From: a virus | Taxonomy: Duplodnaviria > Caudoviricetes | Direction: 5' to 3' (one strand) | IMG/VR virus record: IMGVR_UViG_3300037400_001134 | Span: 11,059 to 75,058 of that record | Length of the DNA: 64,000 nucleotides | Shown here: positions 1 through 64,000 of the stretch, one piece after another | How positions within the stretch are numbered: position 1 is the first letter of the stretch | Layout: each line of letters begins with the position of its first letter | Notes under the pieces: generated by a model | Told to the model about the DNA's origin: nothing | What the model saw: only the letters and a program-made list of their open reading frames with translations | The model's database searches: none | Position numbers and translations under genes: made by a program

Positions 1-289
1 TGATTATATCATAGAACATACTGCAACCGCATTAGAGGAAAGAAAAGAGCGGCTGATTAAGATGGATGCACCAGATATCCTTATAGATAATATAGTGGAT
101 GAGCTTATTCGCCTGTATCAAGGGGAGTTAATCTGTTTCGGTGATACCGAATTACTTGATGCAGAATTTAAAACCGTCATTCAGAAGAAAGGGCGAGGTG
201 GTATACTGTACTACACATTTAATGGAGATATCAACTATTTCCCAAAAGCTAAATATGGTAGATTTGTAGCGAAAGGAGAAGTAAGATGA
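1..289 (+). CDS. hypothetical protein, 5'-truncated by window edge
   Basis: Frame is open from position 2 through the ORF-track ATG at 62 to TGA 289, so the gene probably starts upstream of the window. Confidence 0.6.
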   Translation, partial: DYIIEHTATALEERKERLIKMDAPDILIDNIVDELIRLYQGELICFGDTELLDAEFKTVIQKKGRGGILYYTFNGDINYFPKAKYGRFVAKGEVR

Positions 290-498
290 AAACTTATTTG
301 GTAGCTATTAGAGATGTAAGAGGATTCACCATTATAGATAATGAGGGATATGAATTAGAGTTTGACCTTAAAGAAGGCAGCCGTGTAAAGATATATGAAC
401 ACGTAGAGACCTATAAAGACGAGATTACGGTTAAGTTGTTCAATAATGAAGATATCGGAATAGTCAGCGCACAGGACTTCAAAATCGTTCAGGAGTAA
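286..498 (+). CDS. hypothetical protein (70 aa)
   Basis: SD AAAGGAG; ATGA overlap with the upstream stop. Confidence 0.7.
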   Translation: MKTYLVAIRDVRGFTIIDNEGYELEFDLKEGSRVKIYEHVETYKDEITVKLFNNEDIGIVSAQDFKIVQE

Positions 499-512
499 AG
501 GAGAGAAGAGAT

Positions 513-1025
513 ATGATGAGGAAAGATGTAAGAAAAGTTAATGGCAAGTTTCAGTTATTATTAGGTAAAAAGAATGATGCTACATATTGGCTGCAGAGAG
601 CCCCATTCGACTGTGAATGGTATTGGGGTATAGGATATGTAGAGGGCTATAGAGGTAAAGGAAGTTCAGATAAGAACTGGAGAAGTCACCAACACTTTGA
701 TAGATTATTCTTTAATGGACCATCTGACTATAAAACCATGTTTGATAACTTCTTTGATGAGACCCCATTTACAGATAGAGAGGAGTGGCAGATATTAGAG
801 CTTATGAAATCAGCATACACCTGCCGTGAATATTCAGATATGTTATATACAGGTGGGTCACATATATCAAGCACAGTAAAGGTTGAGGCGATAAAGAATG
901 ATACAGAGTATGAGAGAATAAATAAACAGGTAATTCCATCAATACTCAATGAGCTATATAAAGTAATGTCGCCAGAAGATGTAAACATAGATATATTTCA
1001 TAAAGTAAATCCCGTAGTGAGGTGA
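513..1025 (+). CDS. hypothetical phage protein (170 aa)
   Basis: SD AAAGGAG; long ORF rich in aromatic residues; no function recognised. Confidence 0.8.
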   Translation: MMRKDVRKVNGKFQLLLGKKNDATYWLQRAPFDCEWYWGIGYVEGYRGKGSSDKNWRSHQHFDRLFFNGPSDYKTMFDNFFDETPFTDREEWQILELMKSAYTCREYSDMLYTGGSHISSTVKVEAIKNDTEYERINKQVIPSILNELYKVMSPEDVNIDIFHKVNPVVR

Positions 1026-1029
1026 GATT

Positions 1030-1185
1030 ATGATACACTGTGAGAACTGCCGCTATTATACCGAGAAATTCGACATAGATGATTGGACTGGTGAGTATTT
1101 TGATTTCTGTGAGTGCTCCGCATACTGTGAACCTATTGATGATACAAATAAAACAGATTGTCCTGAATATATAGCATTGGGATAA
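1030..1185 (+). CDS. small Cys-rich protein (51 aa), not in ORF track
   Basis: Manual translation MIHCENCRYY...FCECSAYCEP...DCPEYIALG; SD GAGGTG upstream; CxxC motifs. Confidence 0.6.
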   Translation: MIHCENCRYYTEKFDIDDWTGEYFDFCECSAYCEPIDDTNKTDCPEYIALG

Positions 1186-1283
1186 CAAATATGGCGACTT
1201 TCCAGCGTTTCCACTACATTTAATGATAAAAATATCAAGCGCACAAGTGGAAGCGCTGGAATCGTCTGTAAATGAGTTGATTA

Positions 1284-1325
1284 TTCCTGTTGAATCACAG
1301 TAGCGGATATATTACCTTATTAGTG
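1284..1325 (+). promoter_or_regulatory. early-class promoter P1 (TTCCTG-TTGAAT-17-TACCTT)
   Basis: -35 TTGAAT 1290-1295, 17 bp spacer, TACCTT 1313-1318; same architecture as three other copies. Confidence 0.65.
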
Positions 1326-1365
1326 TAGAGAACAACAACAGTTAGTTGAAAGGAGAAAACCTAAT

Positions 1366-1734
1366 ATGAAGAAGTTAACATATGAGAGTTCCGTAGCAGA
1401 GGTAAATAGAGTAGTAGCAGAGATTCGCCAGATTTGTGAGAGATACAACTTCTGGAACAGAGAAATACGCCCTTACTCTTGGAGAATGACAGTCCGTGAG
1501 CTAGTAGAGAGTGAAGGATGGAATAAATATAAGGCTTATACCTTATCATCAAAAGCCGTCATTCGCCAAGAGATAAACGGTTTTGTAGATATTCTTGAAC
1601 ACTGGGTAGCATATGAGAATGAACCTATGGTCAAGATTCACTATATAGCTGGTAGTAAAGTTGATATGATAGAGGAAGTACATGAAAGCCTTGCAGAGAT
1701 ATTCATTCAGGCACAGATGGCAGAGCTGGTGTAA
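1366..1734 (+). CDS. hypothetical early protein (122 aa)
   Basis: SD AAAGGAG after an A/C-rich leader. Confidence 0.8.
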   Translation: MKKLTYESSVAEVNRVVAEIRQICERYNFWNREIRPYSWRMTVRELVESEGWNKYKAYTLSSKAVIRQEINGFVDILEHWVAYENEPMVKIHYIAGSKVDMIEEVHESLAEIFIQAQMAELV

Positions 1735-1746
1735 ACCAGCTCTTTT
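1722..1746 (+). terminator. intrinsic terminator
   Basis: AGAGCTGGT-GTAA-ACCAGCTCT followed by TTT. Confidence 0.75.
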
Positions 1747-1749
1747 ACA

Positions 1750-1797
1750 TTCCTGTTGATAAGGTACTGCCTGTGCAGTACCTTATTATTGTAAACA
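1750..1797 (+). promoter_or_regulatory. early-class promoter P2 with 12-bp inverted repeat
   Basis: TTGATA 1756-1761, 17 bp, TACCTT 1779-1784; ATAAGGTACTGC-CTGT-GCAGTACCTTAT perfect palindrome. Confidence 0.7.
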
Positions 1798-1828
1798 GAA
1801 ACACACATATGAAAGAGAGGACCCACAA

Positions 1829-2068
1829 ATGTTAATGATGTTAGAAGAAGTATTCCCGAGGCAGAATAGAATGAATGAGTATCCCATGGGGGAAGAGCAA
1901 GAGTTCCAGAGCATGAAAGAGTTTATAGACTGGAACATAGAGCAGATTGATGAAATCCTGAAAGATGCTCCAGAGGAGCAGATAACGAAAGACAAGCTGA
2001 CCAGCGGTGAATATACAGTCTATGAAAAAGATGGAATAATCTATGTAAGAGTGGAGGTAGAAGCATGA
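1829..2068 (+). CDS. hypothetical acidic early protein (79 aa)
   Basis: SD GAGAGGA; downstream of P2. Confidence 0.7.
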   Translation: MLMMLEEVFPRQNRMNEYPMGEEQEFQSMKEFIDWNIEQIDEILKDAPEEQITKDKLTSGEYTVYEKDGIIYVRVEVEA

Positions 2069-2250
2069 AAGTTGCAGAATTACTTGGAGCCATAGGAGAA
2101 AATCAAGATTACTATATTGTGACCGCTGATAGAAGGCCTGAAGTAATAGATGTGAAAACGGCGGTAGAACATGATGCGAATGTTTTAGGAATTGTAGCAG
2201 TAAGAGAAAACCTTATAAGGATAGAAACTAATTTCAAGTGGTATTTATGA
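2065..2250 (+). CDS. hypothetical protein (61 aa)
   Basis: SD GGAGG; ATGA overlap. Confidence 0.65.
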   Translation: MKVAELLGAIGENQDYYIVTADRRPEVIDVKTAVEHDANVLGIVAVRENLIRIETNFKWYL

Positions 2251-2264
2251 GAGGAGAATAGCAA

Positions 2265-2474
2265 ATGATAGTAGTAAAGCCAGTAAGAGGAAATCATGTT
2301 ATAGAGGTCACCGATTTTGGTAAATCAATGTATGGGGGTTGGTACTTAAACTTCTATGACCCTACATACGATAAGTATGACGGCATAAGAAGAGATACAC
2401 TCCGTGAATTATGTGCGTGGTTAGGTGTAAGTAGGACAGCCTTAACTAGAGATGTAAGGAGATTAGATAACTAA
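2265..2474 (+). CDS. hypothetical protein (69 aa)
   Basis: SD GAGGAG. Confidence 0.7.
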   Translation: MIVVKPVRGNHVIEVTDFGKSMYGGWYLNFYDPTYDKYDGIRRDTLRELCAWLGVSRTALTRDVRRLDN

Positions 2475-2476
2475 TA

Positions 2477-2524
2477 TTCCAGTTGAAAGGGTACTGCATG
2501 AGCAGTACCCTATAATTGTAGACA
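2477..2524 (+). promoter_or_regulatory. early-class promoter P3 with 10-bp inverted repeat
   Basis: TTGAAA 2483-2488, 17 bp, TACCCT 2506-2511; AGGGTACTGC-ATGA-GCAGTACCCT. Confidence 0.7.
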
Positions 2525-2557
2525 ACAACACACACATATGCGAAAGGAGATACCGAT

Positions 2558-2818
2558 ATGCAGAGAAGAAAATCATTATCCGAGAAGGATATCAGAACAG
2601 TTTTAGCCATCATTGAGAGCTAACGTGAACAGAACCATTATAACTATGAGGAGATGAACAGAAATATGGGCAGCCTTACAATCGAAGAGATGATGGCGCT
2701 AAATAAAAAGCTAGAAGATTGGTACCATAAAGATGATGTAGTAGATGAACTTGAGGATGTAGATATGGATGAATATAGGGAATCCTATAATGATTACATC
2801 CATTCATATATCTATTGA
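2558..2818 (+). pseudogene. 86-codon early gene interrupted by an in-frame TAA (2621-2623)
   Basis: Strong SD GAAAGGAG; MQRRKSLSEKDIRTVLAIIES*REQNHY...YIHSYIY continues in the same frame after the stop. Confidence 0.6.
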
Positions 2819-2835
2819 TAGAAAGGAGAACCGAT

Positions 2836-3135
2836 ATGAAACTTTACAGAGACAAGGAAACAGGAAAGAAGTTATATCCAGTTTGTTCATGGGAAAAGAA
2901 TCAGCACAAGTTATACAATGCCATAGATAGGGCACATAATGCAGTATCGGACCTTCTTGAAGATAAGAATGCCTCATATGAGGATATAGACAAAGCAGAA
3001 GAGTGGGTGACAGAGATAGAAAGGCTAACGAGTATATTCGATAGCCATGTAGCCCCAAATGGTATAGTCTATGCGTTATGGGAAGATGCACAGAAAATAA
3101 AAGATGTAATATGGGCATACAATGCCAGACATTGA
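2836..3135 (+). CDS. hypothetical protein (start revised from 2815 to 2836)
   Basis: SD GAAAGGAGAACCGATATG, nearly identical to the initiation region at 2543-2560. Confidence 0.75.
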   Translation: MKLYRDKETGKKLYPVCSWEKNQHKLYNAIDRAHNAVSDLLEDKNASYEDIDKAEEWVTEIERLTSIFDSHVAPNGIVYALWEDAQKIKDVIWAYNARH

Positions 3136-3151
3136 GAAAGGAGAACCAATA

Positions 3152-3373
3152 ATGACAAAAGCATACGCAATAGGGGATTACAGTTACAAAATGGTAAGTG
3201 AGGCCATAGAGATGGTCAATCAGAACTGCGACAATGAGGGCGAAAAGAGGATACCCATGAAGTTCTACCATCTATATAATGCAGATGATAATGGGTGGTA
3301 TGTAGAGTGTCTGCATGAAGAGGATGAACCAAGATTAGAGAGACACCTTAACTATATATTTGGTATAGAGTGA
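3152..3373 (+). CDS. hypothetical protein (start revised from 3122 to 3152)
   Basis: SD AAAGGAG 8 nt before ATG 3152. Confidence 0.7.
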   Translation: MTKAYAIGDYSYKMVSEAIEMVNQNCDNEGEKRIPMKFYHLYNADDNGWYVECLHEEDEPRLERHLNYIFGIE

Positions 3374-3482
3374 CTGGAAAATAAGGCGGGCGAAAAGACA
3401 ACCTAATCCATTTAAAAATCAATATATAGAACTAGGCAAATATAAACCATCACCATAATATAGAAATCAATCTAAATCATAG

Positions 3483-3509
3483 AGGCCATGTAGCAATACA
3501 TGACCTTTT
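3483..3509 (+). terminator. probable intrinsic terminator
   Basis: AGGCCATGTA-GCAA-TACATGACCT (one mismatch) then TTT. Confidence 0.55.
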
Positions 3510-4045
3510 AGTGTATACCATATGTCAATCTGTAGAAATCAAAAAGAGGGCGGTATAAGAGTCCTGTCCATCTATACCAATTATTATAACCAAATACACT
3601 ACCATATATAATATCTAAAGAAACCATCTAAATACCATTGTTTAGCCATTTATGCCATGCCTTTATTTGGCTCGTATCTAGTGCCATTCAGTAGCCATCT
3701 AGCCATTTCGCTATTTCCATTCTTAGACCATATGCCCTACAACCCTAATCATATAGACTATCACTAGCCTATCACCCTGGTGCCGTCCGACAAGATTTGC
3801 AAGCTATTTTTCAATTTTTTAGTAAAAGGTTGCATTTTTTGTCATGCCTTTATAGGCCATTAGGGGCTATCCCAAACTCCCTCATTCCCTTTATGCATTT
3901 TGCACAAATGGCACCAGGCCATTAGCTTTGCAGTCCTCTTAGAGGTTTTAGCGGGCGTCCTTATGAGGGAAAAGTGCCGAAAAAAAGGGGGTTGGTATCC
4001 GACTGGAAAAAGCCCGCCAAAATTTGTTCGTCAAATTGCACAATA

Positions 4046-4085
4046 AACCTGTTGAATGGTTATAGGGGCTAGAGTACCATAAAAT
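4046..4085 (+). promoter_or_regulatory. early-class promoter P4
   Basis: CCTG-TTGAAT 4052-4057, 17 bp, TACCAT 4075-4080; ATGGT...ACCAT partial dyad. Confidence 0.65.
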
Positions 4086-4121
4086 AAAAAACAGCACACA
4101 CATGAAAGAGAGGAAACCAAA

Positions 4122-4343
4122 ATGACAAAAGCACAGAGATGGGACCATTTAGTAAAGAGATTTGAGAGCTTCACCGAATTACAGAGAAGGGACCTAGATG
4201 TAGAGAAGTGGGATGATGCTATAAACAAGATGTACGGATGGATAATCGCCGCATCAGAGTTCAATCCTGATTTAGAAGATGATATATCAACCCTTTGGAC
4301 AGAGACTTATAATAGGGAGTTTAAGCAGAGGTATATGAAGTAA
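4122..4343 (+). CDS. hypothetical early protein (73 aa)
   Basis: SD GAGAGGA; own promoter and terminator. Confidence 0.8.
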   Translation: MTKAQRWDHLVKRFESFTELQRRDLDVEKWDDAINKMYGWIIAASEFNPDLEDDISTLWTETYNREFKQRYMK

Positions 4344-4374
4344 TATCCATCTACCCCATTTATATAGAAGAAAC

Positions 4375-4402
4375 AGGGTTGCCATTAGTGGCAGCCCTTT
4401 TT
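4375..4402 (+). terminator. intrinsic terminator
   Basis: AGGGTTGCCA-TTAG-TGGCAGCCCT-TTTT. Confidence 0.8.
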
Positions 4403-4588
4403 ATTGCATATTTTGACCTATGGCCATTAGAGGCCTATGGCCATTATCCATTTCGCCCATTGCCCCATTGGCCCATTCCTCTACAGGCCCTTTGCTGACG
4501 TAGGCCATTGCAGTCCCCTGGCCCCACACACAGGTGGTGTGGTGGTATGTGAGCTTCGCTCACAGAGGATCTGCTTGCACACAATGTA

Positions 4589-4615
4589 ATTGTAAACAAT
4601 AACATTGTTTACAAT
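4589..4615. promoter_or_regulatory. palindromic operator-like site
   Basis: ATTGTAAACAAT-AAC-ATTGTTTACAAT perfect 12-bp arms; half-site TTGTAAACAAT recurs at 4701-4711. Confidence 0.6.
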
Positions 4616-4700
4616 GAATATACATAAAAATGATAGATTTATGTAAAAAGTGTATATCTACTATATAATGCAAAAAATTGAAAACTTTTTAAATTTGTTG

Positions 4701-4729
4701 TTGTAAACAATATCAAGTTATGATAATAT
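4701..4729 (+). promoter_or_regulatory. sigma-A-like promoter of the CC/GG-free gene
   Basis: TTGTAA-17-TAATAT, overlapping the operator half-site; alternative TTGTTG-18-TATGAT. Confidence 0.5.
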
Positions 4730-4857
4730 GATATTGAGCTTCAATGAAGCGTGAGCTTTGAAGCGTGTTCTACATATTGCACTTTGACAAACATAGACAC
4801 TTACGTGTCTATCATATGGAAACGTAAATATCACAATATGAAACGGAGACAAGTATC

Positions 4858-5439
4858 ATGGAAAAAACAACTATTTTTAGCAACTATTCACTCAAGCAAG
4901 CAACATTCGATAACACAAACAAGCGTGTTGCAATGACAGACAAAGAGCTTGCAACGCTCAAAGCACTTTGCAAGACAAAAACGTTTGGTCTTGTATCGCT
5001 AATTGATGATATCGACAATATTGCAACGTTCAATGGTGACTACGATTGTAAACTAGCTCAAAGCGGAAACGCAAAAGAGCACACATTAGTTTCGATATGG
5101 AGTCGTAACGCTGTAAAGCACGTTACAAAAAAGAGCGATTATCGTGATTTTGGGGTTCGTTTTCACGTAGACAAGCTAGCAAAGCTTTATAGCAATAAAG
5201 ACTTTGCAAAGCTGATAAAAGATAGCAGCGTGCAAGTATACTCACATAAAGATGGATTAGAAATCAGATTTACGTTTAACACGTTGTCAGATGCTATCAA
5301 GTTTATAGCTGATATCGACAACGCAACAAAAGAGACTAGCAAAGCAAAAGAGCAAAAGAGCAAAGCAAAAGAGACTAAAGCAAAGCAAAGCAAAACAAAG
5401 TCTAAAGAGACTACAACAGAAAAGAGCATCACAGCATGA
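4858..5439 (+). CDS. proline-free, Lys/Thr-rich protein with basic C-terminal tail (193 aa)
   Basis: SD GGAG; no Pro in 193 aa; tail KETSKAKEQKSKAKETKAKQSKTKSKE; lies inside the CC/GG-depleted island. Confidence 0.85.
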   Translation: MEKTTIFSNYSLKQATFDNTNKRVAMTDKELATLKALCKTKTFGLVSLIDDIDNIATFNGDYDCKLAQSGNAKEHTLVSIWSRNAVKHVTKKSDYRDFGVRFHVDKLAKLYSNKDFAKLIKDSSVQVYSHKDGLEIRFTFNTLSDAIKFIADIDNATKETSKAKEQKSKAKETKAKQSKTKSKETTTEKSITA

Positions 5440-5503
5440 TAATAACTTTTCTAGTCATCACTTTTCTAATCTTTTTTGCAATTGCTAGATTGACTCGATA
5501 AAG

Positions 5504-5539
5504 AAAAAGAGCTACTCAAAAAAGAGTAGCTCTTTTTTT
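5504..5539. terminator. bidirectional intrinsic terminator
   Basis: AAAAAGAGCTACTC-AAAAAA-GAGTAGCTCTTTTTTT. Confidence 0.85.
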
Positions 5540-5876
5540 GTGCTTGTAAAACGTGTTCACTATAATGCTATTTTATGCGATTTTTCGATTTAAGACGTTT
5601 TTGCGTTGCACCTGATAAAATGTTCGATAGTGATATTTACGTTGCTAAAATCGCTAAATTTTACGATTTAAGACTATTGACAAAAATGCATTTATATGTT
5701 ACACCACCCCCTACCCGTACATACGTTCGATTGCTACGCAAGCTCTGATGTGAGCTTGGACACACAGGTTAGGGGTTTTCATAAGACCGTCACAAGTCAT
5801 TGAGGAACTTACCATACGTGCAGGTCGTGGATTTTCTACCAGGACAGATTTTCTAAATACCGTGGGCGCTCAAAGT

Positions 5877-5905
5877 TGTAAAAATGACCGACTTTATGTT
5901 ATAGT
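5877..5905 (+). promoter_or_regulatory. promoter for the packaging operon
   Basis: TTGTAA, ~18 bp, TG-T-TATAGT extended -10; the ATGTTATAG motif recurs at several promoters. Confidence 0.5.
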
Positions 5906-5933
5906 ATGTTTACAGAAAGCGAGGAAGGATTTT

Positions 5934-6305
5934 ATGTCGCCGACACCTATTACAAAAGCTAGAACAATAGCAAATGCACTGAATCAGATATATGGAACTC
6001 ATATAGTGATAAATACGTCACAGTTCTTTGGAGGCGAAGGTAAACTTGTCAGGATGTATGTTATTAAAGATGCGTACTATTATGGGGGTAAGAGTGCGTA
6101 TTCTGACAAGGAGCTGTTTAAAACGGCTTCGGGGATATATGCACTGATGTTTATGGTGGATATGCTTGATGCCTTCAAAGGAAAAGAGGTTACTGACAGA
6201 GGTAATGAAGGTTATCAGAATGTTTTAGCTAGGAAGAATGGGTTGGCTAACATAGATTACATGGTTAAAACTTATTTAGTAGGAGGACAGGAAGATGACG
6301 ATTAA
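5934..6305 (+). CDS. hypothetical protein upstream of terS (start revised from 5862 to 5934)
   Basis: SD GAGGAAGGA before ATG 5934; overlaps the terS start. Confidence 0.75.
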   Translation: MSPTPITKARTIANALNQIYGTHIVINTSQFFGGEGKLVRMYVIKDAYYYGGKSAYSDKELFKTASGIYALMFMVDMLDAFKGKEVTDRGNEGYQNVLARKNGLANIDYMVKTYLVGGQEDDD

Positions 6306-6792
6306 CTCACAGATACCAGATGATGCTTCACCGAGAACGCTGGATAAATTGCTTACAGGAACTTGCATTACACATGATGGCTCAAGAATCTCACCTAAAC
6401 AGGATAAATTCATCAACTTGTACATCAAGTATTCTGACCCGGCGCAGGCTGCAGAAGAAGCAGGGTACATGGTACGCAATACTCGTAAAGACAAGAGGGC
6501 GGCCTATGCTCGTAAGGGCAAAGAGTTGCTTAGGGATGACACTATTAGAAATGAAATTGCCGCAAGGATGGATGACATTAGGGGAGCTGAAATTGCGGAT
6601 GCTAAAGAGGTGCTCATCTATCTCACAAGAGTTATGAGAGGAGAAATTAAAGACCAGTTTGATTTAGATGCTCCGTTACAGGAAAGAACTGCGGCGGCTA
6701 AGGAGTTGAATCGCAGACTCAGAGAATTAGAGCAGGATAAAGAAATGGGTGGAACTGGTAAAGAAGTTCATCTCATACTAAGGAGAGAGTGA
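6295..6792 (+). CDS. terS: terminase small subunit
   Basis: KQDKFINLY...AQAAEEAGY HTH and IADAKEVLIYLTRVMRGE...RTAAAKEL motifs typical of SPP1-like TerS; directly upstream of TerL. Confidence 0.9.
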   Translation: MTINSQIPDDASPRTLDKLLTGTCITHDGSRISPKQDKFINLYIKYSDPAQAAEEAGYMVRNTRKDKRAAYARKGKELLRDDTIRNEIAARMDDIRGAEIADAKEVLIYLTRVMRGEIKDQFDLDAPLQERTAAAKELNRRLRELEQDKEMGGTGKEVHLILRRE

Positions 6793-6795
6793 TTT

Positions 6796-8103
6796 ATGAG
6801 CAGACCTAAAAAAGCGAAGGAGCATAACGGCGAGATTATCTTGGATGTTAATGAAGCCGTTGCTCCTTGTTATTTTAAAGCTATGGATGACATTTTAGAC
6901 CATGGGCATGTGCATTATGTATTTAAGGGCGGTAGAGGTAGTGCTAAATCTTCTTTTATCAGTGAGATGCTACCACTAATACTTATCAATAACCCTAAAG
7001 TGCACGCAGTAGTGTTTAGAAAAGTAGGTAATACTATTAAGAACTCTGTGTGGTCACAGGTAGTTTGGGGAATAGATAAATGGGGATTAAGAGAGTATTT
7101 TCAGATACCGAAGACTATAGCTAATCCTATTGTTTATAAACCCACAGGTCAGCAGATTCTTTTTATGGGATTAGATGACCCTAATAAAGTCAAGTCTGTA
7201 AAGCTACCTTTTGGATATATCGGAGTTACTTGGTTCGAGGAGCTTGACCAGTTTGCAGGCGAAAAAGAGATACGAAAAGTATTACAGTCAACAATGCGTG
7301 GTGGCTTAAACTTCTGGGACTTCCGTTCATTCAACCCACCTATATCTAATCTTAACTGGGCTAATCAATATGCTACGGATGCTCTTTCAAGAGAGAATAC
7401 CCTAGTAACATCAACTAACTATATAGACATTCCATCAGAGTGGTTAGGACAAGCATTTATAGATGAAGCTGAGGACCTTAAAGAGACTAATCCAAGAGCT
7501 TATGAGCATGAGTATTTAGGTATACCTGTAGGTACTGGTGGTAATGTCTTTGAAAATGTAGAGCCTATGTACATGAATGATGACTTTATACTTGGCTTTG
7601 AGAGATGGTTAAGAGGAGTCGATTGGGGATGGTTCCCAGACCCGTTCTCATTTACATTGAGCCACTTTGAGCCTTCTACTAGAAATCTCTATATATTTGG
7701 AGAGTTCAGATGCAATAAAATGTCCAATAAGGCTACGTTTGATAAGGTATTCAATGAATTAAGAATAGCTAATCGACCTTTTGCTTCGCCTGATGATATC
7801 ATCATATGTGATAGTGCAGAGCCTAAGTCTATCTCTGACTGGAAGAGTTATGGCGCATACGGCGCTAGACCTGCAAAGAAAGAGCCTGATAGTGTCAACT
7901 ACTCAATGAAGTGGTTACAGTCCTTAAAGCACATCTATATAGACCCTAAGAGATGTCCTGAGACTTATAAAGAATTTATCGAGTATGAATATGACAGAGA
8001 TAAGGATGACGAGGTTATCAGTGGATATCCTGATGCAAATAACCACTCTATAGACTCAATTCGTTATGCCACATCAAAGTATTGGGTAAGAAGAGGTCAG
8101 TAA
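6796..8103 (+). CDS. terL: terminase large subunit, PBSX/SPP1 family
   Basis: Walker A KGGRGSAKS, Walker B WFEE, SFNPP motif, nuclease GVDWG and NHSIDSIRY. Confidence 0.95.
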   Translation: MSRPKKAKEHNGEIILDVNEAVAPCYFKAMDDILDHGHVHYVFKGGRGSAKSSFISEMLPLILINNPKVHAVVFRKVGNTIKNSVWSQVVWGIDKWGLREYFQIPKTIANPIVYKPTGQQILFMGLDDPNKVKSVKLPFGYIGVTWFEELDQFAGEKEIRKVLQSTMRGGLNFWDFRSFNPPISNLNWANQYATDALSRENTLVTSTNYIDIPSEWLGQAFIDEAEDLKETNPRAYEHEYLGIPVGTGGNVFENVEPMYMNDDFILGFERWLRGVDWGWFPDPFSFTLSHFEPSTRNLYIFGEFRCNKMSNKATFDKVFNELRIANRPFASPDDIIICDSAEPKSISDWKSYGAYGARPAKKEPDSVNYSMKWLQSLKHIYIDPKRCPETYKEFIEYEYDRDKDDEVISGYPDANNHSIDSIRYATSKYWVRRGQ

Positions 8104-8172
8104 TTTATTGAAGGCATGAAGGCTTAATGATATACTACATATATAAAGGTATTATTCATAAGGAGAGTAAAA

Positions 8173-9972
8173 ATGAGCTTATGGGATAAATTGAAAGGAG
8201 TATGGTATAAGATGACTGGCAGGGAGGTAGTAGAGAAAATATTATCAGTTAAGCCCGCTATATCCGCAGATATGCAGAATAATATAATGCTGTGGTCGGA
8301 TATGTATGAGGGTAGAGCCCCATGGCTAAAAGAGCCAGATTTAGCTAACGGAGAGTATGAAAGAGTTGTATCACTTGGACTTCCTGCTCTTATCGCTAGT
8401 GAAAAAGCTAGAATGGCTACACTTGAAATGGAGAGTGAAATTACTCCTCCAATGAAAGATGTAGAGAAAGAGAATCCAGATTATCAGCCACCTGGTATTG
8501 ATGCAGAGGGTAACCCTACAATGGGACAGGGTGCTATGACTATTACAGAGCCTGAGCCAGATGGTCCTACAGAAAGGGCTAATTTTTTAAATGATACTTA
8601 CCAGAAGAAGCTGATTAAACATATTCGTAGACAGGTTGAATATGGTATAGCTAAAGGTGGACTTATTATTAAACCTTATGTGTTGCAGTATGACGAAGGC
8701 TCACCTACAATAGAGGATGAGACAAAAGAGGAGAGCGAAAGACTTTCATCAGAGAAGCCTTTGCCTAAATACGAAGTAGAATATGACTTTGTACAGGCAG
8801 ACAGATTCTACCCTCTATCTTTCGATAACAATGGAAAGATTACAGAAGCTGCCTTTATGCAGACAAAAGTTGATAACGATAAGATTTACACACGAATAGA
8901 GCATCATAAGCTAGAAGGCAGAACAATCACAATAAAGAACTATGCTTTTGTGAACACAAACAACTCTAATTTAAGAGGTATATTGAGAGATGTAAACAAT
9001 ATAGGAAAGCCTTGTAACTTATCAGAAGTTCCAGAATGGGCTAATATTCAGGAAGAAGTCCAGATAAAGAATGTAGACAGACTTTTGTTTGGATATTTCA
9101 AAATGCCTGAAGCTAACACTATCGACCCATATTCACCACTTGGTGTATCAGCATACAGTAGGGTTGTATCACTTATAAGGGATGCAGATGAACAGTATTC
9201 AAGACTTTTATGGGAGTTTGAAGGTGGTGAACTTGCTATTGATGTAGACCGTGATGCTATGAAGATACAGGAGTACCAGAATGGACAGCATCAGACAAGA
9301 CTTCCAGCTAAACAGGAAAGATTGTTCAGAAAGGTTGACTTAAATAGTGAGGAAACTTATGAAGTATTCTCACCAGCATTAAGAGATGAGTCTATAGCAC
9401 ATGGTCTTGACTTGATACTTACAAGAATAGAGGATGTTGTAGGATTCAGTAGAGGTACAATATCAGAAGATACTGATGTTGCAATAAAGACTGCTACAGA
9501 GCTTAAAATCAACAAACAGAGAAGTTATTCAGCTAATAGAGATATCCAGCTTGCATTGGAAGACGCCTTAAGAGATGCAGTCTACGCAACTGATGTACTT
9601 TGCACACTATATCAGATTACTCCTTCTGGCGAGTACCAAATGTCATTTGAATGGGATGATTCCATTATAGTAGATATGGACACAGAGCTTGAAAAAAGAA
9701 TGTCCATGATAAATGCAGGTATTACATCTAAACTTGAAACAAGGATGTGGTACTTTGGCGAGACTGAAAATCAGGCTAAAGCCGCATTACAAAAAGTTGA
9801 TGATGAGAAAAAGCATAGCATGGAAACAAACATTCAGGCACAGGCTCAACTTGGAGATATGGCTCAAGGTAAAGACTTTTCTGGAGACAACAATAATCCT
9901 GAAGGTAAGTTGAAACAGAAAACTTTTAATTCTGCTGAACAGACAGCGGCAAGTAAAGGAGGTCAAAAATGA
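8173..9972 (+). CDS. portal protein (A118/SPP1-like)
   Basis: Follows TerL; 599 aa; PLGVSAYSR...LLWEFEGG and FEWDDSI motifs; acidic insertions. Confidence 0.85.
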   Translation: MSLWDKLKGVWYKMTGREVVEKILSVKPAISADMQNNIMLWSDMYEGRAPWLKEPDLANGEYERVVSLGLPALIASEKARMATLEMESEITPPMKDVEKENPDYQPPGIDAEGNPTMGQGAMTITEPEPDGPTERANFLNDTYQKKLIKHIRRQVEYGIAKGGLIIKPYVLQYDEGSPTIEDETKEESERLSSEKPLPKYEVEYDFVQADRFYPLSFDNNGKITEAAFMQTKVDNDKIYTRIEHHKLEGRTITIKNYAFVNTNNSNLRGILRDVNNIGKPCNLSEVPEWANIQEEVQIKNVDRLLFGYFKMPEANTIDPYSPLGVSAYSRVVSLIRDADEQYSRLLWEFEGGELAIDVDRDAMKIQEYQNGQHQTRLPAKQERLFRKVDLNSEETYEVFSPALRDESIAHGLDLILTRIEDVVGFSRGTISEDTDVAIKTATELKINKQRSYSANRDIQLALEDALRDAVYATDVLCTLYQITPSGEYQMSFEWDDSIIVDMDTELEKRMSMINAGITSKLETRMWYFGETENQAKAALQKVDDEKKHSMETNIQAQAQLGDMAQGKDFSGDNNNPEGKLKQKTFNSAEQTAASKGGQK

Positions 9973-10175
9973 TAAGAGTCCTTAGTGTAGATTATTTAGA
10001 TGAAGGAAAGAAACAGGCTAAAGTATTCATGGAGGCAGATACTAAAGCAGAGGTTACAGATGGAGCTGAGTTTATAGGTATGCCTAAAGGCTATACTCCT
10101 GCCCCATTTAGTAGAATTTTTACTGCTTCAAAAGAACTAGCAATCATGCAGTCCGATGGCACATGGGTATGGTAA
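9969..10175 (+). CDS. small hypothetical protein (68 aa)
   Basis: ATGA overlap with the portal gene; ends QSDGTWVW. Confidence 0.7.
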   Translation: MIRVLSVDYLDEGKKQAKVFMEADTKAEVTDGAEFIGMPKGYTPAPFSRIFTASKELAIMQSDGTWVW

Positions 10176-10184
10176 AGGAGGAGT

Positions 10185-12038
10185 ATGATGAGTAAAATTG
10201 ACATGAGCGCCGTATCTATGGCATATGGTATGTCACAAAAGAGTGCTGAAAATTTAGTTAGGGGTGCTGGAGCTATACAGGGTAAATCTGCTTACACTAT
10301 TGCCGTTGAAAATGGATTCAGCGGCACTGAAACAGAGTGGCTAGCCTCCCTTAAAGGCGAAAAGGGAGATAAAGGAGATGCTGGCACAAATGGTACAGCC
10401 GGCTCAATGACTGATTTTGAGAAGTTTTGTGAAAATATGCACCTGGATTATGCCTATGATGCTGATACAAATGCAAATTATACTGTAATGAGAATATATA
10501 AGACTAAAACAGATGGCTCTAAGCAATATCCATTCGTAAGAACTTTAGACCAAAATCTTTCCGCATTAGAGTTATCTGAAAATGAAGATTGGTTCGTTAT
10601 TATAAATGCTGGGCTCGGTGTACCTGGTGGAGCAAGATACGATGGAGTGGTCATAGAGAATGGAAATATCATCAACAATGAGCCAGCAGTATATCATGCA
10701 GGAGCGCAACCCTTAACAATAGATGCTAATGGGGATTTGAACTATGCAGAGGCAGACACAAAAGGTCATGAGTTTTTAGAAGATGGTATAGTATCTGTGA
10801 CATGTGGTTTTTGCCCAATCATAATAAATTATACTCCAGTATCAAGTTTTCCAAGTGTTTCAAATGTATCACATTTTGGTCAAAACGCTCAAAGACAGAT
10901 AATCGGACAATTTGGAAATGGTGACTATGCAATCATTACTTGTGAAGGCAGAAATTTTGACCATTCAGATGGGTGGACTTTGGCAGAAGCTCAGACTATA
11001 TGCCAAAAGTTAGGGCTTAAATTTGCTTACAATCTTGATGGCGGTGGTAGTACAGAAACAGTTCTTGGTAAGAAACAATTAAATTCAATCTATGAAAATG
11101 CAAAAGGACGAAAAATTGCATCATTTATTGTGTTCAATGGTAAGACTACTATGGATATAACACCAGTTGCTAAAAAACTTGTCGGATTATCTGCTACTAA
11201 AGTTATTACCAACTATGAGATTGGTGATAGCTTTGATACCACTGATATTGTAGTAAACGCTGTTTATTCGGATGGAACTACAGAGGATGTAACTTCAAAT
11301 GCGACTATTGATACCAACAATATCAATATGAACGCAGAGGGTCAATATCTGATAACAATTAGCTATACACAATCTGGCAAAGTAGTTTCTACAAGTATAT
11401 CCATTAGTGTTATAGGTACTGAACCTGATACTCCAAGTGTTCTGCCGGAAGGATATACTCAGCTCAAATATGTTTCAGCAAATGGTAATCAGTATGTAAA
11501 TACTGAGGTTAATGAAACTCAAAGTGTTCACGCAAAATATGAAGTAAGTATATCAGATATGCCAGCAGCCAATGGTAATCACATACTATCTAGTGCCAAT
11601 ACATTCTTCCCATTCTTAAAAGCAAACTACGGTAATGCAGATGTACATATACTCGGTACAAAGTTAAAGGGTGGAGAATCTATTACAGATGGAAGTATGT
11701 CATATGATTGGCAATTTAACACAAAATATTTAATTGAAGGATATATTGATGGAAAAATCTTCATCAATGACATACAATGTGCAACAGTAGGTGCGGCTAA
11801 TTACGCATCAGCATCAAATATGTTATATCTATTTGCATATGGTGGTAATGTAGGCAATGGCACATATCGTTTTCATGGAAATCTATATAGTTGTAAGATA
11901 TATAATATGGATGACCAACTTATACGAGATTTTGTTCCATGTGTTAATGGAAATGGTGTTGCTGGACTGTATGACCTTGTAAGTCAAAAATTCTATCATA
12001 GCGACTCAGGCACAGAATTGATTGCTGGCACAACTTGA
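10185..12038 (+). CDS. multidomain protein: collagen-like linker, phosphodiester glycosidase (NAGPA-like), Ig-like domain, C-terminal beta-sandwich
   Basis: GKSAY...EWLASLKGEKGDKGD; QRQIIG...ITCEGR...AYNLDGGGST; YEIGDSFDTTDIVVNAVYSDGTTEDVT; RDFVPC...GLYDLVSQKFY. Confidence 0.8.
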   Translation: MMSKIDMSAVSMAYGMSQKSAENLVRGAGAIQGKSAYTIAVENGFSGTETEWLASLKGEKGDKGDAGTNGTAGSMTDFEKFCENMHLDYAYDADTNANYTVMRIYKTKTDGSKQYPFVRTLDQNLSALELSENEDWFVIINAGLGVPGGARYDGVVIENGNIINNEPAVYHAGAQPLTIDANGDLNYAEADTKGHEFLEDGIVSVTCGFCPIIINYTPVSSFPSVSNVSHFGQNAQRQIIGQFGNGDYAIITCEGRNFDHSDGWTLAEAQTICQKLGLKFAYNLDGGGSTETVLGKKQLNSIYENAKGRKIASFIVFNGKTTMDITPVAKKLVGLSATKVITNYEIGDSFDTTDIVVNAVYSDGTTEDVTSNATIDTNNINMNAEGQYLITISYTQSGKVVSTSISISVIGTEPDTPSVLPEGYTQLKYVSANGNQYVNTEVNETQSVHAKYEVSISDMPAANGNHILSSANTFFPFLKANYGNADVHILGTKLKGGESITDGSMSYDWQFNTKYLIEGYIDGKIFINDIQCATVGAANYASASNMLYLFAYGGNVGNGTYRFHGNLYSCKIYNMDDQLIRDFVPCVNGNGVAGLYDLVSQKFYHSDSGTELIAGTT

Positions 12039-12070
12039 CATAATATTATTAAAAATATGCCTACATTCTG

Positions 12071-12099
12071 TTTACAGTAGCGAAAATATGTTCTATAAT
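12071..12099 (+). promoter_or_regulatory. promoter for scaffold/capsid operon
   Basis: TTTACA-17-TATAAT. Confidence 0.75.
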
Positions 12100-12312
12100 G
12101 ATTTTGGGTGAGATGTTGATTTTGTCAATTCTGCCCTCCTACTGCCCACAGTAGTACACCCCGTTCTATTGTGGGCGCTAGATAATAACTCGATATGAGA
12201 TTATTATAAATAAGTCTTGTAGTCGGACATTTAAACGGCTACACATTCCAGTGTAGAAAGTGACTACACATTTAAACAATAAACTGATATAAGAATGTAG
12301 AAGGAGAAAAGT

Positions 12313-12984
12313 ATGTTACTAAAAGAAATTTTTGACAAGGCTACTTCCGAGAACAAGTCTTTAACTTGGGAGGAGTTTGAAGCACTTGCGAAAGAAAACA
12401 AGGCAAAGTTTACTGACTTATCAGAAGGTAAGTATGTAGACAGACAGAAGTATGAGGATGACCTTGCAAAGAAGGACACAGAGATTACCACTCTGAATGA
12501 CACAATCACAACTAGAAACAATGATTTAGAATCATTGAAGGTCAAATTAGCTGATGCAGGTAATGATGCAGGGAAGTTGGAAGAACTCAACAGTAATCTA
12601 ACTGCTCTACAGGCCAAATATGATGCTGACACCGCAGCATTACAGACCAAGTTATCAGCACAGGCATATGAATTTGCGGTTCGTGATTTTGCCGGTAAAC
12701 AGAAATTCTCTAGTGAAGCCGCTAAACGTGATTTCACACACTCTATGATAAAGAAAAATCTTCCTATGGAAGATGGTGTAATAATGGGAGCAGATGATTA
12801 TATGAAAGTATATGCTAAAGCAAATGCCGATGCATTTATTCAGAAAGATACTACTCCAAAGACACCTGCTCCAGAGTTTTCAGGACCAACACCTGGTGGA
12901 AAACAGACTGGTGCTAAAATGTCATTATCAGAGATGATGGCAAAGAAAAATGAAAATCCAGATTTTGTAATAAGTTTTGACTAA
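12313..12984 (+). CDS. capsid scaffolding protein
   Basis: Coiled coil with YVDRQKY motif and Pro/Gly tail; directly upstream of the MCP; SD GAAGGAG. Confidence 0.85.
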   Translation: MLLKEIFDKATSENKSLTWEEFEALAKENKAKFTDLSEGKYVDRQKYEDDLAKKDTEITTLNDTITTRNNDLESLKVKLADAGNDAGKLEELNSNLTALQAKYDADTAALQTKLSAQAYEFAVRDFAGKQKFSSEAAKRDFTHSMIKKNLPMEDGVIMGADDYMKVYAKANADAFIQKDTTPKTPAPEFSGPTPGGKQTGAKMSLSEMMAKKNENPDFVISFD

Positions 12985-13002
12985 CTGAAAGGAGATTAAA
13001 TT

Positions 13003-14070
13003 ATGCCATTTTTTGATGCGAAATTATTTAATGGTGAAGTATTTCAGAAATACGTAGACAGAATCCCAAATATGCACCTCAACACACTCATTAAGTCTGG
13101 TGCAATCGTTGGAAGACCTGAGCTTGCTGGCTCAATGTCAGACCAGGTTGGTGGAAACTACCTCACAACCCCATTGAAGGGTCTTATCGGTGGAACACCA
13201 CTTAACTATGATGGTGTAACAAACATCACATCAACTGGCACACAGACATACTCACACAGCAGAGTTGTTGTTGGTCGTGCTAAAGCATGGACAGAGAAGG
13301 ACTTCTCATACGATATCACAGGCGGAGTAGACTTCATGCAGAATGTTGCAGAGCAGGTCGCTGAATATTGGGATGAGCAGGACCAGGCACTTCTTATCAA
13401 GATTCTTGATGGTGTGTTCTCAATGACAGATGATGCAGGAGCAGAGTTTGTAGAGGAACATACACATGATGTATCTGGTGTAACAAATAGTGAGGGCGTT
13501 CTTGGATATATGGATGCTACAACACTTAACACTGGTATGCAGAAAGCTATGGGCGACCATAAGCAGAAGTTCAGCCTTACTCTTATGCATTCCGCAGTAG
13601 CTACACATCTTGAAAATCTCAAGGTACTTGTTTACCTTAAGTACAATGATGCAAATGGTATTGAGAGAGACCTCAATATTGCTACACTCAACGGACGTAT
13701 GGTAATCGTTGATGACGATATGCCTGTAATTACAGAAGGCACTGGCACATCAGCAGTTAAGAAGTATGTAACTTATGTCTTTGGACAGGGTGCAGTAGAG
13801 TACACAAACTGTGGTGCTAAAGTTCCTGCTGAAATGGCAAGAGACCCTTATAAGAATGGTGGTGAAGATACACTCATCACAAGAAACAGAAAGTGCTTTG
13901 CACCTTATGGTATCTCATTCAAGGGTATCGGTGATATCGCTACACTTTCTCCTACAGATGCCGAGCTTGCAACTGGCGCTAACTGGGAGATTGTTAATAC
14001 TGGTGGTACTAACAAGATTTATCTTCCTCACAAGGCTATTCCTATTGGAAGAATCATTTCTCTTGGTTGA
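13003..14070 (+). CDS. major capsid protein
   Basis: 355 aa after the scaffold; FNGEVFQKYVDRIPN, GRMVIVDDDMP, NWEIV...KAIPIGRIIS motifs. Confidence 0.9.
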   Translation: MPFFDAKLFNGEVFQKYVDRIPNMHLNTLIKSGAIVGRPELAGSMSDQVGGNYLTTPLKGLIGGTPLNYDGVTNITSTGTQTYSHSRVVVGRAKAWTEKDFSYDITGGVDFMQNVAEQVAEYWDEQDQALLIKILDGVFSMTDDAGAEFVEEHTHDVSGVTNSEGVLGYMDATTLNTGMQKAMGDHKQKFSLTLMHSAVATHLENLKVLVYLKYNDANGIERDLNIATLNGRMVIVDDDMPVITEGTGTSAVKKYVTYVFGQGAVEYTNCGAKVPAEMARDPYKNGGEDTLITRNRKCFAPYGISFKGIGDIATLSPTDAELATGANWEIVNTGGTNKIYLPHKAIPIGRIISLG

Positions 14071-14117
14071 TAGTTCCTCCTATCATACCATATAAATCAA
14101 GAAAGGCGGTAGAGTCT

Positions 14118-14564
14118 ATGTATCTAAATTATGATGAATATTCAGAATATGGTGGTACCTTAGATGAAACCGCCTTCAATGATTTAGAATTTGATGCAGA
14201 AGCTACAATAAACTGGTATACATTTAACAGATTGAAGAGACCTGAATGGGCATATGTTTTAGAGACTCAGGAACTTAAAAGATGTATGTACCAGCTTATC
14301 AGAATCAAGCGGATTGAGAATGAACTTTTAGCATCTAGTGTTGGAGGAGTTGGTCTTGATACAGCTTGGAAGAAAGAAGCTGGCATAACACAAGAAACAA
14401 ATGATGGTGTATCAGTAAGTTACAACACTATGAGTTCTGGTGATATTATGGCTTATGTCAACGGAGATAAGACAAAGCAAGATTTAATCAAAAAATATCT
14501 CGGTAGTATGGTCAACGATTTAGGTAGACAATTACTATATCGCGGAATCTATAGAGGGGAATAA
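14118..14564 (+). CDS. head-tail adaptor (start revised from 14067 to 14118)
   Basis: MYLNYDEYSEYGG...F...A...I..YTFNR; ETNDGVSVSY; LLYRG end. Confidence 0.8.
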   Translation: MYLNYDEYSEYGGTLDETAFNDLEFDAEATINWYTFNRLKRPEWAYVLETQELKRCMYQLIRIKRIENELLASSVGGVGLDTAWKKEAGITQETNDGVSVSYNTMSSGDIMAYVNGDKTKQDLIKKYLGSMVNDLGRQLLYRGIYRGE

Positions 14565-14566
14565 GT

Positions 14567-14917
14567 ATGATTGGATATATATTCTGTGCTGAAAACACAG
14601 TGACACACAAGAAATATATTGGTAAATATTTAAGTGTGAAGTTTGATAAGAAATTCATTGGTAACGATTCTGACGTCCTGGCTGACGCTGGAAAGTACGG
14701 TGCAGATAAGTTTATAGTTAATATGCTAAAGGCTTGTGAAACCGTTAAGGAATGCGATTATATGTATGATGAAATTGTTAAGCAGTTCCATGCTGAATCA
14801 GATGTTAACTACTATAATTGCAAGAAAGCTGTTAAATCAGTTGAAGTTACAGAAGATATTGAACAGGAAGATAAACCAAAGAAATCTCGTAAGAAGAAAG
14901 CGATTGTAGAGGAATGA
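14567..14917 (+). CDS. degenerate GIY-YIG-fold protein
   Basis: GYIF...KKYIG motif; the expected catalytic Arg and Glu are not evident; Lys-rich tail. Confidence 0.6.
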   Translation: MIGYIFCAENTVTHKKYIGKYLSVKFDKKFIGNDSDVLADAGKYGADKFIVNMLKACETVKECDYMYDEIVKQFHAESDVNYYNCKKAVKSVEVTEDIEQEDKPKKSRKKKAIVEE

Positions 14918-15360
14918 ATACATACGCATCATGGTGGGATGATACAGTAACTTTATACAATAAATATGTAGACCCTACTACAAAGAAGGTTAAGTGGTAT
15001 CGTCATGTTCTCAAGGATTGTTTCTATAAACATACACTTGAAAAAGTTACAGTAGGGAAAACTACTATTGATGCTAATTCATCTCTTTGCCGCATACGTG
15101 TTTCTGATGATTTTGTAGATAAGAAATCATGGATGAAACTTGATGAATCTGATAGAGCAGAGAAATTTACTTTATCAGGCGGCGATATAATCGTAGCGGA
15201 TGAAATTGAGTTTGAAATAGATGAGTATACACAGGGTAAAAGGTCATCCGATTTAATCAAAGAAAATAAAGATTGGCCTGGATGTTTCACTATTGAGATA
15301 GTAAATATCAATGTAGGTGGTGGAAGAGGTAATGAGCATTATCATGTAAGAGGTACATAA
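14914..15360 (+). CDS. head-closure/neck protein
   Basis: WWDDTVTLYNK...FTLSGGDIIV...HYHVRG; position in the neck block. Confidence 0.7.
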   Translation: MNTYASWWDDTVTLYNKYVDPTTKKVKWYRHVLKDCFYKHTLEKVTVGKTTIDANSSLCRIRVSDDFVDKKSWMKLDESDRAEKFTLSGGDIIVADEIEFEIDEYTQGKRSSDLIKENKDWPGCFTIEIVNINVGGGRGNEHYHVRGT

Positions 15361-15361
15361 T

Positions 15362-15757
15362 ATGGCAGTTGAACTTAAAATACGTGTACATACAGAAACT
15401 CTCGAAGCTAACCTCAAAAAACGAATTGAAGGATTTAAAAAAGAATTACTGTCTGATGACATAAAACGTCAGGCTGCAGATATATATAAAGATTGTATTG
15501 AGCCACTTGTACCTAAAGATGTAGGAAATTTAAGAGATACCGCTGAAATTTTAAAGTATAAAGGCACATATGGAGTATATTATCCTGTTAAATATGCAAA
15601 TGCACAATATAGAGGATATAACGGTAAAGGTGTTATACGAGATTACACTACTCCAGGTACAATAGACCATTGGAACCATCATATGTCAACAGCAGATAGA
15701 CAGGCATACTATGATTTAGTGAAAGAAATGATTTTAGAGAGGATGAATAATGGATAA
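15362..15757 (+). CDS. neck/tail-completion protein (minor capsid-type)
   Basis: VPKDVGNLR...YANAQY motif. Confidence 0.7.
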   Translation: MAVELKIRVHTETLEANLKKRIEGFKKELLSDDIKRQAADIYKDCIEPLVPKDVGNLRDTAEILKYKGTYGVYYPVKYANAQYRGYNGKGVIRDYTTPGTIDHWNHHMSTADRQAYYDLVKEMILERMNNG

Positions 15758-16229
15758 GAATGTAGCTATGATAAAATTTTTAATGCAATGTCCAACTATT
15801 CAAGAAAATCCTCTGTTTTTCAATTTTGCTGATGAAGAAGATGGTAACAATCATCTTATCACTGGCAGAGATTCTATAAAGAAGTCATATATTGACGGAA
15901 GTGTACTAAAACAGTATACTTTTACTATAGCCAGTTATTATTCGGTTTCTCATAATGCGATAATAAATGATGAAGATTTACCATATATCACAGATGAAAA
16001 CATTGAAAACATGGCTAAAATCCAAGAGATTTTAGATTGGATAGATGAGCAAGCTGATAATTACAATTTTCCCGATTTTGGTACAGAGTGTGTTGTGGAA
16101 GAAATGAAAACACTCACTACTGACCCAGACATTGATGGAATAGATACTTCTGTAAATCCTCCCATAGCAAGGTACTCAATCGGTGTAAAAGTGAGTTACC
16201 AAGATAATTCAAGAGTGATTTGGAAATAA
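15750..16229 (+). CDS. tail terminator protein
   Basis: Immediately before the tail tube gene; ARYSIGVKVSY C-terminus. Confidence 0.65.
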   Translation: MDKNVAMIKFLMQCPTIQENPLFFNFADEEDGNNHLITGRDSIKKSYIDGSVLKQYTFTIASYYSVSHNAIINDEDLPYITDENIENMAKIQEILDWIDEQADNYNFPDFGTECVVEEMKTLTTDPDIDGIDTSVNPPIARYSIGVKVSYQDNSRVIWK

Positions 16230-16244
16230 TGAAAGGAGAAAAAT

Positions 16245-16763
16245 ATGGCAGACAATTTCAACCTTAAGCCCGGTCAGAGAGCAGAAAGAAAAATGCTCAT
16301 CACTGTAGCCGAGTGGACAGAAGGAACCTCTACTGTAAGAGAGTTTCTTGGCACAAGAACAGAGGACTCATCTATTGAGTACAATTCAGAGGTAACAACA
16401 ACCACTGATATTCTTGGTCATAACTATACAGACCTTGAAAGAACTCAGCCTCAGCAGACATTTGATGAGTCACCTATCATTGGCGGAGATAAGCTCAAAG
16501 CTAAACTTAATGATATCAGAAGAAGAAATGCAATCTCTGAATTGCAGGGCTTCACAATCTATATCATTACAGCTTTCGTTGGAGATTCTACAAACGGTTA
16601 TGCCGCTGAAAAGCACGTTGATTGCTCAATCACATATGATTCAATCGGTGGTGATACAAAGGTTAACTTCCCTTATACCGTTCACTTCTCTAACAAGATT
16701 ACTACTGGAACAGTTGATGTTCTTTCAGAGGACTTCAAGTTCACAGCAGATGTAACTGTTTAA
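16245..16763 (+). CDS. major tail (tube) protein
   Basis: FLGTRTEDSSIEYN...TDILG...SIGGD...FPYTVHF; position. Confidence 0.85.
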   Translation: MADNFNLKPGQRAERKMLITVAEWTEGTSTVREFLGTRTEDSSIEYNSEVTTTTDILGHNYTDLERTQPQQTFDESPIIGGDKLKAKLNDIRRRNAISELQGFTIYIITAFVGDSTNGYAAEKHVDCSITYDSIGGDTKVNFPYTVHFSNKITTGTVDVLSEDFKFTADVTV

Positions 16764-16782
16764 AAATTAGGAGGGTAATAAA

Positions 16783-17415
16783 ATGGCAAAATCAACATCA
16801 AAACTCTTTAAAGAGGAAGAACCAAAACCAATGCAGGAAGACGCTATGAATCTTCCAGAAGAAGTAAATGAGATGTTACCACAGGAAACAATTCCTGCTG
16901 AACAGTCAGAAGTAGTTGATACTCCTGCACCATCAAATGATGATATTCAGGATATCGACCTTTCTGCTATCAAGAAAAAGAGATTCAGAATCAATGGCGA
17001 CCCTAATAAGATTCTTGAACTCAACACAAGTGATTTGAGCATTACATCTCGTCTTTCAAAATCTTACGAAAAACTTAACAAGTACATGGATGAAGTTGGT
17101 AAAGAACTTCAGGCAGTACCTGATAGTGGAGAAGAGGAGCTTTCAGAAGACCAGGAAAGACTTGTTGAGGAAAATCTCGCAAAGATTGATGCAAAGATGA
17201 GAGAGGAAATAGACTACATCTTTGATGCTCCTGTTAGTGAAGTATGTGCAGATGAGGGTTCAATGTATGACCCATTCAATGGAATGTTTAGATTTGAACA
17301 TATCATTGACGCCATCACAAAACTCTATGAGAACAACCTCAATAGTGAGTTTAACAAGATGAAGCGTAGAGTGTCAGCAAAGACCTCAAAGTATACAAAG
17401 CACTATCACAACTAA
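16783..17415 (+). CDS. tail assembly chaperone
   Basis: Acidic protein between tube and TMP; IDYIFDAPVSEV motif. Confidence 0.7.
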   Translation: MAKSTSKLFKEEEPKPMQEDAMNLPEEVNEMLPQETIPAEQSEVVDTPAPSNDDIQDIDLSAIKKKRFRINGDPNKILELNTSDLSITSRLSKSYEKLNKYMDEVGKELQAVPDSGEEELSEDQERLVEENLAKIDAKMREEIDYIFDAPVSEVCADEGSMYDPFNGMFRFEHIIDAITKLYENNLNSEFNKMKRRVSAKTSKYTKHYHN

Positions 17416-17436
17416 ACTGAATAAGGAGCTCCGTGT

Positions 17437-18024
17437 ATGTATGAATTACCTACGGAGATAATTATTGAAGGCATTCCGTATCGTATACGAAATCAAGGAG
17501 ATTTTCGCATGATATTGGATGCCTTTTCTGTTTTAGAGGATGAAGAACTTGACCAACAGGAAAGAATTATCTCTGCTTTAATGATATTTTATGATGACCT
17601 CAATGAGATTGAGGATGTATTTAATGATAAACACCTCGAAGAGAGAGTGAAACAGATGTACTGGTTCTTTAGAGGCGGTAAAGAAGAAGATTCTAGTAAT
17701 ACAAATGGGCAAAAACTTATAGATTGGGAGGGAGATAGTGCTATAATAATATCAGCGATAAATAATGTTGCCGGGAGAGAAGTTAGAGCTCCAGAGTATA
17801 CTCATTGGTGGACATTTCTAGCTTATTATATGGCAATAGGAGAAAGTACATTAGCTACAGTCGTTGGTATCAGAAATAAAATCGTTAAAGGTAAATCTCT
17901 TGAAAAGTGGGAGAAAGAATATAGACAGCACAATCCCCAATATTTCCACTGGAATCATAAGTCAATAGATGAGATAGAAGCTGAACAATGGCTAGCAAGT
18001 GTATGGAATAAAAGTAAGGAGTAA
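17437..18024 (+). CDS. A118 gp15-like tail assembly protein
   Basis: LPTEI...DFR...LIDWEGD...IISAIN...HWWTFLAYY. Confidence 0.85.
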   Translation: MYELPTEIIIEGIPYRIRNQGDFRMILDAFSVLEDEELDQQERIISALMIFYDDLNEIEDVFNDKHLEERVKQMYWFFRGGKEEDSSNTNGQKLIDWEGDSAIIISAINNVAGREVRAPEYTHWWTFLAYYMAIGESTLATVVGIRNKIVKGKSLEKWEKEYRQHNPQYFHWNHKSIDEIEAEQWLASVWNKSKE

Positions 18025-18027
18025 ACT

Positions 18028-21000
18028 ATGGGCGAAGAAGATGTAATCATCCCTATAAAAGTAGAGGTACAAGATTCAGATTCTACCACCTCATATTTAG
18101 CTAAACTAAAGTCACATCTCGACAGTATCCAAAAGTCTCTTTCCGCAGATTCTAAAGGAAATACTACTCTTGAAAATGTTAAAAATGCAGCCCAGCAGTC
18201 TATAGAACATATAGAGCAGTTGAAAGAGGAATTGGGCAGTATTACACAAGAGTCCGCAGAGAATAATGAATTTGTCAAAGAGTTGTTTAATCTCTATATG
18301 CAGGTTAAAAGAGGTGTTGGCGAGTATGCGGGAGCTTCTGATAACGTAATAGCAACACAAAAAGAAATGTGGCAAGAAGCTAAAGACTATAATGCGTCTT
18401 ATCAAAAAGAGTCTCAGGAACGAGCTGATGCCGCAGTAGCTAGTATAGATGCGGAATTAAAAGAATTATATCAACTTATTAGAGCATATCAAGTTTTGGC
18501 ACATAATATATCACAAACTGGAGATATACGCACGTTAGGTGCTAAAGCTACTGACCCTGATTATCAGAGCAATAAGGACAGACTTAATGACACAGGAACT
18601 CCATTTCAAGCTAGAGCTGTGATAGAAGCTAAGAGAATGGAAGAAGAATTAGCTAGAGCTGAAGAGGAACGAGCTAAGGCCGAAGAAGAGGCCGAAAGGG
18701 AAGCTCAAAGGGCCACACAAGCACAAATAGCATCACTTAACAAAGAAAGAGCGGCAGTACAACAGTCTACAGCTCAGTATTATTACAAACTACGTTCGGT
18801 TAAGATGTTACAACACACTGTTGGTGAAATATCTGGTGTGTTAAATAAGTTTGGAGCTACCTCTTTAAGAGTTGCTAGTAAATCATTAAGTGCATACTTA
18901 AAATTGATTCCTGGCGTATCCAGACTGCAAAAGGCTATGTCTAAAACACATAGAACACAAAAGAGCTTTAATAATGAGTTAAAGAATACAAATAAACATT
19001 CTGAAGGATTTAATTTCTCCCTCAAAGATTTAATAAAGAACCTGTTGAAATATACTCTAGGTATAAGGTCATTATTTGTACTATTTAACAAGTTAAGAAC
19101 CGCTATGGTTAATGGCTTTAATGATATGGTTAAAGTCTATGACCCTGTAAACCAGCAGTTATCTTCTATATCAACGTCCCTTTTACAGATGAGGAATGCT
19201 ATAGCGGCTGCAGTTGAGCCAATGTTATCTGTTTTAGCACCAGCATTAGAGAGAATAGCTAATCTTGTAGCAGATGTGGCATATAAAGTAGCATCATTTA
19301 TTGCCGCACTTACTGGAAGAAACATGGTAATAAAAGCTACAAGGGCACAAGTTAACTATGCTAAATCTCTTGATAAGACTGCTGGCTCTGCTAAAAAAGC
19401 AAAGAATGAATTAGCCGCTTTTGATGACCTTGATGTTTTACAGAAGCATGATAGCGGTGATGATGGAATGCCTGATGCAGGAGCTATGTTTGAAGAGGTT
19501 CCTATTGATGAGACAATGAAAGATTGGGCTGAAAAGTTTAAAGAGTTTTTGGATAAACTCATGGCACCAATTATGAAAGCATGGGATAGAGTCAAGGACT
19601 ATGTAATAAATGGTTGGAAATATATGTGCCAACAGCTCAAAGCATTGTGGGCAGATGTTGCTAGAGATTTCTGGAGAGTATGGGGCGAGTTCAAAACAGA
19701 AGAGATGTTCAGATATATCTTCTTGTCAATAGGAGATATATTACTCATTATTGGTGAACTTGCGGCTAAGATACGAGAAGCATGGAACTACGCTGAAAAT
19801 GGATATAGGATACTTGCATCCATAAGAGATATTTGTTATGAAATTGCTAAACATTTCCATGACATAACCAGTTATACAAGAGATTGGGTACAGGAACAGT
19901 TAAATCTTAAACCTCTATTTACTGCTATAGCTGATGTTATGCAGAATCAAGTTGTGCCCGCAGTAAGAAGAGTATTAGATTTAGTAGTTCTTATAGCTAC
20001 TCAAGGTGTATTAGAGTTAGCAAGGGACTTCATCAACACCAATCTGCCAGTACTTGTTAGGGCAGTAGGATATTTTATTGAAGGCTTCGGTCTTATAGCC
20101 AGAAGATTGCAGACTGCATTAGAAACTGGTACAAAAGCTGGTGACCATATTGAATATACAAGAAGTAGATTACAACAGTTACTTGACAAGGTAGAGCATT
20201 TCTCCCACCTAATCTCAGAAACATTTAAACAGATGGGAGAAGATTTCAAAGACTGGGCAGATAAACTTAATTTTAGACCACTTATAGACTCTTGTATCGA
20301 ATTACTGAATAATCTTACACCTTTGTTTGAGTTCTTGTTTGGCAAGTTTGAGTGGTTAGATGGTCAGTTTGTACATACAGAAGGCGCTGTAGGAAAACTT
20401 TGGAATGAAACTATATTACCATTTTGGGAGTATCTCATAGAAGATGGTGGTCCAAGACTTTTAGATATACTTGGTCAAATATTCGGGGAGTATGATGAAG
20501 AGACAGGATTAGGTATAGATTGGGAACACTTCACAGAAACATTCAATACATTTGTAGATGCACTTGAGCCATTTTTTGAACTAGCTTGGGAAGTATTGCT
20601 ACAGATAATTGAAGATTTAGGTAAAGCATTTGATGATTTTGTAAACTCAGGCTCACTTGATTGGATTGTTAAGCATTTCAAAGATTGGGTAGATAATGCA
20701 GACCCTGAGGAAATAGCCCATAAACTTGAAAAATTTGTAGAGATATTTATTGGTGCTGTGGCCGCATTCAATCTTGCTAATACAGTGATATTACCATTTG
20801 TTGAAAACTGGATGACATTCCATAACTTTGCCAACAACATAGCGATGAATAAGAAGATAGACGAGATTACAAAGTCTATAAAACTATTAAGTGGAGAGAT
20901 GGTAGTATCAACCACAACTACCGATCCTCTAATTACAGCATTAGATGGACTAGCTGGAGCATTTAATACTACAGGCTCACCATTATATATACTCACTACT

Positions 21001-23172
21001 AAAGTAGAAGATTTTATAACAAAACTTTCACCGCTTGCTAAACCTGCAGGAATAATTACTGTAATCATTGGCTTATTTGAGGCATTCAGTAGCGCCGCTG
21101 AGATGATGGAGAATGGATTTAGTTTAGCTGGAGAAGCTGGTGTAATATTCGGTGGAGCACTTACTACAGTAGGGTTAATTATAGCAGGAGTCACAGCATG
21201 GCCAGCAGTCATAGTTGGAGCATTAGTTGCAATTATAGCTAATCTCGGAGCATTTGGAGATGACATACTCAGATGGGTATGGGAAACAGGTAATTCAATA
21301 CGAGAGAAAATTGGAGAATTTTTCCATAATATAGGATTTTATCTTGGTGCTGCCATTCACACTGTCATAGCATTAGTGATAGAGAAGTTAGGCGCTTTAC
21401 CTGGAGAAATATCTAATTTTATCACTAATACAGATTGGAAACAATTTGGTATAAATATACTTAAAGGTATATTTGCTATATTCTTAGCTGTAGGTGAACT
21501 GATTTCTTGGTTAGGTACTGCAATTGCTAATCTTGTATCTGGATTTATTGAAGGGTTATGTACTGGGTTTGATATGCACTCACCTTCAAAACTCATGGAG
21601 CCATATGGTCAGAATATTCTAAAGGGCATACTTGAAGGTATAATAAGCGCAGTTACAGGTATAGGTGATTGGATAAAAGAACATATCTTTGAGCCTATGA
21701 TTGAGGGTGTAAGGGCTGCATTTGGTATAGTTGGTGGCGTAGCTAACACATTTAAAGAAATTGGTGGTAATATAATCGAAGGTTTAAAGACTGGTATATC
21801 TGATGCTTGGGAAAAAGGTAAAGATTTTGTTGGTGGAATATTCCAGAAAGTAACTGACAAAGCACATGATACTTATGATGAACATTCTCCATCAAGAGTA
21901 TTCCAGACAATCGGTGGATTCTTGATTGAAGGCATGAAGATTGGTATAGATAATGCTATGAATCTTGTAAGTGAATCTCTTAACACAGTATTTGAAAGCA
22001 TCATTAAACCATTCTTCGCACCAGAAGCTTGGTCTGAATTAGGTACAGGTATAACAGAAGGATTGCAGTTATCATTTGATAATATGTTCATCATGTTTGA
22101 AGAGACATTGAATACATTATGGGAAACATATATTGTTCCGTTCTTTTCAGCAGATAAGTGGATGGGAGAATTACTTACACCATTTATTGAGATGTTACAC
22201 ACCGTCTGGCAAGAATTTTTAGCTATGTTCAATACTGCCACAGCTAATTTATTCAATAGCATTAAAACAAAGTGGACAACTTTAAGTACATGGTTTACAA
22301 ATACGTGGAATAAGTTTACTGCCAACTGGTTCGCTCAGTTCAAAGTAAAGTGGACAACACTCAGTACATGGTTCACAAATACGTGGAATAAATACACATC
22401 AGATTGGTTTACAGAGTTTAAGCGTAAGTGGACAACGGCAAGCACATGGTTCACAACTACATGGAACAAATATACATCAGATTGGTTCACTGAGTTGAAA
22501 AATAAGTGGAATAAATTAGATACTTGGTTCAATACCACTTGGGATAAAGCAATAACTACATGGTTCGCCAATACACAGAAACATTGGCAAAATCTTCTTG
22601 ATTGGTGGGATAAGTCAATGAATATATGGTGGATAAATCATGTAGAGCCGTGGTTCAAGGAAGATAAATGGCTACCTCAGTTTGAGAACATATATAAAGT
22701 TGCAGTAAAAGTATTTACTGCAATCAAGGAGTTCATATCTCAAAAGATGCAGGAAGCCAGAGATTTCTGTGTTGAAATGTGTGAGGATATGTCAGAGTCT
22801 TTAAGAAGTACAATATCACTTGTTGAGGAACTCATTGAAAAACTGGAACAGCTTGCATCTATGGGTGGCGCAGATATAGACGTAAGTTTTGCAGGTAATG
22901 CCCCTCACCTTGCGCAAGGCGCAGTAATTCCTCCAAACAGAGAGTTTATGGCAGTTCTTGGTGACCAGACAAGTGGCACTAACATTGAGACTCCACTTAA
23001 TACTATGCTTGAAGCATTTAGAACGGTTATGGACGAGTATAGTTCGCCAAGAGGTGCACAAAATGCTACAATGGAAGTAGATGGAGAAACATTTGCTAGA
23101 CTTATGTTACCATATGTAATGAACGAAATGCATAGGCAAGGTTATAATACAGAAATTATAGAGGGTACATGA
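18028..23172 (+). CDS. tape measure protein (1714 aa)
   Basis: Long helical protein; LAAFDDLDVL, two HSPS motifs, Trp-periodic repeats, HLAQGAVIPPN C-terminus. Confidence 0.95.
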   Translation: MGEEDVIIPIKVEVQDSDSTTSYLAKLKSHLDSIQKSLSADSKGNTTLENVKNAAQQSIEHIEQLKEELGSITQESAENNEFVKELFNLYMQVKRGVGEYAGASDNVIATQKEMWQEAKDYNASYQKESQERADAAVASIDAELKELYQLIRAYQVLAHNISQTGDIRTLGAKATDPDYQSNKDRLNDTGTPFQARAVIEAKRMEEELARAEEERAKAEEEAEREAQRATQAQIASLNKERAAVQQSTAQYYYKLRSVKMLQHTVGEISGVLNKFGATSLRVASKSLSAYLKLIPGVSRLQKAMSKTHRTQKSFNNELKNTNKHSEGFNFSLKDLIKNLLKYTLGIRSLFVLFNKLRTAMVNGFNDMVKVYDPVNQQLSSISTSLLQMRNAIAAAVEPMLSVLAPALERIANLVADVAYKVASFIAALTGRNMVIKATRAQVNYAKSLDKTAGSAKKAKNELAAFDDLDVLQKHDSGDDGMPDAGAMFEEVPIDETMKDWAEKFKEFLDKLMAPIMKAWDRVKDYVINGWKYMCQQLKALWADVARDFWRVWGEFKTEEMFRYIFLSIGDILLIIGELAAKIREAWNYAENGYRILASIRDICYEIAKHFHDITSYTRDWVQEQLNLKPLFTAIADVMQNQVVPAVRRVLDLVVLIATQGVLELARDFINTNLPVLVRAVGYFIEGFGLIARRLQTALETGTKAGDHIEYTRSRLQQLLDKVEHFSHLISETFKQMGEDFKDWADKLNFRPLIDSCIELLNNLTPLFEFLFGKFEWLDGQFVHTEGAVGKLWNETILPFWEYLIEDGGPRLLDILGQIFGEYDEETGLGIDWEHFTETFNTFVDALEPFFELAWEVLLQIIEDLGKAFDDFVNSGSLDWIVKHFKDWVDNADPEEIAHKLEKFVEIFIGAVAAFNLANTVILPFVENWMTFHNFANNIAMNKKIDEITKSIKLLSGEMVVSTTTTDPLITALDGLAGAFNTTGSPLYILTTKVEDFITKLSPLAKPAGIITVIIGLFEAFSSAAEMMENGFSLAGEAGVIFGGALTTVGLIIAGVTAWPAVIVGALVAIIANLGAFGDDILRWVWETGNSIREKIGEFFHNIGFYLGAAIHTVIALVIEKLGALPGEISNFITNTDWKQFGINILKGIFAIFLAVGELISWLGTAIANLVSGFIEGLCTGFDMHSPSKLMEPYGQNILKGILEGIISAVTGIGDWIKEHIFEPMIEGVRAAFGIVGGVANTFKEIGGNIIEGLKTGISDAWEKGKDFVGGIFQKVTDKAHDTYDEHSPSRVFQTIGGFLIEGMKIGIDNAMNLVSESLNTVFESIIKPFFAPEAWSELGTGITEGLQLSFDNMFIMFEETLNTLWETYIVPFFSADKWMGELLTPFIEMLHTVWQEFLAMFNTATANLFNSIKTKWTTLSTWFTNTWNKFTANWFAQFKVKWTTLSTWFTNTWNKYTSDWFTEFKRKWTTASTWFTTTWNKYTSDWFTELKNKWNKLDTWFNTTWDKAITTWFANTQKHWQNLLDWWDKSMNIWWINHVEPWFKEDKWLPQFENIYKVAVKVFTAIKEFISQKMQEARDFCVEMCEDMSESLRSTISLVEELIEKLEQLASMGGADIDVSFAGNAPHLAQGAVIPPNREFMAVLGDQTSGTNIETPLNTMLEAFRTVMDEYSSPRGAQNATMEVDGETFARLMLPYVMNEMHRQGYNTEIIEGT
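22262..22575 (+). repeat. four tandem 26-aa (78-bp) Trp-rich repeats within the TMP
   Basis: KxKWTTLSTWFTNTWNKYTSDWFTEF-type units, with DNA-level similarity. Confidence 0.8.
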
Positions 23173-23173
23173 T

Positions 23174-23566
23174 ATGGGTAAATACTTAATCATTGATGGA
23201 AAAGAATATCCTGTAGCATTGGCAGAAGTAAAAAGGCGTGCTGATATATTAGATAAGTACGCCTACAGGTCAGAAGATGGAAACTTACACAGAGAAGTAA
23301 TAGGTACATATCACAATTATGACCTACAAATTGGAATTACACATAATAAAGCATTATATAACGAGTTGTTTGATGTCCTTTCTGAGCCTACTGCTTATCA
23401 CGAAATATGCTTACCACATGATGGAATCACTTATAAGGCATATTGTTCTAGTGTAAATGATACTATTCTTAGAATAGAGAATGATGGTACACTCTATAAG
23501 GGACTGTCATGTAAGTTCACTGCCATTGAGCCTAGACGTAGACCATCAAGACGAGCATCTATTTAA
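23174..23566 (+). CDS. distal tail protein (Dit-like)
   Basis: 130 aa right after the TMP; AYRSEDGNLHREVIGTY. Confidence 0.65.
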   Translation: MGKYLIIDGKEYPVALAEVKRRADILDKYAYRSEDGNLHREVIGTYHNYDLQIGITHNKALYNELFDVLSEPTAYHEICLPHDGITYKAYCSSVNDTILRIENDGTLYKGLSCKFTAIEPRRRPSRRASI

Positions 23567-23576
23567 GGAGTTATAT

Positions 23577-25364
23577 ATGGACGAAAGATTCACCAACTTT
23601 TATTTAGATTATGATTTACAGGACGTAACTGCTTCTAGGGATGCATCATTTCCTACTCCAGCAAATCAGCAATCATTTACACATATTCAAGATGTAGTGG
23701 ATAAGGACAGTATTGAGCTGTCCTTTCCACGATTTACATTTGAACATAACTTTAATGTATTAGATGGCTCATTAAGACCTTTGGAAGTTGAAGGAAGTGT
23801 ACCTATAACAGTTCCTTATTTTAACAAGACATTATCAGATGCTAATGGAGATTATGACTCTGTACCTACACTTACCTTAACATTCAGTCGCACTCATTCA
23901 TCATTCGGCTTTATGTTCTACTTCATAGAGGATTATCCTCTTGAAATGGAACTTATGTTTTGGGATAAGTTTGGTGAGCCTATTACTAGATTCACTTGTA
24001 AAGTAGATAAACTAGCATATACAACATTCCATGATGTTTATGGCTATGCTAGGATGCAAGTAAGATTCACCAAAACACTTCCTAAACGATATGTTAAACT
24101 AAAATACATTAAGTTTGGAGTGGTGCTTACATGGGACGAAACTAATGTACAGAATGGTACAATAGTTCAACAGTCTGATAGAATGTCAAAACAGTTGGCA
24201 ATCGATACTCTTTCATTCACGGTTGTTGATGTTGCTGGCAAATTAAATCTTGGCAATACTGCTGGTATGCACAGATATTTTCAGCGTGACCAGATTATGT
24301 ATCCATATGAAACAATCCAGATATTACAGAATGATGGCACATATACTGAGCAAAGAATAAACTTGGGTAAGTATTATCTCAATACATTCTCAGAACAAAC
24401 TAATCTTGGCAAAATGACTTGTCAAAGTTATTTAGGACTTATGGACTCTATCATGTTTTATGGTGGTGAGATATACAATGGTAAGAAAGCAGGACTTATT
24501 ATTGAGGCTATATTCACTACAATGGGATTAGAGCCTGAGGAGTATTCTATTGATAGTGAAACATATAATCATCCATTGTATGGAACCATTACTCCAAAGA
24601 AATGTAGAGAAGCATTAAAGGAAGTTCTGTTTGCTACACATTCTGTTATTAACAGCCATAATCTTGAAAGAATTGAAATTAAGAAGTCTACTGCAATACA
24701 GAAACCGGATATTTATAAAGGTCGTAAATTTAGCACCAAGACAAAGAAAAATGATTACTGTTATCAAGTAGATGTTAAATATACAACCTACACCAAAGAG
24801 AGTGCTACTAAAGAAATATCAAAAGGTGTATATGATGCTGGTACTCATACAGTCTACTTTACTGCTCCATGTACAGAACTTACAATTAACAGAGGCACTA
24901 TAAATAGCCAGTCAACATACTCATGTACATTTACAGTTCCTAGTGCAGGAGAAGTAATATTAACTGGCTATGCATATTCAACAGCCACAAGTATTGCATC
25001 CAATATGCAGGAGAATCTTGAAGCTGGTCAGGTTGCATCTGTACAGACATTCACTACCAACTTACTTAATGCTAAACAGGCATTAGAACTTGCCCAGAAA
25101 TTATTAAAATATCTCAATTATGACCTCACTATTACAGTCAAGGCATTAGCAGATGATAACGATATGGAAGATTTCCACATAGTTGAAAATCCTGTTGATA
25201 GATTCAGCAATTACTATGGAATGTACACTAAGCGAAGTATAGATTTAACTGGCGGATTTATAAGTACAGACACATTGATAGGAACAACTATTGAAGAACC
25301 TATAACACCATTTGCTAGAGAAGATAGGTTTGAGCTTTATGCCGGTGGGGAGACAATTATATGA
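23577..25364 (+). CDS. baseplate hub / tail tip protein (start revised from 23481 to 23577)
   Basis: SD AAGGAG before ATG 23577; follows Dit; LGKYYL motif. Confidence 0.7.
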   Translation: MDERFTNFYLDYDLQDVTASRDASFPTPANQQSFTHIQDVVDKDSIELSFPRFTFEHNFNVLDGSLRPLEVEGSVPITVPYFNKTLSDANGDYDSVPTLTLTFSRTHSSFGFMFYFIEDYPLEMELMFWDKFGEPITRFTCKVDKLAYTTFHDVYGYARMQVRFTKTLPKRYVKLKYIKFGVVLTWDETNVQNGTIVQQSDRMSKQLAIDTLSFTVVDVAGKLNLGNTAGMHRYFQRDQIMYPYETIQILQNDGTYTEQRINLGKYYLNTFSEQTNLGKMTCQSYLGLMDSIMFYGGEIYNGKKAGLIIEAIFTTMGLEPEEYSIDSETYNHPLYGTITPKKCREALKEVLFATHSVINSHNLERIEIKKSTAIQKPDIYKGRKFSTKTKKNDYCYQVDVKYTTYTKESATKEISKGVYDAGTHTVYFTAPCTELTINRGTINSQSTYSCTFTVPSAGEVILTGYAYSTATSIASNMQENLEAGQVASVQTFTTNLLNAKQALELAQKLLKYLNYDLTITVKALADDNDMEDFHIVENPVDRFSNYYGMYTKRSIDLTGGFISTDTLIGTTIEEPITPFAREDRFELYAGGETII

Positions 25365-25930
25365 GATTTAAGCCAAATTATACAACAGAACAAGAGCCTA
25401 ATATACTACGTAATACCGAAGGCGCCATGCGCATGGAAATTAAGTCGAATGACCCTGATGTTGGCGGCATAGACTGTATATTAGACAGGACGCAGGAAGA
25501 TGTTGACAGAGTAAAAGAGCTGACAAAGAAAATAGGTGATAGAACTATTACAGAGAAAGAGTGGGCAGAGTATGCTAAAAGCATGAAAGGAGCATTAAAC
25601 TATGCTGATTTAGATAGAATAGAATTTAATTTGATTACTCTTCAGGAATTATTTGCTCCATATATTACAATCAATTATTATAGTATGGCTAGAGATTATA
25701 TACCTCGTATACCTTACTTCGTGAATCTCTTGAAAAATGTACAGATGTTAAGAGATACAATGTATATACTGAGTACAACTCCAAGAGTTCCAGCACTTCC
25801 GTTATCTCACTATAAGAATTGGAATGATATAGAGCAGATAATCTATGATGTATATTGGATGTTTAGAAGATTTGAGCGAAGTTTCTACTATTGCGGTGAA
25901 ATTTATGCTAGTGGAAATGCCTTAATATAG
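25361..25930 (+). CDS. tail tip-associated protein
   Basis: LDRTQEDVDR...KGALNYADLDRIE...WNDIEQII motif of tail-tip proteins. Confidence 0.6.
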   Translation: MRFKPNYTTEQEPNILRNTEGAMRMEIKSNDPDVGGIDCILDRTQEDVDRVKELTKKIGDRTITEKEWAEYAKSMKGALNYADLDRIEFNLITLQELFAPYITINYYSMARDYIPRIPYFVNLLKNVQMLRDTMYILSTTPRVPALPLSHYKNWNDIEQIIYDVYWMFRRFERSFYYCGEIYASGNALI

Positions 25931-25963
25931 TATAATTAAAACATAAGAGAAAGGAGTTAAAAC

Positions 25964-27028
25964 ATGGCTTTTAACAAGAAAATCTGGAAAGACCGAGTAA
26001 GTGAGCAACCACAAAGACGAATACTTACCAATGTTGACAGCAACGAGGAAATGACCGTTGATGTTACTCGATTTGAGGGAATAGTAGTACAAGAAGGTGA
26101 TGCTTTCTCTGCTCAGAATATGAATGACCTTGAAACTAGAATAAAAAATTCTTTTGATAGTAATGAGGCAACGATAAATACTGTAAATACTAAAGCAAAT
26201 ACAAATGCCGCTAATATTACATCTTTACAGTCAAGTGTAACATCTGTTTCCAATCGAGTTACTACTAATACCAATAATATATCTTCATTGAGCAGTAGAA
26301 TGACTACTGTTGAAGGTAAAGCTAATACCAATGCCAATAATATTTCTAACCTTACAACTAGAATGGGTAATGTAGAAACTAAAGCTACCACTAATGCCAA
26401 CAATATTGCATCACTTGGTAATTCTATGACGGGTAAAGCTCCTACTAACCACGCATCTACTACAGCAGAATATGGTAAAGGCAGTACCTCACATTTTGGG
26501 CATTTAAAAATTAGTGATAATTATACTTCTAGTGCAGGTAATGCAAACGATGGTGTGGCAGCATCCAGTAAAGCAGTTTTTAGCTTAAAGCAGCGGATAG
26601 AATCGTCTTTACAAGCTATAAATGATGGAGTAATTGGTATTCGTAATCAATTAAAAGCAAATAACAACAGTTTCTATTTTGACTATAGAGATGGAAAATA
26701 TGGCTATAATACAGCAGCCAATCGAGGTGCTGATACATTCCACCCTTTTAAGCAAGCATATGAATTATTAGGGTCAGCAGATTTTAATATTTCAATTGGT
26801 GCGACAACTCAAGTAAGTATAAACCTTTCAAAAGTGCCTGATTATTACTATGCAAGTTTTTCAAGAATACAAGCTACTGCAGGTCATCATAGTGAAGACA
26901 CCAGAGGGGTTTCAATAATGAACTATAGCATTTCTGGGAATACTTGTACTGTAACACTTGCGCATGATTCCAAAACTGATGGATATGACCTAAACATATC
27001 TGGCACAGTTGTGGTATATGGATGCTAA
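25964..27028 (+). CDS. tail fibre protein 1
   Basis: Heptad coiled coil; HAS...YG...FGHLKISD fibre repeat; N-terminus paralogous to 27046. Confidence 0.8.
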   Translation: MAFNKKIWKDRVSEQPQRRILTNVDSNEEMTVDVTRFEGIVVQEGDAFSAQNMNDLETRIKNSFDSNEATINTVNTKANTNAANITSLQSSVTSVSNRVTTNTNNISSLSSRMTTVEGKANTNANNISNLTTRMGNVETKATTNANNIASLGNSMTGKAPTNHASTTAEYGKGSTSHFGHLKISDNYTSSAGNANDGVAASSKAVFSLKQRIESSLQAINDGVIGIRNQLKANNNSFYFDYRDGKYGYNTAANRGADTFHPFKQAYELLGSADFNISIGATTQVSINLSKVPDYYYASFSRIQATAGHHSEDTRGVSIMNYSISGNTCTVTLAHDSKTDGYDLNISGTVVVYGC

Positions 27029-27045
27029 TAGAAAGGAGCTAATTC

Positions 27046-29592
27046 ATGGGATATTCTAAGAAAACATGGGTCAATAGAGCTTCACAATATCCAAATAGAT
27101 ATAGAATGACTTCCCAAAATGGTAATGTTGCGGATGTTGCTATTGTGCCTAATGAAGGAAACATTACTGAGGAAGGTGATAGATTTGATGCTGCCACCAT
27201 GAATGACATGGAATCACGTATCAATAATGCCTTTAATTCGACAGACTCTTCAATGTCAACATTAAATACTACACTTAGAGGACTTATTACTGCTGAACAG
27301 ACTAGAGCAGTTGGTGAAGAAAATCTTTTAAGGCATGATGTTGACGAAAACACTACTAATATAGCGGCAGAAACTACTAGGGCTGAAAGTGCAGAGTCAG
27401 CATTGGGCACACGTATTACTAATGAAACAACCAGAGCCCAAGGCATAGAAGCAGGATTAAGACAGGATGTTAATGTACTACAGAATGATATGGATAATGC
27501 TGAGTCAGATATTGGCACTCTTACCACTCGTATCGCCACACTTGAACAGGATATTGAACTTGAAACTGACAGAGCGAAGGATGCTGAAACTGAATTAACT
27601 GGCAATATAGCAAGTGAAGTTACAAGAGCTGAGGGTGCTGAAACTGTACTACAGACCAACATCACTAATGAAGTCGATAGAGCCACAAGTGCTGAAAACA
27701 CTTTAGGAACAAGGATTACCAATGAGATTGCCCGAGCAACAGAAACAGAGGCAGCTATAACAGCTAGTCTAAATGAGGAGTCCTCAAGGGCACAACAGGC
27801 TGAAAGTGATTTACATGATTATGTAGACCAGAAGATAGCGACCACATATAAGCCTAGTGGAAGTATATATTTCGCTGATTTACCCGCATTAACAGAAAGT
27901 AGAGTAGGGAATGTCTATAATATTAAGGATGCATTTACTACTACCGCAGACTTTGTTGAGGGGGCAGGCCATAAGTACCCTATTGGAACTAATATAGGAA
28001 TACAGCGAATTGAAAAAGTCAACTATACAGAAGTTGAGCCTACAGGTGAAGAAAACCCAACAGAAGAAGTATGGTATGAATTGGTAAATGACGAATATGT
28101 ATTAAGTGAAGATACAGAGGTAGATGAAGCCAAGACATATTATGTTCGTACAGATTATGTATATTACTATGATGTAATGGCAGGATTCATTGACACTTCA
28201 CATTTTGTAACAGACACAGATTATGCCACTCTTACTAATGCAGGAATAGTAAAACCGGATGGAACTACAGTTGTAGTGGATGAAAATGGAGTACTTAGTA
28301 GTTTAGGTGGTGGACAAGGAAGTGCAGAAGCAGCCGAAAGAATGATTGCACCTATTGAACCTGATGCCAGTGCTAGTACAAGGGCATATACAGTAGGTAA
28401 AAGGCTAATACTTAATGAAGTATTGTATAAAGCCAAAACCGCAATAGCTATTGGAGATGAACTTGTAGTAGGCACTAATATAGAGTTGGCAGACAATGTA
28501 TCAACTCAATTAGATTTAAAAGCTGATTCAACAAGAGCATTTCTGATTGATGATACTACAGAAAATACACTTGCTGATGATGATACAGTACCATTTTATG
28601 ATACAAGTGCATCAAGTAAAAGAAATACCACATGGAGTAATATCGTAGCAAAGATAAAGTCAGCACTTGCTACTGTAGCTACGAGTGGTAGTTATAATGA
28701 CCTTTCAAATAAACCAACTATTCCAACAAAGACATCACAGCTTACAAATGATAGTGGATTTAAGACAACTGATAATAATACTACGTATAGTTTAGGTTCT
28801 GACGGAGAAAATGTAAAGCTTACTCCATCAAGTGGAAATGCACAATCTGTAGGACTTAGTACGCTCATAAATGGCCTTTCAACTGGTTCTGACGTCCCAG
28901 CAGATAATGATTACTATGTATCTCAATATGCAAATGGTGGAACAACAACAACATCTTATCATAGACGTCCTATGGTCAAAATATGGCAATATGTAAAAAG
29001 CAAACTTGCCACAGTTGCTACAAGCGGTAGTTATAATGATTTAACTAATAAGCCATCATCATTTACACCATCATCTCATGCTAGTACCGGAACTGGTTAT
29101 GGGGCAGGTAATGCAAGTAACTATGGGCATATTAAACTATCAGATACTTATACATCAAATGTAGGTGCAGCCGCAAACTCCATTGGAGCATCACAAACTG
29201 CATTGTATAATGTATATCAAAAGCTCTTAGATATTACTACTGTAAGATGGAAAGGCACACCTGTTACTCAAAACAATTCAACAACCTTGTTACACTTTAA
29301 TAGTGATATTACGAGTGTGTGCGGCGTAGCATTTTTACAATACGAGTTTTCAACAGCTATACAGTATAATGCTTATAGTAATTATATAGTTGGAACATTA
29401 CCTAGCGGCTGGTACGTAACTCAATCAGATATTTTCTGTGTTGGGACAGCTACTATAGATGACCACCCAGAAATTACTACTAGATGTGTAATAAAATCTA
29501 ATGGAGGTATCCAACTTGAAGTGAGGAATGTTGCAATACCTAAAAATGCTCGTGTTTGCCTTAGGGTTTGTTACAGACTTAAAAATGATTAA
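27046..29592 (+). CDS. tail fibre protein 2 (848 aa)
   Basis: ETTRAESAE repeats, two LATVATSGSYNDLxNKP repeats, YGHIKLSD repeat, beta-rich C-terminus. Confidence 0.85.
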   Translation: MGYSKKTWVNRASQYPNRYRMTSQNGNVADVAIVPNEGNITEEGDRFDAATMNDMESRINNAFNSTDSSMSTLNTTLRGLITAEQTRAVGEENLLRHDVDENTTNIAAETTRAESAESALGTRITNETTRAQGIEAGLRQDVNVLQNDMDNAESDIGTLTTRIATLEQDIELETDRAKDAETELTGNIASEVTRAEGAETVLQTNITNEVDRATSAENTLGTRITNEIARATETEAAITASLNEESSRAQQAESDLHDYVDQKIATTYKPSGSIYFADLPALTESRVGNVYNIKDAFTTTADFVEGAGHKYPIGTNIGIQRIEKVNYTEVEPTGEENPTEEVWYELVNDEYVLSEDTEVDEAKTYYVRTDYVYYYDVMAGFIDTSHFVTDTDYATLTNAGIVKPDGTTVVVDENGVLSSLGGGQGSAEAAERMIAPIEPDASASTRAYTVGKRLILNEVLYKAKTAIAIGDELVVGTNIELADNVSTQLDLKADSTRAFLIDDTTENTLADDDTVPFYDTSASSKRNTTWSNIVAKIKSALATVATSGSYNDLSNKPTIPTKTSQLTNDSGFKTTDNNTTYSLGSDGENVKLTPSSGNAQSVGLSTLINGLSTGSDVPADNDYYVSQYANGGTTTTSYHRRPMVKIWQYVKSKLATVATSGSYNDLTNKPSSFTPSSHASTGTGYGAGNASNYGHIKLSDTYTSNVGAAANSIGASQTALYNVYQKLLDITTVRWKGTPVTQNNSTTLLHFNSDITSVCGVAFLQYEFSTAIQYNAYSNYIVGTLPSGWYVTQSDIFCVGTATIDDHPEITTRCVIKSNGGIQLEVRNVAIPKNARVCLRVCYRLKND

Positions 29593-29608
29593 GAAAGGAA
29601 AAAACATT

Positions 29609-30055
29609 ATGAAAACAATAGCATTTAATGAAACAGAATATAAACTTGTCTATACAGTATTTGAAGGAGCCTCAAAGTTACGTATAGTAATATTAAAGGA
29701 AGAAAATGATATACCTTCAGTTTCCACTGATGTAGATGGTTGTGATAAAATCACCATTAAAGAAAATGACGATATAGTTGCTCAGTATACTGGCTTCTCT
29801 TCTTTAGAAGGCATTCAGATTTTTTCAGACTATCCAGTATATGACAGAACAGATAAAGTAATCTGCATTGATACTGTTAATGCAGATGTACAAGCTCAAA
29901 TAGCTACCCTTACTTCACAAGTACAATCACAGGAAGAAGCTATAGCTGAATTAGGTGATACAGTTAATACAGTATCAGAAACTAATGATACACAAGACCA
30001 AGCTATTATTGATTTGTCAGATGCAGTATCAGCTTTAACACCAGAGGAGGGATAA
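29609..30055 (+). CDS. hypothetical protein, fibre-associated (start revised from 29528 to 29609)
   Basis: SD GAAAGGA; C-terminal coiled coil. Confidence 0.7.
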   Translation: MKTIAFNETEYKLVYTVFEGASKLRIVILKEENDIPSVSTDVDGCDKITIKENDDIVAQYTGFSSLEGIQIFSDYPVYDRTDKVICIDTVNADVQAQIATLTSQVQSQEEAIAELGDTVNTVSETNDTQDQAIIDLSDAVSALTPEEG

Positions 30056-30058
30056 AAG

Positions 30059-30202
30059 ATGGGTGAATTTTATGGTAAAAAGATTTTAAGAGGTGAAATT
30101 AACAGAAAAACAGGTGAAGCATGGACTATTGATGATGTACCTAGACTTTGGAAAACTAGAACTATTAAGTGGTTAGAAGAACATACTTCAACTGAAAATT
30201 AA
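30059..30202 (+). CDS. small protein (47 aa), not in ORF track
   Basis: MGEFYGKKI...TIDDVPRLWK...V/IxxxL pattern typical of small post-fibre genes in Clostridia phages; SD GGAGG. Confidence 0.7.
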   Translation: MGEFYGKKILRGEINRKTGEAWTIDDVPRLWKTRTIKWLEEHTSTEN

Positions 30203-30390
30203 CAGATGGAAGCCCTTAGTTATCTTAGGATAGACTTATGAAAGCTCGCTATTCCTACGGGAATGAATGAGAAAGGCAAAGTATATTATAATTTAGATTG
30301 TTTTTAATTGCCTATATGTTACAATATTCATATATGAGGGAAACTTACTATTAGTGGGGGAGGAAAAATTGTATATGAAGGGGTCATATT

Positions 30391-30978
30391 ATGAACGAAA
30401 CAACAAAAACAATCTTAACAATCTTAGGTAGTGGAGCATTTCTCACATTTTTACAATTTCTTATTACACGGTTTGATAATAAAAATAACAAGTTTAAGGA
30501 ATTAGAGAAACGAATTGATGATGGTCTTGAAGAGAGGGAAAAGACTGGCAAAAATCGTTATGATGAACATAAGATAGCCATAGAGAAGATGACAGTTGAG
30601 CATCAGAAAGACTTTCAGGCATTACAGGATGCTATACAAAGACTAGCACAGAATGATTCTAAATTAACTGAAAGTATTCAGCAGATTGCAGAGAAACAAG
30701 ATATAATGGCTGATGCTAATGTTGGGATGATTCATAATACGTTGATTCGATTCTCCGACCCAATAATTGAACGGGGAGCAGTTACTTATGATGAGTTATC
30801 CACACTGGACAGTCTATATGTGCCTTATTCAAAACTAGGTGGTAATGGTGCTTGCAAAAGACGTTATGAAGATATAAATAAGTTGGAGAAAGTTTCAGAT
30901 GAGAAAGCGATTATGCTTGACAGAGACCTCACAAAGCGAAAACGCCAAGAGGAAGAAGAATATTTCAGGACTGGATAA
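30391..30978 (+). CDS. membrane-anchored coiled-coil protein (lysis region)
   Basis: N-terminal hydrophobic helix ILTILGSGAFLTFLQFLI; YSKLGGNG motif. Confidence 0.7.
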   Translation: MNETTKTILTILGSGAFLTFLQFLITRFDNKNNKFKELEKRIDDGLEEREKTGKNRYDEHKIAIEKMTVEHQKDFQALQDAIQRLAQNDSKLTESIQQIAEKQDIMADANVGMIHNTLIRFSDPIIERGAVTYDELSTLDSLYVPYSKLGGNGACKRRYEDINKLEKVSDEKAIMLDRDLTKRKRQEEEEYFRTG

Positions 30979-31165
30979 ATATATCATCTTTTCCTTTTCT
31001 ATATTGATTTTGTATTCTATTGCAGAATTTATATTTTCCACCTTAACTACAATAGCACACGATACATTAACAACGGCGGTGTATGGTGCATTTGGTGGAG
31101 AATTGTTATTATGTGCAATCATTAAAAAATATAAATTAAGAAAAGAGGATAATATAAATGGATGA
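30899..31165 (+). CDS. two-helix membrane protein (holin-associated)
   Basis: Two hydrophobic segments; FGGELLLCAIIK motif; start uncertain. Confidence 0.6.
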   Translation: MRKRLCLTETSQSENAKRKKNISGLDKYIIFSFSILILYSIAEFIFSTLTTIAHDTLTTAVYGAFGGELLLCAIIKKYKLRKEDNING

Positions 31166-31475
31166 GTTTGTGTTTGCAATTTTAGAAGGACTTGTTGGTG
31201 TATGTATAATATATATAATGCGATATGTTATTCCATTTCTCCGCATTAAATTACAGAGTGTAATTGATGTTGTTACATGGGATGCAATCGTAAAGGAAGT
31301 AAAGTCTGTAGAGCAGACAATGAAAGGTAAAGGTCTTGGTGTAGCAAAGAAAGAGGAAGTTCTTGTAAGAATAACAGCTTGGGCTAATAAACATGGTATA
31401 GCTATTACACAGGAACAGATTTCACAGCTTATTGAAACCGCTGTGTTTGTTATGAATAATGAGGATAAGAAATGA
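31158..31475 (+). CDS. holin (LL-H-like)
   Basis: One N-terminal TM helix; VKSVEQ...G..KKEEV...LIETAV pattern; directly before the endolysin. Confidence 0.8.
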   Translation: MDEFVFAILEGLVGVCIIYIMRYVIPFLRIKLQSVIDVVTWDAIVKEVKSVEQTMKGKGLGVAKKEEVLVRITAWANKHGIAITQEQISQLIETAVFVMNNEDKK

Positions 31476-32176
31476 ATACTCCAGATAAAGTAATTAAGAT
31501 AGCAACCAATGAAGTTGGTTATCTTGAAAAGTCTAAAATCTCTTATCAGAAAAATCCCGAAATAATATATGAAAAGACTGCAGGTGCAGGTCAAGACAAT
31601 TACACTAAATACGGAAAAGATATGCATGATATTTACCCGAGTGTAATGGACTTTCCGGCTGCTTGGTGTGATGCTTTTGTTGATTGGTGCTTCTACAAAG
31701 CATATGGAGTAACAACTGCGAAGTCTTTGCTTCATGGTAATTTTGATGATTATACAGTATCTTCATGCGATATGTACCGCAGACATAATGCTTTATATAG
31801 TACACCTGAAATTGGTGACCAGGTCTTTTTTACAAAGACAGGAACTTATAAGGGGTGTTATCACACAGGTCTTGTCTATAAAGTAGATTCAAACTATTTT
31901 TACACAATAGAAGGCAATACTTCTAATGCTGATAAAGTAGTAGCCAATGGTGGGGGTGTAGCTAAAAAGAAGTATTCTATATCGTATTATAAGAATAAAG
32001 CTCTATTTGGTCGCCCTAAATATGATGTGGCACAAAAATCTTTAGATGAAATAGCGCAAGAAGTAAAAGCAGGAAAATGGGGTAATAACCCTGAGAGAGC
32101 TAACAGACTTAGAGTTGCAGGATATAACCCATCTATTGTACAAGCAAAAGTGAATGAACTGCTAAAGAAAGGTTAA
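31472..32176 (+). CDS. endolysin, CHAP domain plus Cpl-7 cell-wall-binding domain
   Basis: NYTKYG, AWCDAFV, HTGLV, TIEGNTS; KSLDEIAQEVKAGKWGNNPER...GY...VQAKVN. Confidence 0.92.
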   Translation: MNTPDKVIKIATNEVGYLEKSKISYQKNPEIIYEKTAGAGQDNYTKYGKDMHDIYPSVMDFPAAWCDAFVDWCFYKAYGVTTAKSLLHGNFDDYTVSSCDMYRRHNALYSTPEIGDQVFFTKTGTYKGCYHTGLVYKVDSNYFYTIEGNTSNADKVVANGGGVAKKKYSISYYKNKALFGRPKYDVAQKSLDEIAQEVKAGKWGNNPERANRLRVAGYNPSIVQAKVNELLKKG

Positions 32177-32184
32177 TTGACATA

Positions 32185-32460
32185 ATGGAAGATAAACGAG
32201 ACGTACTATCATACTTTGCAGTGGAAGGTATAATGACACATTTTACATTTGTCATAAGAAGGCTAATTGTTACAATTATTGTAATATTAGTTTTATGGGC
32301 AGCTACGATAGCCGGGTTTATCTGGTATCTGAGTTTACCAGTTGAGGTAACTTCTGATATATCAGTAGAGAATCAGGACGGAAATGCAAATTACATTGGA
32401 AATGATATGAATGGAGACTTTAACTATGGCGAAAGTGCGAAAAACAACCAGAATCCGTAG
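32185..32460 (+). CDS. single-pass membrane protein (first gene of accessory cassette)
   Basis: TM IVTIIVILVLWAATIAGFIWYL; DGNANYIGNDMNG. Confidence 0.75.
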   Translation: MEDKRDVLSYFAVEGIMTHFTFVIRRLIVTIIVILVLWAATIAGFIWYLSLPVEVTSDISVENQDGNANYIGNDMNGDFNYGESAKNNQNP

Positions 32461-32499
32461 AGCAGTAAGAAGTAGAAACTCAGGCAAAAGGCGTAAAAG

Positions 32500-32712
32500 A
32501 TGAAACTAGATGATATGGATAATTATGAGATTGCAGAAGCCATAGATAGATATGTTCGTGGTGAAAGAGCTAGAGCCATACTAAAGCGCAGATTACTTGA
32601 TGAGATATGCTATGAACCTCTTGCTGAGGAATTTGAAATATCTGTTTCTCAGCTTAAAAGGATATTGAGCAAAGCTCAGGAACAATTATTCAAACACTTA
32701 GAAAGGAGGTAA
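32500..32712 (+). CDS. sigma-region-4-like HTH regulator (70 aa)
   Basis: R.ILKRRLLD...YEPLAEEFEISVSQLKRIL. Confidence 0.8.
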   Translation: MKLDDMDNYEIAEAIDRYVRGERARAILKRRLLDEICYEPLAEEFEISVSQLKRILSKAQEQLFKHLERR

Positions 32713-32717
32713 CTAAG

Positions 32718-32957
32718 ATGACACTATTGGCATTTATGTCAGCACTAAAGACGGAGGGTGTAAAAGTAACTCTGATAGATAGTGACGGTAAAGAGATAAT
32801 TAAATTCTATTCAAATGGATATGCTGGAGTAGAGTCTGAGATTTTAGCATTGACAGTTAAGAAGTTTGAACTGCCAGCTAATAACACTCTCAATATAACT
32901 CTTAATGATGCACCATCTGGTTCAGGTACATCATCTTCAACACCATATAATCCATGA
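32718..32957 (+). CDS. hypothetical protein (79 aa)
   Basis: SD AAAGGAGG. Confidence 0.75.
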   Translation: MTLLAFMSALKTEGVKVTLIDSDGKEIIKFYSNGYAGVESEILALTVKKFELPANNTLNITLNDAPSGSGTSSSTPYNP

Positions 32958-33001
32958 TTTATTTCTGAACTAAATATTGATTCTAAATGAGCTTAATATG
33001 A
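32955..33001 (+). repeat. helically phased TGA-headed direct repeats
   Basis: TGA at 32955, 32966, 32978, 32988, 32999 (spacing 11, 12, 10, 11); a weaker second set starts at 33657. Confidence 0.55.
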
Positions 33002-33010
33002 CACTTCCTA

Positions 33011-33053
33011 TTGAATAGTCTATATTATCACATTATAATGATAGTATAGACTA
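33011..33053 (+). promoter_or_regulatory. consensus promoter embedded in an inverted repeat
   Basis: TTGAAT-17-TATAAT; arms ATAGTCTATA...TATAGACTAT. Confidence 0.7.
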
Positions 33054-33074
33054 TTTTTTAAGGAGGTTATTTAT

Positions 33075-33659
33075 ATGTATTATGTGTATATGCACAAGGC
33101 GCCAAATGGAAAGATTTATGTAGGTCAGTCAAGACATCCAGTATCAAGATGGGGTGATGGAGGCGGGTATTATCAAAACGAAGAATTTACAAGAGATATA
33201 GAAATTTATGGATGGAACGCCATCGAACATTATATATTGAAAGCCTGTCAGACTTTAGAAGAGGCACTACTTTATGAGGCGTTGTTTATTGTACACTTCG
33301 ATAGTGAAGAAAACGGTTATAACTTCACACAATATAAGAAAAATGTTATAGAGGGTGATAGCAATAGAAAGCCTATTAGTGATTATCAGTCGATTCTAAA
33401 TTCAAATTATTCTGATTTAGAGCTTGACCTTGAAGATTCCCAGTCAAAAAATATCTTTGTAAAGAACGGCATACCTATATCAGAGGCGAAACACTTAATA
33501 AATGAATGGATATATAGTGATAGAGACCGCAATATCTTGATAGACAGATTTTTAAATGGCATAGACCTTGCTGAGTTGGCGAATAAATATGAGATGTCTT
33601 TATCTCAGATTAAGCGAGTGATTGCGTCTGGTCAAAGTGATTTAGAGAAACATATTTGA
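33075..33659 (+). CDS. GIY-YIG endonuclease fused to a sigma-4-like HTH
   Basis: YVYMHKAPNGKIYVG...SRW...EALLYEALFI; C-terminus paralogous to the 32500 HTH. Confidence 0.8.
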   Translation: MYYVYMHKAPNGKIYVGQSRHPVSRWGDGGGYYQNEEFTRDIEIYGWNAIEHYILKACQTLEEALLYEALFIVHFDSEENGYNFTQYKKNVIEGDSNRKPISDYQSILNSNYSDLELDLEDSQSKNIFVKNGIPISEAKHLINEWIYSDRDRNILIDRFLNGIDLAELANKYEMSLSQIKRVIASGQSDLEKHI

Positions 33660-33700
33660 ACCTAATGTGATATAAAAGTTAATTAAATAAAGTCTAAAAT

Positions 33701-33740
33701 AGAGACTCTAACGGACTCGTTAGAGTCTCTTTCTTTTTCT
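33701..33740 (+). terminator. hairpin/terminator or operator before the peptidase-like gene
   Basis: AGAGACTCTAACG-GACT-CGTTAGAGTCTCT (13 bp) then TTCTTTTT. Confidence 0.65.
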
Positions 33741-33751
33741 ATCATTTAAGT

Positions 33752-34129
33752 ATGTACAAATACTTCAATCCAAACCCAGATAAAAAGAATATTGGAGACT
33801 GTGTTATAAGGGCAGTATGTGTGGCAACAGATTGTGATTGGGAAACAGCTTATACAAAAGTTGTTGCAAGAGGTTTTGTGATGCACGATATGCCATCTTC
33901 TGATGATGTGTGGGGGACACAGCTATATTATGAGGGGTTCATTAGAGAGATTATACCTAATACTTGCCCTTATTGTTACACAGTAAAAGATTTCTGTAAA
34001 GAACATCCCGAGGGAGTTTATGTTCTAGGTACCGGTACTCATGCAGTATGTGTAAAAGATGGAGATTACTATGATGCGTGGGATAGCGGAGATAAAGTAC
34101 CACTATTTTATTGGCGAAAGGAGAGATAG
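33752..34129 (+). CDS. papain-fold (C39-like) peptidase-like protein
   Basis: GDCVIRA (Cys), GTHAVCV (His), YYDAWDSG (Asp); no SD, with a -10 TATCAT 6 nt upstream. Confidence 0.65.
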   Translation: MYKYFNPNPDKKNIGDCVIRAVCVATDCDWETAYTKVVARGFVMHDMPSSDDVWGTQLYYEGFIREIIPNTCPYCYTVKDFCKEHPEGVYVLGTGTHAVCVKDGDYYDAWDSGDKVPLFYWRKER

Positions 34130-34131
34130 AT

Positions 34132-34614
34132 ATGCCATACTTTAATAACAATCCATATCAGCAGAGTTACAACACTTCTTATGGTCAGGGTATGGGACAG
34201 CAAAGCTATAATCAAGGCAATAGCTATGGTCAGCAGTCTTATAACCCACCTCAGATGCAGATGGCTCAGCCATCACAGTCATCAACAATCAATTGGGTTC
34301 AAGGTGATGTAGGTGCGAGAGCTTATCCTATTCAGCCTGGAATGTCTGTGTTATTGATGGACTCAGAGGGGCAGAACTTCTACATTAAGTCAGCAGATAC
34401 AATGGGTATGCCTAATTTAAAGAAGTACGCATATTCAGAAGTTGTAGAAGAACCTATGAGACTAGAATCTCACGAGGCTAAACAGATTGACACAGCATTT
34501 AGTGCCACAAGAGAAGAAGTAAAACAGTTACATGAGGAAATCAGAAGTCTTAAAGAACAGATAGCAAGAATGGAAAGCGAGTCAAAACCAAGTGGAGGCA
34601 GAAAGAATGGCTAA
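34132..34614 (+). CDS. protein with SYGQ-type low-complexity N-terminus (start revised from 34111 to 34132)
   Basis: SD AAGGAG; NNNPYQQSYNTSYGQGMGQQSYNQGNSYGQQSY, then WVQG..GARAYPI..G.SVLLMDSE domain. Confidence 0.8.
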   Translation: MPYFNNNPYQQSYNTSYGQGMGQQSYNQGNSYGQQSYNPPQMQMAQPSQSSTINWVQGDVGARAYPIQPGMSVLLMDSEGQNFYIKSADTMGMPNLKKYAYSEVVEEPMRLESHEAKQIDTAFSATREEVKQLHEEIRSLKEQIARMESESKPSGGRKNG

Positions 34615-34870
34615 TTCAGTATTCCAACAACTGAATGGAAACTTGCAACCTACTCAACAAAACTTGCAATCAGATGATATGCAGGCACAATTTGCAAGAT
34701 TTAAACAAAACCCATTGCAATTCCTGTCACAGAGAAATCTTAATATCCCGACTGAATATCAGAATGACCCTCGTTCGGCAGTCAATTACTTAATACAGAA
34801 TGGTCAGATGAATGGCAGGGCTATGCAAAGATTGATGGGAACTTTACAGAGAATGGGATTTAAATTCTAA
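34607..34870 (+). CDS. Gln/Asn-rich small protein (start revised from 34592 to 34607)
   Basis: SD GGAGG; FKQNPLQFL...DPR.AVNYLIQNGQM. Confidence 0.8.
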   Translation: MANSVFQQLNGNLQPTQQNLQSDDMQAQFARFKQNPLQFLSQRNLNIPTEYQNDPRSAVNYLIQNGQMNGRAMQRLMGTLQRMGFKF

Positions 34871-34922
34871 GGTTTCAATCCTTGCAAGGGAAACAATACA
34901 AATATTTAGAAAGGAGAATACT

Positions 34923-35855
34923 ATGGATAGCAGTACAAATATGTATATGCCAGTAGCTCCAGCCTATGGCTACGGAAACAACGGTTTCGGTGGCAGTTGG
35001 GGAGGTGATGGATGGTGGATTATACTATTCCTCTTCGCTCTCATGGGCAATAGCTTTGGCGGATGGGGAGGATTTGGTAATGGATTTGGAGGCTATGGAA
35101 ACATGGCACTAAGTTACGACTTCCCATGGTTAATGAACGGTCAGCAGGGCATCAATAGTAATGTCAATGATGGTTTTAGAGATGCACAGTTAGCTTCTCA
35201 GCTTTCAGGCATTCAGAGTGCTGTAACAAGTGGATTTGGTGATACTGCTCTTGGTATTGCTGGTATCAATCAGAACATCTGTCAGACAGGTAATGGCATA
35301 ACTGCAGCCGTAACAAATGGTTTTGCTAATGCAGAAGTAGCTAATAATGCTAGACAGATTGCTAATATGCAACAGGCATTCAATGCTCAGACCTCAGTTA
35401 CTAATGGACTGAATACAGTAGGTATGTCTTTACAGAATTGTTGCTGTGAGAACAGGCAGAATATAGCAGACCTTAAGTACACCGTAGCAACTGAAAATTG
35501 TGCAGATAGAGCCGCTTCTTATCAGAATACAAGAGATATTATTGATTCTCAGACAAGGGGCACACAGGCAGTATTGGATAAACTCTGTCAGCTTGAACTT
35601 GATAATGTTAAAGCACAGGTTGAAGCGAAGAATGACCAGATTAGAGGATTACAGAGCCAGCTCAACATGGCAGCTCTTAGAGAAAGTCAGAATGCCCAGA
35701 ACGCATTTATTCAGCAGGGCTTCTCAGATGAGGTAGACCAGCTCTACAACAGACTCAACAACTGTCCTGTTCCTTCAACTCCTGTATATGGCAGAACCCC
35801 TATCTTCACTTGCAATCAGAATATGGGATGTGGTTGTGGATGCGGTGTAGCATAA
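34923..35855 (+). CDS. Gly-rich / hydrophobic / coiled-coil / Cys-rich protein (310 aa)
   Basis: GGSWGGDGWWIILFLFALMG; QNCCCEN; C-terminus CNQNMGCGCGCG. Confidence 0.85.
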   Translation: MDSSTNMYMPVAPAYGYGNNGFGGSWGGDGWWIILFLFALMGNSFGGWGGFGNGFGGYGNMALSYDFPWLMNGQQGINSNVNDGFRDAQLASQLSGIQSAVTSGFGDTALGIAGINQNICQTGNGITAAVTNGFANAEVANNARQIANMQQAFNAQTSVTNGLNTVGMSLQNCCCENRQNIADLKYTVATENCADRAASYQNTRDIIDSQTRGTQAVLDKLCQLELDNVKAQVEAKNDQIRGLQSQLNMAALRESQNAQNAFIQQGFSDEVDQLYNRLNNCPVPSTPVYGRTPIFTCNQNMGCGCGCGVA

Positions 35856-35869
35856 AGTGAGGTGATACT

Positions 35870-36325
35870 ATGGCAGAGTTTACAAATAATCCTGTACAGT
35901 TGGTTAATCCTAATCAGCCTGTTATTTTAAATACCTCTATCAGATGCCCTAAAGGATATGTTCTGCATAGAAATGAATCTGGAATAGTAACTCTTCGTGG
36001 TATCGTTAATAATAATCTTGGATGTTTTGCCCGTTATCAGGTTACCTTCAATGGAAACATTGCAGTACCTGAGGGCGGAACACCTGGACCTATTGCGATA
36101 GCACTTACTCTTGGTGGAGAACCTATTCTCACATCAAGAGCAATAGTTACACCTGCAGCCGCTGATGAATACTTTAATGTAACCTCTACTGCAATTATTA
36201 CAGTTCCTAGAGGATGTTGTTTCAATGTCTCTGTAGACAATATTTCAGAGCCAACTTCACCTACGGCAGTAGCTCCACAGATAAATGTTCAAAATGCAAA
36301 CCTTGTAGTTAGCCGCATAGCATGA
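35870..36325 (+). CDS. BclA-C-terminal/C1q-like beta-sandwich protein
   Basis: HRNESGIVTLRG...RYQVTFNGNIAVP...IAIAL..GEPI..S...NVSVDN; resemblance by eye. Confidence 0.6.
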   Translation: MAEFTNNPVQLVNPNQPVILNTSIRCPKGYVLHRNESGIVTLRGIVNNNLGCFARYQVTFNGNIAVPEGGTPGPIAIALTLGGEPILTSRAIVTPAAADEYFNVTSTAIITVPRGCCFNVSVDNISEPTSPTAVAPQINVQNANLVVSRIA

Positions 36326-36338
36326 AAGGAGATAGCTT

Positions 36339-36734
36339 ATGTCAAAGAAATTAGAGAGTCTCCGTGATACTCTTTGCGGAGAACTAGAAAAGGTAGCAAG
36401 GAAAGAAGAAATCAATATGTCTGACCTTGATGTTATAGACAAGCTCACACACTCAATCAAGAACCTCGATAAAGTAATGCTTGGTAATGAAATGATAGAA
36501 GAATACGGGTATGACTTTCCCAGTTACAGTGGTGCTAGAAGAGGACGAGATGGAGATAGTGACGGGAGATATAACGAAGGAAGAAGAGGAAGAAGCCGTG
36601 ACAGCTACGACAGAGACGGAAGAAGCTATGAAAGAGATTATTCCAGAGAAGTCGGTTATAGTGGGCACGACCATGAACGTTCGGACATTGAACGTTTTAA
36701 ACACATGATGCAAGATGCAGTAAATCAACTTTAA
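36339..36734 (+). CDS. helical protein with R/D/G/S/Y low-complexity tail
   Basis: LCGELEKV...DVIDKLTHSIKNLDK, then RRGRDGDSDGRYNEGRRGRSRDSY. Confidence 0.8.
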   Translation: MSKKLESLRDTLCGELEKVARKEEINMSDLDVIDKLTHSIKNLDKVMLGNEMIEEYGYDFPSYSGARRGRDGDSDGRYNEGRRGRSRDSYDRDGRSYERDYSREVGYSGHDHERSDIERFKHMMQDAVNQL

Positions 36735-36748
36735 ATAAGAAGTAATTC

Positions 36749-36781
36749 AGAGCCAGCTAATTATAGCTGGCTCTTTCTTTT
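36749..36781 (+). terminator. intrinsic terminator ending the cassette
   Basis: AGAGCCAGCTA-ATTA-TAGCTGGCTCT-TTCTTTT. Confidence 0.85.
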
Positions 36782-36786
36782 GCAGT

Positions 36787-36815
36787 ATTGACAAGCAATT
36801 AAATATGTTATAGAA
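36787..36815 (+). promoter_or_regulatory. promoter for the replication module
   Basis: TTGACA-17-TAGAAT. Confidence 0.75.
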
Positions 36816-36865
36816 TGTTTAGCGTAAAGAAAAATTTGCAATAAAACGATAAAAACGGAGAAACT

Positions 36866-38563
36866 ATGATAACGGTAAGAATTAAGAAATCAAAGTTTAT
36901 GCCTGATGATTATTCAGCGTATCTCTCTTTTCCTTTCAATCAAGATGTGATTGATACTATTAAAGAGTTGAAACATAGAAGCTGGATAAAAGGGTCAAAA
37001 GAATGGGAAATAAGAATTGAAGATTTACCACATATGTTTGAGACATTTCCTAATATGGATTTTGATGTGAGTGGCAGATATGTAGAACTATCCCCTACTA
37101 CTAATTTTAATCTTGATAACTTCTCATTTAAAACTGACTGCTATAAACATCAGAAAGAAGGGTTTAAATATGGTCTGATGCATAATAGATGGTTATTAGG
37201 TGATGACCAAGGGTTAGGCAAGACAAAACAAGTTATAGACATAGCAGTTGCAAGGAAACTTGCATTTGGTTATAGTCATTGTCTTATAATCTGCGGAGTA
37301 AATGGATTAAAGTGGAACTGGATGAATGAGATTAAAAGACATTCAGATGAGACAGGTTATATTCTCGGTCAGAGAGTTAGAAAGAAAACAGGTGAGCTAT
37401 ATATCGGCACTTCTAAAGATAAGCTACATGATATAGAGCATTTGGATGAGATTGACAGTTACTTCATTATTACTAATGTAGAGACACTACGAGATGATGA
37501 TATTAACAGCCAGATAATAAAGTGGTTACACTCTGATACTGACTGTAAGATAAATATGATTGCGGCTGATGAGGTACATAAGATGAAGAATCCATCTAGT
37601 CAGCAAGGTAAAGCATTTATCAAGTTAGATGCTGATTGTAGAATTGCTATGACTGGTACACCTCTTATGAACTCACCTCTTGATTTGTATATCATATTGA
37701 GATGGTTAGGATTTGAGAAACACGCTTTCTATACATTTAAAAACTATTATGCAGTATTTGGTGGATATGGGGGATATCAGATAGTAGGCTATAAACATTT
37801 AGATGAATTAGAAGAACAGCTACAATCTATAATGTTAAGGCGATTGAAAAAGAATGTCTTAGATTTGCCAGAAAAGACATACATAGATGAATATGTGGAT
37901 ATGACTGCTAAACAGTCAGTCATCTATAAAGAGATTAAAGCAGAAATAAAATCTAATATAGATATGATTTCTGTTTCGCCCAATCCTTTAGCAGAGATGA
38001 TAAGACTAAGACAAGCTACAGGTTATACTGGTATTTTATCAAGTCAAGTACAAGAGAGTGCGAAGCTCGATAGGATGATGGAGATTGTAGCAGATGCAAT
38101 AAGTAATGGAAATAAAGTAGTTATATTTAGCAACTGGTCACAAATTGTAGATATAACATATGACAGACTGTACGATAAACAGTACGGCATAATGCGTATA
38201 ACAGGAGATACTGCTGATAGTCAGAGGCAGGGTATAGTTGATGCTTTTCAAAATACTGATATGTGCAGAGTTCTTATAGGAACTACTGGTGCTATGGGTA
38301 CTGGACTAACTCTTACTGCCGCGAGTGTTGTAATATTTTTAGACCATCCATGGAACAAAGCCAACTATGACCAGTGTGTTGATAGATGCCACAGAATAGG
38401 TCAAAATAAAAATATCACTATATATAATTTATTAGCTAAAAATACTATCGACGAGAGGGTATGGGAATTAGTTAAACATAAAGGTGAACTTAGTGACCAG
38501 ATTGTAGACAAAGCAGGTAAAGTAATGACAAATAAAGATATTGCAGAATATCTATTAAGTTAA
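36866..38563 (+). CDS. SNF2-family helicase with HARP-like N-terminus
   Basis: LGDDQGLGKT, DEVH, MTGTPLMN, GTGLTLT, QCVDRCHRIGQ. Confidence 0.92.
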   Translation: MITVRIKKSKFMPDDYSAYLSFPFNQDVIDTIKELKHRSWIKGSKEWEIRIEDLPHMFETFPNMDFDVSGRYVELSPTTNFNLDNFSFKTDCYKHQKEGFKYGLMHNRWLLGDDQGLGKTKQVIDIAVARKLAFGYSHCLIICGVNGLKWNWMNEIKRHSDETGYILGQRVRKKTGELYIGTSKDKLHDIEHLDEIDSYFIITNVETLRDDDINSQIIKWLHSDTDCKINMIAADEVHKMKNPSSQQGKAFIKLDADCRIAMTGTPLMNSPLDLYIILRWLGFEKHAFYTFKNYYAVFGGYGGYQIVGYKHLDELEEQLQSIMLRRLKKNVLDLPEKTYIDEYVDMTAKQSVIYKEIKAEIKSNIDMISVSPNPLAEMIRLRQATGYTGILSSQVQESAKLDRMMEIVADAISNGNKVVIFSNWSQIVDITYDRLYDKQYGIMRITGDTADSQRQGIVDAFQNTDMCRVLIGTTGAMGTGLTLTAASVVIFLDHPWNKANYDQCVDRCHRIGQNKNITIYNLLAKNTIDERVWELVKHKGELSDQIVDKAGKVMTNKDIAEYLLS

Positions 38564-38574
38564 AGGAGAAATTT

Positions 38575-38838
38575 ATGGAGAATAAGATTAAAATAGAGGA
38601 ACTTGCTATGCGCATTGATTCCTCTACACAGACAATCAATAACTGGTATAAGTGGAAGAGAGAGAATCCAGACAATGAGCTTGCATCTCTTTTACCCGAC
38701 TATGTTCAAGAAGGTAATAGACAGACAAGATATTGGAATACAAAAGACATTTGGAAGTTCATTGAGTTTAAAACTGCTATTGTTCATGGCAGAAATGGAA
38801 TAATGGGACAATCCCGTAGAAAGAAGGTAGAGAAATGA
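38575..38838 (+). CDS. winged-HTH DNA-binding protein
   Basis: IKIEELAMRIDSSTQTINNWY...RYWNTKDI. Confidence 0.65.
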   Translation: MENKIKIEELAMRIDSSTQTINNWYKWKRENPDNELASLLPDYVQEGNRQTRYWNTKDIWKFIEFKTAIVHGRNGIMGQSRRKKVEK

Positions 38839-39284
38839 GAAAGAATTTAACAGAAGCAATCGACAACACCAATGTATCAGGAAGTGAAAATTTGACGCCT
38901 TCCTCAGCTTTAAAAAAGTTAGTTGACAGTTATATCGTCAACAAACAGAATGAAGCTGATTTCAAAAAGCAGGCGTCAGCAGAGAATACACAGATAAAAG
39001 AACTGATGCATGAGTACAACCTTACAGAAGTAGAGGGCAACAATGGTACAGCAACTATTAAAGAACAGGAGAGCGTAACATTTATAGAGGATAAACTCAT
39101 TGAGTTCCTTAAAGCTAACAATATCGCTAATGATATTGTTAAGACTAAAGAGTATGTGGATTATGATGCTCTTGAATCCGCAATCTATCACGACAAAATA
39201 TCAAAAGATTTGCAGAGAGAAATGGCATCTTGTCAGGAAAAGAAAGTAACCACAGTATTAAGAATCAAAGCAAAGAAAGGATAA
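38835..39284 (+). CDS. hypothetical protein (149 aa)
   Basis: SD AAGGT; coiled coil; IVKTKEYVDYDALE motif. Confidence 0.75.
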   Translation: MRKNLTEAIDNTNVSGSENLTPSSALKKLVDSYIVNKQNEADFKKQASAENTQIKELMHEYNLTEVEGNNGTATIKEQESVTFIEDKLIEFLKANNIANDIVKTKEYVDYDALESAIYHDKISKDLQREMASCQEKKVTTVLRIKAKKG

Positions 39285-39288
39285 TAAT

Positions 39289-39393
39289 ATGTTGATACAT
39301 CCATTTGCAGCCGGTGTTTTAGCTACTCTCTTTATAGAGATGGCTTTTATACTTATTTATGCTTATATCACTTATAGAGGAGGAAAAAGATAA
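39289..39393 (+). CDS. small membrane peptide (34 aa), not in ORF track
   Basis: MLIHPFAAGVLATLFIEMAFILIY...; SD AAAGGA; TAATG overlap with the next gene. Confidence 0.6.
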   Translation: MLIHPFAAGVLATLFIEMAFILIYAYITYRGGKR

Positions 39394-39620
39394 TGGCTAA
39401 ATATGAAGTTAAAGGAAAAACTACAAAGATTATTGCTACTTCAAGATGTGCAGTAAAGATTAAGGATAATTATTACACAACCGAACTTTCAGCAGAAAGA
39501 GTATTACCAGAGAGTGATGATGTAGACCTCAATAAGGAGTATGAAGATTTATTCAACTCCATAAATGATGAGGTTGATAGACAGATGACAGATATTATAA
39601 ACACATTTGCAAGGAAATAA
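39393..39620 (+). CDS. hypothetical protein (75 aa)
   Basis: SD GGAGG. Confidence 0.75.
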   Translation: MAKYEVKGKTTKIIATSRCAVKIKDNYYTTELSAERVLPESDDVDLNKEYEDLFNSINDEVDRQMTDIINTFARK

Positions 39621-39661
39621 GTTCCTGTTTACACGCTAATCTAATCATGTTATAGTATGTA

Positions 39662-39772
39662 TTGTAAAGAGCAAACAAGTTCTCATGTTTCTTGTTTTTA
39701 CTTCTTTCATATTGTGTATGTTGTTTCTGTTGTTAGAAAGTAGCGTGAGCCTAGTGCTTGCGCTTCTTTCTG
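39662..39772 (+). ncRNA. candidate trans-acting antisense sRNA
   Basis: Promoter TTTACA(39628)-17-TATAGT; U-rich 5' part complementary to early-gene leaders; 3' hairpin AGAAAG-TAGCG-TGAGC...GCTTG-CGCT-TCTTTCT. Confidence 0.5.
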
Positions 39773-40019
39773 TATTGACAAATGTATATAAATATGTTAA
39801 TGTATATTTAGTCATTAAGACTTGATGCACATATTGAAAAGGAGTAGCTACCTTTAAAAATTTGTGCTACAATGAATAAGCCAGTTAATGTGCGCATACG
39901 TTGACTGACAATGTATAAACACATAATAACTGGCAAAGAGCTTGATATGATGAAGATGCGCCTTCTGAGTATCGAGCTTTTTTATTGCAAGAAAAGAAGA
40001 TTGTTGGGAGGATAATAAA

Positions 40020-40946
40020 ATGAAGGACACTAATTATTTTTCTGTTCAAGCTTGGATGGTTACAAAATTAAATCTAAAGGGTGCAGAGCGTGATATCTAC
40101 GCTATTCTATATGGATTCACACAGGATAATGAAAGCGAATGTAAATGTAGTTATACATATATGTCCACTATAACAGGGTATACAAAACGAGCAATAATGG
40201 ATGCTATGGACAGATTATTAGCTAAAAATCTTATAGTAAAGTCTGGTTCAGATTCAGATAGAGATATGAGAAACATCTATAAATGTAACTTTGATTATAT
40301 TGATGGAGTATTAAGAGGGGGTGAAGTAACTTCACCACTAGGGGGTGAAGTAACTTCACCACTTGATGCACTAGGGGGTGAAGTAACTTCACCACATAAT
40401 ATAAGATATATAAATAATATCCATAATAAAAGCACCGGAGACGGTGCTCTTTCTAAAAATCATTCTCAGGTTTATAAGAAAAGAGAAAGTCTAAATGATG
40501 ATTTAGAGAGTGGAAAAGATATAGACAAACAAAAGTCTGATAAAAGAAAATCTCCTAAAGACAAATTCAAAGATGAATGTTTAGATATTATAGAAAAAGA
40601 GTATTCAGATGAAACAAAGGATTTACTTATAGAATATTTTGATTTTGTTACGGCAGTTCCAGAAGATAAAAGTAATTTGTGTAAGCGTGTAAAAACAGTA
40701 AAGCAGTGGAGACATAAACTAGATAGATTAGATGATTTAGTTAAAGACGGCTATGATTGTAGAAAACTCATACAACAGAGTTTAGATAAAAAGCAGTATG
40801 TATTTTATCCATTACAATCAGTTCAGCAATATAAAGCAAAAAGAGGAGGCGAAACTTTATGTGATGAAATAGTTACTACAAATGTTGAAGAAGCACAAAG
40901 ATTATGGGATGAAGCTAAAAATAGCGGAAAAGGAGAATATTGCTGA
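40020..40946 (+). CDS. replication initiator (lambda O-like wHTH, with internal iterons)
   Basis: N-terminal YAILYGFTQD...SYTYMSTITG...LLAKNLI; iterons in the middle; upstream of a DnaC-like gene. Confidence 0.85.
   Translation: MKDTNYFSVQAWMVTKLNLKGAERDIYAILYGFTQDNESECKCSYTYMSTITGYTKRAIMDAMDRLLAKNLIVKSGSDSDRDMRNIYKCNFDYIDGVLRGGEVTSPLGGEVTSPLDALGGEVTSPHNIRYINNIHNKSTGDGALSKNHSQVYKKRESLNDDLESGKDIDKQKSDKRKSPKDKFKDECLDIIEKEYSDETKDLLIEYFDFVTAVPEDKSNLCKRVKTVKQWRHKLDRLDDLVKDGYDCRKLIQQSLDKKQYVFYPLQSVQQYKAKRGGETLCDEIVTTNVEEAQRLWDEAKNSGKGEYC
40316..40395. repeat. replication origin iterons, 3 x 23 bp
   Basis: AGGGGGTGAAGTAACTTCACCAC identical at 40316, 40340 and 40373; each contains the palindrome GGTGAAGT-A-ACTTCACC; followed by an AT-rich stretch. 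Confidence 0.85.
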
Positions 40947-41611
40947 TGTTTACAGTATGGACAAGTGAAAAGTTAAAAGAGCTTTCAATTACAGAGAAGT
41001 TTATGTTAGAAAATAGTGGTATGCCTAAGATAAGATGGACAGATGAGGAATTGCTTGTTACTGATGATAATAGAGAGGCATATAGTAGACTTACTCAAAT
41101 TAGAAATAGCTTATATTCGTTTGTGCGCTCCAGCACAAATAATTTAGTAATTTGTGGGAAGAGTACAGGTAATGGTAAAACAACTTGGGCAAATAAGTTG
41201 ATGCTCACATATATAGAGCAGAATTGTCATAGGTTAGATAATGTGCCTATCGAAGATTTGACTGTTGATAAACATGATATGTGTTTATTTTGTCTTTTAG
41301 TTCCATTTCTCGTTGAGCTAAAGATGTTTGGTAATAATAGTGAAAGTACAAATTTATACCACCGATTATGTAAATCAGAATTTGTGGTGCTTGACGATTT
41401 AGGTGCAGTACCTATGACACAATATGACTATAATGCAGTATATGGCATTATTGAACATAGACTTGATAAGGGCTTACCTACAGTGATTACAACAAACTTT
41501 ACCTCACTAGATAGTTTACAGAGCGAGATAGGACCAAGATTAGCAGAGAGAATATGGAGTAATTCTGAAATAGTGAATATCAAATCAAGTGGTTTTAGGG
41601 GTGTAAGATGA
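40940..41611 (+). CDS. DnaC/IstB-like helicase loader
   Basis: GKSTGNGKT, VVLDDLG, VITTN, RLAERI. Confidence 0.9.
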   Translation: MLMFTVWTSEKLKELSITEKFMLENSGMPKIRWTDEELLVTDDNREAYSRLTQIRNSLYSFVRSSTNNLVICGKSTGNGKTTWANKLMLTYIEQNCHRLDNVPIEDLTVDKHDMCLFCLLVPFLVELKMFGNNSESTNLYHRLCKSEFVVLDDLGAVPMTQYDYNAVYGIIEHRLDKGLPTVITTNFTSLDSLQSEIGPRLAERIWSNSEIVNIKSSGFRGVR

Positions 41612-42963
41612 GTGCTATTTATCTACAAGTATTGACACGAATAGTTGATGGGAAAGACTATTCATTTATAGAGGACAATAACCTCACAAGTAATATGTTT
41701 GATGCATATTCAGATGTATTTGATTTTATAGTTGACCACTATAATCAATACAAAGTAATTCCAGAAGATACAACAATTCAGCAGAAGTTTCCAGATATTG
41801 AATTTGTTGAGGTGAATGAGAGTGATGAGTACCTATTAGATGCATTAAGGAGTGAAAATGTAACTAATAGATTACAAAGTATATTCAGACACGCTAATGA
41901 GATAGCCAATAAAGACGGTAGCTTTGCTACATTAGATTATTTAAAAGATGCAATTACTCATATTGAGATAGAAAATCATATAGCGTCCACAGAGATTATA
42001 AGCTCATTTAATGACAGATTACAACACTCCACAGATGTAACACTTAATCATTCTGATTGGTTTATACCTACAGGTTTTGATGAGCTTGATGGTGATATAA
42101 ATGGTTTTCAGAGAGGAGATGAGCTTGTAGTTTTATATGCTCGTACCAATCAAGGTAAATCATGGATATCTGAAAAGATAGCTACATATATGGCAGAGAT
42201 AGGATTTAGAGTAGGCTATTTCTCTCCTGAAATGGGTGAACTTGATGTTGGTTATAGATTTGATACATTACATGGTCATATCTCAAACAATGCTATGAGA
42301 TTGGGTAGAGAAGATGATGATTTCAGTCTTGAATCTTATAAAGAATACGGAGACACATTAAGTAAATTAACTGGTAAATTGTTTGTTACACGACCTAAGA
42401 CATTTAACAGAAAAGTTACAGTATCAAAGTTAAGACAGTGGATAAAGTCTGATAAATTAGATGCATTATTCATAGATGGTATTACATATCTTACTGATGA
42501 GAGATTTAAGAGAGGCGACAGTAAAACAATATCATTAACTAATATTTCAGAAGATTTGATGGAATTATCAGCAGAACTGAAACTTCCAATAATAGTTGTA
42601 GTACAGGCTAATAGAGGTGGTGTAGTTGATAAAAATTCTTTAGATACACCTGAGCTAGAAAATATCAGAGATAGTGATGGTATAGCACAAAATGCCAGTA
42701 TTGTATACGCTATTCGACAAGTGAAAACAGGTAGTGGTGATACATTTCTTATTTTCGATAATAAAAAGATGAGAGGTGGAGAAGTAGGTAAATCATATAA
42801 GTATAGATGGGATATTAACTATGGTAAGTTTGTAACTGTTGCTGATAATGAGATACAACTAAATCAAGATACAGATGAAGCTCCAGTAAGAGAAAAGAAA
42901 GAGCCTACTGTAGGTAAACGCACAAGAGCAAAACGAGAGAGTGTGGCAGAAGATGATTATTGA
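41608..42963 (+). CDS. replicative DNA helicase (DnaB family)
   Basis: YARTNQGKS, FSPEM, FIDGITYL, VQANR, IRDSDGIAQNA. Confidence 0.92.
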   Translation: MSAIYLQVLTRIVDGKDYSFIEDNNLTSNMFDAYSDVFDFIVDHYNQYKVIPEDTTIQQKFPDIEFVEVNESDEYLLDALRSENVTNRLQSIFRHANEIANKDGSFATLDYLKDAITHIEIENHIASTEIISSFNDRLQHSTDVTLNHSDWFIPTGFDELDGDINGFQRGDELVVLYARTNQGKSWISEKIATYMAEIGFRVGYFSPEMGELDVGYRFDTLHGHISNNAMRLGREDDDFSLESYKEYGDTLSKLTGKLFVTRPKTFNRKVTVSKLRQWIKSDKLDALFIDGITYLTDERFKRGDSKTISLTNISEDLMELSAELKLPIIVVVQANRGGVVDKNSLDTPELENIRDSDGIAQNASIVYAIRQVKTGSGDTFLIFDNKKMRGGEVGKSYKYRWDINYGKFVTVADNEIQLNQDTDEAPVREKKEPTVGKRTRAKRESVAEDDY

Positions 42964-43912
42964 TAATACAGAATACTTAATGGACTCAATAGATATAATC
43001 AATCTGTTAAAAGTAGATTTAGCACAACATAACATTGATTATCTGAAAGATGTGAAAGATGGTCCTAAGAATATACAGATTACTTGCCCTTATCACGCTA
43101 ATGGTCAAGAGCGTAAACCATCAGCGGGTATAAGAAAGTCAGATGGAATTACTCATTGTTTTGCTTGCGGAGCTACACATACATTACCCGAAGTAATATC
43201 ATACTGCTTCGGGTATGATGGGGGTAGTTATGGTAAAAGATGGTTAGATACTCATATACAAGATAGAATCCACACAAATGGCAGAGCTAGATATAAAGAG
43301 AGTCAGAAAGAAGTAGTAACAAATAATTTTGTTTCAGAAGAAGAGTTGGATGAATACCGATGGACACATCCTTATTGGGCAAAGAGAGGTATAGTAAATG
43401 AAAAGATTATCGAGTTGTTCGACCTCGGGTATGACAGAAAAACTCAATGTATTACCTTCCCAGTTAGAGATATGCAAGGGAACTGTGAATTTGTTGCGAA
43501 GCGTTCGGTCAATACAAAGTTCTTCAAATACCCACAAGGAGTCTCAAAGCCATTGTATGGACTCTATGAGTTATGCTCTTTGGGCTTACAAGATGAGGAA
43601 ATAATTGTATGTGAGTCAATGATAGATTGTATTCTTTTATGGCAATCTGACCACTATGCCGTAGCATTGAATGGATTAGGTAATGAACGTCAGTTTAAGC
43701 AGTTGAGAGATTTACCTTGCAAGAATCTTATATTAGCTACAGATAATGATAAAGCTGGCAGAGATGCTAGAGAAAGAATAAGAAAGAAGGTGACTAATAA
43801 ATGGATATCTGAAATAGTTTTTCCAAAAGGAATAAAAGATATAGGGGAATGCTCTAAAGAGCAGATAAATAATATTTTAGATTGGAGAGAATTTATAGTA
43901 TTTAGGGGGTAA
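42953..43912 (+). CDS. DNA primase (Zn-finger + Toprim; start revised from 42941 to 42953)
   Basis: CPYH...HCFAC; ITFPVRD; VCESMID; LATDNDKAG. Confidence 0.92.
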   Translation: MIIDNTEYLMDSIDIINLLKVDLAQHNIDYLKDVKDGPKNIQITCPYHANGQERKPSAGIRKSDGITHCFACGATHTLPEVISYCFGYDGGSYGKRWLDTHIQDRIHTNGRARYKESQKEVVTNNFVSEEELDEYRWTHPYWAKRGIVNEKIIELFDLGYDRKTQCITFPVRDMQGNCEFVAKRSVNTKFFKYPQGVSKPLYGLYELCSLGLQDEEIIVCESMIDCILLWQSDHYAVALNGLGNERQFKQLRDLPCKNLILATDNDKAGRDARERIRKKVTNKWISEIVFPKGIKDIGECSKEQINNILDWREFIVFRG

Positions 43913-43914
43913 GT

Positions 43915-44577
43915 ATGAGCAAATATTTAATTCACACCTGTGAGAAGAGGAAGTGGTATGTTGATGAATATTTAGTGCCATCCATGATTAAACAAGGTAT
44001 AGATAACACAAACATACTAATCTATAATGATGAACACAAGGAAGGCTGTTTAAAATCATTTATCTCATCATCTGAAATGATAACTACTTTAAGACAAGGG
44101 GTGTGGCATTTACAAGATGATATTATTATAAGCTCAAATTTTAAAAAGGTGACAGAAGAGTTTGATAAGGGTATAGTATGTGGCTTCTGTAGCTATTATA
44201 GTGAGGATGCTCCTATAGGAATTAGACCGATAAATGATATGTGGTATTCATTTCCGTGCATAAGGATACCGAATGTAGTTCTTAAAGGATTTGTGAAATG
44301 GATAAATTCTCAGAATACACAAAATAAATACAGGGTATATATAGAACAGAACAAGTTTGTGGATTTATTGTTTAGAGAATATGTTACTACTATATATGAA
44401 GATAAACTAATACATAATCTGTGCCCTAATATCGTAGATAATGTTGATTACTTATTAGGTGGCTCAACTATAAATTATATAAGAGACAAACAGCCTGTAT
44501 CATTATATTTTCAAGAGAAAAATCTTATAGAGGAATTAAAACATTCCTTAGAAAATACTATTTACAACAAAAAATAA
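43915..44577 (+). CDS. GT-A fold glycosyltransferase-like protein
   Basis: YLIHTC..R, HLQDD DxD-like motif, WYSFPCIRIP, PNIVDNVD. Confidence 0.6.
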   Translation: MSKYLIHTCEKRKWYVDEYLVPSMIKQGIDNTNILIYNDEHKEGCLKSFISSSEMITTLRQGVWHLQDDIIISSNFKKVTEEFDKGIVCGFCSYYSEDAPIGIRPINDMWYSFPCIRIPNVVLKGFVKWINSQNTQNKYRVYIEQNKFVDLLFREYVTTIYEDKLIHNLCPNIVDNVDYLLGGSTINYIRDKQPVSLYFQEKNLIEELKHSLENTIYNKK

Positions 44578-44650
44578 ATATGTTATAGTATGTTTGTAGT
44601 TGAGCAACACAAAACATTTTAAACGTCTAAACGACAGAAAGGTAAAAACG

Positions 44651-45370
44651 ATGGCAACAAAAGAAACAAAGAAATCAGTAAACGAAGTTGGTATTATCGG
44701 TCAGATGTACGAGGAGCGAAAGTCTAAAAAGCTCGGTGTTCTTGAAAGCAGAAATGAGAAGTTTAAAACTCTTATGATGCGAGATAATAACGGAACATCA
44801 TTCACAGTACAGTATTCCACATTCAGAAGTAATTGGAGAAAGTATCAGGGCGAAGAAGTTATTCAGACTTCCGAACAAAAAGAAGAAGTCAAGCAGGCTG
44901 CTAAAGAGGAACTCAAGGAAGCAAAGAAAGAGATGGCAAAGTCTACAGAGACTACAATTAAGTTTAGTAGACAGGAAAGAATTGATGCTATAAAAGCATT
45001 AAGGACAGTTCTTAAAGATGCTATCAAAGATGCTAAGTATCCTCTTGAGCTTGTGAATCTTGCAAAGGGTGGCACAGTAGTGAAGCTCAAAGGCAAGAGA
45101 AGAACAATGTTTGAGATATGGTTACCTCTGAGATATCCGGATGTATATTCATTCAGAATGAGAGAGGACATTGCCAAGTATGTAGATATTCCTGAAGAGA
45201 AAGAATATCTTGAAAAGGATGTAAACTGCATCAGATTTAGACCTAAGAGAGAAAGATTTGATGACGTACTTAAAGTAGTATTAACAGCGGTAGAAAAGTT
45301 TGTAGAAGATACAGACTTTTTACATAAAGACGAAGAAAACGAAAAAACGAAAGAAAAGGAGAAAAACTAA
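44651..45370 (+). CDS. hypothetical protein (start revised from 44600 to 44651)
   Basis: SD GAAAGGT; own promoter TTTACA-17-TATAGT at about 44561-44589. Confidence 0.75.
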   Translation: MATKETKKSVNEVGIIGQMYEERKSKKLGVLESRNEKFKTLMMRDNNGTSFTVQYSTFRSNWRKYQGEEVIQTSEQKEEVKQAAKEELKEAKKEMAKSTETTIKFSRQERIDAIKALRTVLKDAIKDAKYPLELVNLAKGGTVVKLKGKRRTMFEIWLPLRYPDVYSFRMREDIAKYVDIPEEKEYLEKDVNCIRFRPKRERFDDVLKVVLTAVEKFVEDTDFLHKDEENEKTKEKEKN

Positions 45371-45398
45371 TGGCAAGATTTTCGTATGAGGCAATATT

Positions 45399-46111
45399 GT
45401 GAGATACGCTGATAAGAAATATAAAGAAAAATCTTATACAGTATTATGCATAAGTGCCCAAATAATAAAATCTATGTTGGTTTAACTTGTCAATCTGTTG
45501 ATGGTAGATGGAATAGAGGTTCTGGTTATAAAACTCAAAAGCTATTTTACAGAGCCATTCAAAAATATGGGTGGGATAATATTGAACACATTATTGTGCA
45601 GGATAAATTAACATTAGATGAAGCTTGTAAAATGGAGCGCAGTTTAATAACTCAGTATCAATCAAATAATTCTAAATATGGATATAATCTTACTGATGGT
45701 GGTGAGGGAATATCGGGCTATCATCTTAATGCTGAACAATTAGAACATCATAGGCAAGTTTCTTTAGGTAGAAAACATACACAAGCCACTAAAGATAAGA
45801 TTTCAAAATTAAATAAAGGCAGAAAATTAAATCTTACTGATGAACAAAGAAAAGCTTGTGCCGAAAGAGCTAGGAAATTGCCACATTATAAAAAGACTGA
45901 TGAGCAAAGACAACAGATGTCAGAGGCATATGAAAAGCGTAGAGATAGACCTGGTCATACTAAACCACATTCAGAAGAGGCTAAACGAAAAATAAGCGAA
46001 GCAATGAAGAAAAGACATCCTATTTCAGAAGAAACGAGACGAAGATTGAGTGAGGCTGCAAAGCGACAGTGGGAACGACAAAAACAAAATAAAAATAAAG
46101 GAGATATATAA
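45399..46111 (+). mobile_element. free-standing GIY-YIG/NUMOD3 homing endonuclease gene, 1-nt frameshift near the 5' end
   Basis: HKCPNNKIYVG...RWNRG...ACKMERSLI plus H-S/T-x-E-x-K-x-K-I-S repeats. The upstream frame (GTG 45399: VRYADKKYKEKSYTV) joins after a single-base loss at about 45444. Confidence 0.8.
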
Positions 46112-46112
46112 T

Positions 46113-46802
46113 ATGCGATTTGCGTATGAAGATGCAGACAAATTTGGGGGCGGTAGTGGAAACAGAATCAATTACCTCTCATTAAAAAATGATGGAGACA
46201 AAGCATTTGTGCATATTTTAGGAAATGATATGAATGATTTTCCTGGATATGCAGTACATAGAGTACCTATCGGAGATGGTCATAGATATGTGAACTGTTT
46301 GAGAGAAGCTGGTGCACCAATCACAGACTGTCCATTCTGTGCTGAAGGTAAGCATAATCCTGAAGTTAGCAGAGTTTATGCTAAACTCTTCTTACCTGTA
46401 TATGATTGTGATACAGATGAAGTAAAGATTTGGGAAAGAGGAAAGACATTCTTTAGAGACCTCGCAAGTTATTGTTCTCATAACCCTAATGTATCAGAAG
46501 TAGTTACAGAGATTGAACGTAGAGGTAAAGCAGGTGACACATCTACAACATATGGCCTCTATGCTACAAAAGAAGAGGATAACTTCAATATCGAGAATGT
46601 TAAGGAAGATATTCCAAATATTCTTGGTGATGTTGTTCTTGATAAGTCAGTAGAAGATATGGAATATTACCTTAGAAGAGGTGATTTCCCTAAAGATGAC
46701 TCTAACAATGATGGAGGTGTAACAAGAAGAGGCTCATCTGATAGAGATGATAGACGTACTCCTTCAAGAAGAGAAAGAAGAAGTGCGGAAGACGATTATT
46801 AA
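46113..46802 (+). CDS. ssb: single-stranded DNA-binding protein (start revised from 46050 to 46113)
   Basis: SD AAAGGAG; YLSLKNDGD, HRVPI...YVNCL...CPFC, VKIWERG; acidic/Arg tail ending AEDDY. Confidence 0.75.
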   Translation: MRFAYEDADKFGGGSGNRINYLSLKNDGDKAFVHILGNDMNDFPGYAVHRVPIGDGHRYVNCLREAGAPITDCPFCAEGKHNPEVSRVYAKLFLPVYDCDTDEVKIWERGKTFFRDLASYCSHNPNVSEVVTEIERRGKAGDTSTTYGLYATKEEDNFNIENVKEDIPNILGDVVLDKSVEDMEYYLRRGDFPKDDSNNDGGVTRRGSSDRDDRRTPSRRERRSAEDDY

Positions 46803-47027
46803 GTTTCCCCCCTTAATATTACCTTATAGTATTATTTTTCTATGATATAATTAACGCTATGGAAAAACTTATCTGTATCAATTTCCTATTACATATCAGA
46901 TAGGAATGTAACTGTAAATTATTCTGTTACAAAGACAACTCCCGATACAGATTTTGTATCAAAGTTTATAGTCGGTATACTGAGTGCCAGACAAAGGTTT
47001 ATAAGATACAAGTAAAAGGAGAATATA

Positions 47028-49325
47028 ATGCCGTTATTTGATATATCTGAGACAAGCTCTAAAGCTAAAGATGTGGAGCTATTAAAGAAATCAAAGACAA
47101 GGGCGAAAGCAATTACCACTACTAAATCTAGTAGTGGTAATCTTGTCAATAAGATAAAATCCATTGTCGCAATGGTAGAAACACATCTCGGTAAATATAG
47201 AGATGAGACATTACTGATACAAGATGAGGAGACATTACATAGCTATATAGATAAATGTATAGAAAATGGCATATATGCAATAGATACTGAAACAACAGGA
47301 TTAGACCCACTACTTGATATGTTAGTAGGTGTTGGTATATATACCCCTGGTGAGAAAACTACATATATACCTATAAATCATTTATCTTATATCACAGGTC
47401 AGAAAGTAAAGAATCAGTTGCCTGCAGAAATAGTTGGTAAAGAGCTTGCAAGACTTGATGGTATAGACAGTGATATGTTTAATGCTACATTCGATATCAG
47501 AGTGTTAAAGCATGGTACTGGCACAAGATTAAAATGTACATGGGATTCATATTTAGCTTCAAGATGTTTAAATGAGAATGAGCCTAATAAAGGTCTTAAA
47601 AAACTTCATCTGAAATATGTATTAAGGGGTGAAGAGGATGCTTTTAAGTTTGATGAGTTGTTTAAAGGCATAAACTTTGCATATATACCTATAAACACAG
47701 CCGCATTATATGCCGCTCATGACCCTAAGATTACATATGAATATGCAGATTATCAGCGAGAGGTATTCAGAACAAGGGAGAATTTGAAAGATGTGTATTG
47801 GGTATTCAAGAATATAGAAATGCCTTGTGTTGATGCAGTAGTAGATTTGGAAGATACCGGTGTAGCTTTTGATATCGAGTATAATGAGGAACTTAAAAGA
47901 AAATATCATGCGATACTTGATGAGAAAGAAGCAAACTTCCATAAGCTCTGTGAGATGTACAAAGATGAAATTGATAATTATAGTGGTACAGTAAAACTAG
48001 ATACCCCTATAAATATTCAATCAGTACCTCAGTTACAAGCTCTACTATATGATATAGCAAAGATAGAACCAGTTATAGATAAAAAGACAAAGAAACCAAC
48101 AAGAAGCACATCAGAAGAGACTCTACAGAAACTAAAGAATCCTTTAGCAGATGCAATACTGGAATATCGTTCATTCTCAACATTAGTAAGTACATTTATA
48201 GATAAACTTCCAGAGTGTATAAACCCTAATGATGGTCGAATACATTGTAAGTTTAATCAGTATGGTGCAGATACAGGACGATTTAGTTCACAAGACCCAA
48301 ACTTGCAGAACATTCCATCACACAATAAAGATATCAGAAAAATGTTCAAAGCTACAGATGGCTACATAATGATGAGTGCTGACTACTCACAGCAGGAAAT
48401 CAAAGGTATGGCACAGATGTGCGGAGATGAGGGTATGATAGAAGCATTTAGACAAGGTAAAGACTTCTATGCTGAGATTGCATCAGTAGCATTTGGATAT
48501 CCTTATGAAGAGTGTCGAGAGTTCAGACCTGATGGTACAACTAATCCTGATGGTAAAGCAAGACGAGCCCAAGCAAAGAGTATTCTGTTAGGTATAAACT
48601 ATGGTAGAGGTGCTGCCAGTATTGCTGAACAGATAGGTTGTACTAAAGCAGAAGCGGAGAAGATAAAAGATGATGTATTTACAGGATTCCCTGCTATAGC
48701 AGAGTTTGAACGTCAGAGTATAGAGATGGCTGAAACTGTAGGATATGTCACAACTCTTTGGGGTAGAAAAAGAAGATTGCCGTCAATGATGTTACCTGAC
48801 TATGAGTTTCAATGGGAAGAAAGTAAATTACCTTTTAATGATGACCCTCTTGATTTTGATGATGAGGAAGAAGCTCCAGAGATTCCTGATAGTGTTATCA
48901 ATAAGTATCTCAGAAAGCTATCTAAATGTTGGGGTAGTCAAAAACGAAAGGTGTTTGAAGAAGCTAGAGCCGATGGCATAATGATTATAGACCATACGAA
49001 AGATAAAGACTACACAAAGATAGTTAATGCTAGAGTGCAAGGTACCGCAGCGGATATGTCAAAGTTGGCTATGATAGCTCTCAATAAAAATGAGAGATTG
49101 AAAGAGCTAGGATTTAGAATGTTGATACCTATACATGATGAGATACTAGCAGAATGTCCTGAAGAAAATGCGGCAGAAGTCATACCACTATTTGCAAAAA
49201 TAATGTCAGAAGCCCCAGGTGAAAGATTTGTAGTGCCTATTTCCTGCGACGTTGAAGTGACACACCGTTGGTATGGTAAGAAGTATCATCTTGTAGATGG
49301 AAAGTTAGTTGAGGAGACAGAATGA
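47028..49325 (+). CDS. DNA polymerase, family A (3'-5' exo + pol)
   Basis: AIDTETTG, FNATFD, YAAHD; TGRFSS..PNLQNIP, SADYSQQEI, RAQAKSILLGINYG, IHDEI. Confidence 0.95.
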   Translation: MPLFDISETSSKAKDVELLKKSKTRAKAITTTKSSSGNLVNKIKSIVAMVETHLGKYRDETLLIQDEETLHSYIDKCIENGIYAIDTETTGLDPLLDMLVGVGIYTPGEKTTYIPINHLSYITGQKVKNQLPAEIVGKELARLDGIDSDMFNATFDIRVLKHGTGTRLKCTWDSYLASRCLNENEPNKGLKKLHLKYVLRGEEDAFKFDELFKGINFAYIPINTAALYAAHDPKITYEYADYQREVFRTRENLKDVYWVFKNIEMPCVDAVVDLEDTGVAFDIEYNEELKRKYHAILDEKEANFHKLCEMYKDEIDNYSGTVKLDTPINIQSVPQLQALLYDIAKIEPVIDKKTKKPTRSTSEETLQKLKNPLADAILEYRSFSTLVSTFIDKLPECINPNDGRIHCKFNQYGADTGRFSSQDPNLQNIPSHNKDIRKMFKATDGYIMMSADYSQQEIKGMAQMCGDEGMIEAFRQGKDFYAEIASVAFGYPYEECREFRPDGTTNPDGKARRAQAKSILLGINYGRGAASIAEQIGCTKAEAEKIKDDVFTGFPAIAEFERQSIEMAETVGYVTTLWGRKRRLPSMMLPDYEFQWEESKLPFNDDPLDFDDEEEAPEIPDSVINKYLRKLSKCWGSQKRKVFEEARADGIMIIDHTKDKDYTKIVNARVQGTAADMSKLAMIALNKNERLKELGFRMLIPIHDEILAECPEENAAEVIPLFAKIMSEAPGERFVVPISCDVEVTHRWYGKKYHLVDGKLVEETE

Positions 49326-50179
49326 ATTTTGCAGTATTTATATTATCACATAAAAGAGTCGAAAGAGTTGAGACATTAGATACTTTACAGAAAGCAGGAT
49401 ATACAGGTAAAATATATATTGTAGTTGATGATGAAGACCCTCAGCTTGATATGTATAAGTCAAGATTCAATGATAGGGAAGATGTTGAGTTATTAGTATT
49501 TGGCAAACAACCTATGATTGATATTGCTGACACTGTATATCCTGAAAAGAAAAGAAGTTCAGCATTATATGCCCGTAACTTTATAGAGAGCATGGCAAAT
49601 ATATTTAGATTAGATATATTTGCCATGATGGATGATGATATAACATCATTAAGATTTAGATGGGTAGAAAATAATTCTGTAAAGTCACAAGTTGTAAATT
49701 CTACAATGGATGAAGTGTTTGAATATTATGGGCAGTATATGTTAGATGCAGATATTGCCACAACATCTTTTCCATTCAGTATGTTCTATATTTCAGGTAC
49801 AAGTGGATTAGATAAAAAGATTACAGAAAGCAGACATACATACCAGATACACATAAGAAATACAAATTTTCCTGTTGATTGGGTGTCTGTAATAAATCAA
49901 GATACAATTACACAGTTACAGACAATGCAAGTAGGATATATATGGTGGTCAATTCCTTATTTAGTGTTTGACGCAGAACCAATGAATAGTAAACCAGGTG
50001 GATTAAAGTCTGTATATGATAGTATAAAAGATTTTGATATGGCATTTCTCGCAGTAATTTCTAATCCTAGTTGTTGTAAAGTAGCTTATTCTAGTGGTCC
50101 TAGAAGTACAATGCAGATAAAAGAAGATAAGCACACAAGTTATCCTATGATTGTTAGTGAAAGGTATATGAAACTATGA
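49322..50179 (+). CDS. glycosyltransferase, TET-associated (TAGT/GREB1-like) type, copy A
   Basis: ILSHKR, GYTGKIYIVVDDED, YARN, MMDDD, KPGGLKSVY. Confidence 0.75.
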   Translation: MNFAVFILSHKRVERVETLDTLQKAGYTGKIYIVVDDEDPQLDMYKSRFNDREDVELLVFGKQPMIDIADTVYPEKKRSSALYARNFIESMANIFRLDIFAMMDDDITSLRFRWVENNSVKSQVVNSTMDEVFEYYGQYMLDADIATTSFPFSMFYISGTSGLDKKITESRHTYQIHIRNTNFPVDWVSVINQDTITQLQTMQVGYIWWSIPYLVFDAEPMNSKPGGLKSVYDSIKDFDMAFLAVISNPSCCKVAYSSGPRSTMQIKEDKHTSYPMIVSERYMKL

Positions 50180-51015
50180 TTGTGTATATAAAAACACATG
50201 GCAGACCAGGTAATCAGTTGACTTACAATACTCTACGAGAAGCTGGCTACACAGGAGATATAGTCTTAGTCATAGATAATGAAGATGAGTGTGGTGCAGG
50301 ATATTTAGAGTTCGTGAAACATGATGACAGACTATGGTTGCACATCTTTGATAAACAAAAATTGGTAGATGAAATAGATAGTGGCACAAATATTCCTAAA
50401 AGAGATGTGAATTTATATGCTTGGGTTGCTTGTGAGAGATTTGCAAAACAAGATGGTAATGATTTCTTCATAATGGCAGATGACGATATAACAAGATTTA
50501 GGTACAGATATCTTGAAGATAATCATTTAAAGTCAACACCTATAACACAGAATCTTGACAGAGTATTTGAGCATATTCAGAATTATATGGAATGCTCCAA
50601 TATAGCCGCTGCCAGCACAGGAATACCTCAAATGTACTTCTCTAAAGAGTTAGACGAAAATCTGTGGAAATACAGAGTGGTGTATCAATTCGTATTCAGA
50701 AATCCTAAATTTGATATGAATTGGGTGTCTGAATATGAAGAGGATATAATAACATCCATCAATATGTCAAAAGAGGGTAAGTATGTCACTTGTCTACCAA
50801 TGATTCAGCATGATGCAATAGCTTTAGGTAAAGCATCTGGTGGTATGAAGGATATGTATGATGAGAATAATACTAGATTTAGATTAGCTGAATATGGTCA
50901 CATATTTAATCCTTCATGCGAGATAATGAATTTCTATAAAGGTAAGTGGATAACGAATATCAAGAGAAATAATGCTTTTCAGAAATTAGTGAGTTCCAGT
51001 CGTAAAAAGAAATAA
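50176..51015 (+). CDS. glycosyltransferase, TAGT-like, copy B
   Basis: KTHGR, GYTGDIVLVIDNED, MADDD, EYEED, SGGMKDMY. Confidence 0.75.
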   Translation: MIVYIKTHGRPGNQLTYNTLREAGYTGDIVLVIDNEDECGAGYLEFVKHDDRLWLHIFDKQKLVDEIDSGTNIPKRDVNLYAWVACERFAKQDGNDFFIMADDDITRFRYRYLEDNHLKSTPITQNLDRVFEHIQNYMECSNIAAASTGIPQMYFSKELDENLWKYRVVYQFVFRNPKFDMNWVSEYEEDIITSINMSKEGKYVTCLPMIQHDAIALGKASGGMKDMYDENNTRFRLAEYGHIFNPSCEIMNFYKGKWITNIKRNNAFQKLVSSSRKKK

Positions 51016-51068
51016 GATGTTATATAATATTTAAGTACGAGAGATTTAAAAAACGAGAGGAGAAACAC

Positions 51069-51563
51069 ATGAAACAATTATTTGCTGATGACAGCGCAAA
51101 GAAAAATCCTATGGGGGATGACACAAAGTATTCTAGGGCAATACGAGTTCCACAGTATGAACCTAAGAGTGAGAAACCCAGTCTTGAATCAGTTTATGAC
51201 CTTACGAAGTATAGTAAGCTCATGGCTAGAATCAACAAATCTAATGTATCAGAAGAAGAAAAGAAATTCTTAAAATTCGCCGCTACAAGACATATTGTAT
51301 TCACTTATAGCAAGATAGCAGATTATTATGCCCATGCAAGTAAGGAGATGCAGGAGCTGATGGAAGAGTCAGCATTAGTAATTATTGATATTGATGATGC
51401 AATAGCTAATGGTTATGTAGCTCTTTCAGAGAAGATGCAACAACTTATTGATGAGGAAAAAGCTAGAGATGCAAAGGCAAAAGAGGCAAGTAATATTCTG
51501 AAAGCTCAAAGAGAATTAGCAGAGAAGAAGGCTAAGGAGAAGAAGGATGAGCAGAAGTCTTGA
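51069..51563 (+). CDS. conserved helical protein associated with TAGT genes
   Basis: KYSRAIRVPQYEP...FLKFAATRHIVFTYSKIADYYAHAS.EMQ.LMEESALVIID.D.AI..GYV; recognised as a recurrent neighbour of such GTs; function unknown. Confidence 0.6.
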   Translation: MKQLFADDSAKKNPMGDDTKYSRAIRVPQYEPKSEKPSLESVYDLTKYSKLMARINKSNVSEEEKKFLKFAATRHIVFTYSKIADYYAHASKEMQELMEESALVIIDIDDAIANGYVALSEKMQQLIDEEKARDAKAKEASNILKAQRELAEKKAKEKKDEQKS

Positions 51564-52419
51564 TGATTTTGCAGTATTAGTTTTAACTCATGGCAGAGCA
51601 GAGAATGTTCCTACATATGGCACATTAAGAAAATATGGATATACTGGCAGAATAATAATGGTAGTAGATGATGAAGACCCAGATTTAGAAAATTATATGT
51701 CAGTATATGGTAAAGATAATGTGGCAGTATTCTCTAAAGATGAAGTTGTAAAGAAATTTGATACAATGGATATTCCTAAGCACCGTAAATGTATCGTGTA
51801 TGCTAGAAATGCGAGCTATGATATTGCAGAACGACTTGGTCTAAAGTATTTTGCACAGTATGATGATGACTATGTGACAAATCCTTATAGATGGCAAGAG
51901 GGAGAAACTTTATACAGAAGTACACTAGCAAATCTTGATGAAGTATTTAAGGCACACATAGATTTTCTTGAAACTAACCCTAACATATATACTGTAGCGT
52001 TTGGTCAAGCAGGAGATTTTATAGGCGGGGTAGGTAGTAATCTTGTGAAACATAAGTGGTTGAGAAAGGCCATGAATAGCTTTATATGCAAGACTGATAG
52101 GAGAATACAGTTTAATGGCACTATAAATGAAGATGTGAATGCCTATGTATTAAATGGTTCAAGAGGACAGATATACTTAACATTTGATTTTATGATGATT
52201 GACCAAGCTGAAACACAGACTCAAAAAGGTGGTATGGCAGACTTATATTTAGGTGTAGGTACATATCAAAAATCATTTTATACAGTCTTATGTAGTCCAT
52301 CATGCGTTAAAGTAGGTATGATGGGAGATAGACATTATCGTATGCATCACAACATTGATTGGGATAATGCAGTTCCAAAAATAATATCAGATAGATATAA
52401 ATTAAAGGAGGAAAAGTGA
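51547..52419 (+). CDS. glycosyltransferase, TAGT-like, copy C
   Basis: VLTHGR, GYTGRIIMVVDDED, YARN, QYDDD, FNGTINEDVNAY, TQKGGMADLY. Confidence 0.8.
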   Translation: MSRSLDDFAVLVLTHGRAENVPTYGTLRKYGYTGRIIMVVDDEDPDLENYMSVYGKDNVAVFSKDEVVKKFDTMDIPKHRKCIVYARNASYDIAERLGLKYFAQYDDDYVTNPYRWQEGETLYRSTLANLDEVFKAHIDFLETNPNIYTVAFGQAGDFIGGVGSNLVKHKWLRKAMNSFICKTDRRIQFNGTINEDVNAYVLNGSRGQIYLTFDFMMIDQAETQTQKGGMADLYLGVGTYQKSFYTVLCSPSCVKVGMMGDRHYRMHHNIDWDNAVPKIISDRYKLKEEK

Positions 52420-53528
52420 TGAAATTCACAACAAACACAGCCCAGTTTCAGAACATGGTAGCAAAAGCAGTAAAGGGAGCAGGTATGAGTAATGATTTAT
52501 TTATCACTCAGCTTATGTCAATTTCATTAAGTGATAACAGATTGACATTGACAACTACAGATAACAATAACTATCTGTATGTAAGACAGGAGAAAGTGGC
52601 AGGAGATGACTTCAATGTAGTAGTTCCTGTAGATAAGTTCTCTAAACTCATTTCTAAACTTACTTGCCCAGAGGTGACATTAGAAGTGCAGTCAAAAGAT
52701 GGTGAGTTAGATAAGCTCGTAATCAAAGGTAATGGTAGATATGTGATTGAATTACCTTATGATGAGAGCGGTGAGCTTATTGATTATCCTGACCCATTAT
52801 CAGATACAGATGGAGATTTCTGGAGTAGTGGAGAAGTTCAGTTGACTACTATCAGACACATACTCAATACAGCAAAGGCAGCACTTCTTGTAGGAAGAGA
52901 TGATATGTGCTATTCAGATTATTACTGTGGAGAAAGAGTAGTTGCTACAGATACTTATAAGATTTGTGGTATTGATGTTAAGCTCTTTGATGAGCCTAAG
53001 TTAATCTCACCTCAGCTTATGGATTTACTTGATGTAATGTCACAGGAGAACATTGATGTGAGATATAAAGATGATGTAGTAATCTTTGAAACATCAGATG
53101 TAACAGTATATGGTCTTGTAGATGAGGGTGTAGAAGATTATAAGATTGATGCAATCAGTGGACTTCTTGATGAACAGTTCCCTAGCTCATGTAAGATTGA
53201 AAAGCAGCCATTGATGCAAATGTTAGACCGTCTTTCTCTTTTCGTTGACACATTCGATAAGAATAGTGTATATCTCACATTCACTAAAGAGGGCATGATG
53301 GTATCATCAAAGCAGGATAGTGGTGAAGAAGTTATTTCATATAAGGAGAGTAATAACTTTAGTGATTATACCTGCTGTCTTGATATTGACCTCTTTAAGA
53401 CTCAGGTTAAAGCATATCAGGATGATATTATTGAGATTCTTTATGGTAAAGAGAATAGCATTAAGCTAGCCCTCAATAATACGAAGCAGATTGTGGCTCT
53501 TGCAGATGATGATAGGGATGCTGAGTGA
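52416..53528 (+). CDS. dnaN: DNA polymerase sliding clamp (beta-clamp-like)
   Basis: 370 aa, three-domain periodicity; LTLTTTD, VVATDTYKI, LMQMLDRLSLF. Confidence 0.8.
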   Translation: MMKFTTNTAQFQNMVAKAVKGAGMSNDLFITQLMSISLSDNRLTLTTTDNNNYLYVRQEKVAGDDFNVVVPVDKFSKLISKLTCPEVTLEVQSKDGELDKLVIKGNGRYVIELPYDESGELIDYPDPLSDTDGDFWSSGEVQLTTIRHILNTAKAALLVGRDDMCYSDYYCGERVVATDTYKICGIDVKLFDEPKLISPQLMDLLDVMSQENIDVRYKDDVVIFETSDVTVYGLVDEGVEDYKIDAISGLLDEQFPSSCKIEKQPLMQMLDRLSLFVDTFDKNSVYLTFTKEGMMVSSKQDSGEEVISYKESNNFSDYTCCLDIDLFKTQVKAYQDDIIEILYGKENSIKLALNNTKQIVALADDDRDAE

Positions 53529-53539
53529 TACTTAAACAT

Positions 53540-53571
53540 AAGAGGGAGAGTTAATAGCTCTCCCTTATTTT
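53540..53571 (+). terminator. intrinsic terminator
   Basis: GGGAGAG-TTAATAG-CTCTCCC then TTATTTT. Confidence 0.7.
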
Positions 53572-53587
53572 GACTAAAGGGGAATAT

Positions 53588-54391
53588 ATGAGCAGAACAA
53601 GTTTAAAGAACGTTAGTAGATTGATACAGTTGGCAGAAGATGAAGAGAAGCAGTCAGTTGGTCAATCATTTTTAGAAGATTTTAAAAGGTCAATAGAGAT
53701 TGAATCAGAGCAGAATAGTGGATTGCCATCTCCAACATTTAAACCGTCGTCATTAAATTGTAAAAGAGGATGCTATTATCAGATAATGCAAGTACAACCT
53801 GATGAGGGACATTCATCTTTCAATATGATTGGTATATGCAATAGTGGTAGTGATATCCATGTAAGAGTTCAGACCGCAGTAATGAAGATGAAAGAGATGG
53901 GTATGGACTGTGAATGGATAGATGTAGAAACCTATATCAAAGAGAATAACCTGGATTATCTTATTGTGAGGGAGAAAAAGGGTACAGAGACAAAACTTTA
54001 TGATACCAGATATGGCACATATATTAGCTTCATGTGTGATGGCATTATAAAATATAAGGGCAAATATTATATTTTAGAAATTAAGACAGAGAGTAGTAAT
54101 AAGTGGTATGGCAGAACAGATGTGGACCCTAAACATCATCATCAAGCTATATCATATTCTAATAGCTTTAAAATAGATACAGTATTGTTCTTATACGTAG
54201 AGAGAGACTTATTAAACTGTAAATGCTATGAATTTAATGTTACAAACGAAATGAGGCACAATCTAGTATCATTCTTAAATGAAGTGCAGGGTTATGTAGA
54301 GAGAAAGATAGCTCCACCTAAGCAAGATGATTTGCCAAAGAATATTTGTAGATACTGCCAATATCAAACACAGTGTAAAAAGGACTGTTGA
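53588..54391 (+). CDS. Cas4-like PD-(D/E)XK exonuclease (start revised from 53570 to 53588)
   Basis: KPSSLNCKR, GSDIH, CDGII...LEIKT, HQAISY, CRYCQYQTQC Fe-S cysteines. Confidence 0.85.
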   Translation: MSRTSLKNVSRLIQLAEDEEKQSVGQSFLEDFKRSIEIESEQNSGLPSPTFKPSSLNCKRGCYYQIMQVQPDEGHSSFNMIGICNSGSDIHVRVQTAVMKMKEMGMDCEWIDVETYIKENNLDYLIVREKKGTETKLYDTRYGTYISFMCDGIIKYKGKYYILEIKTESSNKWYGRTDVDPKHHHQAISYSNSFKIDTVLFLYVERDLLNCKCYEFNVTNEMRHNLVSFLNEVQGYVERKIAPPKQDDLPKNICRYCQYQTQCKKDC

Positions 54392-54454
54392 GTTACTTTT
54401 TAGCATTGACTTAATTAGTATGGTGAACTATAATGTGTGAAAGGAGATACTTAT

Positions 54455-55366
54455 ATGAATAACACCACATTATATGTTCACATTACTCCATCTAATAAAT
54501 ATTATATAGGCATAACTCAAAAACCTATAAAAGAAAGATGGGGTGCTAATGGAAAAGGATACTATGGTCAACAATTATTTTATCGTGCAATTAAAAAATA
54601 TGGATGGAATAATATTCAACATATAATACTAATGGAAAATTTAGATAGGGAAGAGGCGTGTGAGTGCGAAAAATATCTTATAGCTAAATATCATACTACG
54701 GATCCGAGATACGGATATAATATATCTTATGGTGGTGATATTGTGCAAACAGGTTTAGTTAGGAATGAAGCTCAAAGAAAACATATTAGTGATGCACATA
54801 AAGGTTTACCACTTACACAGCCTCAATTAGATAATTTAAAATTGATACATCAAAATAATACAGGAAAACATTTATCAGATGAACATAAGCAAAAGTTAAG
54901 TAAGGCACTTACAGGTAAAAAGAGGAGTGAGGAATCAAGAAAGCATATTAGTGAGGCTAAAAAAGGACATATTCCTTGGAATAAAGGTAAACATATGTCC
55001 GAAGAGACTAAAGAAAAGTTAAGGCAAGCTAATCTAGGCAACAGATTATCCGAAGAAACAAAGCGGAAGATTAGTGAGTCAAATAAGGGTAAAAGGTCAG
55101 GTATAAAACTATCAGAAGATACTCGAAACAAGATAAGTGCTTCCAATAAAGGTAAACACGCCTACAATAAAGGAAAGGCTATGTCCGAAGAAACAAAGAA
55201 AAAATTATCCATAAGTATTAGAAAAAGTCTGAAAGATAAAGATTTTTCAGGAGCTAATAATGGTTTTTATGGCAAGCATCATTCACCAGAAACTATTGAG
55301 AAAATACGAAAAGCTAGTATTGAACGGGCTGCGAAAGTTAGAGAGGAGAAATCATATGGCGGTTAA
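54455..55366 (+). mobile_element. GIY-YIG/NUMOD3 homing endonuclease (start revised from 54437 to 54455)
   Basis: LYVHITPSNKYYIG...ERWG...ACECEKYLI; many NUMOD3 repeats; own promoter TTGACT-17-TATAAT at about 54405-54433. Confidence 0.88.
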
Positions 55367-55853
55367 TAAAGGTAAAAGTTTTGAAGGTATTGTTAGGGAA
55401 GCATTTGAGCAAGTTCCTGATACTATAGTTTATAGGCTGAATGATAGTATGTCTGGATTTAAGGGGGTAAAAACTCCATGTGATTTCTTTGTGTATCATA
55501 GACCAATTTTATATGCCATAGAGTGTAAGTCAACAAATAATCCATCTCTTCCATTCACTAATATAACAGAGTTTCAGTGGACACATCTGTTAAGAATGGC
55601 AGAAGTAACAGGAGTTGTTGCAGGCATACTTTGTTGGTACACAAATTATGACCGCACAATATTTATACCAATTCATTTCTTAGAAACTCTGAAACAGAAT
55701 GGAGCAAAAAGTATTAGATATGATGCTGATGACCCAGCTATTATAGATATAAGAGGCAAAAAGAAACGTGTGTTCTGGACCTATGATATGAACAGCTTGT
55801 TCCTGTCGATAGAGCAGATGATTAGCGATATAATAAAAGAAAAACGAAAGTGA
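55356..55853 (+). CDS. recU: RecU-like Holliday junction resolvase (start revised from 55260 to 55356)
   Basis: NKGKSFE, TPCDF, AIECKST, EFQWTHL. Confidence 0.85.
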   Translation: MAVNKGKSFEGIVREAFEQVPDTIVYRLNDSMSGFKGVKTPCDFFVYHRPILYAIECKSTNNPSLPFTNITEFQWTHLLRMAEVTGVVAGILCWYTNYDRTIFIPIHFLETLKQNGAKSIRYDADDPAIIDIRGKKKRVFWTYDMNSLFLSIEQMISDIIKEKRK

Positions 55854-55859
55854 GACATT

Positions 55860-56069
55860 ATGGGAGAGTTAATCACATTTGAACGGGGTTGTAATCATTG
55901 TCAGAACTTAATACAGATAGGAAAGAATACATACATCTGTAGTGAGCGGGCACACATGGATGATAGTGATGTTGTACCTATAAGGGATGGTCAGAAAACA
56001 TCTGATTGGAACATATGTAATGGTGAGTGTTATGTTCGATTGATGAAATCTCACACTCATGCAAACTAA
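55860..56069 (+). CDS. small Cys-rich protein
   Basis: CNHC...YICSER...WNICNG. Confidence 0.6.
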   Translation: MGELITFERGCNHCQNLIQIGKNTYICSERAHMDDSDVVPIRDGQKTSDWNICNGECYVRLMKSHTHAN

Positions 56070-56079
56070 GGAGGGCAGT

Positions 56080-56577
56080 ATGATAGACAAGGAACTACTT
56101 GATAAAGTGGAAGAGAATTCAGCAGAGCTTGATAATACCATCAATGATATTATTGAAAGATATTCAGGAGAGCTTGATAACTATGTAGATTTTGTAAGGG
56201 GTATTCTTAAGGATGATAAGCAACCACCTACAGATGCAGAGCTTGATGATTTTATTCTTAACCTTTCAACTATGATTTACTACACAAGTGTAGGTGCAGA
56301 GCAGATGGGTATAAGAGATGACTTATCACATTCAGTATATAAAGAAGCGTATAATACCGCTCGTTCATTACAGAAGTCTGGTACAGTAGCAGATAAGAAT
56401 ACTCAGGCAGAGATAGACAGTACCACAGAAAGAGTGGTGAATATAGTATATAACAAGTCCTATAAGATTTTGAAAGCAAAAGTTGATTCCGCTCAAGAAT
56501 TACTATCGTCCTGCAAGAAAGTATTGAGCCGAAGAATGTCAGAAGCAGAATTGTCCATGATGCAGATAAATAAATAA
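56080..56577 (+). CDS. helical protein, possible recombination mediator (UvsY-like; start revised from 56059)
   Basis: All-helical, directly upstream of recA; function inferred from position. Confidence 0.5.
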   Translation: MIDKELLDKVEENSAELDNTINDIIERYSGELDNYVDFVRGILKDDKQPPTDAELDDFILNLSTMIYYTSVGAEQMGIRDDLSHSVYKEAYNTARSLQKSGTVADKNTQAEIDSTTERVVNIVYNKSYKILKAKVDSAQELLSSCKKVLSRRMSEAELSMMQINK

Positions 56578-56587
56578 GGAGATAACA

Positions 56588-57640
56588 ATGGCTAAAGATA
56601 AGAAATTGTCATTAGATGAAGTTATAAAGAAAATCAATAAAGATGCAGGAGCAGATATTGTAGGATATGGTATACCTAAGAGAGATTACACTAGAATACC
56701 ATTTACCTCACCTCGTATGAATTATTGTACTTATGGTGGTATACCTACAGGAAGAATCATAGAGTTCTTTGGTGAAGAAGGTGGGGGAAAGACCACATCA
56801 GCACTCGATATTGTAGGTAATTATCAGCGGATGCAGGCGAATGAAGAACATCCTAAGAAAGTAGTTTACTTTGATAATGAGAATACATTAGATGTAGAAT
56901 GGGCTGCAAAGTTAGGTGTAGATGTAGATTCACTAATACTTATTCAGCCAGAAGAACAGAACGCCGAGGAACTTCTTGAAGATGTTTTGGATATGATGAG
57001 AACAGGCGAAGTAGGGTTAGCAGTCATTGATTCAATAGCAGTATTAGTATCAGCGCAGGCTATGGATAAAACTGTAGCTGATAAAACATATGCAGGTATA
57101 TCTATGGCATTAACAACATTTGGTAATAAAGCTAATATGTTATGCAAACAGCATGATTGTACAGTAATAGGAATAAATCAGTTGAGAGATGATTTAGCCG
57201 CTATGTACGGTAATGCTACAAAGACACCTGGTGGAAGAGCATGGAAACACCTATGCTCAGTTAGACTACAGTTTACAAAGGGCGCATTTATTGATGAAAA
57301 GGGTAATGAAATAAAGCGTAGTTCAGAAAGTCCTGCTGGTAATAAAGTTCTTATGAGTATGGTAAAAAATAAGACTTGTCCATCAAATAGAAGAGGCGGT
57401 TACTATACAATAGATTATGCTAATGGTATAGATTATTTAGCAGACCTGTTAGAAGTAGCACTAAAGTATAATCTTATTCAGCAACATGGTGCATGGTTCT
57501 CAGTAGTAAATCCTGATACGGGAGATATACTTGCAGATAAGATACAAGGTATGGCTAATGTGAGAGAGTTCTTTATGGATGAAGAGCATGAGGACGTACT
57601 GACATTTGTAGAGGATTATATAGATAGTAAGATAGGATAA
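56588..57640 (+). CDS. recA: RecA/UvsX-family recombinase
   Basis: GGIPTGRIIEFFGEEGGGKTT, VIDSIAVL, INQLR, TPGGRAWKH, VKNKT. Confidence 0.95.
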   Translation: MAKDKKLSLDEVIKKINKDAGADIVGYGIPKRDYTRIPFTSPRMNYCTYGGIPTGRIIEFFGEEGGGKTTSALDIVGNYQRMQANEEHPKKVVYFDNENTLDVEWAAKLGVDVDSLILIQPEEQNAEELLEDVLDMMRTGEVGLAVIDSIAVLVSAQAMDKTVADKTYAGISMALTTFGNKANMLCKQHDCTVIGINQLRDDLAAMYGNATKTPGGRAWKHLCSVRLQFTKGAFIDEKGNEIKRSSESPAGNKVLMSMVKNKTCPSNRRGGYYTIDYANGIDYLADLLEVALKYNLIQQHGAWFSVVNPDTGDILADKIQGMANVREFFMDEEHEDVLTFVEDYIDSKIG

Positions 57641-57648
57641 AAGTTTTT

Positions 57649-57679
57649 AGCGGGATAGTTGATATCCCGCTTTACTTTT
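57649..57679 (+). terminator. intrinsic terminator
   Basis: AGCGGGATA-GTTGA-TATCCCGCT-TTACTTTT. Confidence 0.8.
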
Positions 57680-57741
57680 GCATAAATATGTTATAGAATG
57701 ATTACAGATATAAAAAATACGCATAAATGAAAGGAGAAGAA

Positions 57742-57900
57742 GTGAAACAGATATTAGAAGAATGGTCTGGCAAGTTTGAAGTTAATGGGGAAATTGATGT
57801 AAACCTCGATAATTTAAAAGTAAAAGATGGTGATGAATTTCATGTAAAGTTATTGTCCAAGAACAGAGAGGTTAAAGATGATTTACTGTCAGCCTACTGA
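57742..57900 (+). CDS. small protein (52 aa, GTG start), not in ORF track
   Basis: SD AAAGGAG; VKQILEEWSGKFEVNG... Confidence 0.6.
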   Translation: MKQILEEWSGKFEVNGEIDVNLDNLKVKDGDEFHVKLLSKNREVKDDLLSAY

Positions 57901-58141
57901 TTGTGAAAATTGTCCTTATGATGATTGTGTAGGGACAATAAGAAAGAAGCCTGGCAGAAAGAAGTTACCACCAGAAGTTTTACATCAAAACAGACTAGAG
58001 CAGAACAGAAGATATCAGGATGCTCATAGAGAAGAGATAAGAAAAAAGAATAGGGAGAGGTATCATAAAAAGAAATATGAAAAAGAGATTAGTAGGGGTA
58101 TTGATTCTAACGTCATTTCTGACGATTTTCGCAGTAACTAA
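57878..58141 (+). CDS. small Cys-motif, highly basic protein
   Basis: CQPTDCENCPYDDC; RKKPGRKK; basic helix. Confidence 0.6.
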   Translation: MIYCQPTDCENCPYDDCVGTIRKKPGRKKLPPEVLHQNRLEQNRRYQDAHREEIRKKNRERYHKKKYEKEISRGIDSNVISDDFRSN

Positions 58142-58634
58142 TAGAAATACTAGAGAAGAAGTTAAAACATCAATCCAGGTCGTAAATATTGAAGAGACAA
58201 AAGTGCCTAAAGCAGATATTATTGATACAGTTATGTTAGATACAGTATCTAATGAAGAATTGCAGGAAGAGATAAGGGATGAGATATTGTATGGCGAGCT
58301 AGAAGAGTTAGCTATATTAGTACAGGCAGAAGCTGGCAATCAAGATGAATTAGGAAAAAGATATGTAGCTGATTGTGTATTGAATCGAGTAGATGACCCT
58401 AGATTTCCAGAATATATACATGATGTTATCTATCAAATGGACCCAGTTCAGTTTGCTACAACAGTAGACGGTGCAATGGGTAAAGCAGGATATACAGTAG
58501 ATGAAGAAACATTCCAGTTAGTATTAGAGGAGTATGAAGATAGGACAAATTCAGAAATACTGTATTTTACTAGCGTAGGATATGTTTCATCTAAACCATT
58601 ATTCAAATATGGGAATCATTATTTTAGTAAATAA
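58077..58634 (+). CDS. SleB-like cell wall hydrolase with N-terminal membrane/signal segment
   Basis: LAILVQAEAG, VADCVLNRV, FP..IHDVIYQ, QF, LYF, GNHYFS. Confidence 0.9.
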   Translation: MKKRLVGVLILTSFLTIFAVTNRNTREEVKTSIQVVNIEETKVPKADIIDTVMLDTVSNEELQEEIRDEILYGELEELAILVQAEAGNQDELGKRYVADCVLNRVDDPRFPEYIHDVIYQMDPVQFATTVDGAMGKAGYTVDEETFQLVLEEYEDRTNSEILYFTSVGYVSSKPLFKYGNHYFSK

Positions 58635-58637
58635 TGT

Positions 58638-58668
58638 TATTGACATTTACGTTGCATATGATACAATA
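58638..58668 (+). promoter_or_regulatory. promoter sharing a 19-bp core with the promoter at 62697
   Basis: TATTGACATTTACGTTGCA identical at 58638 and 62697; -10 TACAAT here. Confidence 0.7.
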
Positions 58669-58714
58669 ATACTATAAACATTATATAACACATTTAAGAA
58701 AAGGAGAAAATGAG

Positions 58715-59020
58715 ATGATTTACGGGAGTATGAGAGAACATGAGTACAAGTTAAGGGGATGTAAGACAGAGATAATGACGGAGATTACGACATTATTACA
58801 TCAGGCTTATGAAGAAGAGGTGCTCACTAAAGAAGATATTCTACAGATTGCAGATATGTCCACAAAGTCTGTAGAAGAGTTAAAGTCAGAGTGTGATGAG
58901 GAATATAAGGATGACCCGCTCTATAAGATATTTAGCAAGATTGCTGATGATGCAAATAACGGTAATGAAGCAGCCGCTGATTTACTGAATATTTTGTTAA
59001 ATGCTATGTTGAAGAAGTGA
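58715..59020 (+). CDS. hypothetical acidic protein (101 aa)
   Basis: SD AAAGGAG. Confidence 0.75.
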   Translation: MIYGSMREHEYKLRGCKTEIMTEITTLLHQAYEEEVLTKEDILQIADMSTKSVEELKSECDEEYKDDPLYKIFSKIADDANNGNEAAADLLNILLNAMLKK

Positions 59021-59027
59021 TAAGAAT

Positions 59028-59148
59028 ACTGTGGTGGCGGAATAGGTAGACGCAAATGAGTTAGAGTATCGGTCTTGTGCGCACAAGCTGTCAATGACTC
59101 GCCAACAAGTAAACGGCTCATGTAAGGTGCAAATCCTTACCCACAGTA
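59028..59148 (+). ncRNA. tRNA-like RNA with class II D arm and T arm but no anticodon arm
   Basis: Acceptor ACTGTGG/CCACAGT; D arm TGGCGGAATAGGTAGACGC; T arm GTAAGG-TGCAAAT-CCTTAC; ~66 nt insert closed by ATGAGTT/GGCTCAT; no encoded CCA. Confidence 0.7.
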
Positions 59149-59170
59149 TTAGTAAAGTGAGGTATGAAGT

Positions 59171-59527
59171 ATGACAAGGGAAGAAGCTAAAAAAGAAATA
59201 GAAAAAGTATTTGAGCCCGCTTTTGCTAACTACATAATAGAAGCATTAACCAAAGGTGCGACAGTATCAGACAGAAAATCAACAGAAATGACAAGAGAAG
59301 AACAACTAGATTGGTTATGCCGATTAAGAAGCGAAATATATGCGTACATGCCTAAAGAGTGGCTAATCCCTATGAATGATGCACTTGATATGGCAATAGA
59401 AACCATGTGCAAGTATCAGAAGATACAAGAAATAGTTAATGCTCCTATCGGTGGAACAAGCGCAAAGTATACTGCGATTGTAAATCTTATTAAATATAGT
59501 GAGGTAGATAAGGGGAATGACAATTGA
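59171..59527 (+). CDS. hypothetical protein, AIETMxKYQK paralogue 1
   Basis: SD GAGGT; shared motif. Confidence 0.75.
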   Translation: MTREEAKKEIEKVFEPAFANYIIEALTKGATVSDRKSTEMTREEQLDWLCRLRSEIYAYMPKEWLIPMNDALDMAIETMCKYQKIQEIVNAPIGGTSAKYTAIVNLIKYSEVDKGNDN

Positions 59528-59762
59528 ACAAAAGATTAAGACTTTAATAGAAATGTATCATTACATCAAAGGCGATGTTCATTTTTGTGGATTTAATGAA
59601 GAAAACGTAACTCAATCACTTGAAACCGCAATAGACACTATGCGCAAGTATCAAAAAATGCAAGAAGTATTAGACAAGGTATGGAATGTACCATCATGTA
59701 TGTTAGATGAAGCGGAGTGTTTAGGTAAGATAATGGAAACTTACAGAACTGTGAGGTATTAG
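59517..59762 (+). CDS. hypothetical protein, paralogue 2
   Basis: LETAIDTMRKYQKMQEV. Confidence 0.75.
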   Translation: MTIEQKIKTLIEMYHYIKGDVHFCGFNEENVTQSLETAIDTMRKYQKMQEVLDKVWNVPSCMLDEAECLGKIMETYRTVRY

Positions 59763-59765
59763 AAG

Positions 59766-59993
59766 ATGGGAATGACGATTGAGGAAATCAAGCAAGCACT
59801 TCACAAAGCTGATTTACAGTTACGTCCTTGGATTGTATTTGCTAGTCCGTCAGATGCCAAAGCTATCAAAGAAGCACTTCCAAGGATAGAGGAAGAAGTT
59901 GTAATACAAGAAACAGAAGCTATTGAAAGCGGTAAAGCTATCGCTATTAAGAGAGAAAAGTTGGAGGTATGGACTTATGGGGATGTCGATTGA
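59766..59993 (+). CDS. hypothetical protein (75 aa)
   Basis: SD GAGGT. Confidence 0.65.
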   Translation: MGMTIEEIKQALHKADLQLRPWIVFASPSDAKAIKEALPRIEEEVVIQETEAIESGKAIAIKREKLEVWTYGDVD

Positions 59994-60225
59994 TGAAGCT
60001 ATTTTGTACATGAAGTTTTATAAAAGAAAATTATTTGATTGGTTTCACAGAACAGATAGAGAGGCTTTTGAAACAGCAATAGAAACCATGCGTAATTATC
60101 AGAAGATAGAAGAGATAGTACAACATTGGATAGACGAGGATTTAGCAAGTGAATCACCATCATTTGCAGATAGTGGAACTATTGAGGATATTATTGAGGT
60201 AATAGAAGATGGAAAGACCGATTGA
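59977..60225 (+). CDS. hypothetical protein, paralogue 3 (start revised from 59923 to 59977)
   Basis: SD GGAGG; FETAIETMRNYQKIEEIV. Confidence 0.7.
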   Translation: MGMSIDEAILYMKFYKRKLFDWFHRTDREAFETAIETMRNYQKIEEIVQHWIDEDLASESPSFADSGTIEDIIEVIEDGKTD

Positions 60226-60445
60226 AAAACTAAGACAGTTACAAGAAGATACTGATAAAAAGCATAAGGACTTAATGATTGAATGTGGTATGTTACAGGG
60301 TAACATCAATCGTATGATGGTTACTCATGACCATGAAGAATTACTGACAATGTTTGCATATGCTCATAAACGTTTAGGGGATATTTATTGGCAGAATAAG
60401 GAAAGAATAAACATGGAGAATATAGAAGATGGAAAGAATGATTGA
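60209..60445 (+). CDS. hypothetical protein (78 aa)
   Basis: Overlapping start; coiled coil. Confidence 0.65.
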   Translation: MERPIEKLRQLQEDTDKKHKDLMIECGMLQGNINRMMVTHDHEELLTMFAYAHKRLGDIYWQNKERINMENIEDGKND

Positions 60446-60830
60446 TGATAGTGTTAAGCAGAAGCTATTGGATTCACTAGCAGAAGAATCAACAATGGTG
60501 ATATCAACAGCTTATGCCTACGCTAAGAACTATGTTATGTACGGAGAAGATATTACAAAAGCATGGACTACCGCAGTACAACAAGCATCTGTAATTCAAG
60601 AAGTTAGACAAAAGGCGTGGGTAGAAGCCTATGATTCTTTTAAGAAAGAGTACGAAAACCGCTTAAAGGCAGATATGGTGGCTATGCTGACAGAGATACA
60701 GTTGGAGATTGAGGAAATGGCACCAACTTATCACAATCAAGATTGGTCTATTACAGACTTGGTTAGTATTAGTGAGGTTAATAAGGTTATCCAACAGAAA
60801 ATCAATGCTTTGAAAGGAGAAGAGGAATGA
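60429..60830 (+). CDS. hypothetical protein (133 aa)
   Basis: Overlapping start; ADMVAMLTEIQLEIE motif. Confidence 0.7.
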   Translation: MERMIDDSVKQKLLDSLAEESTMVISTAYAYAKNYVMYGEDITKAWTTAVQQASVIQEVRQKAWVEAYDSFKKEYENRLKADMVAMLTEIQLEIEEMAPTYHNQDWSITDLVSISEVNKVIQQKINALKGEEE

Positions 60831-61282
60831 CAAACGGAGAAAAAATTAAAGCTGTATTGAAGCCAAGAGAATACGAAATAAAAACCTATGGAGATTGGGT
60901 TGAAATAGAAATACAAAAATTAGGCATAAACTTTAGTTGTATGCTTGATTTTTGGAACGCAGAGTATAAAGAGCCAACTACTAAGAATGATTTAGCAGTT
61001 GAAAAGATTGTAGATGTATTAGGTAGTTATACTGATTTGGATATCCCATATAAGCACAAGATAACAGAAGATATTTTGAATACTCTGACCTCAGTAACAC
61101 CAATAAGACCTAAAGGGCATTGGATGGGCGATAGCTATGGCTATATATGCAGTAATTGTGAACATAGCTTAAATGATTTGGCACAAAGCATGGATTATAT
61201 TTCTTTTAGCAAACCAAAGTATTGCCCTAACTGTGGTGCAGATATGAGAGGGGTAGAAGATGACAAGGGTAGAAGAGATTAA
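60827..61282 (+). CDS. protein with C-terminal Zn ribbon
   Basis: RPKGHW...YICSNC...KYCPNCGADM. Confidence 0.8.
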   Translation: MTNGEKIKAVLKPREYEIKTYGDWVEIEIQKLGINFSCMLDFWNAEYKEPTTKNDLAVEKIVDVLGSYTDLDIPYKHKITEDILNTLTSVTPIRPKGHWMGDSYGYICSNCEHSLNDLAQSMDYISFSKPKYCPNCGADMRGVEDDKGRRD

Positions 61283-61403
61283 CTACATCAAATATATGGT
61301 GTGTTGTCCTATGTGTGATAATGAGAAATGTGTTAGGAAAACAGATAAATGCGAAGCCGAGATTTGGGCAAAGTACAAGACAGAAAGTGAGGAAAAGAAA
61401 TGA
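61260..61403 (+). CDS. small Cys-rich protein (47 aa), not in ORF track
   Basis: VCCPMCDNEKC...KCE; SD GAGAGGG. Confidence 0.6.
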   Translation: MTRVEEINYIKYMVCCPMCDNEKCVRKTDKCEAEIWAKYKTESEEKK

Positions 61404-61558
61404 CAATATGTAAGGATTGTAAATATGGAGTAATTGGTAAATACAGTCAGATATATAGAGGCTGCCCAATAGGATGCTGTAGACCAGATAATGATAGAGC
61501 TTATAATCAAAGAGGTGCTAATGGATGTTTTGTAGCAAAGGAGAAATGCAATGGATAA
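61400..61558 (+). CDS. small Cys-rich protein (52 aa), not in ORF track
   Basis: MTICKDCKY...GCPIGCC...GCF; ATGA overlap. Confidence 0.55.
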   Translation: MTICKDCKYGVIGKYSQIYRGCPIGCCRPDNDRAYNQRGANGCFVAKEKCNG

Positions 61559-61847
61559 TATAGTAGCAGATAATGGATTTGTAATTGGCACATTAGAGCA
61601 TTTAAGATTATTATATTACTGTGCGAGAGAAAAAGATGAATTAGCAGGAAAAGAATTTGACTCAGACAATTATAAATTTGTATTAGGTGCCAGAGTATTT
61701 ATGTCTTTGCAGAAATCTTGTGATACACCATTACCACTGTCTCGTACACCTGATACCATGCCTGTATTATATGGCATCAAAGTCGATGTAGATTATCATA
61801 GACCTGAGGCAGTAGAGTTGTGGAAGAACATGACAAATGAAATATAA
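61551..61847 (+). CDS. hypothetical protein (98 aa)
   Basis: SD AAGGAG. Confidence 0.7.
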   Translation: MDNIVADNGFVIGTLEHLRLLYYCAREKDELAGKEFDSDNYKFVLGARVFMSLQKSCDTPLPLSRTPDTMPVLYGIKVDVDYHRPEAVELWKNMTNEI

Positions 61848-61859
61848 TGGAGATGAATT

Positions 61860-62312
61860 ATGAAGTACGATACTAAGTATGGAAGTTTGAATGTTTTAAG
61901 TCAGAAAACCGTTAAAGATTATATGAGTGATGATGCAATACAAGATGTTGCAAATCTATTGAAGTCAAAAGGTGGCAATAGAAATCAGAGAAGGAGATTA
62001 GAAAGGTCATTAAGTAAAGTAGAAACAGTAATATCCCATGCCCAAAAGAGAGTAGATGACTCCGCATATAGAGAATATCAGAAAGCAGTGGATAAGAATT
62101 ATGTCCACTTCTTCTCATGTTTAGCATTAACTATGATAGAAGATTATGGGTGGAAAGAAACAGAGGATAATGAGCATGGTCAGATAACTTCTTTGTTAGA
62201 GAGGGTGGATAAGAAGATAAAGAAGTATGCCGAGCTAGGATATACTACAGAAGATTTAGTAAGTAAAGTAGAGGACATAACAGGTTTATTATTAGTGCCT
62301 GATGAACACTAA
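61860..62312 (+). CDS. hypothetical protein (150 aa)
   Basis: SD GGAG; NRNQRRR and helical C-terminus. Confidence 0.75.
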   Translation: MKYDTKYGSLNVLSQKTVKDYMSDDAIQDVANLLKSKGGNRNQRRRLERSLSKVETVISHAQKRVDDSAYREYQKAVDKNYVHFFSCLALTMIEDYGWKETEDNEHGQITSLLERVDKKIKKYAELGYTTEDLVSKVEDITGLLLVPDEH

Positions 62313-62324
62313 ATGGAGTAAGCT

Positions 62325-62693
62325 ATGCAAACAATCAAAGAGAAAATAAGACAAAGACGTAGGCAGATGCTAGTACATTCTTATATATATTATGAGTTGG
62401 ACGATAATATAGTAAGTGATACACAATGGGCTAAATGGGCTAAAGAGTTAGAGCAATTACAGAAAGATTATCCTAAAGAATCAGCAGAAGTAGAAGAGTA
62501 TGAGCAGTTTAAAGACTGGGATGGTAGTTCAGGTGCGTTTTTAAATTTTGGAGAAAATATAAAGACCATCGCAAAAATTCTTTTAGAACAGAAAAATTGT
62601 TCCGAAATGTCTAAAACGATACATTTTGTATCGGATTCTACGAAAAAATTTCAAAAAAGCAAAGTTAAATCAAATACTAGGAGTTTATTTTAA
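62325..62693 (+). CDS. stand-alone NAD-dependent DNA ligase domain Ia-like protein
   Basis: RRQMLVHSYIYYELDDNIVSD..W.KW.KEL..LQKDYP matches the LigA N-terminal YY..D...SD motif; no catalytic KxDG domain. Confidence 0.7.
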   Translation: MQTIKEKIRQRRRQMLVHSYIYYELDDNIVSDTQWAKWAKELEQLQKDYPKESAEVEEYEQFKDWDGSSGAFLNFGENIKTIAKILLEQKNCSEMSKTIHFVSDSTKKFQKSKVKSNTRSLF

Positions 62694-62696
62694 ACG

Positions 62697-62726
62697 TATT
62701 GACATTTACGTTGCAAGTAGTATAAT
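62697..62726 (+). promoter_or_regulatory. consensus promoter
   Basis: TTGACA-16-TATAAT; 19-bp identity with 58638. Confidence 0.75.
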
Positions 62727-62775
62727 GAATAATGTAAACGATATATAACATATTATATGAAAAGGAGAAAAACAA

Positions 62776-63069
62776 ATGGAAAACACAGTAGTAAACAATG
62801 TAGTATTGGACAAGAAGTTTGACGGTTATATGTCATCATCAGACCTTCACAACTTCATAGCTCCACAGGAAATCACAGTCACAATTACTATCTCAGAGTA
62901 TAGGGAGTTAGTACAGAAAGTAGCCACAAGAGACGCAGATATTAGTAAGGCAGAATCTGATAGGTACGAAAGAAATCGTAAGATTGCGGCTCTTGAAAAA
63001 GAGAATGCCGAGCTTAGGGCTAAAATCTATGAGTTACAGAACAAGGAAGAGAAGTCAGATGAGACCTAA
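62776..63069 (+). CDS. hypothetical coiled-coil protein
   Basis: SD AAAGGAG; TVTITISEYRELV. Confidence 0.75.
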   Translation: MENTVVNNVVLDKKFDGYMSSSDLHNFIAPQEITVTITISEYRELVQKVATRDADISKAESDRYERNRKIAALEKENAELRAKIYELQNKEEKSDET

Positions 63070-63409
63070 GAATTTTAGTACAAGGTACTACTCATCTAAA
63101 CAAGAAAAGAAAGTAGCAAAAGCTATTGGTGGTAAACAGACTGCCAATAGCGGGGCTACAAAGTGGAGTAAGGGGGACTGCCTTAACGATTTATTTCTCA
63201 TAGAGTGTAAGACTCATACAGAGTTCCGTGAAAACTTCACAGTAAAGCATGATTGGATAGATAAAAACAGAGAAGAGGCATTCCAGATGGGTAAAAGATA
63301 TTCCGCACTGGTTTTAGATTGGGGCGACCATGAAAACCACTACTTAATTTCTGAATCATTATTTTTACAATTATTAGATTATCTTAGGGAGTGTAATAAA
63401 GATGGCTAA
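63059..63409 (+). CDS. PD-(D/E)XK nuclease / Hjc-like resolvase (start revised from 62984 to 63059)
   Basis: SKQEKKVAK..GG....NSGA....KGD.....FLIECKT. Confidence 0.8.
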   Translation: MRPKNFSTRYYSSKQEKKVAKAIGGKQTANSGATKWSKGDCLNDLFLIECKTHTEFRENFTVKHDWIDKNREEAFQMGKRYSALVLDWGDHENHYLISESLFLQLLDYLRECNKDG

Positions 63410-63554
63410 TTGCAGAAATTGTGAGAGATATTGGTGTGAACATAAATATGGTGAGATATTACAAGATGATTGTAAAGATTATCGACCTCATTATGTAGAT
63501 GTTGATGTGCCAATAGGAAATAGCGAGGATAAAGATGAAATTCAGCATACTTGA
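63402..63554 (+). CDS. small Cys-rich protein (50 aa), not in ORF track
   Basis: MANCRNCERYWC...DDCKDY; SD AGGGAG. Confidence 0.55.
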   Translation: MANCRNCERYWCEHKYGEILQDDCKDYRPHYVDVDVPIGNSEDKDEIQHT

Positions 63555-63675
63555 GTATCTAAAAGAAGAGGAGAAAAAGAAAAGAGAACGGGAAATACAA
63601 CTATATGAGGAACTAGAATATATGTATGAATGTGGATTATATAATCCCCATGAAGATGCAGGAGATAGAATATGA
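63535..63675 (+). CDS. small protein (46 aa), not in ORF track
   Basis: SD GAGG; MKFSILEYLKEEEKKK. Confidence 0.45.
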   Translation: MKFSILEYLKEEEKKKREREIQLYEELEYMYECGLYNPHEDAGDRI

Positions 63676-63839
63676 GTTATAAAAGAGATTTTGAAGAGGC
63701 TATGGATAGCATTAAAGATGATGTACAGACAGTACAAGGAGAGCTGATTGATATTCTTGATATGGATAATATCGAAGATATGAAAATAGCCATTTCGGAT
63801 GCCATTCAAACAGTAACTACATTATTGGAGGAGCTATGA
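63672..63839 (+). CDS. small acidic protein (55 aa), not in ORF track
   Basis: SD AGGAG; ATGA overlaps at both ends. Confidence 0.6.
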   Translation: MSYKRDFEEAMDSIKDDVQTVQGELIDILDMDNIEDMKIAISDAIQTVTTLLEEL

Positions 63840-64000
63840 ATAAGACTCAAAAAGTAAAAGAGCATCTATTGAGATTTGGCAGTATTACTTCTTGGGATGC
63901 CATAAATCTTTATGGCGAAACAAGATTATCTGATGTAATATTAAGACTCCGAAAGAAAGGATATGATATCAGAACTATCATGGTAGAGTTTACAGACAGA
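63836..64000 (+). CDS. winged-HTH protein, 3'-truncated by window edge
   Basis: QKVKEHL...GSITSWDAINLYG.TRLS.VI.RLRKKGYDI. Confidence 0.75.
   Translation, partial: MNKTQKVKEHLLRFGSITSWDAINLYGETRLSDVILRLRKKGYDIRTIMVEFTDR

Follow-up and report, generated by a model that had tools for sequence, protein, structure and literature searches.

The closest described counterparts of the locus studied here are the first-step-transfer region of phage T5 and T7-like leading regions: short, first-acting segments that have host-type promoters of their own, carry take-over or anti-defence genes, and are free of sites read by nucleases. The first-step-transfer DNA of T5 is known to lack EcoRI sites. It is the location of a motif in the first-injected region, and not its copy number in the genome, that decides restriction escape (PMC12455610). 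Restriction-site avoidance and PAM depletion (PMC6286503, PMC4246573, and PMC12174588) are likewise cases in which short words read by defence systems are selected against, with PAM depletion in phage genomes reported in the last two (for a type I-F PAM in PMC12174588). Short contexts also matter in phage clusters that combine TET/5mYOX, a C5-methyltransferase, and TAGT glycosyltransferases (PMC8256090; bioRxiv 10.1101/2023.12.21.572611; PMC13229309). There, modification follows replication in the contexts GpC[C/T] (PMC8256090) or NTC/NTG (PMC13229309), and such post-replicative marking could define a "blank" zone.

The locus analysed here belongs to a phage genome of 75 kb recovered from a bovine rumen metagenome, and it was studied within a stretch of 64,000 nucleotides (the window). 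It contains a single-copy island from which CC and GG are almost entirely missing. The ban differs from that of the T5 and T7-like regions in that it concerns a bare dinucleotide on both strands and reshapes the encoded proteins (no Pro, minimal Gly and Trp). Moreover, known site and PAM avoidance is genome-wide and partial, whereas the island is nearly devoid of CC and GG over about 1.15 kb, is sharply bounded, and adjoins the CC-richest DNA of the genome.

The depletion is both extreme and confined to a small region. The 1155 nt of the island contain 13 CC+GG in total, against a mean of 72.4 (sd 14.4, minimum 41) per 1155 nt elsewhere. The original prediction had counted no CC from 4526 to 5610, and our recount found none in 4524-5611, followed by a CC at 5611 and another at 5704. 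This CC-free run of 1087 nt has a runner-up of 386 nt in the 75-kb genome. About 23 CC would be expected over the same length from the genome frequency and 28.7 from the local base composition, and the lowest CC count among 20,000 shuffles of the run was 12. The absence of GG claimed for 4569-4817 and 5256-5757 was reproduced as runs 4567-4818 (251 nt) and 5254-5758 (504 nt), which are the two longest GG-free runs of the genome. Genome-wide, the odds are 0.91 for GG and 0.99 for CC, so neither is depleted. The odds of CG are 1.15 in the island versus 0.47 in the genome, and those of GC 1.86 versus 1.14; the earlier counts of CG (28 in 4741-5340 versus 4 in 47041-47640) and of about 10 CC per 600 bp in the pol gene (10 in 47041-47640) also held. 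The G+C content of the island is ordinary (33.5%), and ACGT is 11-fold enriched in it. Beyond CC and GG, its whole oligonucleotide signature is unlike that of the genome.

The features of the island and its flanks are collected in Table 1. To the left, the island is flanked by the block with the most CC in the genome; all 12 of the 200-nt windows that rank highest for CC in the 64 kb have their starts at 3551 to 4451 and together cover 3551-4650. To the right come the ACCACCC element, TerS-site-like repeats, and terS, and the early cassettes lie directly upstream. The repeats thought to bracket the island were found where they had been placed (GGTGGTGT at 4533, ACACCACC at 5701, and ATGTGAGCTT at 4547 and 5748). 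The ACCACCC core of the right edge, an inverted copy of the left-edge GGTGGTG, is invariant in 7/7 loci, and the CACCACC of this edge is the sole copy in the genome. The right edge is a candidate terminase cut site or boundary signal, and the ATAAnGACCGTG-type repeats that follow it are candidate TerS binding sites. At the left edge, GGATC is kept in 6/6 aligned relatives, in a genome with 5 GATC sites versus 246 expected.

Table 1. Features of the purged island and its surroundings (window coordinates)
Feature	Position	Strand	Basis or counts
CC-rich non-coding block, its top strand carrying CCATT/GCCATT repeats	3373..4121	+	51 CC and 34 GG in 749 nt
Repeat families D3, D7, D9	within the CC-rich block 3373..4121	+	repeat search
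GGCC/CCATT-saturated block, with terminal left inverted repeat GGTGGTGTGGTGG (4533-4545)	4344..4545	+	29 CC in 202 nt
Terminator hairpin in the GGCC/CCATT block	4375-4398	+	terminator scan
CC/GG-purged island	4546..5700	.	1 CC and 12 GG in 1155 nt
Left-edge hairpin TGTGAGC-TTC-GCTCACA, then GGATC	4548..4571	+	sequence, alignment
Perfect palindrome ATTGTAAACAAT-AAC-ATTGTTTACAAT with two TTGTAAACAA boxes, candidate operator	4589..4615	.	inverted-repeat search (I13)
Island promoter: -35 TTGTAA (also a copy of the box), 17-nt spacer, extended -10 TG-n-TAATAT	4701..4729	+	read from sequence
Shine-Dalgarno GGAGA, among the few retained GG	4845..4849	+	sequence
Gene for the 193-aa orphan protein	4858..5439	+	ORF
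Terminator, potentially bidirectional: perfect stem of 14 bp between an A run and a T run	5504..5537	.	inverted repeat I7
CC/GG-free non-coding tail with direct repeats ATTTT(T/A)CGATTTAAGAC (5580, 5658)	5538..5700	+	D15
Right edge ACACCACCCCCT, core ACCACCC	5701..5712	+	alignment
Repeats of type ATAAnGACCGTG	5713..5875	+	alignment; 2-5 copies in relatives
Conserved packaging-operon promoter TTGTAA-18-TATAGT, then inverted box ATGTTTACA	5876..5915	+	scan, alignment
Conserved gene without assigned function and small terminase gene (6295-6792)	5934..6792	+	ORFs, profile matches, alignment
Purged homologous islands: L004/L009, L006, L007, L008, L016, L020, L014, L015, L045			

A promoter, a palindromic operator, and a terminator of its own had been proposed for the island. 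A conserved promoter, the palindrome, and the terminator stem are present, but the "operator" is not private to the island: the TTGTAAACAA box is common to the early cassettes and the packaging promoter, and in at least five early cassettes it stands directly downstream of a -10-like TACCTT. The early cassettes have fixed CC (ATTCC, TACCTT) and a TTGAAA/TTGATA -35, whereas the island promoter is canonical and CC-free. Of the upstream elements, this promoter alone is shared by the six loci aligned; a promoter scan places an overlapping register at 4704-4732. The non-coding tail is conserved in one relative, L008. The gene preceding terS starts with ATG at 5934 by alignment, the listed ORF beginning with GTG at 5862. 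An Rfam scan of 4000-6400 gave sub-threshold matches only, and a tRNA search returned no tRNAs.

The protein of 193 aa contains 5 Gly, 1 Trp, and, as stated in the original prediction, no Pro. GG inside the ORF is indeed limited to Gly44, 60, 70, 99, and 133, Trp81, and the ATG|G junction. The predicted model has an alpha/beta domain (approximately residues 1-157) followed by a basic K/S/T/E/Q low-complexity tail, and it includes no classical HTH, although a DNA-binding fold of a new kind is conceivable. The protein has no match in Pfam or PHROGs, all of its ESM Atlas scores are below 0.9, and a Foldseek search with the model (pLDDT 73) gave no match at E<=0.001 in PDB or BFVD. The best VIA-align comparison among all chains reached Z 4.7. 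The weak fold matches include the C-terminal domain of T4 MotA (5jlt_A with Z 3.9, rmsd 4.0, and 102 aligned residues; 6k4y_M with Z 4.2; a BFVD match to MotA with E 0.043). MotA, the middle-promoter activator, is an early protein that acts through a shared promoter box; however, a fold match at Z 3.9-4.2 is not significant, and the box here follows the -10-like TACCTT instead of replacing the -35, which the early cassettes possess. A profile search of 1.84 billion representatives retrieved just 4 clusters, all from the same small family. No relative was found among 185,579 species genomes, so prophages offer no clue to the host. In a collection of cultured phages, neither the island nor the surrounding 20 kb had a DNA match, and the protein had no match either. 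Kinship to the 256-aa protein encoded at 44600-45367 was also considered, and an hhalign comparison with the family shows no relation.

The island resembles morons and acr-aca operons in its autonomy: it has a strong promoter, a terminator, and a candidate operator formed by an inverted repeat, its composition departs from that of its neighbours, and in relatives it carries varying cargo genes that are small and acidic. With morons it shares a promoter and terminator of its own between two phage genes and a deviant composition, and with acr-aca operons a promoter accompanied by an inverted-repeat candidate operator. Unlike in acr-aca operons, the conserved gene comes first, and no Aca-type HTH repressor or known Acr was detected in the unit by Pfam, PHROGs, or the model of the 193-aa protein. 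Unlike morons, the island occupies a fixed position in every relative, and core promoters of the phage contain the same operator box.

The original prediction of DNA-level selection on one transcription unit is supported by the relatives. Instead of a normal CC/GG content, 9 of 10 homologous loci show the purge. It acts at synonymous sites, in non-coding DNA, upstream of the promoter, and over extra cargo genes. Of the related loci that offer enough DNA, all eight independent ones keep it, down to 50% protein identity, and the L020 island is purged although its TerS is only 69% identical. In the nine islands pooled, CC/GG stand at 0.14 of expectation. The non-coding parts are 47-70% identical among relatives, and each has 0 CC and 1-3 GG. 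Coding sites differ by 11-33% between relatives, yet CC+GG stays at 6-10, which is below the codon-redraw expectation with P 0.001-0.18 per pair (<0.05 in 5/6). Given the 193-aa protein, 5.4 CC and 16.4 GG are expected for the gene in the window, versus 0 and 9 observed. The purge begins some 155 nt before the conserved -35, and insertions and extra genes peculiar to single lineages are purged as well. These extra cargo ORFs (83, 106, and 65 aa) are unrelated, small, and acidic, and they encode 0 Pro, Gly, or Trp.

Length (1.0 to 1.5 kb) and content of the island vary, with extra genes in some relatives; its place and orientation are the same in all their loci. Avoidable GG and avoidable CC have been lost to about the same extent in the main clade, cargo genes have neither, and the only avoidable GG regularly kept is that of the Shine-Dalgarno. 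Of the distant homologues, L013 keeps the CC ban with normal GG, and another keeps neither ban, so the protein fold does not demand the purge. As in avoidance driven by defence systems, the motif is far below composition expectation and the depletion is kept by selection in relatives. Continuing selection at the DNA level, and not an unameliorated import, is what keeps CC and GG out, and the purge belongs to the locus as such and concerns both strands. The pattern suggests that the infected cell contains a reader of the CC/GG step, which the unit must escape.

The nearest cultured relatives by TerL infect Blautia and Clostridium. Several sites are avoided in the genome (observed/expected 0.02 for GATC, 0.09 for CGCG, 0.34 for GGCC, and 0.46 for CCGG), a pattern that shows restriction pressure on GG/CC sites and on others. 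Seven of the 26 GGCC sites fall in the block adjoining the left edge of the island. The replication module encodes three TAGT glycosyltransferases (PF20691, E 1e-21 to 2e-35) together with a ParB-like fragment, and the same three TAGT genes are present in both complete relatives, G001 and G002. The three TAGT genes and the ParB-like partner recall the TET/5mYOX-TAGT clusters; however, the contexts of those clusters do not match the CC/GG ban, and neither a methyltransferase nor a dioxygenase was detected here. Indeed, six-frame searches gave no match to TET/5mYOX (PF12851, E up to 10), C5-methyltransferase (PF00145), or thymidylate-synthase-type hydroxymethylase (PF00303), and the reading in which the phage modifies its own DNA, one of the two offered in the original prediction, is thus left without a writer of the CC context. 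A divergent phage 5mYOX can escape the PF12851 profile (PMC13229309).

We lean, with less than even confidence, toward the reading of the island as a hardened, first-expressed regulatory or anti-defence cassette, similar to the first-step-transfer DNA of T5, that escapes GG/CC-reading host nucleases. The island would be an autonomous accessory cassette, expressed first and composed of a host-type promoter, the shared operator box, the conserved orphan protein, and a terminator, with small acidic proteins added in relatives. Ongoing selection would bar the CC/GG step, so that host nucleases needing GG/CC could neither cut the cassette nor take spacers from it; candidates are restriction enzymes of the GGCC/CCGG/CCWGG types and CRISPR effectors whose PAM is NGG or CC. 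What the cassette encodes, probably a regulator together with anti-defence proteins, would be made before the remaining genome is exposed. The cassette would sit at the last-packaged, first-entering end of the DNA, with the ACCACCC edge adjoining the terminase cut site and the CC-rich block as the boundary to later-entering DNA.

The position of the island is suggestive of a chromosome end, given that it adjoins ACCACCC, the TerS-site-like repeats, terS, and the early cassettes. Set against T5, first entry, a two-step injection, and the terminal repeat suggested in the original prediction are all putative here, the genome having one copy of the island, and the terminase families suggest headful packaging. 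TerS and TerL belong to families that we take to be those of headful phages such as SPP1, and the assembly of the relative G002 is circular, with ends that overlap by 107 nt; that a fixed end enters first is therefore hypothetical. Some observations run against the defence reading. The ban on a bare dinucleotide exceeds the need of any single enzyme, other 4-bp palindromes are plentiful in the island (ACGT 11, TCGA 7, AGCT 10, TGCA 12), and the genome at large does not avoid GG or CC. None of the proteins has a recognizable relative with a known function. Furthermore, the adjoining block is the densest GGCC/CC region of the genome, and cleavage within it would lay the island open, except if this DNA were protected or came in later.

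It is also possible, if unlikely, that the phage itself marks its DNA at CC/GG by a TAGT glycosyl-type hypermodification and that the island must stay unmarked, being then readable by the unaided host RNA polymerase or escaping modification-dependent nucleases; its product would then switch on the CC-bearing early promoters. The TAGT genes with their ParB-like neighbour, the presence of all three in both complete relatives, the fixed CC of the early cassettes next to a CC-free canonical island promoter, and the adjoining CC-richest block agree with such marking, as does the action of known phage TAGT systems after replication in short contexts. However, with no methyltransferase, TET/5mYOX, or hydroxymethylase found, there is no visible writer and no known context, and the island is rich in GCT (22 copies), one target of the methyltransferases described. 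The distant homologues, one with the CC ban alone and one with none, do not favour it, and glucosylated T4 DNA is transcribed normally by the host polymerase. We consider it improbable that the purge is driven by a factor reading CC or GG on single-stranded nucleic acid, either a toxin of a defence system, with a dinucleotide in mRNA or ssDNA as its site of modification or cleavage, or a need for structure-free, decoy-free mRNA with a permanently open Shine-Dalgarno. A toxin acting at a dinucleotide, GA, is known in CmdT. Sense-strand CC is the most strictly avoided step across the family (L013 being CC-free with normal GG), the sole avoidable GG regularly kept is in the Shine-Dalgarno, and plasmid leading regions are tuned for translation, not for motif depletion (PMC13478746), all of which speaks for a single-strand reader. 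On the other side, the purge extends upstream of the -35 and past the terminator, the roughly equal removal of GG and CC in the main clade and the cargo genes with neither fit double-strand reading, and the codons used do not simply follow those of the capsid gene, which is highly expressed.

A physical reason, namely a DNA segment with special mechanical or protein-binding properties beside the packaging site (for example, one that excludes or attracts a DNA-coating protein or forms a boundary between chromosome domains), seems very improbable. It would be in line with the sharp edges marked by inverted GGTGGTG/CACCACC, with the adjoining CC-rich repeat array and TerS-site-like repeats, and with an oligonucleotide signature that deviates as a whole; however, no known DNA-binding or packaging function requires a kilobase without GG/CC, the relatives differ in the length and content of their islands, and the cost to the encoded proteins suggests that it is genes that are protected and not a spacer. 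A recent import from a biased genome, or an effect of chance or protein composition without dinucleotide selection, has hardly any probability left. The alien signature and the moron-like possession of a promoter and terminator would suit an import, but the island has the same place in all relatives, the ban is intact despite heavy divergence of the flanks and of synonymous sites, the purge includes extra genes and insertions found in single lineages, the regulatory boxes are common to the phage's own promoters, and no shuffle came near the observed count. We know of no genome with CC/GG at 0.03-0.14 of expectation. Import and chance are already contradicted by the divergence of the relatives, the purged insertions, and the synonymous-site tests.

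A dinucleotide ban that removes proline and minimizes glycine and tryptophan is a very large selective footprint with a sharp address. Since it has been held through heavy turnover and imposed on any gene in the locus, it gives a direct handle on an otherwise invisible interaction. If the reader is a host defence, phages harden a specific cassette and not the genome, and the orphan proteins of the cassette become candidate counter-defence factors or master regulators; if it is a phage modification, the ban discloses in which sequence context an orphan glycosyltransferase system acts. Dinucleotide-blank starter cassettes might even be a general, undescribed phage device, with an agent that acts on CC/GG elsewhere in the DNA, although we regard this as somewhat doubtful. 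Candidates for this agent are orphan TAGT-linked chemistry of the phage itself and a host factor of wide distribution. Only the blank unit would be readable, or safe from attack, at the start of infection, and it would bootstrap the early cassettes via the shared TTGTAAACAA box. The rule may be general, and it could help to locate the genes that act first in phages not yet cultured.

Other explanations were considered and set aside. For deaminase-type mutation pressure, the expected products CT/TC and AG/GA are not enriched. As to optimal codons, the likeness to the capsid gene is only partial and the non-coding purge is left unexplained, and an invertible segment between the inverted repeats finds no support, since every locus has the same orientation. 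As Chi sites, the GGTGGTG/CACCACC edges would, by their orientation, protect the DNA outside the island and not that inside. TGGTGG is strongly strand-biased (40 versus 2).

The re-count reproduced all the hand counts of the original prediction, which had proposed DNA-level selection against GG and CC in one transcription unit. Indeed, the CC-free run extends over 1087 nt (window 4524-5611), with a runner-up of 386 nt across the 75,058-bp genome, and the GG-free runs 5254-5758 (504 nt) and 4567-4818 (251 nt) are the two longest of the genome. No CC was observed in the 1087-nt run versus ~23 expected from the genome CC frequency and 28.7 from the local base composition, and the minimum among 20,000 shuffles was 12. 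Over the island (4546-5700), CC plus GG sum to 13; the mean over all 1155-nt windows is 72.4 (sd 14.4) and the lowest value outside the island is 41. The island G+C content (33.5%) is ordinary. CG odds are 1.15 in the island versus 0.47 in the genome, GC odds 1.86 versus 1.14, and the words ACGT and ACG/CGT are enriched over the genome (11-fold and 3.5- to 5-fold). Given its amino acids, the island ORF has 0 CC versus 5.4 expected and 9 GG versus 16.4; the GG left fall at five Gly codons, the single Trp codon, and the ATG/G junction.

Then, the comparison took in every homologous locus with DNA. The selection proposed in the original prediction finds support there, as the purge is also present in the homologous islands of relatives despite sequence turnover. 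Purged islands were found in L004 and L009 (78% protein identity), L006 (75%), L007 (73%), L008 (91%), L015 (66%; 1 CC in 1136 nt), L014 (50%; 0 CC in 1274 nt), L016, and L045. In L020, a phage further removed (its TerS is 69% identical), the corresponding site is occupied by a 1.4-kb island in which CC is missing from stretches of 494 and 976 nt and GG from one of 968 nt; it encodes a remote homologue of the 193-aa protein (hhalign E 8e-5) and an unrelated 106-aa gene. The non-coding parts of the islands share 47-70% identity between loci, with lineage-specific insertions, and each holds 0 CC and 1-3 GG where 9-16 are expected. In the coding sequences, 11-33% of sites differ and 31-62 codon changes are synonymous, with CC plus GG still at 6-10; this is fewer than expected when the altered codons are drawn anew according to phage usage (P 0.001-0.18 per pair; five of the six pairs fall under 0.05). 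The extra acidic ORFs of L008, L020, and L015, unrelated to the 193-aa protein, each contain zero Pro, Gly, and Trp; these small ORFs are candidate variable cargo, possibly with an anti-defense role. Among distant homologues, L013:217-771 lacks CC with normal GG, and L046:341-925 is not purged, with CC and GG near-normal; both proteins have acidic tails, unlike the basic tail of the island protein. Taken together, the kept purge, the turnover, and the purged cargo genes argue that the ban is upheld by continuing selection and not a recent import, and that it is a property of the locus and not of the protein fold. The ban also acts on both strands in the main clade and extends to DNA lying 5' of the promoter and beyond the terminator.

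Features of the island, its surroundings, and related loci (window positions unless a locus is named)
Feature	Position	Description
Left edge		GGTGGTGTGGTGG, then hairpin, then GGATC
Palindrome	4589-4615	Perfect, two TTGTAAACAA boxes; candidate operator
Promoter	4701-4706 (-35) to 4729	-35 TTGTAA (also a box copy), 17-nt spacer, TG-n-TAATAT
Shine-Dalgarno		GGAGA
Island gene	4858-5439	193 codons
Terminator	5504-5537	Perfect 14-bp stem between A and T runs
Tail after terminator		160 nt, two direct repeats
Right edge		ACACCACCCCC, the genome's sole CACCACC
TTTTTATAAnGACCGTG-type repeats	5713-5875; homologous stretches in L004, L006, L007, L016, L020	2-5 copies, between ACCACCC and the packaging-operon promoter; may be TerS recognition sites
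TAGT paralogues and ParB-like C-terminal fragment (51069-51560)	49322-52416 and 43915-44574	Between polA and the clamp gene
Extra acidic ORFs	L008:1930-2181; L020:3774-4094; L015:907-1104	83, 106, and 65 aa

The promoter is the sole upstream element kept in all aligned relatives. The GGATC of the left edge (window 4567) is one of the five GATC sites of the genome and is kept in 6/6 aligned relatives. The TTGTAAACAA box occurs in the island at 4590, 4605, and 4701, in the packaging-operon promoter at 5906 (inverted, 3' of the -10), and just after a -10-like TACCTT in at least five early cassettes (window -4076, -3105, -1933, -1195, and -330). The island is thus wired into the phage's own regulation, and the common box suggests one regulator over the early cassettes, the island, and the packaging-operon promoter.

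The window covers bases 11,059-75,058 of its source record, which comes from a bovine gut metagenome, has 75,058 bp, and is rated complete, with all genes on the + strand; the closest cultured TerL relatives are phages of Blautia and Clostridium. Left of the island lie small early genes under ~10 near-identical promoter cassettes, then a CC-rich, non-coding block that carries CCATT/GGCCATT repeats. When the 64 kb are ranked by CC in 200-nt windows, the top 12 all fall within 3551-4650, immediately to the left of the CC-free island; of the 26 GGCC sites in the genome, 12 lie in 2135-4520 and seven of these in 4422-4520, most of them within GGCCATT repeats on a single strand. On the right, an invariant ACCACCC motif is followed by the repeats, a conserved promoter, a gene without assigned function, the small (PF03592) and large (PF04466) terminase genes, an SPP1-type portal, and structural genes. 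The genome carries clear restriction footprints, GGCC (observed/expected 0.34) and CCGG (0.46) among them; GATC occurs 5 times versus 246 expected, and CGCG has a ratio of 0.09. Genome-wide, the + strand has 40 copies of TGGTGG versus 2 of its complement, ~3 times the composition expectation. The replication and accessory modules are interspersed with several homing-endonuclease genes (45446-46108, 54437-55363, and 33075-33659); these include GIY-YIG genes with NUMOD3 and one gene with matches to homing-endonuclease PHROG families.

As for the cause of the purge, we tentatively favor host nucleases reading CC/GG, in line with the restriction footprints of the genome on GGCC and CCGG. An NGG or CC PAM would impose a strand-symmetric ban at the dinucleotide level, and the cassette resembles an accessory or anti-defense locus, with its own promoter, palindromic operator, and variable small acidic cargo. 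The location also fits the end of a fixed-end chromosome that is packaged last and enters first: the invariant motif, the TerS-site-like repeats, and terS follow directly downstream, and the early genes lie upstream. On this view, the CC-rich block would mark the border to DNA that enters later, as in T5. A recent study shows that restriction escape is set by motif location in the first-injected region, not by presence elsewhere (PMC12455610). Against host nucleases, the ban is broader than any single enzyme needs, other palindromes are plentiful in the island, GGCC and CC reach their highest density in the adjoining block, and GG and CC are not depleted across the genome. Moreover, the terminase families are those of headful phages and one relative yields a circular assembly with an overlap of 107 nt, so the order of DNA entry stays a proposal.

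The phage's own TAGT-linked DNA modification is a rather doubtful CC/GG reader. Three TAGT glycosyltransferases (PF20691) are encoded in the replication module along with a ParB-like fragment, and the same three genes occur in two complete relatives; TAGT systems act post-replication in short sequence contexts (PMC8256090, PMC13229309), and the early promoters have fixed CC whereas the island promoter has none. However, the contexts described for these systems do not match CC/GG, and six-frame searches found no context-setting writer, with no C5-methyltransferase, Tet_JBP dioxygenase, or thymidylate-synthase homologue (hydroxymethylase) in the genome. Selection at the level of translation, or a factor that reads single-stranded nucleic acid, would agree with the CC-only ban of L013 and with the Shine-Dalgarno GG kept in the island, but the purge is also in untranscribed DNA, and we consider this unlikely. 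A physical property of the DNA, for which we know of no precedent, is quite improbable, and import or chance is hardly credible. The probability left by these five readings goes to others not listed here.

The nearest published phenomena are the avoidance of restriction sites and the depletion of PAMs across whole genomes (PMC6286503, PMC4246573, PMC12174588); T5 and T7-like phages, whose leading DNA is motif-free, are also near (PMC12455610). Unlike these, the island purge is near-total, at the dinucleotide level, and limited to one sharply bounded cassette with reshaped proteins. We place the island with motif avoidance, as a distinct form of it, its CC/GG reader still hypothetical. By its formal features the unit is also a moron, and it is similar to acr-aca operons, but no Aca or Acr was recognized in it.

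The island protein has 19 homologues (48-100% identity) among 5.8 billion cluster representatives, and a profile search of 1.84 billion representatives returned four clusters only; Pfam, PHROG, and phage-record searches gave zero matches. The AlphaFold model (pLDDT 73, pTM 0.68) predicts an alpha/beta domain of ~157 residues and a disordered K/S/T/E/Q tail. Foldseek and VIA-align of the model returned no significant match (top Z 4.7); the T4 MotA C-terminal domain was among the non-significant fold matches (Z 3.9-4.2), and a MotA-like fold is a lead only. The protein has 0 Pro and 2.6% Gly, versus 4.0% and 7.4% in the proteome reference; in the family, Pro is found in one member only, and four Gly sites and Trp81 are invariant.

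Follow-up and report, generated by a model that had tools for sequence, protein, structure and literature searches.

In the window analysed in this work (the whole stretch of DNA, 64,000 nucleotides, equivalent to bases 11059-75058 of a virus record of 75,058 bases), we located a discrete unit at positions 39663-39772 which, judging from its small RNA (sRNA) architecture, is very probably a real and conserved sRNA gene. At least 14 related phage sequences have kept both the unit and its core, and this core shows complementarity to the ribosome-binding regions of leaders that are repeated along the genome of the same phage. With moderate confidence, we read the predicted RNA as a multi-target antisense regulator acting in trans on the phage's own genes. 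The original prediction had put forward such a multi-target regulator; the part of it that held was a conserved discrete unit with an unpaired core complementary to many start regions around 30-40 kb away, beyond the level of composition-matched controls, whereas the arguments drawn from a 12-nt seed alone and from pairing with the AUG did not. The candidate target set was wider than the five leaders listed at first, since it comprised a whole family of promoter-leader cassettes (11 copies in the genome).

The predicted RNA unit and its conservation in related phages

The sRNA locus is placed within a 400-bp gap extending from a 75-aa ORF (39393-39620) to an O-like replication initiator gene (40020-40946), the latter displaying PHROG replication-initiator matches. 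Every gene of the window is on the plus strand, as is the sRNA, opposite which no gene was present; with genes and sRNA on one strand, pairing by this RNA would only be possible in trans. The gap contained the following elements:

39622-39656, plus strand: promoter P1, found by consensus scan, with a TTCC-extended -35 block (39622-39633), TG at 39648-39649 and the -10 box TATAGT (39651-39656)
39663-39772, plus strand: predicted sRNA of about 110 nt, its start placed from the -10 box
39663-39709, plus strand: 5' stem-loop, from individual folds; a hairpin in every homologue, unconserved in sequence
39701-39733, plus strand: anti-leader core CUUCUUUCAUAUUGUGUAUGUUGUUUCUGUUGUU, holding the sole conserved blocks of the sRNA alignments, mostly unpaired and predicted to pair with cassette leaders
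39734-39772, plus strand: predicted intrinsic terminator hairpin with U-rich tail, with an inner hairpin at 39742-39764
39775-39803, plus strand: promoter P2 of the replication operon, TTGACA, 17 nt and TAATGT (TATAGT in relatives), strongly conserved in the alignment
39806-39995, plus strand: conserved structured leader or attenuator of about 180 nt, ending in a terminator before the initiator gene, from the alignment

The expected promoter TTTACA-17-TATAGT was borne out (39628-39656) and, in addition, the TG in front of its -10 box makes this a near-consensus extended -10. The hairpin anticipated at the 3' end was also found (39742-39764, extending to 39734-39772, with T-rich sequence behind it). 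In the window copy, the U-run of this terminator is weak because part of it sits in the stem. In agreement with the earlier statement that the unit holds no credible ORF, its only ORFs (28 and 46 aa) lacked a Shine-Dalgarno (SD) sequence and none was common to 11 homologues. The sRNA of the window folded with a minimum free energy of -26.7 kcal/mol (z = -2.9). A search of all 4227 Rfam families with cmscan left the sRNA without a match at gathering score, and relaxing the threshold to E values of up to 10 (positions 39550-40080) added no relevant one.

Compared with the helicases of Clostridium, Bacillus, and Streptococcus phages, that of the present phage showed identities of no more than 48% (43-46% for the closest full-length matches), and the nearest relatives of the phage were uncultured IMG/VR and metagenome contigs. 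Zero matches to the sRNA locus were obtained by blastn against 50,697 phage records, and neither a relative nor a prophage copy was found in species-representative bacterial genomes. The marker protein adjoining the sRNA locus had 524 homologues in metagenomes, thus indicating that this phage family is abundant there and that it offers ample covariation material. Four whole or nearly whole genomes contained both the sRNA and its candidate partners, namely G000 (the present phage), G001, G002, and G003.

The sRNA unit was kept in 13 related contigs (L001, L002, L003, L005, L006, and L025 from IMG/VR; L033, L036, L037, L043, L045, L049, and L050 from metagenomes), in the same place in all of them, directly after the 75-aa ORF and before the replication initiator gene. 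The layout of P1 was the same in the 13 contigs, with TCCTGTT(G/T)A as the -35 block, which P1 has in common with the promoters of the cassettes. The 5' stem-loop was present in every homologue, with a different sequence in each lineage. A terminator appeared in 12 of the 12 contigs whose 3' end is present (L045 stops before it), and consisted of 10-17 bp plus a U-run, followed by the second and better conserved promoter P2; most of these terminators were strong (12-17 bp with 5-8 U). The predicted RNAs of the homologues measured 83-114 nt, with z values of -5.3 to -6.3 against shuffles. RNAalifold predicted no structure on MAFFT alignments of the whole sRNA or of the terminator because the hairpin sequences were too divergent, so that individual folds and a hand-given structure were used instead. 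With this hand-given structure on the MAFFT alignment of 13 sequences, both-side changes were obtained in 10 of the 14 pairs of the terminator stem, and the covariation score was reached by none of 500 shuffles. Conserved sequence was confined to the middle of the sRNA (CUUCUUUCA, 2-13 nt, and GUGUGUGUU, that is CUUUC(A/G), a variable spacer, and GUGUG(U)). This core was more unpaired than the remaining RNA in 10 of 12 folds, its mean unpaired probability ranging from 0.5 to 0.95 in most homologues. The unit was not found in the distant relatives L027/L039/L040, L041, L042, L048, and L051, where a single promoter and a different structured leader occupy the position.

Complementarity between the core and the leaders of phage genes

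Cassettes consist, in this order, of ATTCCTGTTGA, a short variable hairpin ending in TACCTT or TATCCT, TTGTAAACAAnAACACAC, 3-12 variable nt, UGAAAGGAG, and ATG, and they head runs of small genes without recognisable function. By means of an nhmmer profile built from the 11 copies of G000, 15, 13, and 7 copies were counted in the other three genomes (46 cassettes over the four genomes). A pattern scan of IMG/VR for cassettes returned chance matches only, outside G001 and G002, and a simple regular expression for a second anti-leader locus found none. Four of the 11 G000 cassettes are held in the window; they are given here along with the leader of a 193-aa gene, which is not a member of the family:

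1283-1368, plus strand: cassette and leader of gene 1366 (nhmmer E = 1e-15; predicted duplex -22.3 kcal/mol)
1749-1831, plus strand: cassette and leader of gene 1829 (nhmmer E = 1e-17; predicted duplex -25.9 kcal/mol)
2476-2560, plus strand: cassette and leader of the small ORF 2558 (nhmmer E = 5e-16; predicted duplex -26.7 kcal/mol)
4045-4124, plus strand: cassette and leader of gene 4122 (nhmmer E = 2e-10; predicted duplex -21.9 kcal/mol)
4815-4860, plus strand: leader of the 193-aa gene 4858, with a 12-nt exact complement at 4832-4843

Read as reverse complement, the core corresponds to the two blocks conserved in the cassette leaders, AACACAC and UGAAAGGAG, and both blocks were matched in the right order and spacing. 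In the four genomes, the reverse complement of each sRNA was collinear with the cassettes of its own phage, from the hairpin through AACACAC to GAAAG. The pairing already proposed for leaders 1366, 1829, 2558, and 4122 was real as far as prediction goes, with the energies listed above. RNAduplex gave duplexes of 25-33 nt and -16 to -31 kcal/mol between the core and the cassette leaders, these energy models leaving proteins out of account. Comparisons of the whole sRNA with 60-nt windows by RNAduplex were inflated and uninformative, and were replaced by duplexes of the core alone, by a local score of pairing, and by cofold ddG. In none of the four genomes did any of 300 dinucleotide shuffles attain the mean core-cassette duplex energy (RNAduplex), and cassettes paired far better than the remaining 80-124 start regions (Mann-Whitney p = 8e-7, 2e-7, 4e-7, and 6e-3). 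When intramolecular structure was included, mean cofold ddG was -23.2, -14.5, -20.5, and -14.0 kcal/mol in the four genomes vs. -14.5, -5.7, -9.0, and -9.5 for core-shuffled sRNAs, the observed value being reached in 0, 0, 0, and 2 of 40 trials, respectively. The original prediction had raised the question of whether the pairing is any better than that of composition-matched shuffles, and the leader set did beat them, both with RNAduplex (0/300) and, in three of the genomes, with cofold ddG (0/40).

The possibility that each sRNA tracks the cassette leaders of its own phage found no support in a 4 x 4 cross matrix of sRNAs and cassette leaders, in which no preference for own vs. foreign leaders occurred. 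This indicated that pairing rests on blocks conserved throughout the family, one of them being simply an anti-SD. Several non-cassette start regions scored on par with cassettes, some of these apparent non-cassette partners being cassettes missed by the first regular expression. In a strand test on 38 combinations of sRNA and leader, the real RNA duplex was more stable than the mirror duplex in 30, the mean difference being 2.9 kcal/mol; the few sRNA positions behind this count are shared by descent and amount to few independent events. Mismatches are thus mostly G-U on the transcribed strands and not A-C. The excess was mainly due to the fact that no sRNA has the perfect anti-SD CUCCUUUC (0 of 14 cores) and most have U opposite the G of the SD. 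The nhmmer profile of the cassettes left the sRNA locus undetected on the minus strand at E up to 1, with only the leader part aligning, and this strand showed neither a cassette-type -35 block nor a start codon after the SD-like block. The core may have originated in evolution as an inverted cassette, without being a live one.

The 193-aa gene occurred only in G000, G002 (88% identity), and a few short contigs. Its leader provided the 12-bp match of the original prediction, which was found to be exact, as the window contains CACAATATGAAA in exactly two places, namely 4832-4843 (plus strand) and 39705-39716 (minus strand), but was not significant genome-wide (p ~0.12; 117 of 1000 dinucleotide shuffles of the sRNA gave a perfect complement of at least 12 nt to some start region). 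The reverse complement quoted for 39679-39716 was correct. An extension of the pairing to the AUG of gene 4858 was unsupported, the part of the sRNA involved (39679-39695) being located in the 5' stem-loop and unconserved in sequence among relatives. Considered as a single pre-specified match, that of the 193-aa leader was reached by 3 (G000) and 6 (G002) of 5000 shuffles. Between this leader and its own sRNA, read as reverse complement, the common stretch is CACAATATGAAA (12 nt) in G000 and ACACACTATAT (11 nt) in G002, with the central position of the seed changed on both partners between the two phages, and own pairs displayed -26.5 and -28.1 kcal/mol vs. -22.4 kcal/mol for both cross pairs. 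A third leader type (L032, L110) has ACACACAATTTTGTA, and L043 was the only sRNA with a matching spacer (reverse complement ACACACATTTTGTA); the sRNA of L043 gave -24.6 kcal/mol with the leader of L032 vs. -14.6 kcal/mol with the other two leaders, L043 and L032 being separate contigs of one sample, both ~80-87% identical to G002 and only presumed to belong to one phage. Seed-target covariation amounted to one clear compensatory pair (G000/G002) for the 193-aa leader plus this presumed third lineage, and to none for the cassettes. On this thin evidence, the data suggest that the 193-aa leader matches its own sRNA via lineage-specific letters.

Proposed function, alternatives, and known systems

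In the mechanism that we propose, the strong sigma-A-type promoter P1 would make a trans-acting base-pairing sRNA of ~110 nt, which a terminator of its own would end immediately ahead of the replication-operon promoter. The single-stranded core would act as an anti-leader, its GUGUGUGUU block pairing with AACACAC, close to the leader's 5' end, and its CUUCUUUCA block with the ribosome-binding site UGAAAGGAG. Its partners would be the leader of the 193-aa gene 4858 and the cassette family, whose 11 copies each stand at the head of several small genes. By pairing, the sRNA would mask the SD and block 30S binding, possibly creating in addition a substrate for a double-strand RNase, and would presumably turn down many phage genes together. 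As P1 combines the cassette-type -35 block with a consensus extended -10, the RNA may switch on together with, or ahead of, its targets.

A broader interpretation, possible rather than probable, is that of a 'master anti-leader': about 10 cloned cassettes placed before some 30 small genes, and one sRNA whose core mirrors the shared leader and whose promoter P1 bears the cassette -35 block, might set the translation of the whole gene class and of the CC/GG-free-island gene in a feed-forward circuit, with co-evolution of sRNA and leaders across an uncultured phage family. If true, control in trans of a whole class of its own genes by a phage of virulent type would represent a new layer of phage developmental timing, would explain the uniformity of the cassette leaders, and would constitute a compact natural switch in which one RNA acts on many genes.

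Other explanations of the same unit were considered. The sRNA could be real and its GU-rich anti-SD core could serve another partner, either host mRNAs with A/C-rich leaders or a core-binding protein, the match to phage leaders being then a by-product of generic leader composition. We regard this as unlikely, although it carries some weight: the cassette leaders lack lineage-specific tracking, many non-cassette start regions pair well through the anti-SD block, and no prophage copy was found in species genomes. Against it, the cassette leaders were strongly enriched over other phage start regions, both of their blocks were matched with order and spacing preserved, and the 193-aa leader matches its own sRNA in lineage-specific letters. 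Somewhat less probable is a feature acting at the level of DNA, such as an inverted and decayed cassette leader kept by chance or the site of a protein that also binds the cassettes, with promoter and terminator merely insulating the upstream operon from the replication operon. The flanks (5' hairpin and terminator stem) have diverged beyond alignment with the two core blocks kept, mismatches favour G-U on the transcribed strand, and the cassette profile misses the minus strand of the locus, which has no -35 block and no start codon, all of which speak against a DNA feature; on the other side, alignment of the reverse complement with the cassettes runs all the way from hairpin to SD, which is what an inverted duplicate should show, and the motif TTGTAAACAA at the start of cassette leaders is also palindromic at 4590-4614, which hints at a DNA-binding regulator, but the TGTAAAC motif is absent from most sRNA loci.

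The location of the unit, which immediately precedes P2 and a second structured leader that contains a terminator, would also suit a role of P1 as upstream promoter of the replication operon, with the 110 nt as a first attenuated leader segment acting in cis by read-through into P2 and the initiator gene; the single promoter and one structured leader of distant relatives, and the weak U-run of the window copy, point in the same direction. This is nevertheless improbable given the strong terminators of most homologues (12-17 bp, 5-8 U), the consensus -35 and -10 boxes that P2 has of its own, the lack of a conserved alternative (antiterminator) pairing, and a core that is complementary to distant leaders and to nothing in the leader of P2. 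No conserved pairing between the sRNA and the P2 leader was seen by eye among relatives. Chance complementarity of low-complexity T/G-rich and A/C-rich sequences, devoid of function, would fit the A/C-rich composition of the leaders, a caveat raised already in the original prediction, and a 12-nt match that lies within chance genome-wide; it is very improbable, being disfavoured both by the shuffles, as the observed pairing was never reached by dinucleotide shuffles in three genomes and in 2 of 40 trials in the fourth, and by conservation of unit and core in at least 14 lineages.

The predicted regulator is not a member of any described family, as it has no Rfam match, is not cis-antisense, and is not encoded in its target operon. 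In Firmicutes, the trans-encoded sRNAs RoxS/RsaE and RNAIII pair with the SD through pyrimidine-rich unpaired motifs. They resemble the present sRNA in the stem-loops flanking an unpaired anti-SD motif, the intrinsic terminator, and the several targets contacted at the ribosome-binding site. In contrast, those sRNAs are chromosomal, C-rich (UCCC/CCCC), and regulate host metabolism, whereas the present one is phage-borne and U/G-rich, bears a second block against AACACAC, and has the repeated leaders of its own phage as best predicted partners.

The C4 antisense RNA of phages P1/P7 (~77 nt) is phage-encoded and pairs with the ribosome-binding region of the phage's own mRNA without being simply the opposite strand of its target (PMC12197685), a mode resembling that proposed for the present sRNA. 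However, C4 arises by processing of the leader of its own target operon and acts on that one operon (ant), whereas the present sRNA has a promoter and a terminator of its own and, as candidate partners, 7-15 repeated leaders located 30-40 kb off. Membership of the C4 family was ruled out by the lack of a match to its Rfam covariance model and by the location of the sRNA outside its target operon. Lambda OOP and P22 sar are likewise short phage RNAs, each equipped with a promoter and a terminator of its own; they down-regulate genes of the phage, and OOP adjoins the replication initiator gene O in the same way as the present sRNA adjoins an O-like gene (PMC12197685); both are cis-antisense and transcribed from the strand opposite to the target, unlike the sRNA described here. 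The prophage sRNAs DicF, PreS, and VpdS act in trans by base pairing on several targets, those documented being host mRNAs or host sRNAs (PMC12197685), whereas conserved complementarity to leaders of its own phage was found for the present sRNA. Documented phage sRNAs are mainly cis-antisense or host-directed (PMC12197685).

Neighbouring elements and other observations

In the leader located downstream of P2, the loop of a hairpin and the loop nested in the terminator changed together in eight relatives (GCGCAT/ATGCGC, CGGCAC/GTGCCG, AGGCAC/GTGCCT, and GGGCAT/ATGCCC), which suggests a kissing-loop or antiterminator switch. No Rfam family matched this leader, either at gathering score or at E up to 10, thus making it a candidate riboswitch-like attenuator. 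The initiator gene itself contained a perfect 24-bp direct repeat in two copies (GGEVTSPL twice; 40316-40363) and an array of AT-rich 9-mers (40396-40428); by analogy with lambda O, these repeats are probably origin iterons. A promoter class defined by its -10 box and initial transcribed sequence TGTTATAGTATGTTTA was found at 5897-5910, 39648-39665 (P1), and 39795-39812 (P2); it is used at P1 and P2 and before the packaging and structural genes, with two to three sites per relative.

The promoter spacers of the cassettes (1283-1330, 1749-1795, 2476-2522, and 4045-4090) contained a hairpin of 8-10 bp, different in sequence in each copy. The TACCTT/TATCCT -10-like box is formed by the 3' arm of this hairpin, with T-rich sequence behind the arm, an arrangement that looks like an overlapping terminator and promoter. 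One cassette per phage presented, in place of the short A/C-rich leader, a long, conserved, and apparently structured one (..AGAGTAAG..GATGCTGA..), which may be another cis-regulatory RNA. These long-leader cassettes were located at genome position 9823 of the present phage (outside the window; L030:9823-9925), and at 46561 in G002, 34490 in G001, and 4604 in G003.

Upstream of the 193-aa gene, a palindrome (TTGTAAACAAT / ATTGTTTACAA) at 4590-4614 contains TTGTAAACAA, as do the initial bases of the cassette leaders; this palindrome may serve a DNA-binding regulator as its operator. The leader of gene 57742 (57700-57745 in the window; ACGCAUAAAUGAAAGGAG, with a TATAGA-type promoter upstream) and that of its G002 orthologue both ranked near the top of the predicted sRNA partners outside the cassette family. 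A GP20-a RNA motif (Rfam RF02991, 68 bits) was found at 12210-12310, upstream of gene 12313.

Follow-up and report, generated by a model that had tools for sequence, protein, structure and literature searches.

In kinetoplastids, base J is made by the thymine hydroxylases JBP1 and JBP2 together with the glucosyltransferase JGT. Phages carry post-replicative hypermodification clusters that combine C5-methyltransferases (C5-MT), 5mYOX (TET) enzymes and glycosyltransferases (GTs; Burke et al. 2021, PMC8256090; bioRxiv 10.1101/2023.12.21.572611), and all characterised DNA GTs need a hydroxyl supplied by a thymidylate synthase (TS) homologue or a 5mYOX, with unmodified bases and the backbone not known as acceptors of any DNA GT (PMC13326640). 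Sugar addition to DNA is known for members of the TAGT family, among them the T2/T6 beta-glucosyl-HMC-alpha-glucosyltransferase, which places a second glucose onto a DNA-borne sugar (PMC13390438). On dsDNA, phage 5mYOX enzymes that modify DNA have ParB-like activators: the ParB-dependent phage thymine dioxygenases comprise 5mYOX clade C1 and cognate ParBs (e.g. 5mYOX176/ParB176), and the latter have no DNA-binding domain, are needed on dsDNA and often co-occur with GTs (O'Toole et al., PNAS 2026, PMC13229309). Two-gene cassettes of a ParB-like and a TAGT gene, devoid of TET, lie upstream of terminase genes and are functionally uncharacterised; examples are ORF1-ORF2 of Lactobacillus phage c5, E. 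coli Rac-type prophages, genes 21-22 of HHTV-2, Orf1-Orf2 of Nocardia phage NTR1, and Porphyromonas phages.

Results

A TAGT array lies among replication genes

The locus was found in a window of 64,000 nucleotides from a phage genome of 75,058 bp, rated 100% complete by CheckV (Table 1). PolA, TAGT1, TAGT2, the partner P0003, TAGT3 and a beta-clamp homologue follow one another on the + strand, with start/stop overlaps at PolA/TAGT1, TAGT1/TAGT2, P0003/TAGT3 and TAGT3/clamp. The hairpin beyond the clamp gene is the sole + strand one in the scanned 42800-54500 stretch, where terminator-like sites are not above chance in number. Every gene of the arrangement is kept in a sister phage at 73-96% identity, with the GTs and adaptor 88-96% identical versus 64-78% for PolA; as more distant relatives also keep the PolA-TAGT-TAGT-partner-TAGT-clamp order, with the clamp gene in the same position, the arrangement is not due to chance. 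The closest phage PolAs are those of Clostridium phiCTP1 (45%) and Streptococcus Dp-1 (40%), and the homing endonuclease gene is an insert outside the sugar-transferase system.

Table 1. Features of the replication block and the sequence evidence for each
Feature	Position	Strand	Evidence
DnaG-type primase (block start, context)	42941..43912	+	Pfam Toprim_2 3.4e-14, Zn_ribbon_DnaG; phrog_47 3.2e-41
P0001, 220-aa GT-A-fold protein, family not in Pfam	43915..44577	+	AF2 model and Foldseek
P0002, K/E-rich, no assigned function	44600..45370	+	Conserved ORF
GIY-YIG/NUMOD3 homing endonuclease	45446..46111	+	Pfam NUMOD3 2.6e-9, GIY-YIG; phrog_314 1e-29
Single-strand DNA-binding protein (context)	46050..46802	+	phrog_14578 1.2e-33
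Family A DNA polymerase (PolA) with 3'-5' exonuclease	47028..49325	+	Pfam DNA_pol_A 1e-93
TAGT1, putative divergent secondary TAGT glycosyltransferase, 285 aa	49322..50179	+	PF20691 1.5e-22, phrog_842 7.7e-31
TAGT2, putative divergent secondary TAGT glycosyltransferase, 279 aa	50176..51015	+	PF20691 7.7e-21, phrog_842
P0003, putative adaptor, 164 aa	51069..51563	+	phrog_620 positions 148-216 of 217; c5 ORF1 similarity
TAGT3, putative primary adaptor-coupled TAGT glycosyltransferase, 290 aa	51547..52419	+	PF20691 1.9e-35, phrog_842 1.3e-57
Beta sliding clamp homologue	52416..53528	+	Pfam DNA_pol3_beta 2.5e-6
Terminator-like hairpin	53542..53566	+	11-pair stem, then T run

The original prediction, made from the window alone, had recognised three TAGT-like paralogues of about 280 aa. 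All three score far above the Pfam cut-off for TAGT (PF20691, 27.5 bits) and match phrog_842, and the motifs named at the time, (S/T)H(G/K)R, GYTG.I..V.D.ED, DDD and GG....Y, are true alignment columns. The paralogues share 27-33% pairwise identity, and each retains the residues that are invariant in the family. The AF2 model of TAGT3 (pLDDT 87.8) has a GT-A fold along its full length. Most cassette GTs (from Lactobacillus, E. coli, Salmonella, Nocardia, Vibrio and Haloarcula viruses) share 39-46% identity with TAGT3, and the Ld17 and Porphyromonas phage members share 26-32%. TAGT1 retains R12, D.ED, DDD, GG..Y and PSC, lacks the primary-clade motifs QGGDFIGG, INEDVN, TQ and RxHH, and falls on a long branch outside the primary clade. 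TAGT2 is 95% identical in the sister phage and has just 32 homologue clusters, many from contigs of about 55-77 kb; it appears confined to the present phage lineage. Judged by sequence comparison, TAGT3 is probably the ancestral primary GT and TAGT1 and TAGT2 old, divergent secondary GTs, a composition that would fit sequential or alternative sugars.

P0003 corresponds to the C-terminal half of ParB-like proteins

The conserved helical partner that had been noticed between the DNA polymerase and clamp genes is P0003, although its identity as a truncated ParB-like adaptor had been missed. Over residues 124-257 of Lactobacillus phage c5 ORF1, a protein whose N-terminus is a ParB_N domain, P0003 shows 51% identity, and no ParB_N match was found anywhere in the 75,058-bp genome. 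We thus newly recognise the partner as a ParB-like protein reduced to its C-terminal half, the ParB N-terminal domain being absent; the longer form stands ahead of TAGT genes in phages of very diverse kinds. This recognition links the locus to modules in which DNA modification is coupled to ParB.

Adaptor and transferase are paired well beyond this genome. The adaptor domain adjoins the GT in 79 of 80 metagenomic TAGT3 loci, nearly always directly before it, and the cassettes in these 80 loci always sit with replication or packaging genes, with no third conserved gene beside the pair. A radical SAM gene lies directly 3' of the GT in seven of the loci. Several independent ParB_N-adaptor-TAGT fusion proteins were found, one cluster having 19 members, along with one adaptor-methyltransferase fusion. 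In about two thirds of cassettes the partner is fused to a ParB N-domain. Its form changes with genomic context: the short adaptor without this domain occurs in each of the 14 replisome-embedded cassettes, versus 32 ParB-fused and 2 short adaptors among terminase-linked cassettes, a contrast that one evolutionary event within a single phage family might explain.

P0001 is an unrelated GT-A-fold protein

The fourth GT proposed after the primase gene also held up at the level of fold. P0001 has no match in Pfam, PHROG or NCBIfam and no profile relation to TAGT, and its AF2 model (pLDDT 94.3) has a GT-A/nucleotide-diphospho-sugar-transferase fold. Its Foldseek matches are sugar nucleotidyltransferases as well as GT-A glycosyltransferases, with 9crz (1.9e-5), SpsA and B4GalT among them; 'glycosyltransferase' models from phages match at TM 0.66-0.74. 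Invariant positions, with 386 homologues found, are H7, R12, D39 and the motif W64-H65-x-Q67-D68-D69. The neighbouring P0002 has no family match (Pfam, PHROG and NCBIfam included) and is conserved in relatives G001 (82%), G034 (52%) and G006 (36%); translation probably begins at the ATG at 44651, and the Atlas copy begins at residue 18. P0002 was rejected as a 2OG/Fe oxygenase because it has only 2 His.

No known priming enzyme was matched

Base-hydroxylating, methylating and 7-deazaguanine enzymes had been reported absent from the window, and this absence extends to the complete genome, in the rest of which no methylase, TET or TS gene was matched. Searches of the whole 75,058 bp gave no match to Tet_JBP (six-frame, without a positive control), thymidylate synthase, ThyX, C5-MTase, N6/N4-MTase, TGT/DpdA or radical SAM, and per-ORF hmmscans found none of these modification-enzyme families either. 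Tet_JBP and thymidylate synthase were likewise unmatched in the sister phage and three relatives, and in all 34 viral genomes with the cassette, of which 23 are 90% or more complete (again by six-frame Tet_JBP search without a positive control). Complete phages, 30.5 and 35.8 kb in size, are among the cassette genomes lacking TET and TS. Family-conserved unknown ORFs proved to be a Cas4-like nuclease, a resolvase and His-poor small proteins; as they have neither the His content nor the HxD motif expected of a 2OG oxygenase, all were discarded as oxygenase candidates. The genome yielded no genes for dNTP modification, which argues against a pre-replicative route.

Restriction sites are avoided and CC/GG is not

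Across the genome CC/GG has a symmetrised odds ratio of 0.98, a normal frequency, and the proposal that the genome is patterned around a CC/GG-context modification is not supported. GGCC (26 observed vs 80 expected, 0.33), CCGG (21 vs 46, 0.46) and above all GATC (5 sites vs 289 expected, the strongest depletion) are counter-selected, and CGCG is depleted too. Depletion of GGCC and CCGG suggests that these contexts are still exposed to restriction, the opposite of protection. The CC-free island itself is real: it spans 1,087 bp without CC despite 176 C, the next-longest gap being 386 bp. The relatives G001 and G034 conserve it, with no Pro codons in the ORFs embedded there. It is, however, absent from G006, G004 and G032, all carriers of TAGT cassettes and two of them with secondary TAGTs. 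The island adjoins terS and might just as well be a protein-binding stretch or one free of NGG/CCN PAMs.

Discussion

Our preferred reading, held tentatively and with somewhat less than even confidence, is that the locus encodes an adaptor-coupled array for partial DNA glycosylation without priming of the TET/JBP or thymidylate synthase type. The ancestral two-gene unit would be P0003 and TAGT3; in most phages it stands before the terminase genes with an adaptor that also bears a ParB N-domain, and in the present lineage this domain would have been lost and the unit transcribed together with PolA and the sliding clamp. P0003 would bring TAGT3 to phage DNA during or just after replication, possibly recruited via the replisome or clamp in place of a ParB clamp, and TAGT3 would transfer the first sugar directly onto a group pre-existing in DNA. 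TAGT1 and TAGT2, and perhaps the unrelated P0001, might extend or vary the glycan, the T2/T6 family member that adds a second glucose serving as the model. Partial modification, or modification of selected sequences, is more probable than a blanket replacement, and we count the depletion of GATC, GGCC, CCGG and CGCG in favour of this. Of the hypermodification by several GTs that was first proposed, the DNA-glycosylating family, the dedicated partner and the lack of a recognisable hydroxylase stand, while the CC/GG context is not supported. That DNA is the acceptor is our inference. Counting against our preferred reading are the requirement of known DNA GTs for a modified acceptor, the glycosylation of a protein reported for GREB1, a eukaryotic relative with a glycosyltransferase domain (PMC7968844), the phage 5mYOX that escape PF12851 (see below), the lack of a positive control in the six-frame Tet_JBP searches, and the chance that the contrast between replisome- and terminase-linked cassettes arose only once.

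The GTs could instead act on 5-hydroxymethyluracil, 5-hydroxymethylcytosine or 5-hydroxycytosine, with the hydroxyl supplied by an unrecognised phage or host enzyme. All characterised TAGT-type or phage DNA GTs use such acceptors (PMC13390438, PMC13326640, PMC8256090), the radical SAM genes directly after some cassette GTs suggest that alternative priming enzymes may exist, and a minority of phage 5mYOX escapes PF12851, an annotation absent from 5-17% of contigs retrieved with phage-specific profiles (PMC13229309). The Tet_JBP genome searches, moreover, had no positive control. We nevertheless consider this unlikely, given the failure to match Tet_JBP or TS in this genome, four relatives and 34 cassette genomes, or ThyX and radical SAM here, the lack of a third conserved neighbour and of oxygenase features in the conserved ORFs, and the need for a host hydroxylase common to Firmicutes, Proteobacteria, Bacteroidota, Actinobacteria and haloarchaea.

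The acceptor might also be a cell-envelope polymer or a protein, whether of the replisome, of the virion or ParB-like, with P0003 a protein-protein adaptor. TarP and TarS, prophage enzymes that add sugars to wall teichoic acid, are among the fold matches, although these are generic GT-A matches at TM of about 0.45-0.5; P0001 has its top viral fold matches in actinophage 'glycosyltransferases', and other phages have homologues of it among genes for structure or lysis. The strong avoidance of restriction sites indicates that phage DNA is not broadly protected, and GREB1 offers a protein-directed precedent. Set against this, the frequent fusion of the partner to a ParB N-domain, and once to methyltransferase domains, and the constant placement of the cassette among replication or packaging genes make such an acceptor comparably doubtful. 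A CC/GG-context base modification around which the island, a CC-rich block and TACCNT promoters are patterned is highly improbable in view of the counts above, even though dinucleotide specificity is possible in phage 5mYOX and C5-MT enzymes (PMC8256090).

With the complete genome lacking known acceptor-making enzymes, the sugar acceptor of our proposed DNA-glycosylating array becomes a testable question. Like the C5-MT/5mYOX and GT clusters, whose listed neighbours are ParB, DNA polymerase, clamp and terminase genes, the array has TAGT-like GT-A enzymes, at times several per cluster, but those clusters make the acceptor with a methylase and dioxygenase, or a dioxygenase alone, which are absent here. 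The T2/T6 enzyme shares its Pfam and PHROG family with the present TAGTs, whereas T-even phages use pre-replicative hmC from a dCMP hydroxymethylase and a GT-B for the first sugar, neither of which occurs here. The base J pathway would be similar in being a post-replicative, partial and site-selective DNA glycosylation by a TAGT-related GT-A enzyme, and differs in requiring thymine hydroxylation by JBP, in having no ParB-like adaptor and in adding a single sugar.

The 5mYOX/ParB pairs offer a possible parallel in which a dedicated ParB-like protein travels with a post-replicative DNA-modifying enzyme; in the present genome, however, there is no 5mYOX, the partnered enzyme is the GT itself, and P0003 is without the nucleotide-binding domain that those ParBs require (PMC13229309). 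The TET-less cassettes share the gene order, the overlapping genes and the lack of TET or TS with our locus. In contrast to them, the partner here is without a ParB N-domain, the unit lies between PolA and the clamp rather than before the terminase, and it is joined by two extra divergent TAGT paralogues and a nearby unrelated GT-A gene.

Organization of the genome and of the glycosyltransferase block

The genome is a single viral contig of 75,058 bp, rated 100% complete by CheckV, of which the window represents bases 11059-75058. It has a G+C content of 36%, with every long ORF on a single strand, and its host is probably a Firmicute, as the endolysin contains CHAP and CW_7 domains, a SleB-type hydrolase is encoded, and PolA has its nearest phage counterparts in Clostridium phage phiCTP1 and Streptococcus phage Dp-1. 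The glycosyltransferase (GT) genes lie within a replication block (Table) in which start and stop codons overlap at four junctions. On this strand the scanned stretch holds a single terminator-like hairpin, located 3' of the clamp gene, and the promoter and terminator counts of the block were not above chance. A megablast comparison of the region with GenBank phages gave no match, an NCBIfam search with all six proteins examined returned no family, and an Atlas search with the K/E-rich protein P0002 yielded scores of at most 0.76, with matches to unnamed clusters only. Every gene of the block is kept in a sister phage (IMG/VR UViG_3300021400_000049; 74,461 bp, with terminal repeats), and the array order PolA-TAGT-TAGT-adaptor-TAGT-clamp is retained down to 42-51% TAGT2 identity.

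Table. Features of the replication block and the terminase genes, in window positions
Feature	Position	Remark
terS and terL	6295-8103	
Primase	42941-43912	
P0001	43915-44577	220-aa GT-A-fold protein
P0002	44600-45370	
GIY-YIG homing endonuclease	45446-46111	between P0002 and SSB
SSB		between homing endonuclease and PolA
PolA	47028-49325	
TAGT1	49322-50179	secondary paralogue
TAGT2	50176-51015	secondary paralogue
P0003	51069-51563	164-aa adaptor
TAGT3	51547-52419	primary paralogue
Beta clamp	52416-53528	

The replication module carries several GIY-YIG/NUMOD3 homing-endonuclease genes, including, besides that in the Table, 54437-55366, 33075-33659 and, in the sister phage, L006 7628-8347; one such gene splits the sister PolA into two ORFs. 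RecA is 639 aa long in two relatives (L114 14445-16364; L115 14869-16788) versus 350 aa in this genome, making an intein or insert probable in both. The 658-aa product of a clamp-loader tau-like gene beyond the window (L001 461-2437) matches DNA_pol3_delta2 in two separate stretches and may likewise contain an insert.

Three TAGT paralogues and a separate GT-A-fold protein

The original prediction had described three TAGT-like paralogues with shared motifs, and these proved real: TAGT1, TAGT2 and TAGT3 score 81.0, 75.4 and 123.1 bits, respectively, against Pfam PF20691 (TET-associated glycosyltransferase, TAGT; gathering cut-off 27.5), all three match phrog_842, and the motifs are true invariant alignment columns, DDD being invariant across the paralogues as well as in four outgroup cassette GTs. 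Identity among the paralogues is 27-33%. TAGT3 is the conventional member, sharing 39-46% identity with most TAGT genes recovered from Lactobacillus, E. coli, Salmonella, Nocardia, Vibrio, and Haloarcula phages and retaining the clade motifs QGGDFIGG, RKAMN, INEDVN, TQ, GTYxKSFY, and RxHH. In TAGT1 and TAGT2 the catalytic-type invariants R, D.ED, DDD, GG..Y, and PSC persist while the remaining clade motifs are replaced, and a quick tree, to be read with long-branch caution, places both outside the primary clade on long branches, a position shared by the 'second' TAGTs from other arrays. TAGT3 was the paralogue chosen for structure prediction, and its AF2 model (pLDDT 87.8) matches the GT-A enzymes GpgS, K4CP, SpsA, TarP, and GnT-I across approximately 290 columns. 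Because the alignment covers the full chain, no additional domain is hidden in the C-terminal part of TAGT3, where PSC...RxHH is conserved. The largest array seen, on a 115-kb viral contig (L051 7788-13212), is one in which five TAGT paralogues follow a single short adaptor.

P0001 had been proposed as a fourth GT, which is supported at the level of its fold. Its AF2 model is confident (pLDDT 94.3) and adopts a Rossmann-like GT-A/nucleotide-diphospho-sugar transferase fold, with Foldseek E-values of 1.9e-5 to 1e-3 against GT-A enzymes in the PDB and 9e-10 against phage GT models. P0001 has no Pfam match and belongs to no sequence family, and searches of PDB sequences with the P0001 and TAGT3 profiles returned nothing meaningful. 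A profile-profile comparison of the families (probability 0.8%) ruled out that P0001 is a fourth TAGT. Its HLQDD motif (D68 and D69) is invariant, and cytidylyltransferases match the fold about as well as GTs do, so that P0001 may be a further GT, as its fold suggests, or may have a nucleotidyltransferase role.

Between the primase gene and the P0001 homologue, two extra GT2-family genes that are absent here occur in the sister phage (L006 2143-3416) and in L115 (1053-2332), bringing the GT-like genes of each to six. In the relative G006 the P0001 slot is occupied by a DUF4417 gene; DUF4417 is frequently fused to ParB in phages (PMC12704722). The interval between terL and portal holds a GT2 gene and a P0001 homologue in the relative G004 and in an unrelated phage, and appears as a variable accessory slot for GT2, P0001 homologues, and DUF4417 (L007 4738-9149; G004 ~38.5-39.8 kb; G006 7670-8194).

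The TAGT3 partner corresponds to the C-terminal half of ParB-like proteins

The gene overlapping the start of TAGT3 by 17 nt, P0003, had been described as a conserved helical partner. Its conservation beside TAGT genes was confirmed, and it can now be identified as the C-terminal half of a ParB-like partner: P0003 shares 51% identity with Lactobacillus phage c5 ORF1 (residues 124-257), a protein with ParB_N at its N-terminus, matches just the last third of the 'ParB-like partition protein' PHROG, and aligns only with the C-terminal half of ParB-like partners. ParB_N itself had no match anywhere in the genome. In GenBank phages a ParB-like gene nearly always precedes the TAGT3 homologue, usually just before the terminase genes.

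The adaptor-TAGT cassette is present in more than 530 IMG/VR contigs, and also in phages infecting Firmicutes, Proteobacteria, Bacteroidota, Actinobacteria, and haloarchaea; 80 of the IMG/VR loci were fetched for a survey. A P0003-like domain was found in 79 of the 80, its gene immediately preceding the GT gene with only about five exceptions; in 54 loci the protein also has an N-terminal ParB-like part, in 22 the domain stands alone as a protein of 120-150 aa, as here, and in one it is fused to the GT. Proteins that join ParB_N, adaptor, and TAGT form several clusters in the protein database, one of which has 19 members; the adaptor is also fused once to a methyltransferase and in no case to Tet_JBP. 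No third conserved gene accompanies the pair in the 80 loci, the commonest neighbour being the large terminase gene in about half of them.

Fourteen of the 80 loci have PolA or the clamp within 7 kb, and all 14 encode the short adaptor; terminase-linked loci, by comparison, encode 32 ParB-fused partners versus 2 short adaptors. The unit described here belongs to the former group, lying between PolA and clamp and not directly upstream of the terminase genes. Multi-TAGT arrays are also commoner with the short adaptor (8/22) than with the ParB-fused form (3/54). As judged from gene content, this distribution shows that the ParB N-domain would be dispensable where the cassette rides with the replisome. 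The replisome loci all belong to one phage family, and the contrast with terminase-linked loci may therefore reflect a single evolutionary event. In stand-alone adaptors the N-terminus is marked by a conserved x-L-F (MKQLF in this phage; 51069-51090), and ParB-fused partners have the same LF in their linker; since a beta-clamp gene adjoins, this motif could be a putative clamp-binding peptide.

No priming enzyme was detected in the complete genome

All characterised phage DNA glycosylation begins at a hydroxyl provided by a thymidylate synthase (TS) homologue or a TET/JBP dioxygenase (PMC13326640). The original prediction saw no base-hydroxylating enzyme in the window, and this holds across the complete genome, where methylase, TET, and thymidylate-synthase-like genes were sought and none was found. 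Six-frame searches detected no TS, ThyX, C5-MTase, N6/N4-MTase, TGT/DpdA, ParB_N, or radical SAM gene, and no Tet_JBP match, the last search being one without a positive control as the control genomes also gave no match. Analysis of approximately 70 individual ORFs by hmmscan likewise revealed no such enzyme, and ORF scans of the genome contained no deaminase, kinase, or dUTPase. The sister phage had no Tet_JBP, TS, or ThyX match, and radical SAM was not found in it or in G004, G006, or the relative G034. Among 34 cassette-bearing genomes, of which 23 are 90% complete or more, none matched TS, in a search with working controls, or Tet_JBP, in one without. Published mining work notes most GT contigs to be without 5mYOX (a TET/JBP-type dioxygenase) or ThyS (bioRxiv 10.1101/2023.12.21.572611). 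Taken together, the obligate adaptor pairing, the lack of a third conserved gene, and the absence of Tet_JBP and TS matches from the 34 genomes identify the adaptor and TAGT as an autonomous unit.

A cryptic 2OG/Fe oxygenase was also sought by His content and HxD/E motifs in all ORFs of at least 100 aa, and the two candidates inspected in full, at 4858-5439 and 513-1025, show no such features. The family-conserved ORFs without assigned function encode a Cas4-like exonuclease (273 aa), a resolvase, and small His-poor proteins, none resembling a 2OG/Fe oxygenase. In 7 of the 80 cassette loci (L017, L033, L035, L036, L057, L067, and L084) a radical SAM gene lies directly 3' of the TAGT gene, and its product is possibly an oxygen-independent priming enzyme.

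Restriction-site avoidance and the CC-free island

GATC occurs only 5 times in 75 kb versus approximately 289 expected (window sites 4568, 20923, and 54701), an avoidance shared with the relatives G034 (1 versus 255 expected), G006, and the sister phage, which points to hosts with GATC-specific restriction. Also depleted are CGCG (2 versus 24 expected), GGCC (26 versus 80), CCGG (21 versus 46), and CATG, and the CpG odds ratio is 0.45. DNA on which such site selection acts remains vulnerable to type II restriction, so any DNA modification would be partial or context-limited and not T4-like.

The proposal of a genome patterned around a CC/GG-context modification was not supported, as the CC/GG odds ratio is 0.98, GGCC and CCGG are depleted, and the CC-free island is absent from the cassette-bearing relatives G006, G004, and G032. 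The island itself is real: it spans 1.09 kb upstream of terS (4524-5611), is CC-free and GG-poor, and its DNA-level property is kept in the sister phage (G001 51111-52156) and in G034 (71152-72213). Each island carries an ORF of approximately 190 aa with a K/A/T/Q-rich tail; Pro codons are missing from those of the sister phage and G034, the latter island (~1.06 kb, zero GG, one CC) having a 186-aa ORF that also lacks Gly. We found no support for a tie between the island and the GTs, and it is possibly a PAM-free (NGG/CCN) or protein-binding stretch beside terS.

Possible acceptors and a model for TAGT function

As the cassette is widespread without TS and TET/JBP, a new priming enzyme awaits discovery or, failing that, a new acceptor chemistry. 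The most far-reaching form of the latter, which we consider more likely wrong than right, is one in which the primary TAGT and its adaptor would glycosylate a group native to ordinary DNA (a nitrogen or oxygen of a canonical base, or the backbone) and would need no hydroxymethyl or hydroxy precursor; here this would take place at the replication fork, where the short adaptor would tether the enzyme to the sliding clamp, replacing a ParB clamp, and the secondary TAGTs would build an oligosaccharide. In the reading that we place first, though at less than even odds, P0003 would by analogy be the GT-docking half of a ParB-like adaptor, as suggested by its obligate pairing with the GT, the fusion proteins, and a genomic setting that always involves DNA handling. 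ParB-like proteins without a DNA-binding domain serve as activators of phage thymine dioxygenases, with an effect specific to dsDNA (PMC13229309), and Aravind and co-workers, as cited in PMC8256090, proposed that ParB steers modification enzymes to DNA at packaging. Here the adaptor may instead be tethered through the replisome, a suggestion made because loss of the ParB N-domain is confined to cassettes transcribed together with polymerase and clamp. TAGT3 would install the first sugar on phage DNA, and TAGT1, TAGT2, and possibly P0001 could be extending or alternative transferases, after the T2/T6 TAGT family member that adds a second glucose (PMC13390438). As TS-type and dNTP-pool genes were not found, action on the DNA polymer is more likely than action on dNTPs.

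Slightly below direct transfer to ordinary DNA we rank a hidden hydroxylase supplying the acceptor. PF12851 is reported to miss part of phage 5mYOX (PMC13229309), but complete small cassette genomes are without any candidate priming gene, and it is for this reason that direct transfer is placed ahead. An acceptor other than DNA is a serious rival to both. If true, direct glycosylation of ordinary DNA would be a new DNA-modification chemistry in hundreds of bacterial and archaeal phages, and the loss of the ParB N-domain in replisome cassettes offers a concrete handle on the role of the adaptor. The answer on the acceptor bears on restriction and CRISPR evasion, on the targets of type IV restriction, and on DNA-labelling tools.

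Relation to known systems

One mark of the PF20691 family is genomic association with a TET/JBP dioxygenase or a TS-type hydroxymethylase that makes the acceptor, whereas neither this genome nor the sister phage yielded such a gene (the Tet_JBP search being without a positive control). T-even pre-replicative hypermodification relies on a dCMP/dUMP hydroxymethylase or 5-hydroxy-dCMP synthase and dNTP-pool enzymes, which were not found here. ParB-dependent 5mYOX systems (PMC13229309) differ in having the 5mYOX/TET-JBP dioxygenase, absent here from the genome search and hmmscans, and a partner with both a ParB nucleotide-binding N-domain and a C-terminal domain, of which P0003 represents the C-terminal part only. 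With the TET-less ParB-like/TAGT cassette the present system shares a partner-domain gene immediately before the GT, but the usual place of that cassette is directly upstream of the terminase, in contrast to the PolA-clamp interval here. The system is thus of an already known kind, that of phage TAGT DNA glycosyltransferases with ParB-like partners. From sequence comparison, its apparently new features are an adaptor without the ParB N-domain, embedding in a replisome operon, an old architecture of one primary and two secondary TAGTs, and a separate, variable GT-A and GT2 island. With three TAGTs, one more GT-A protein and, in the sister phage, two further GT2 genes, it is the most elaborate form of the cassette seen.
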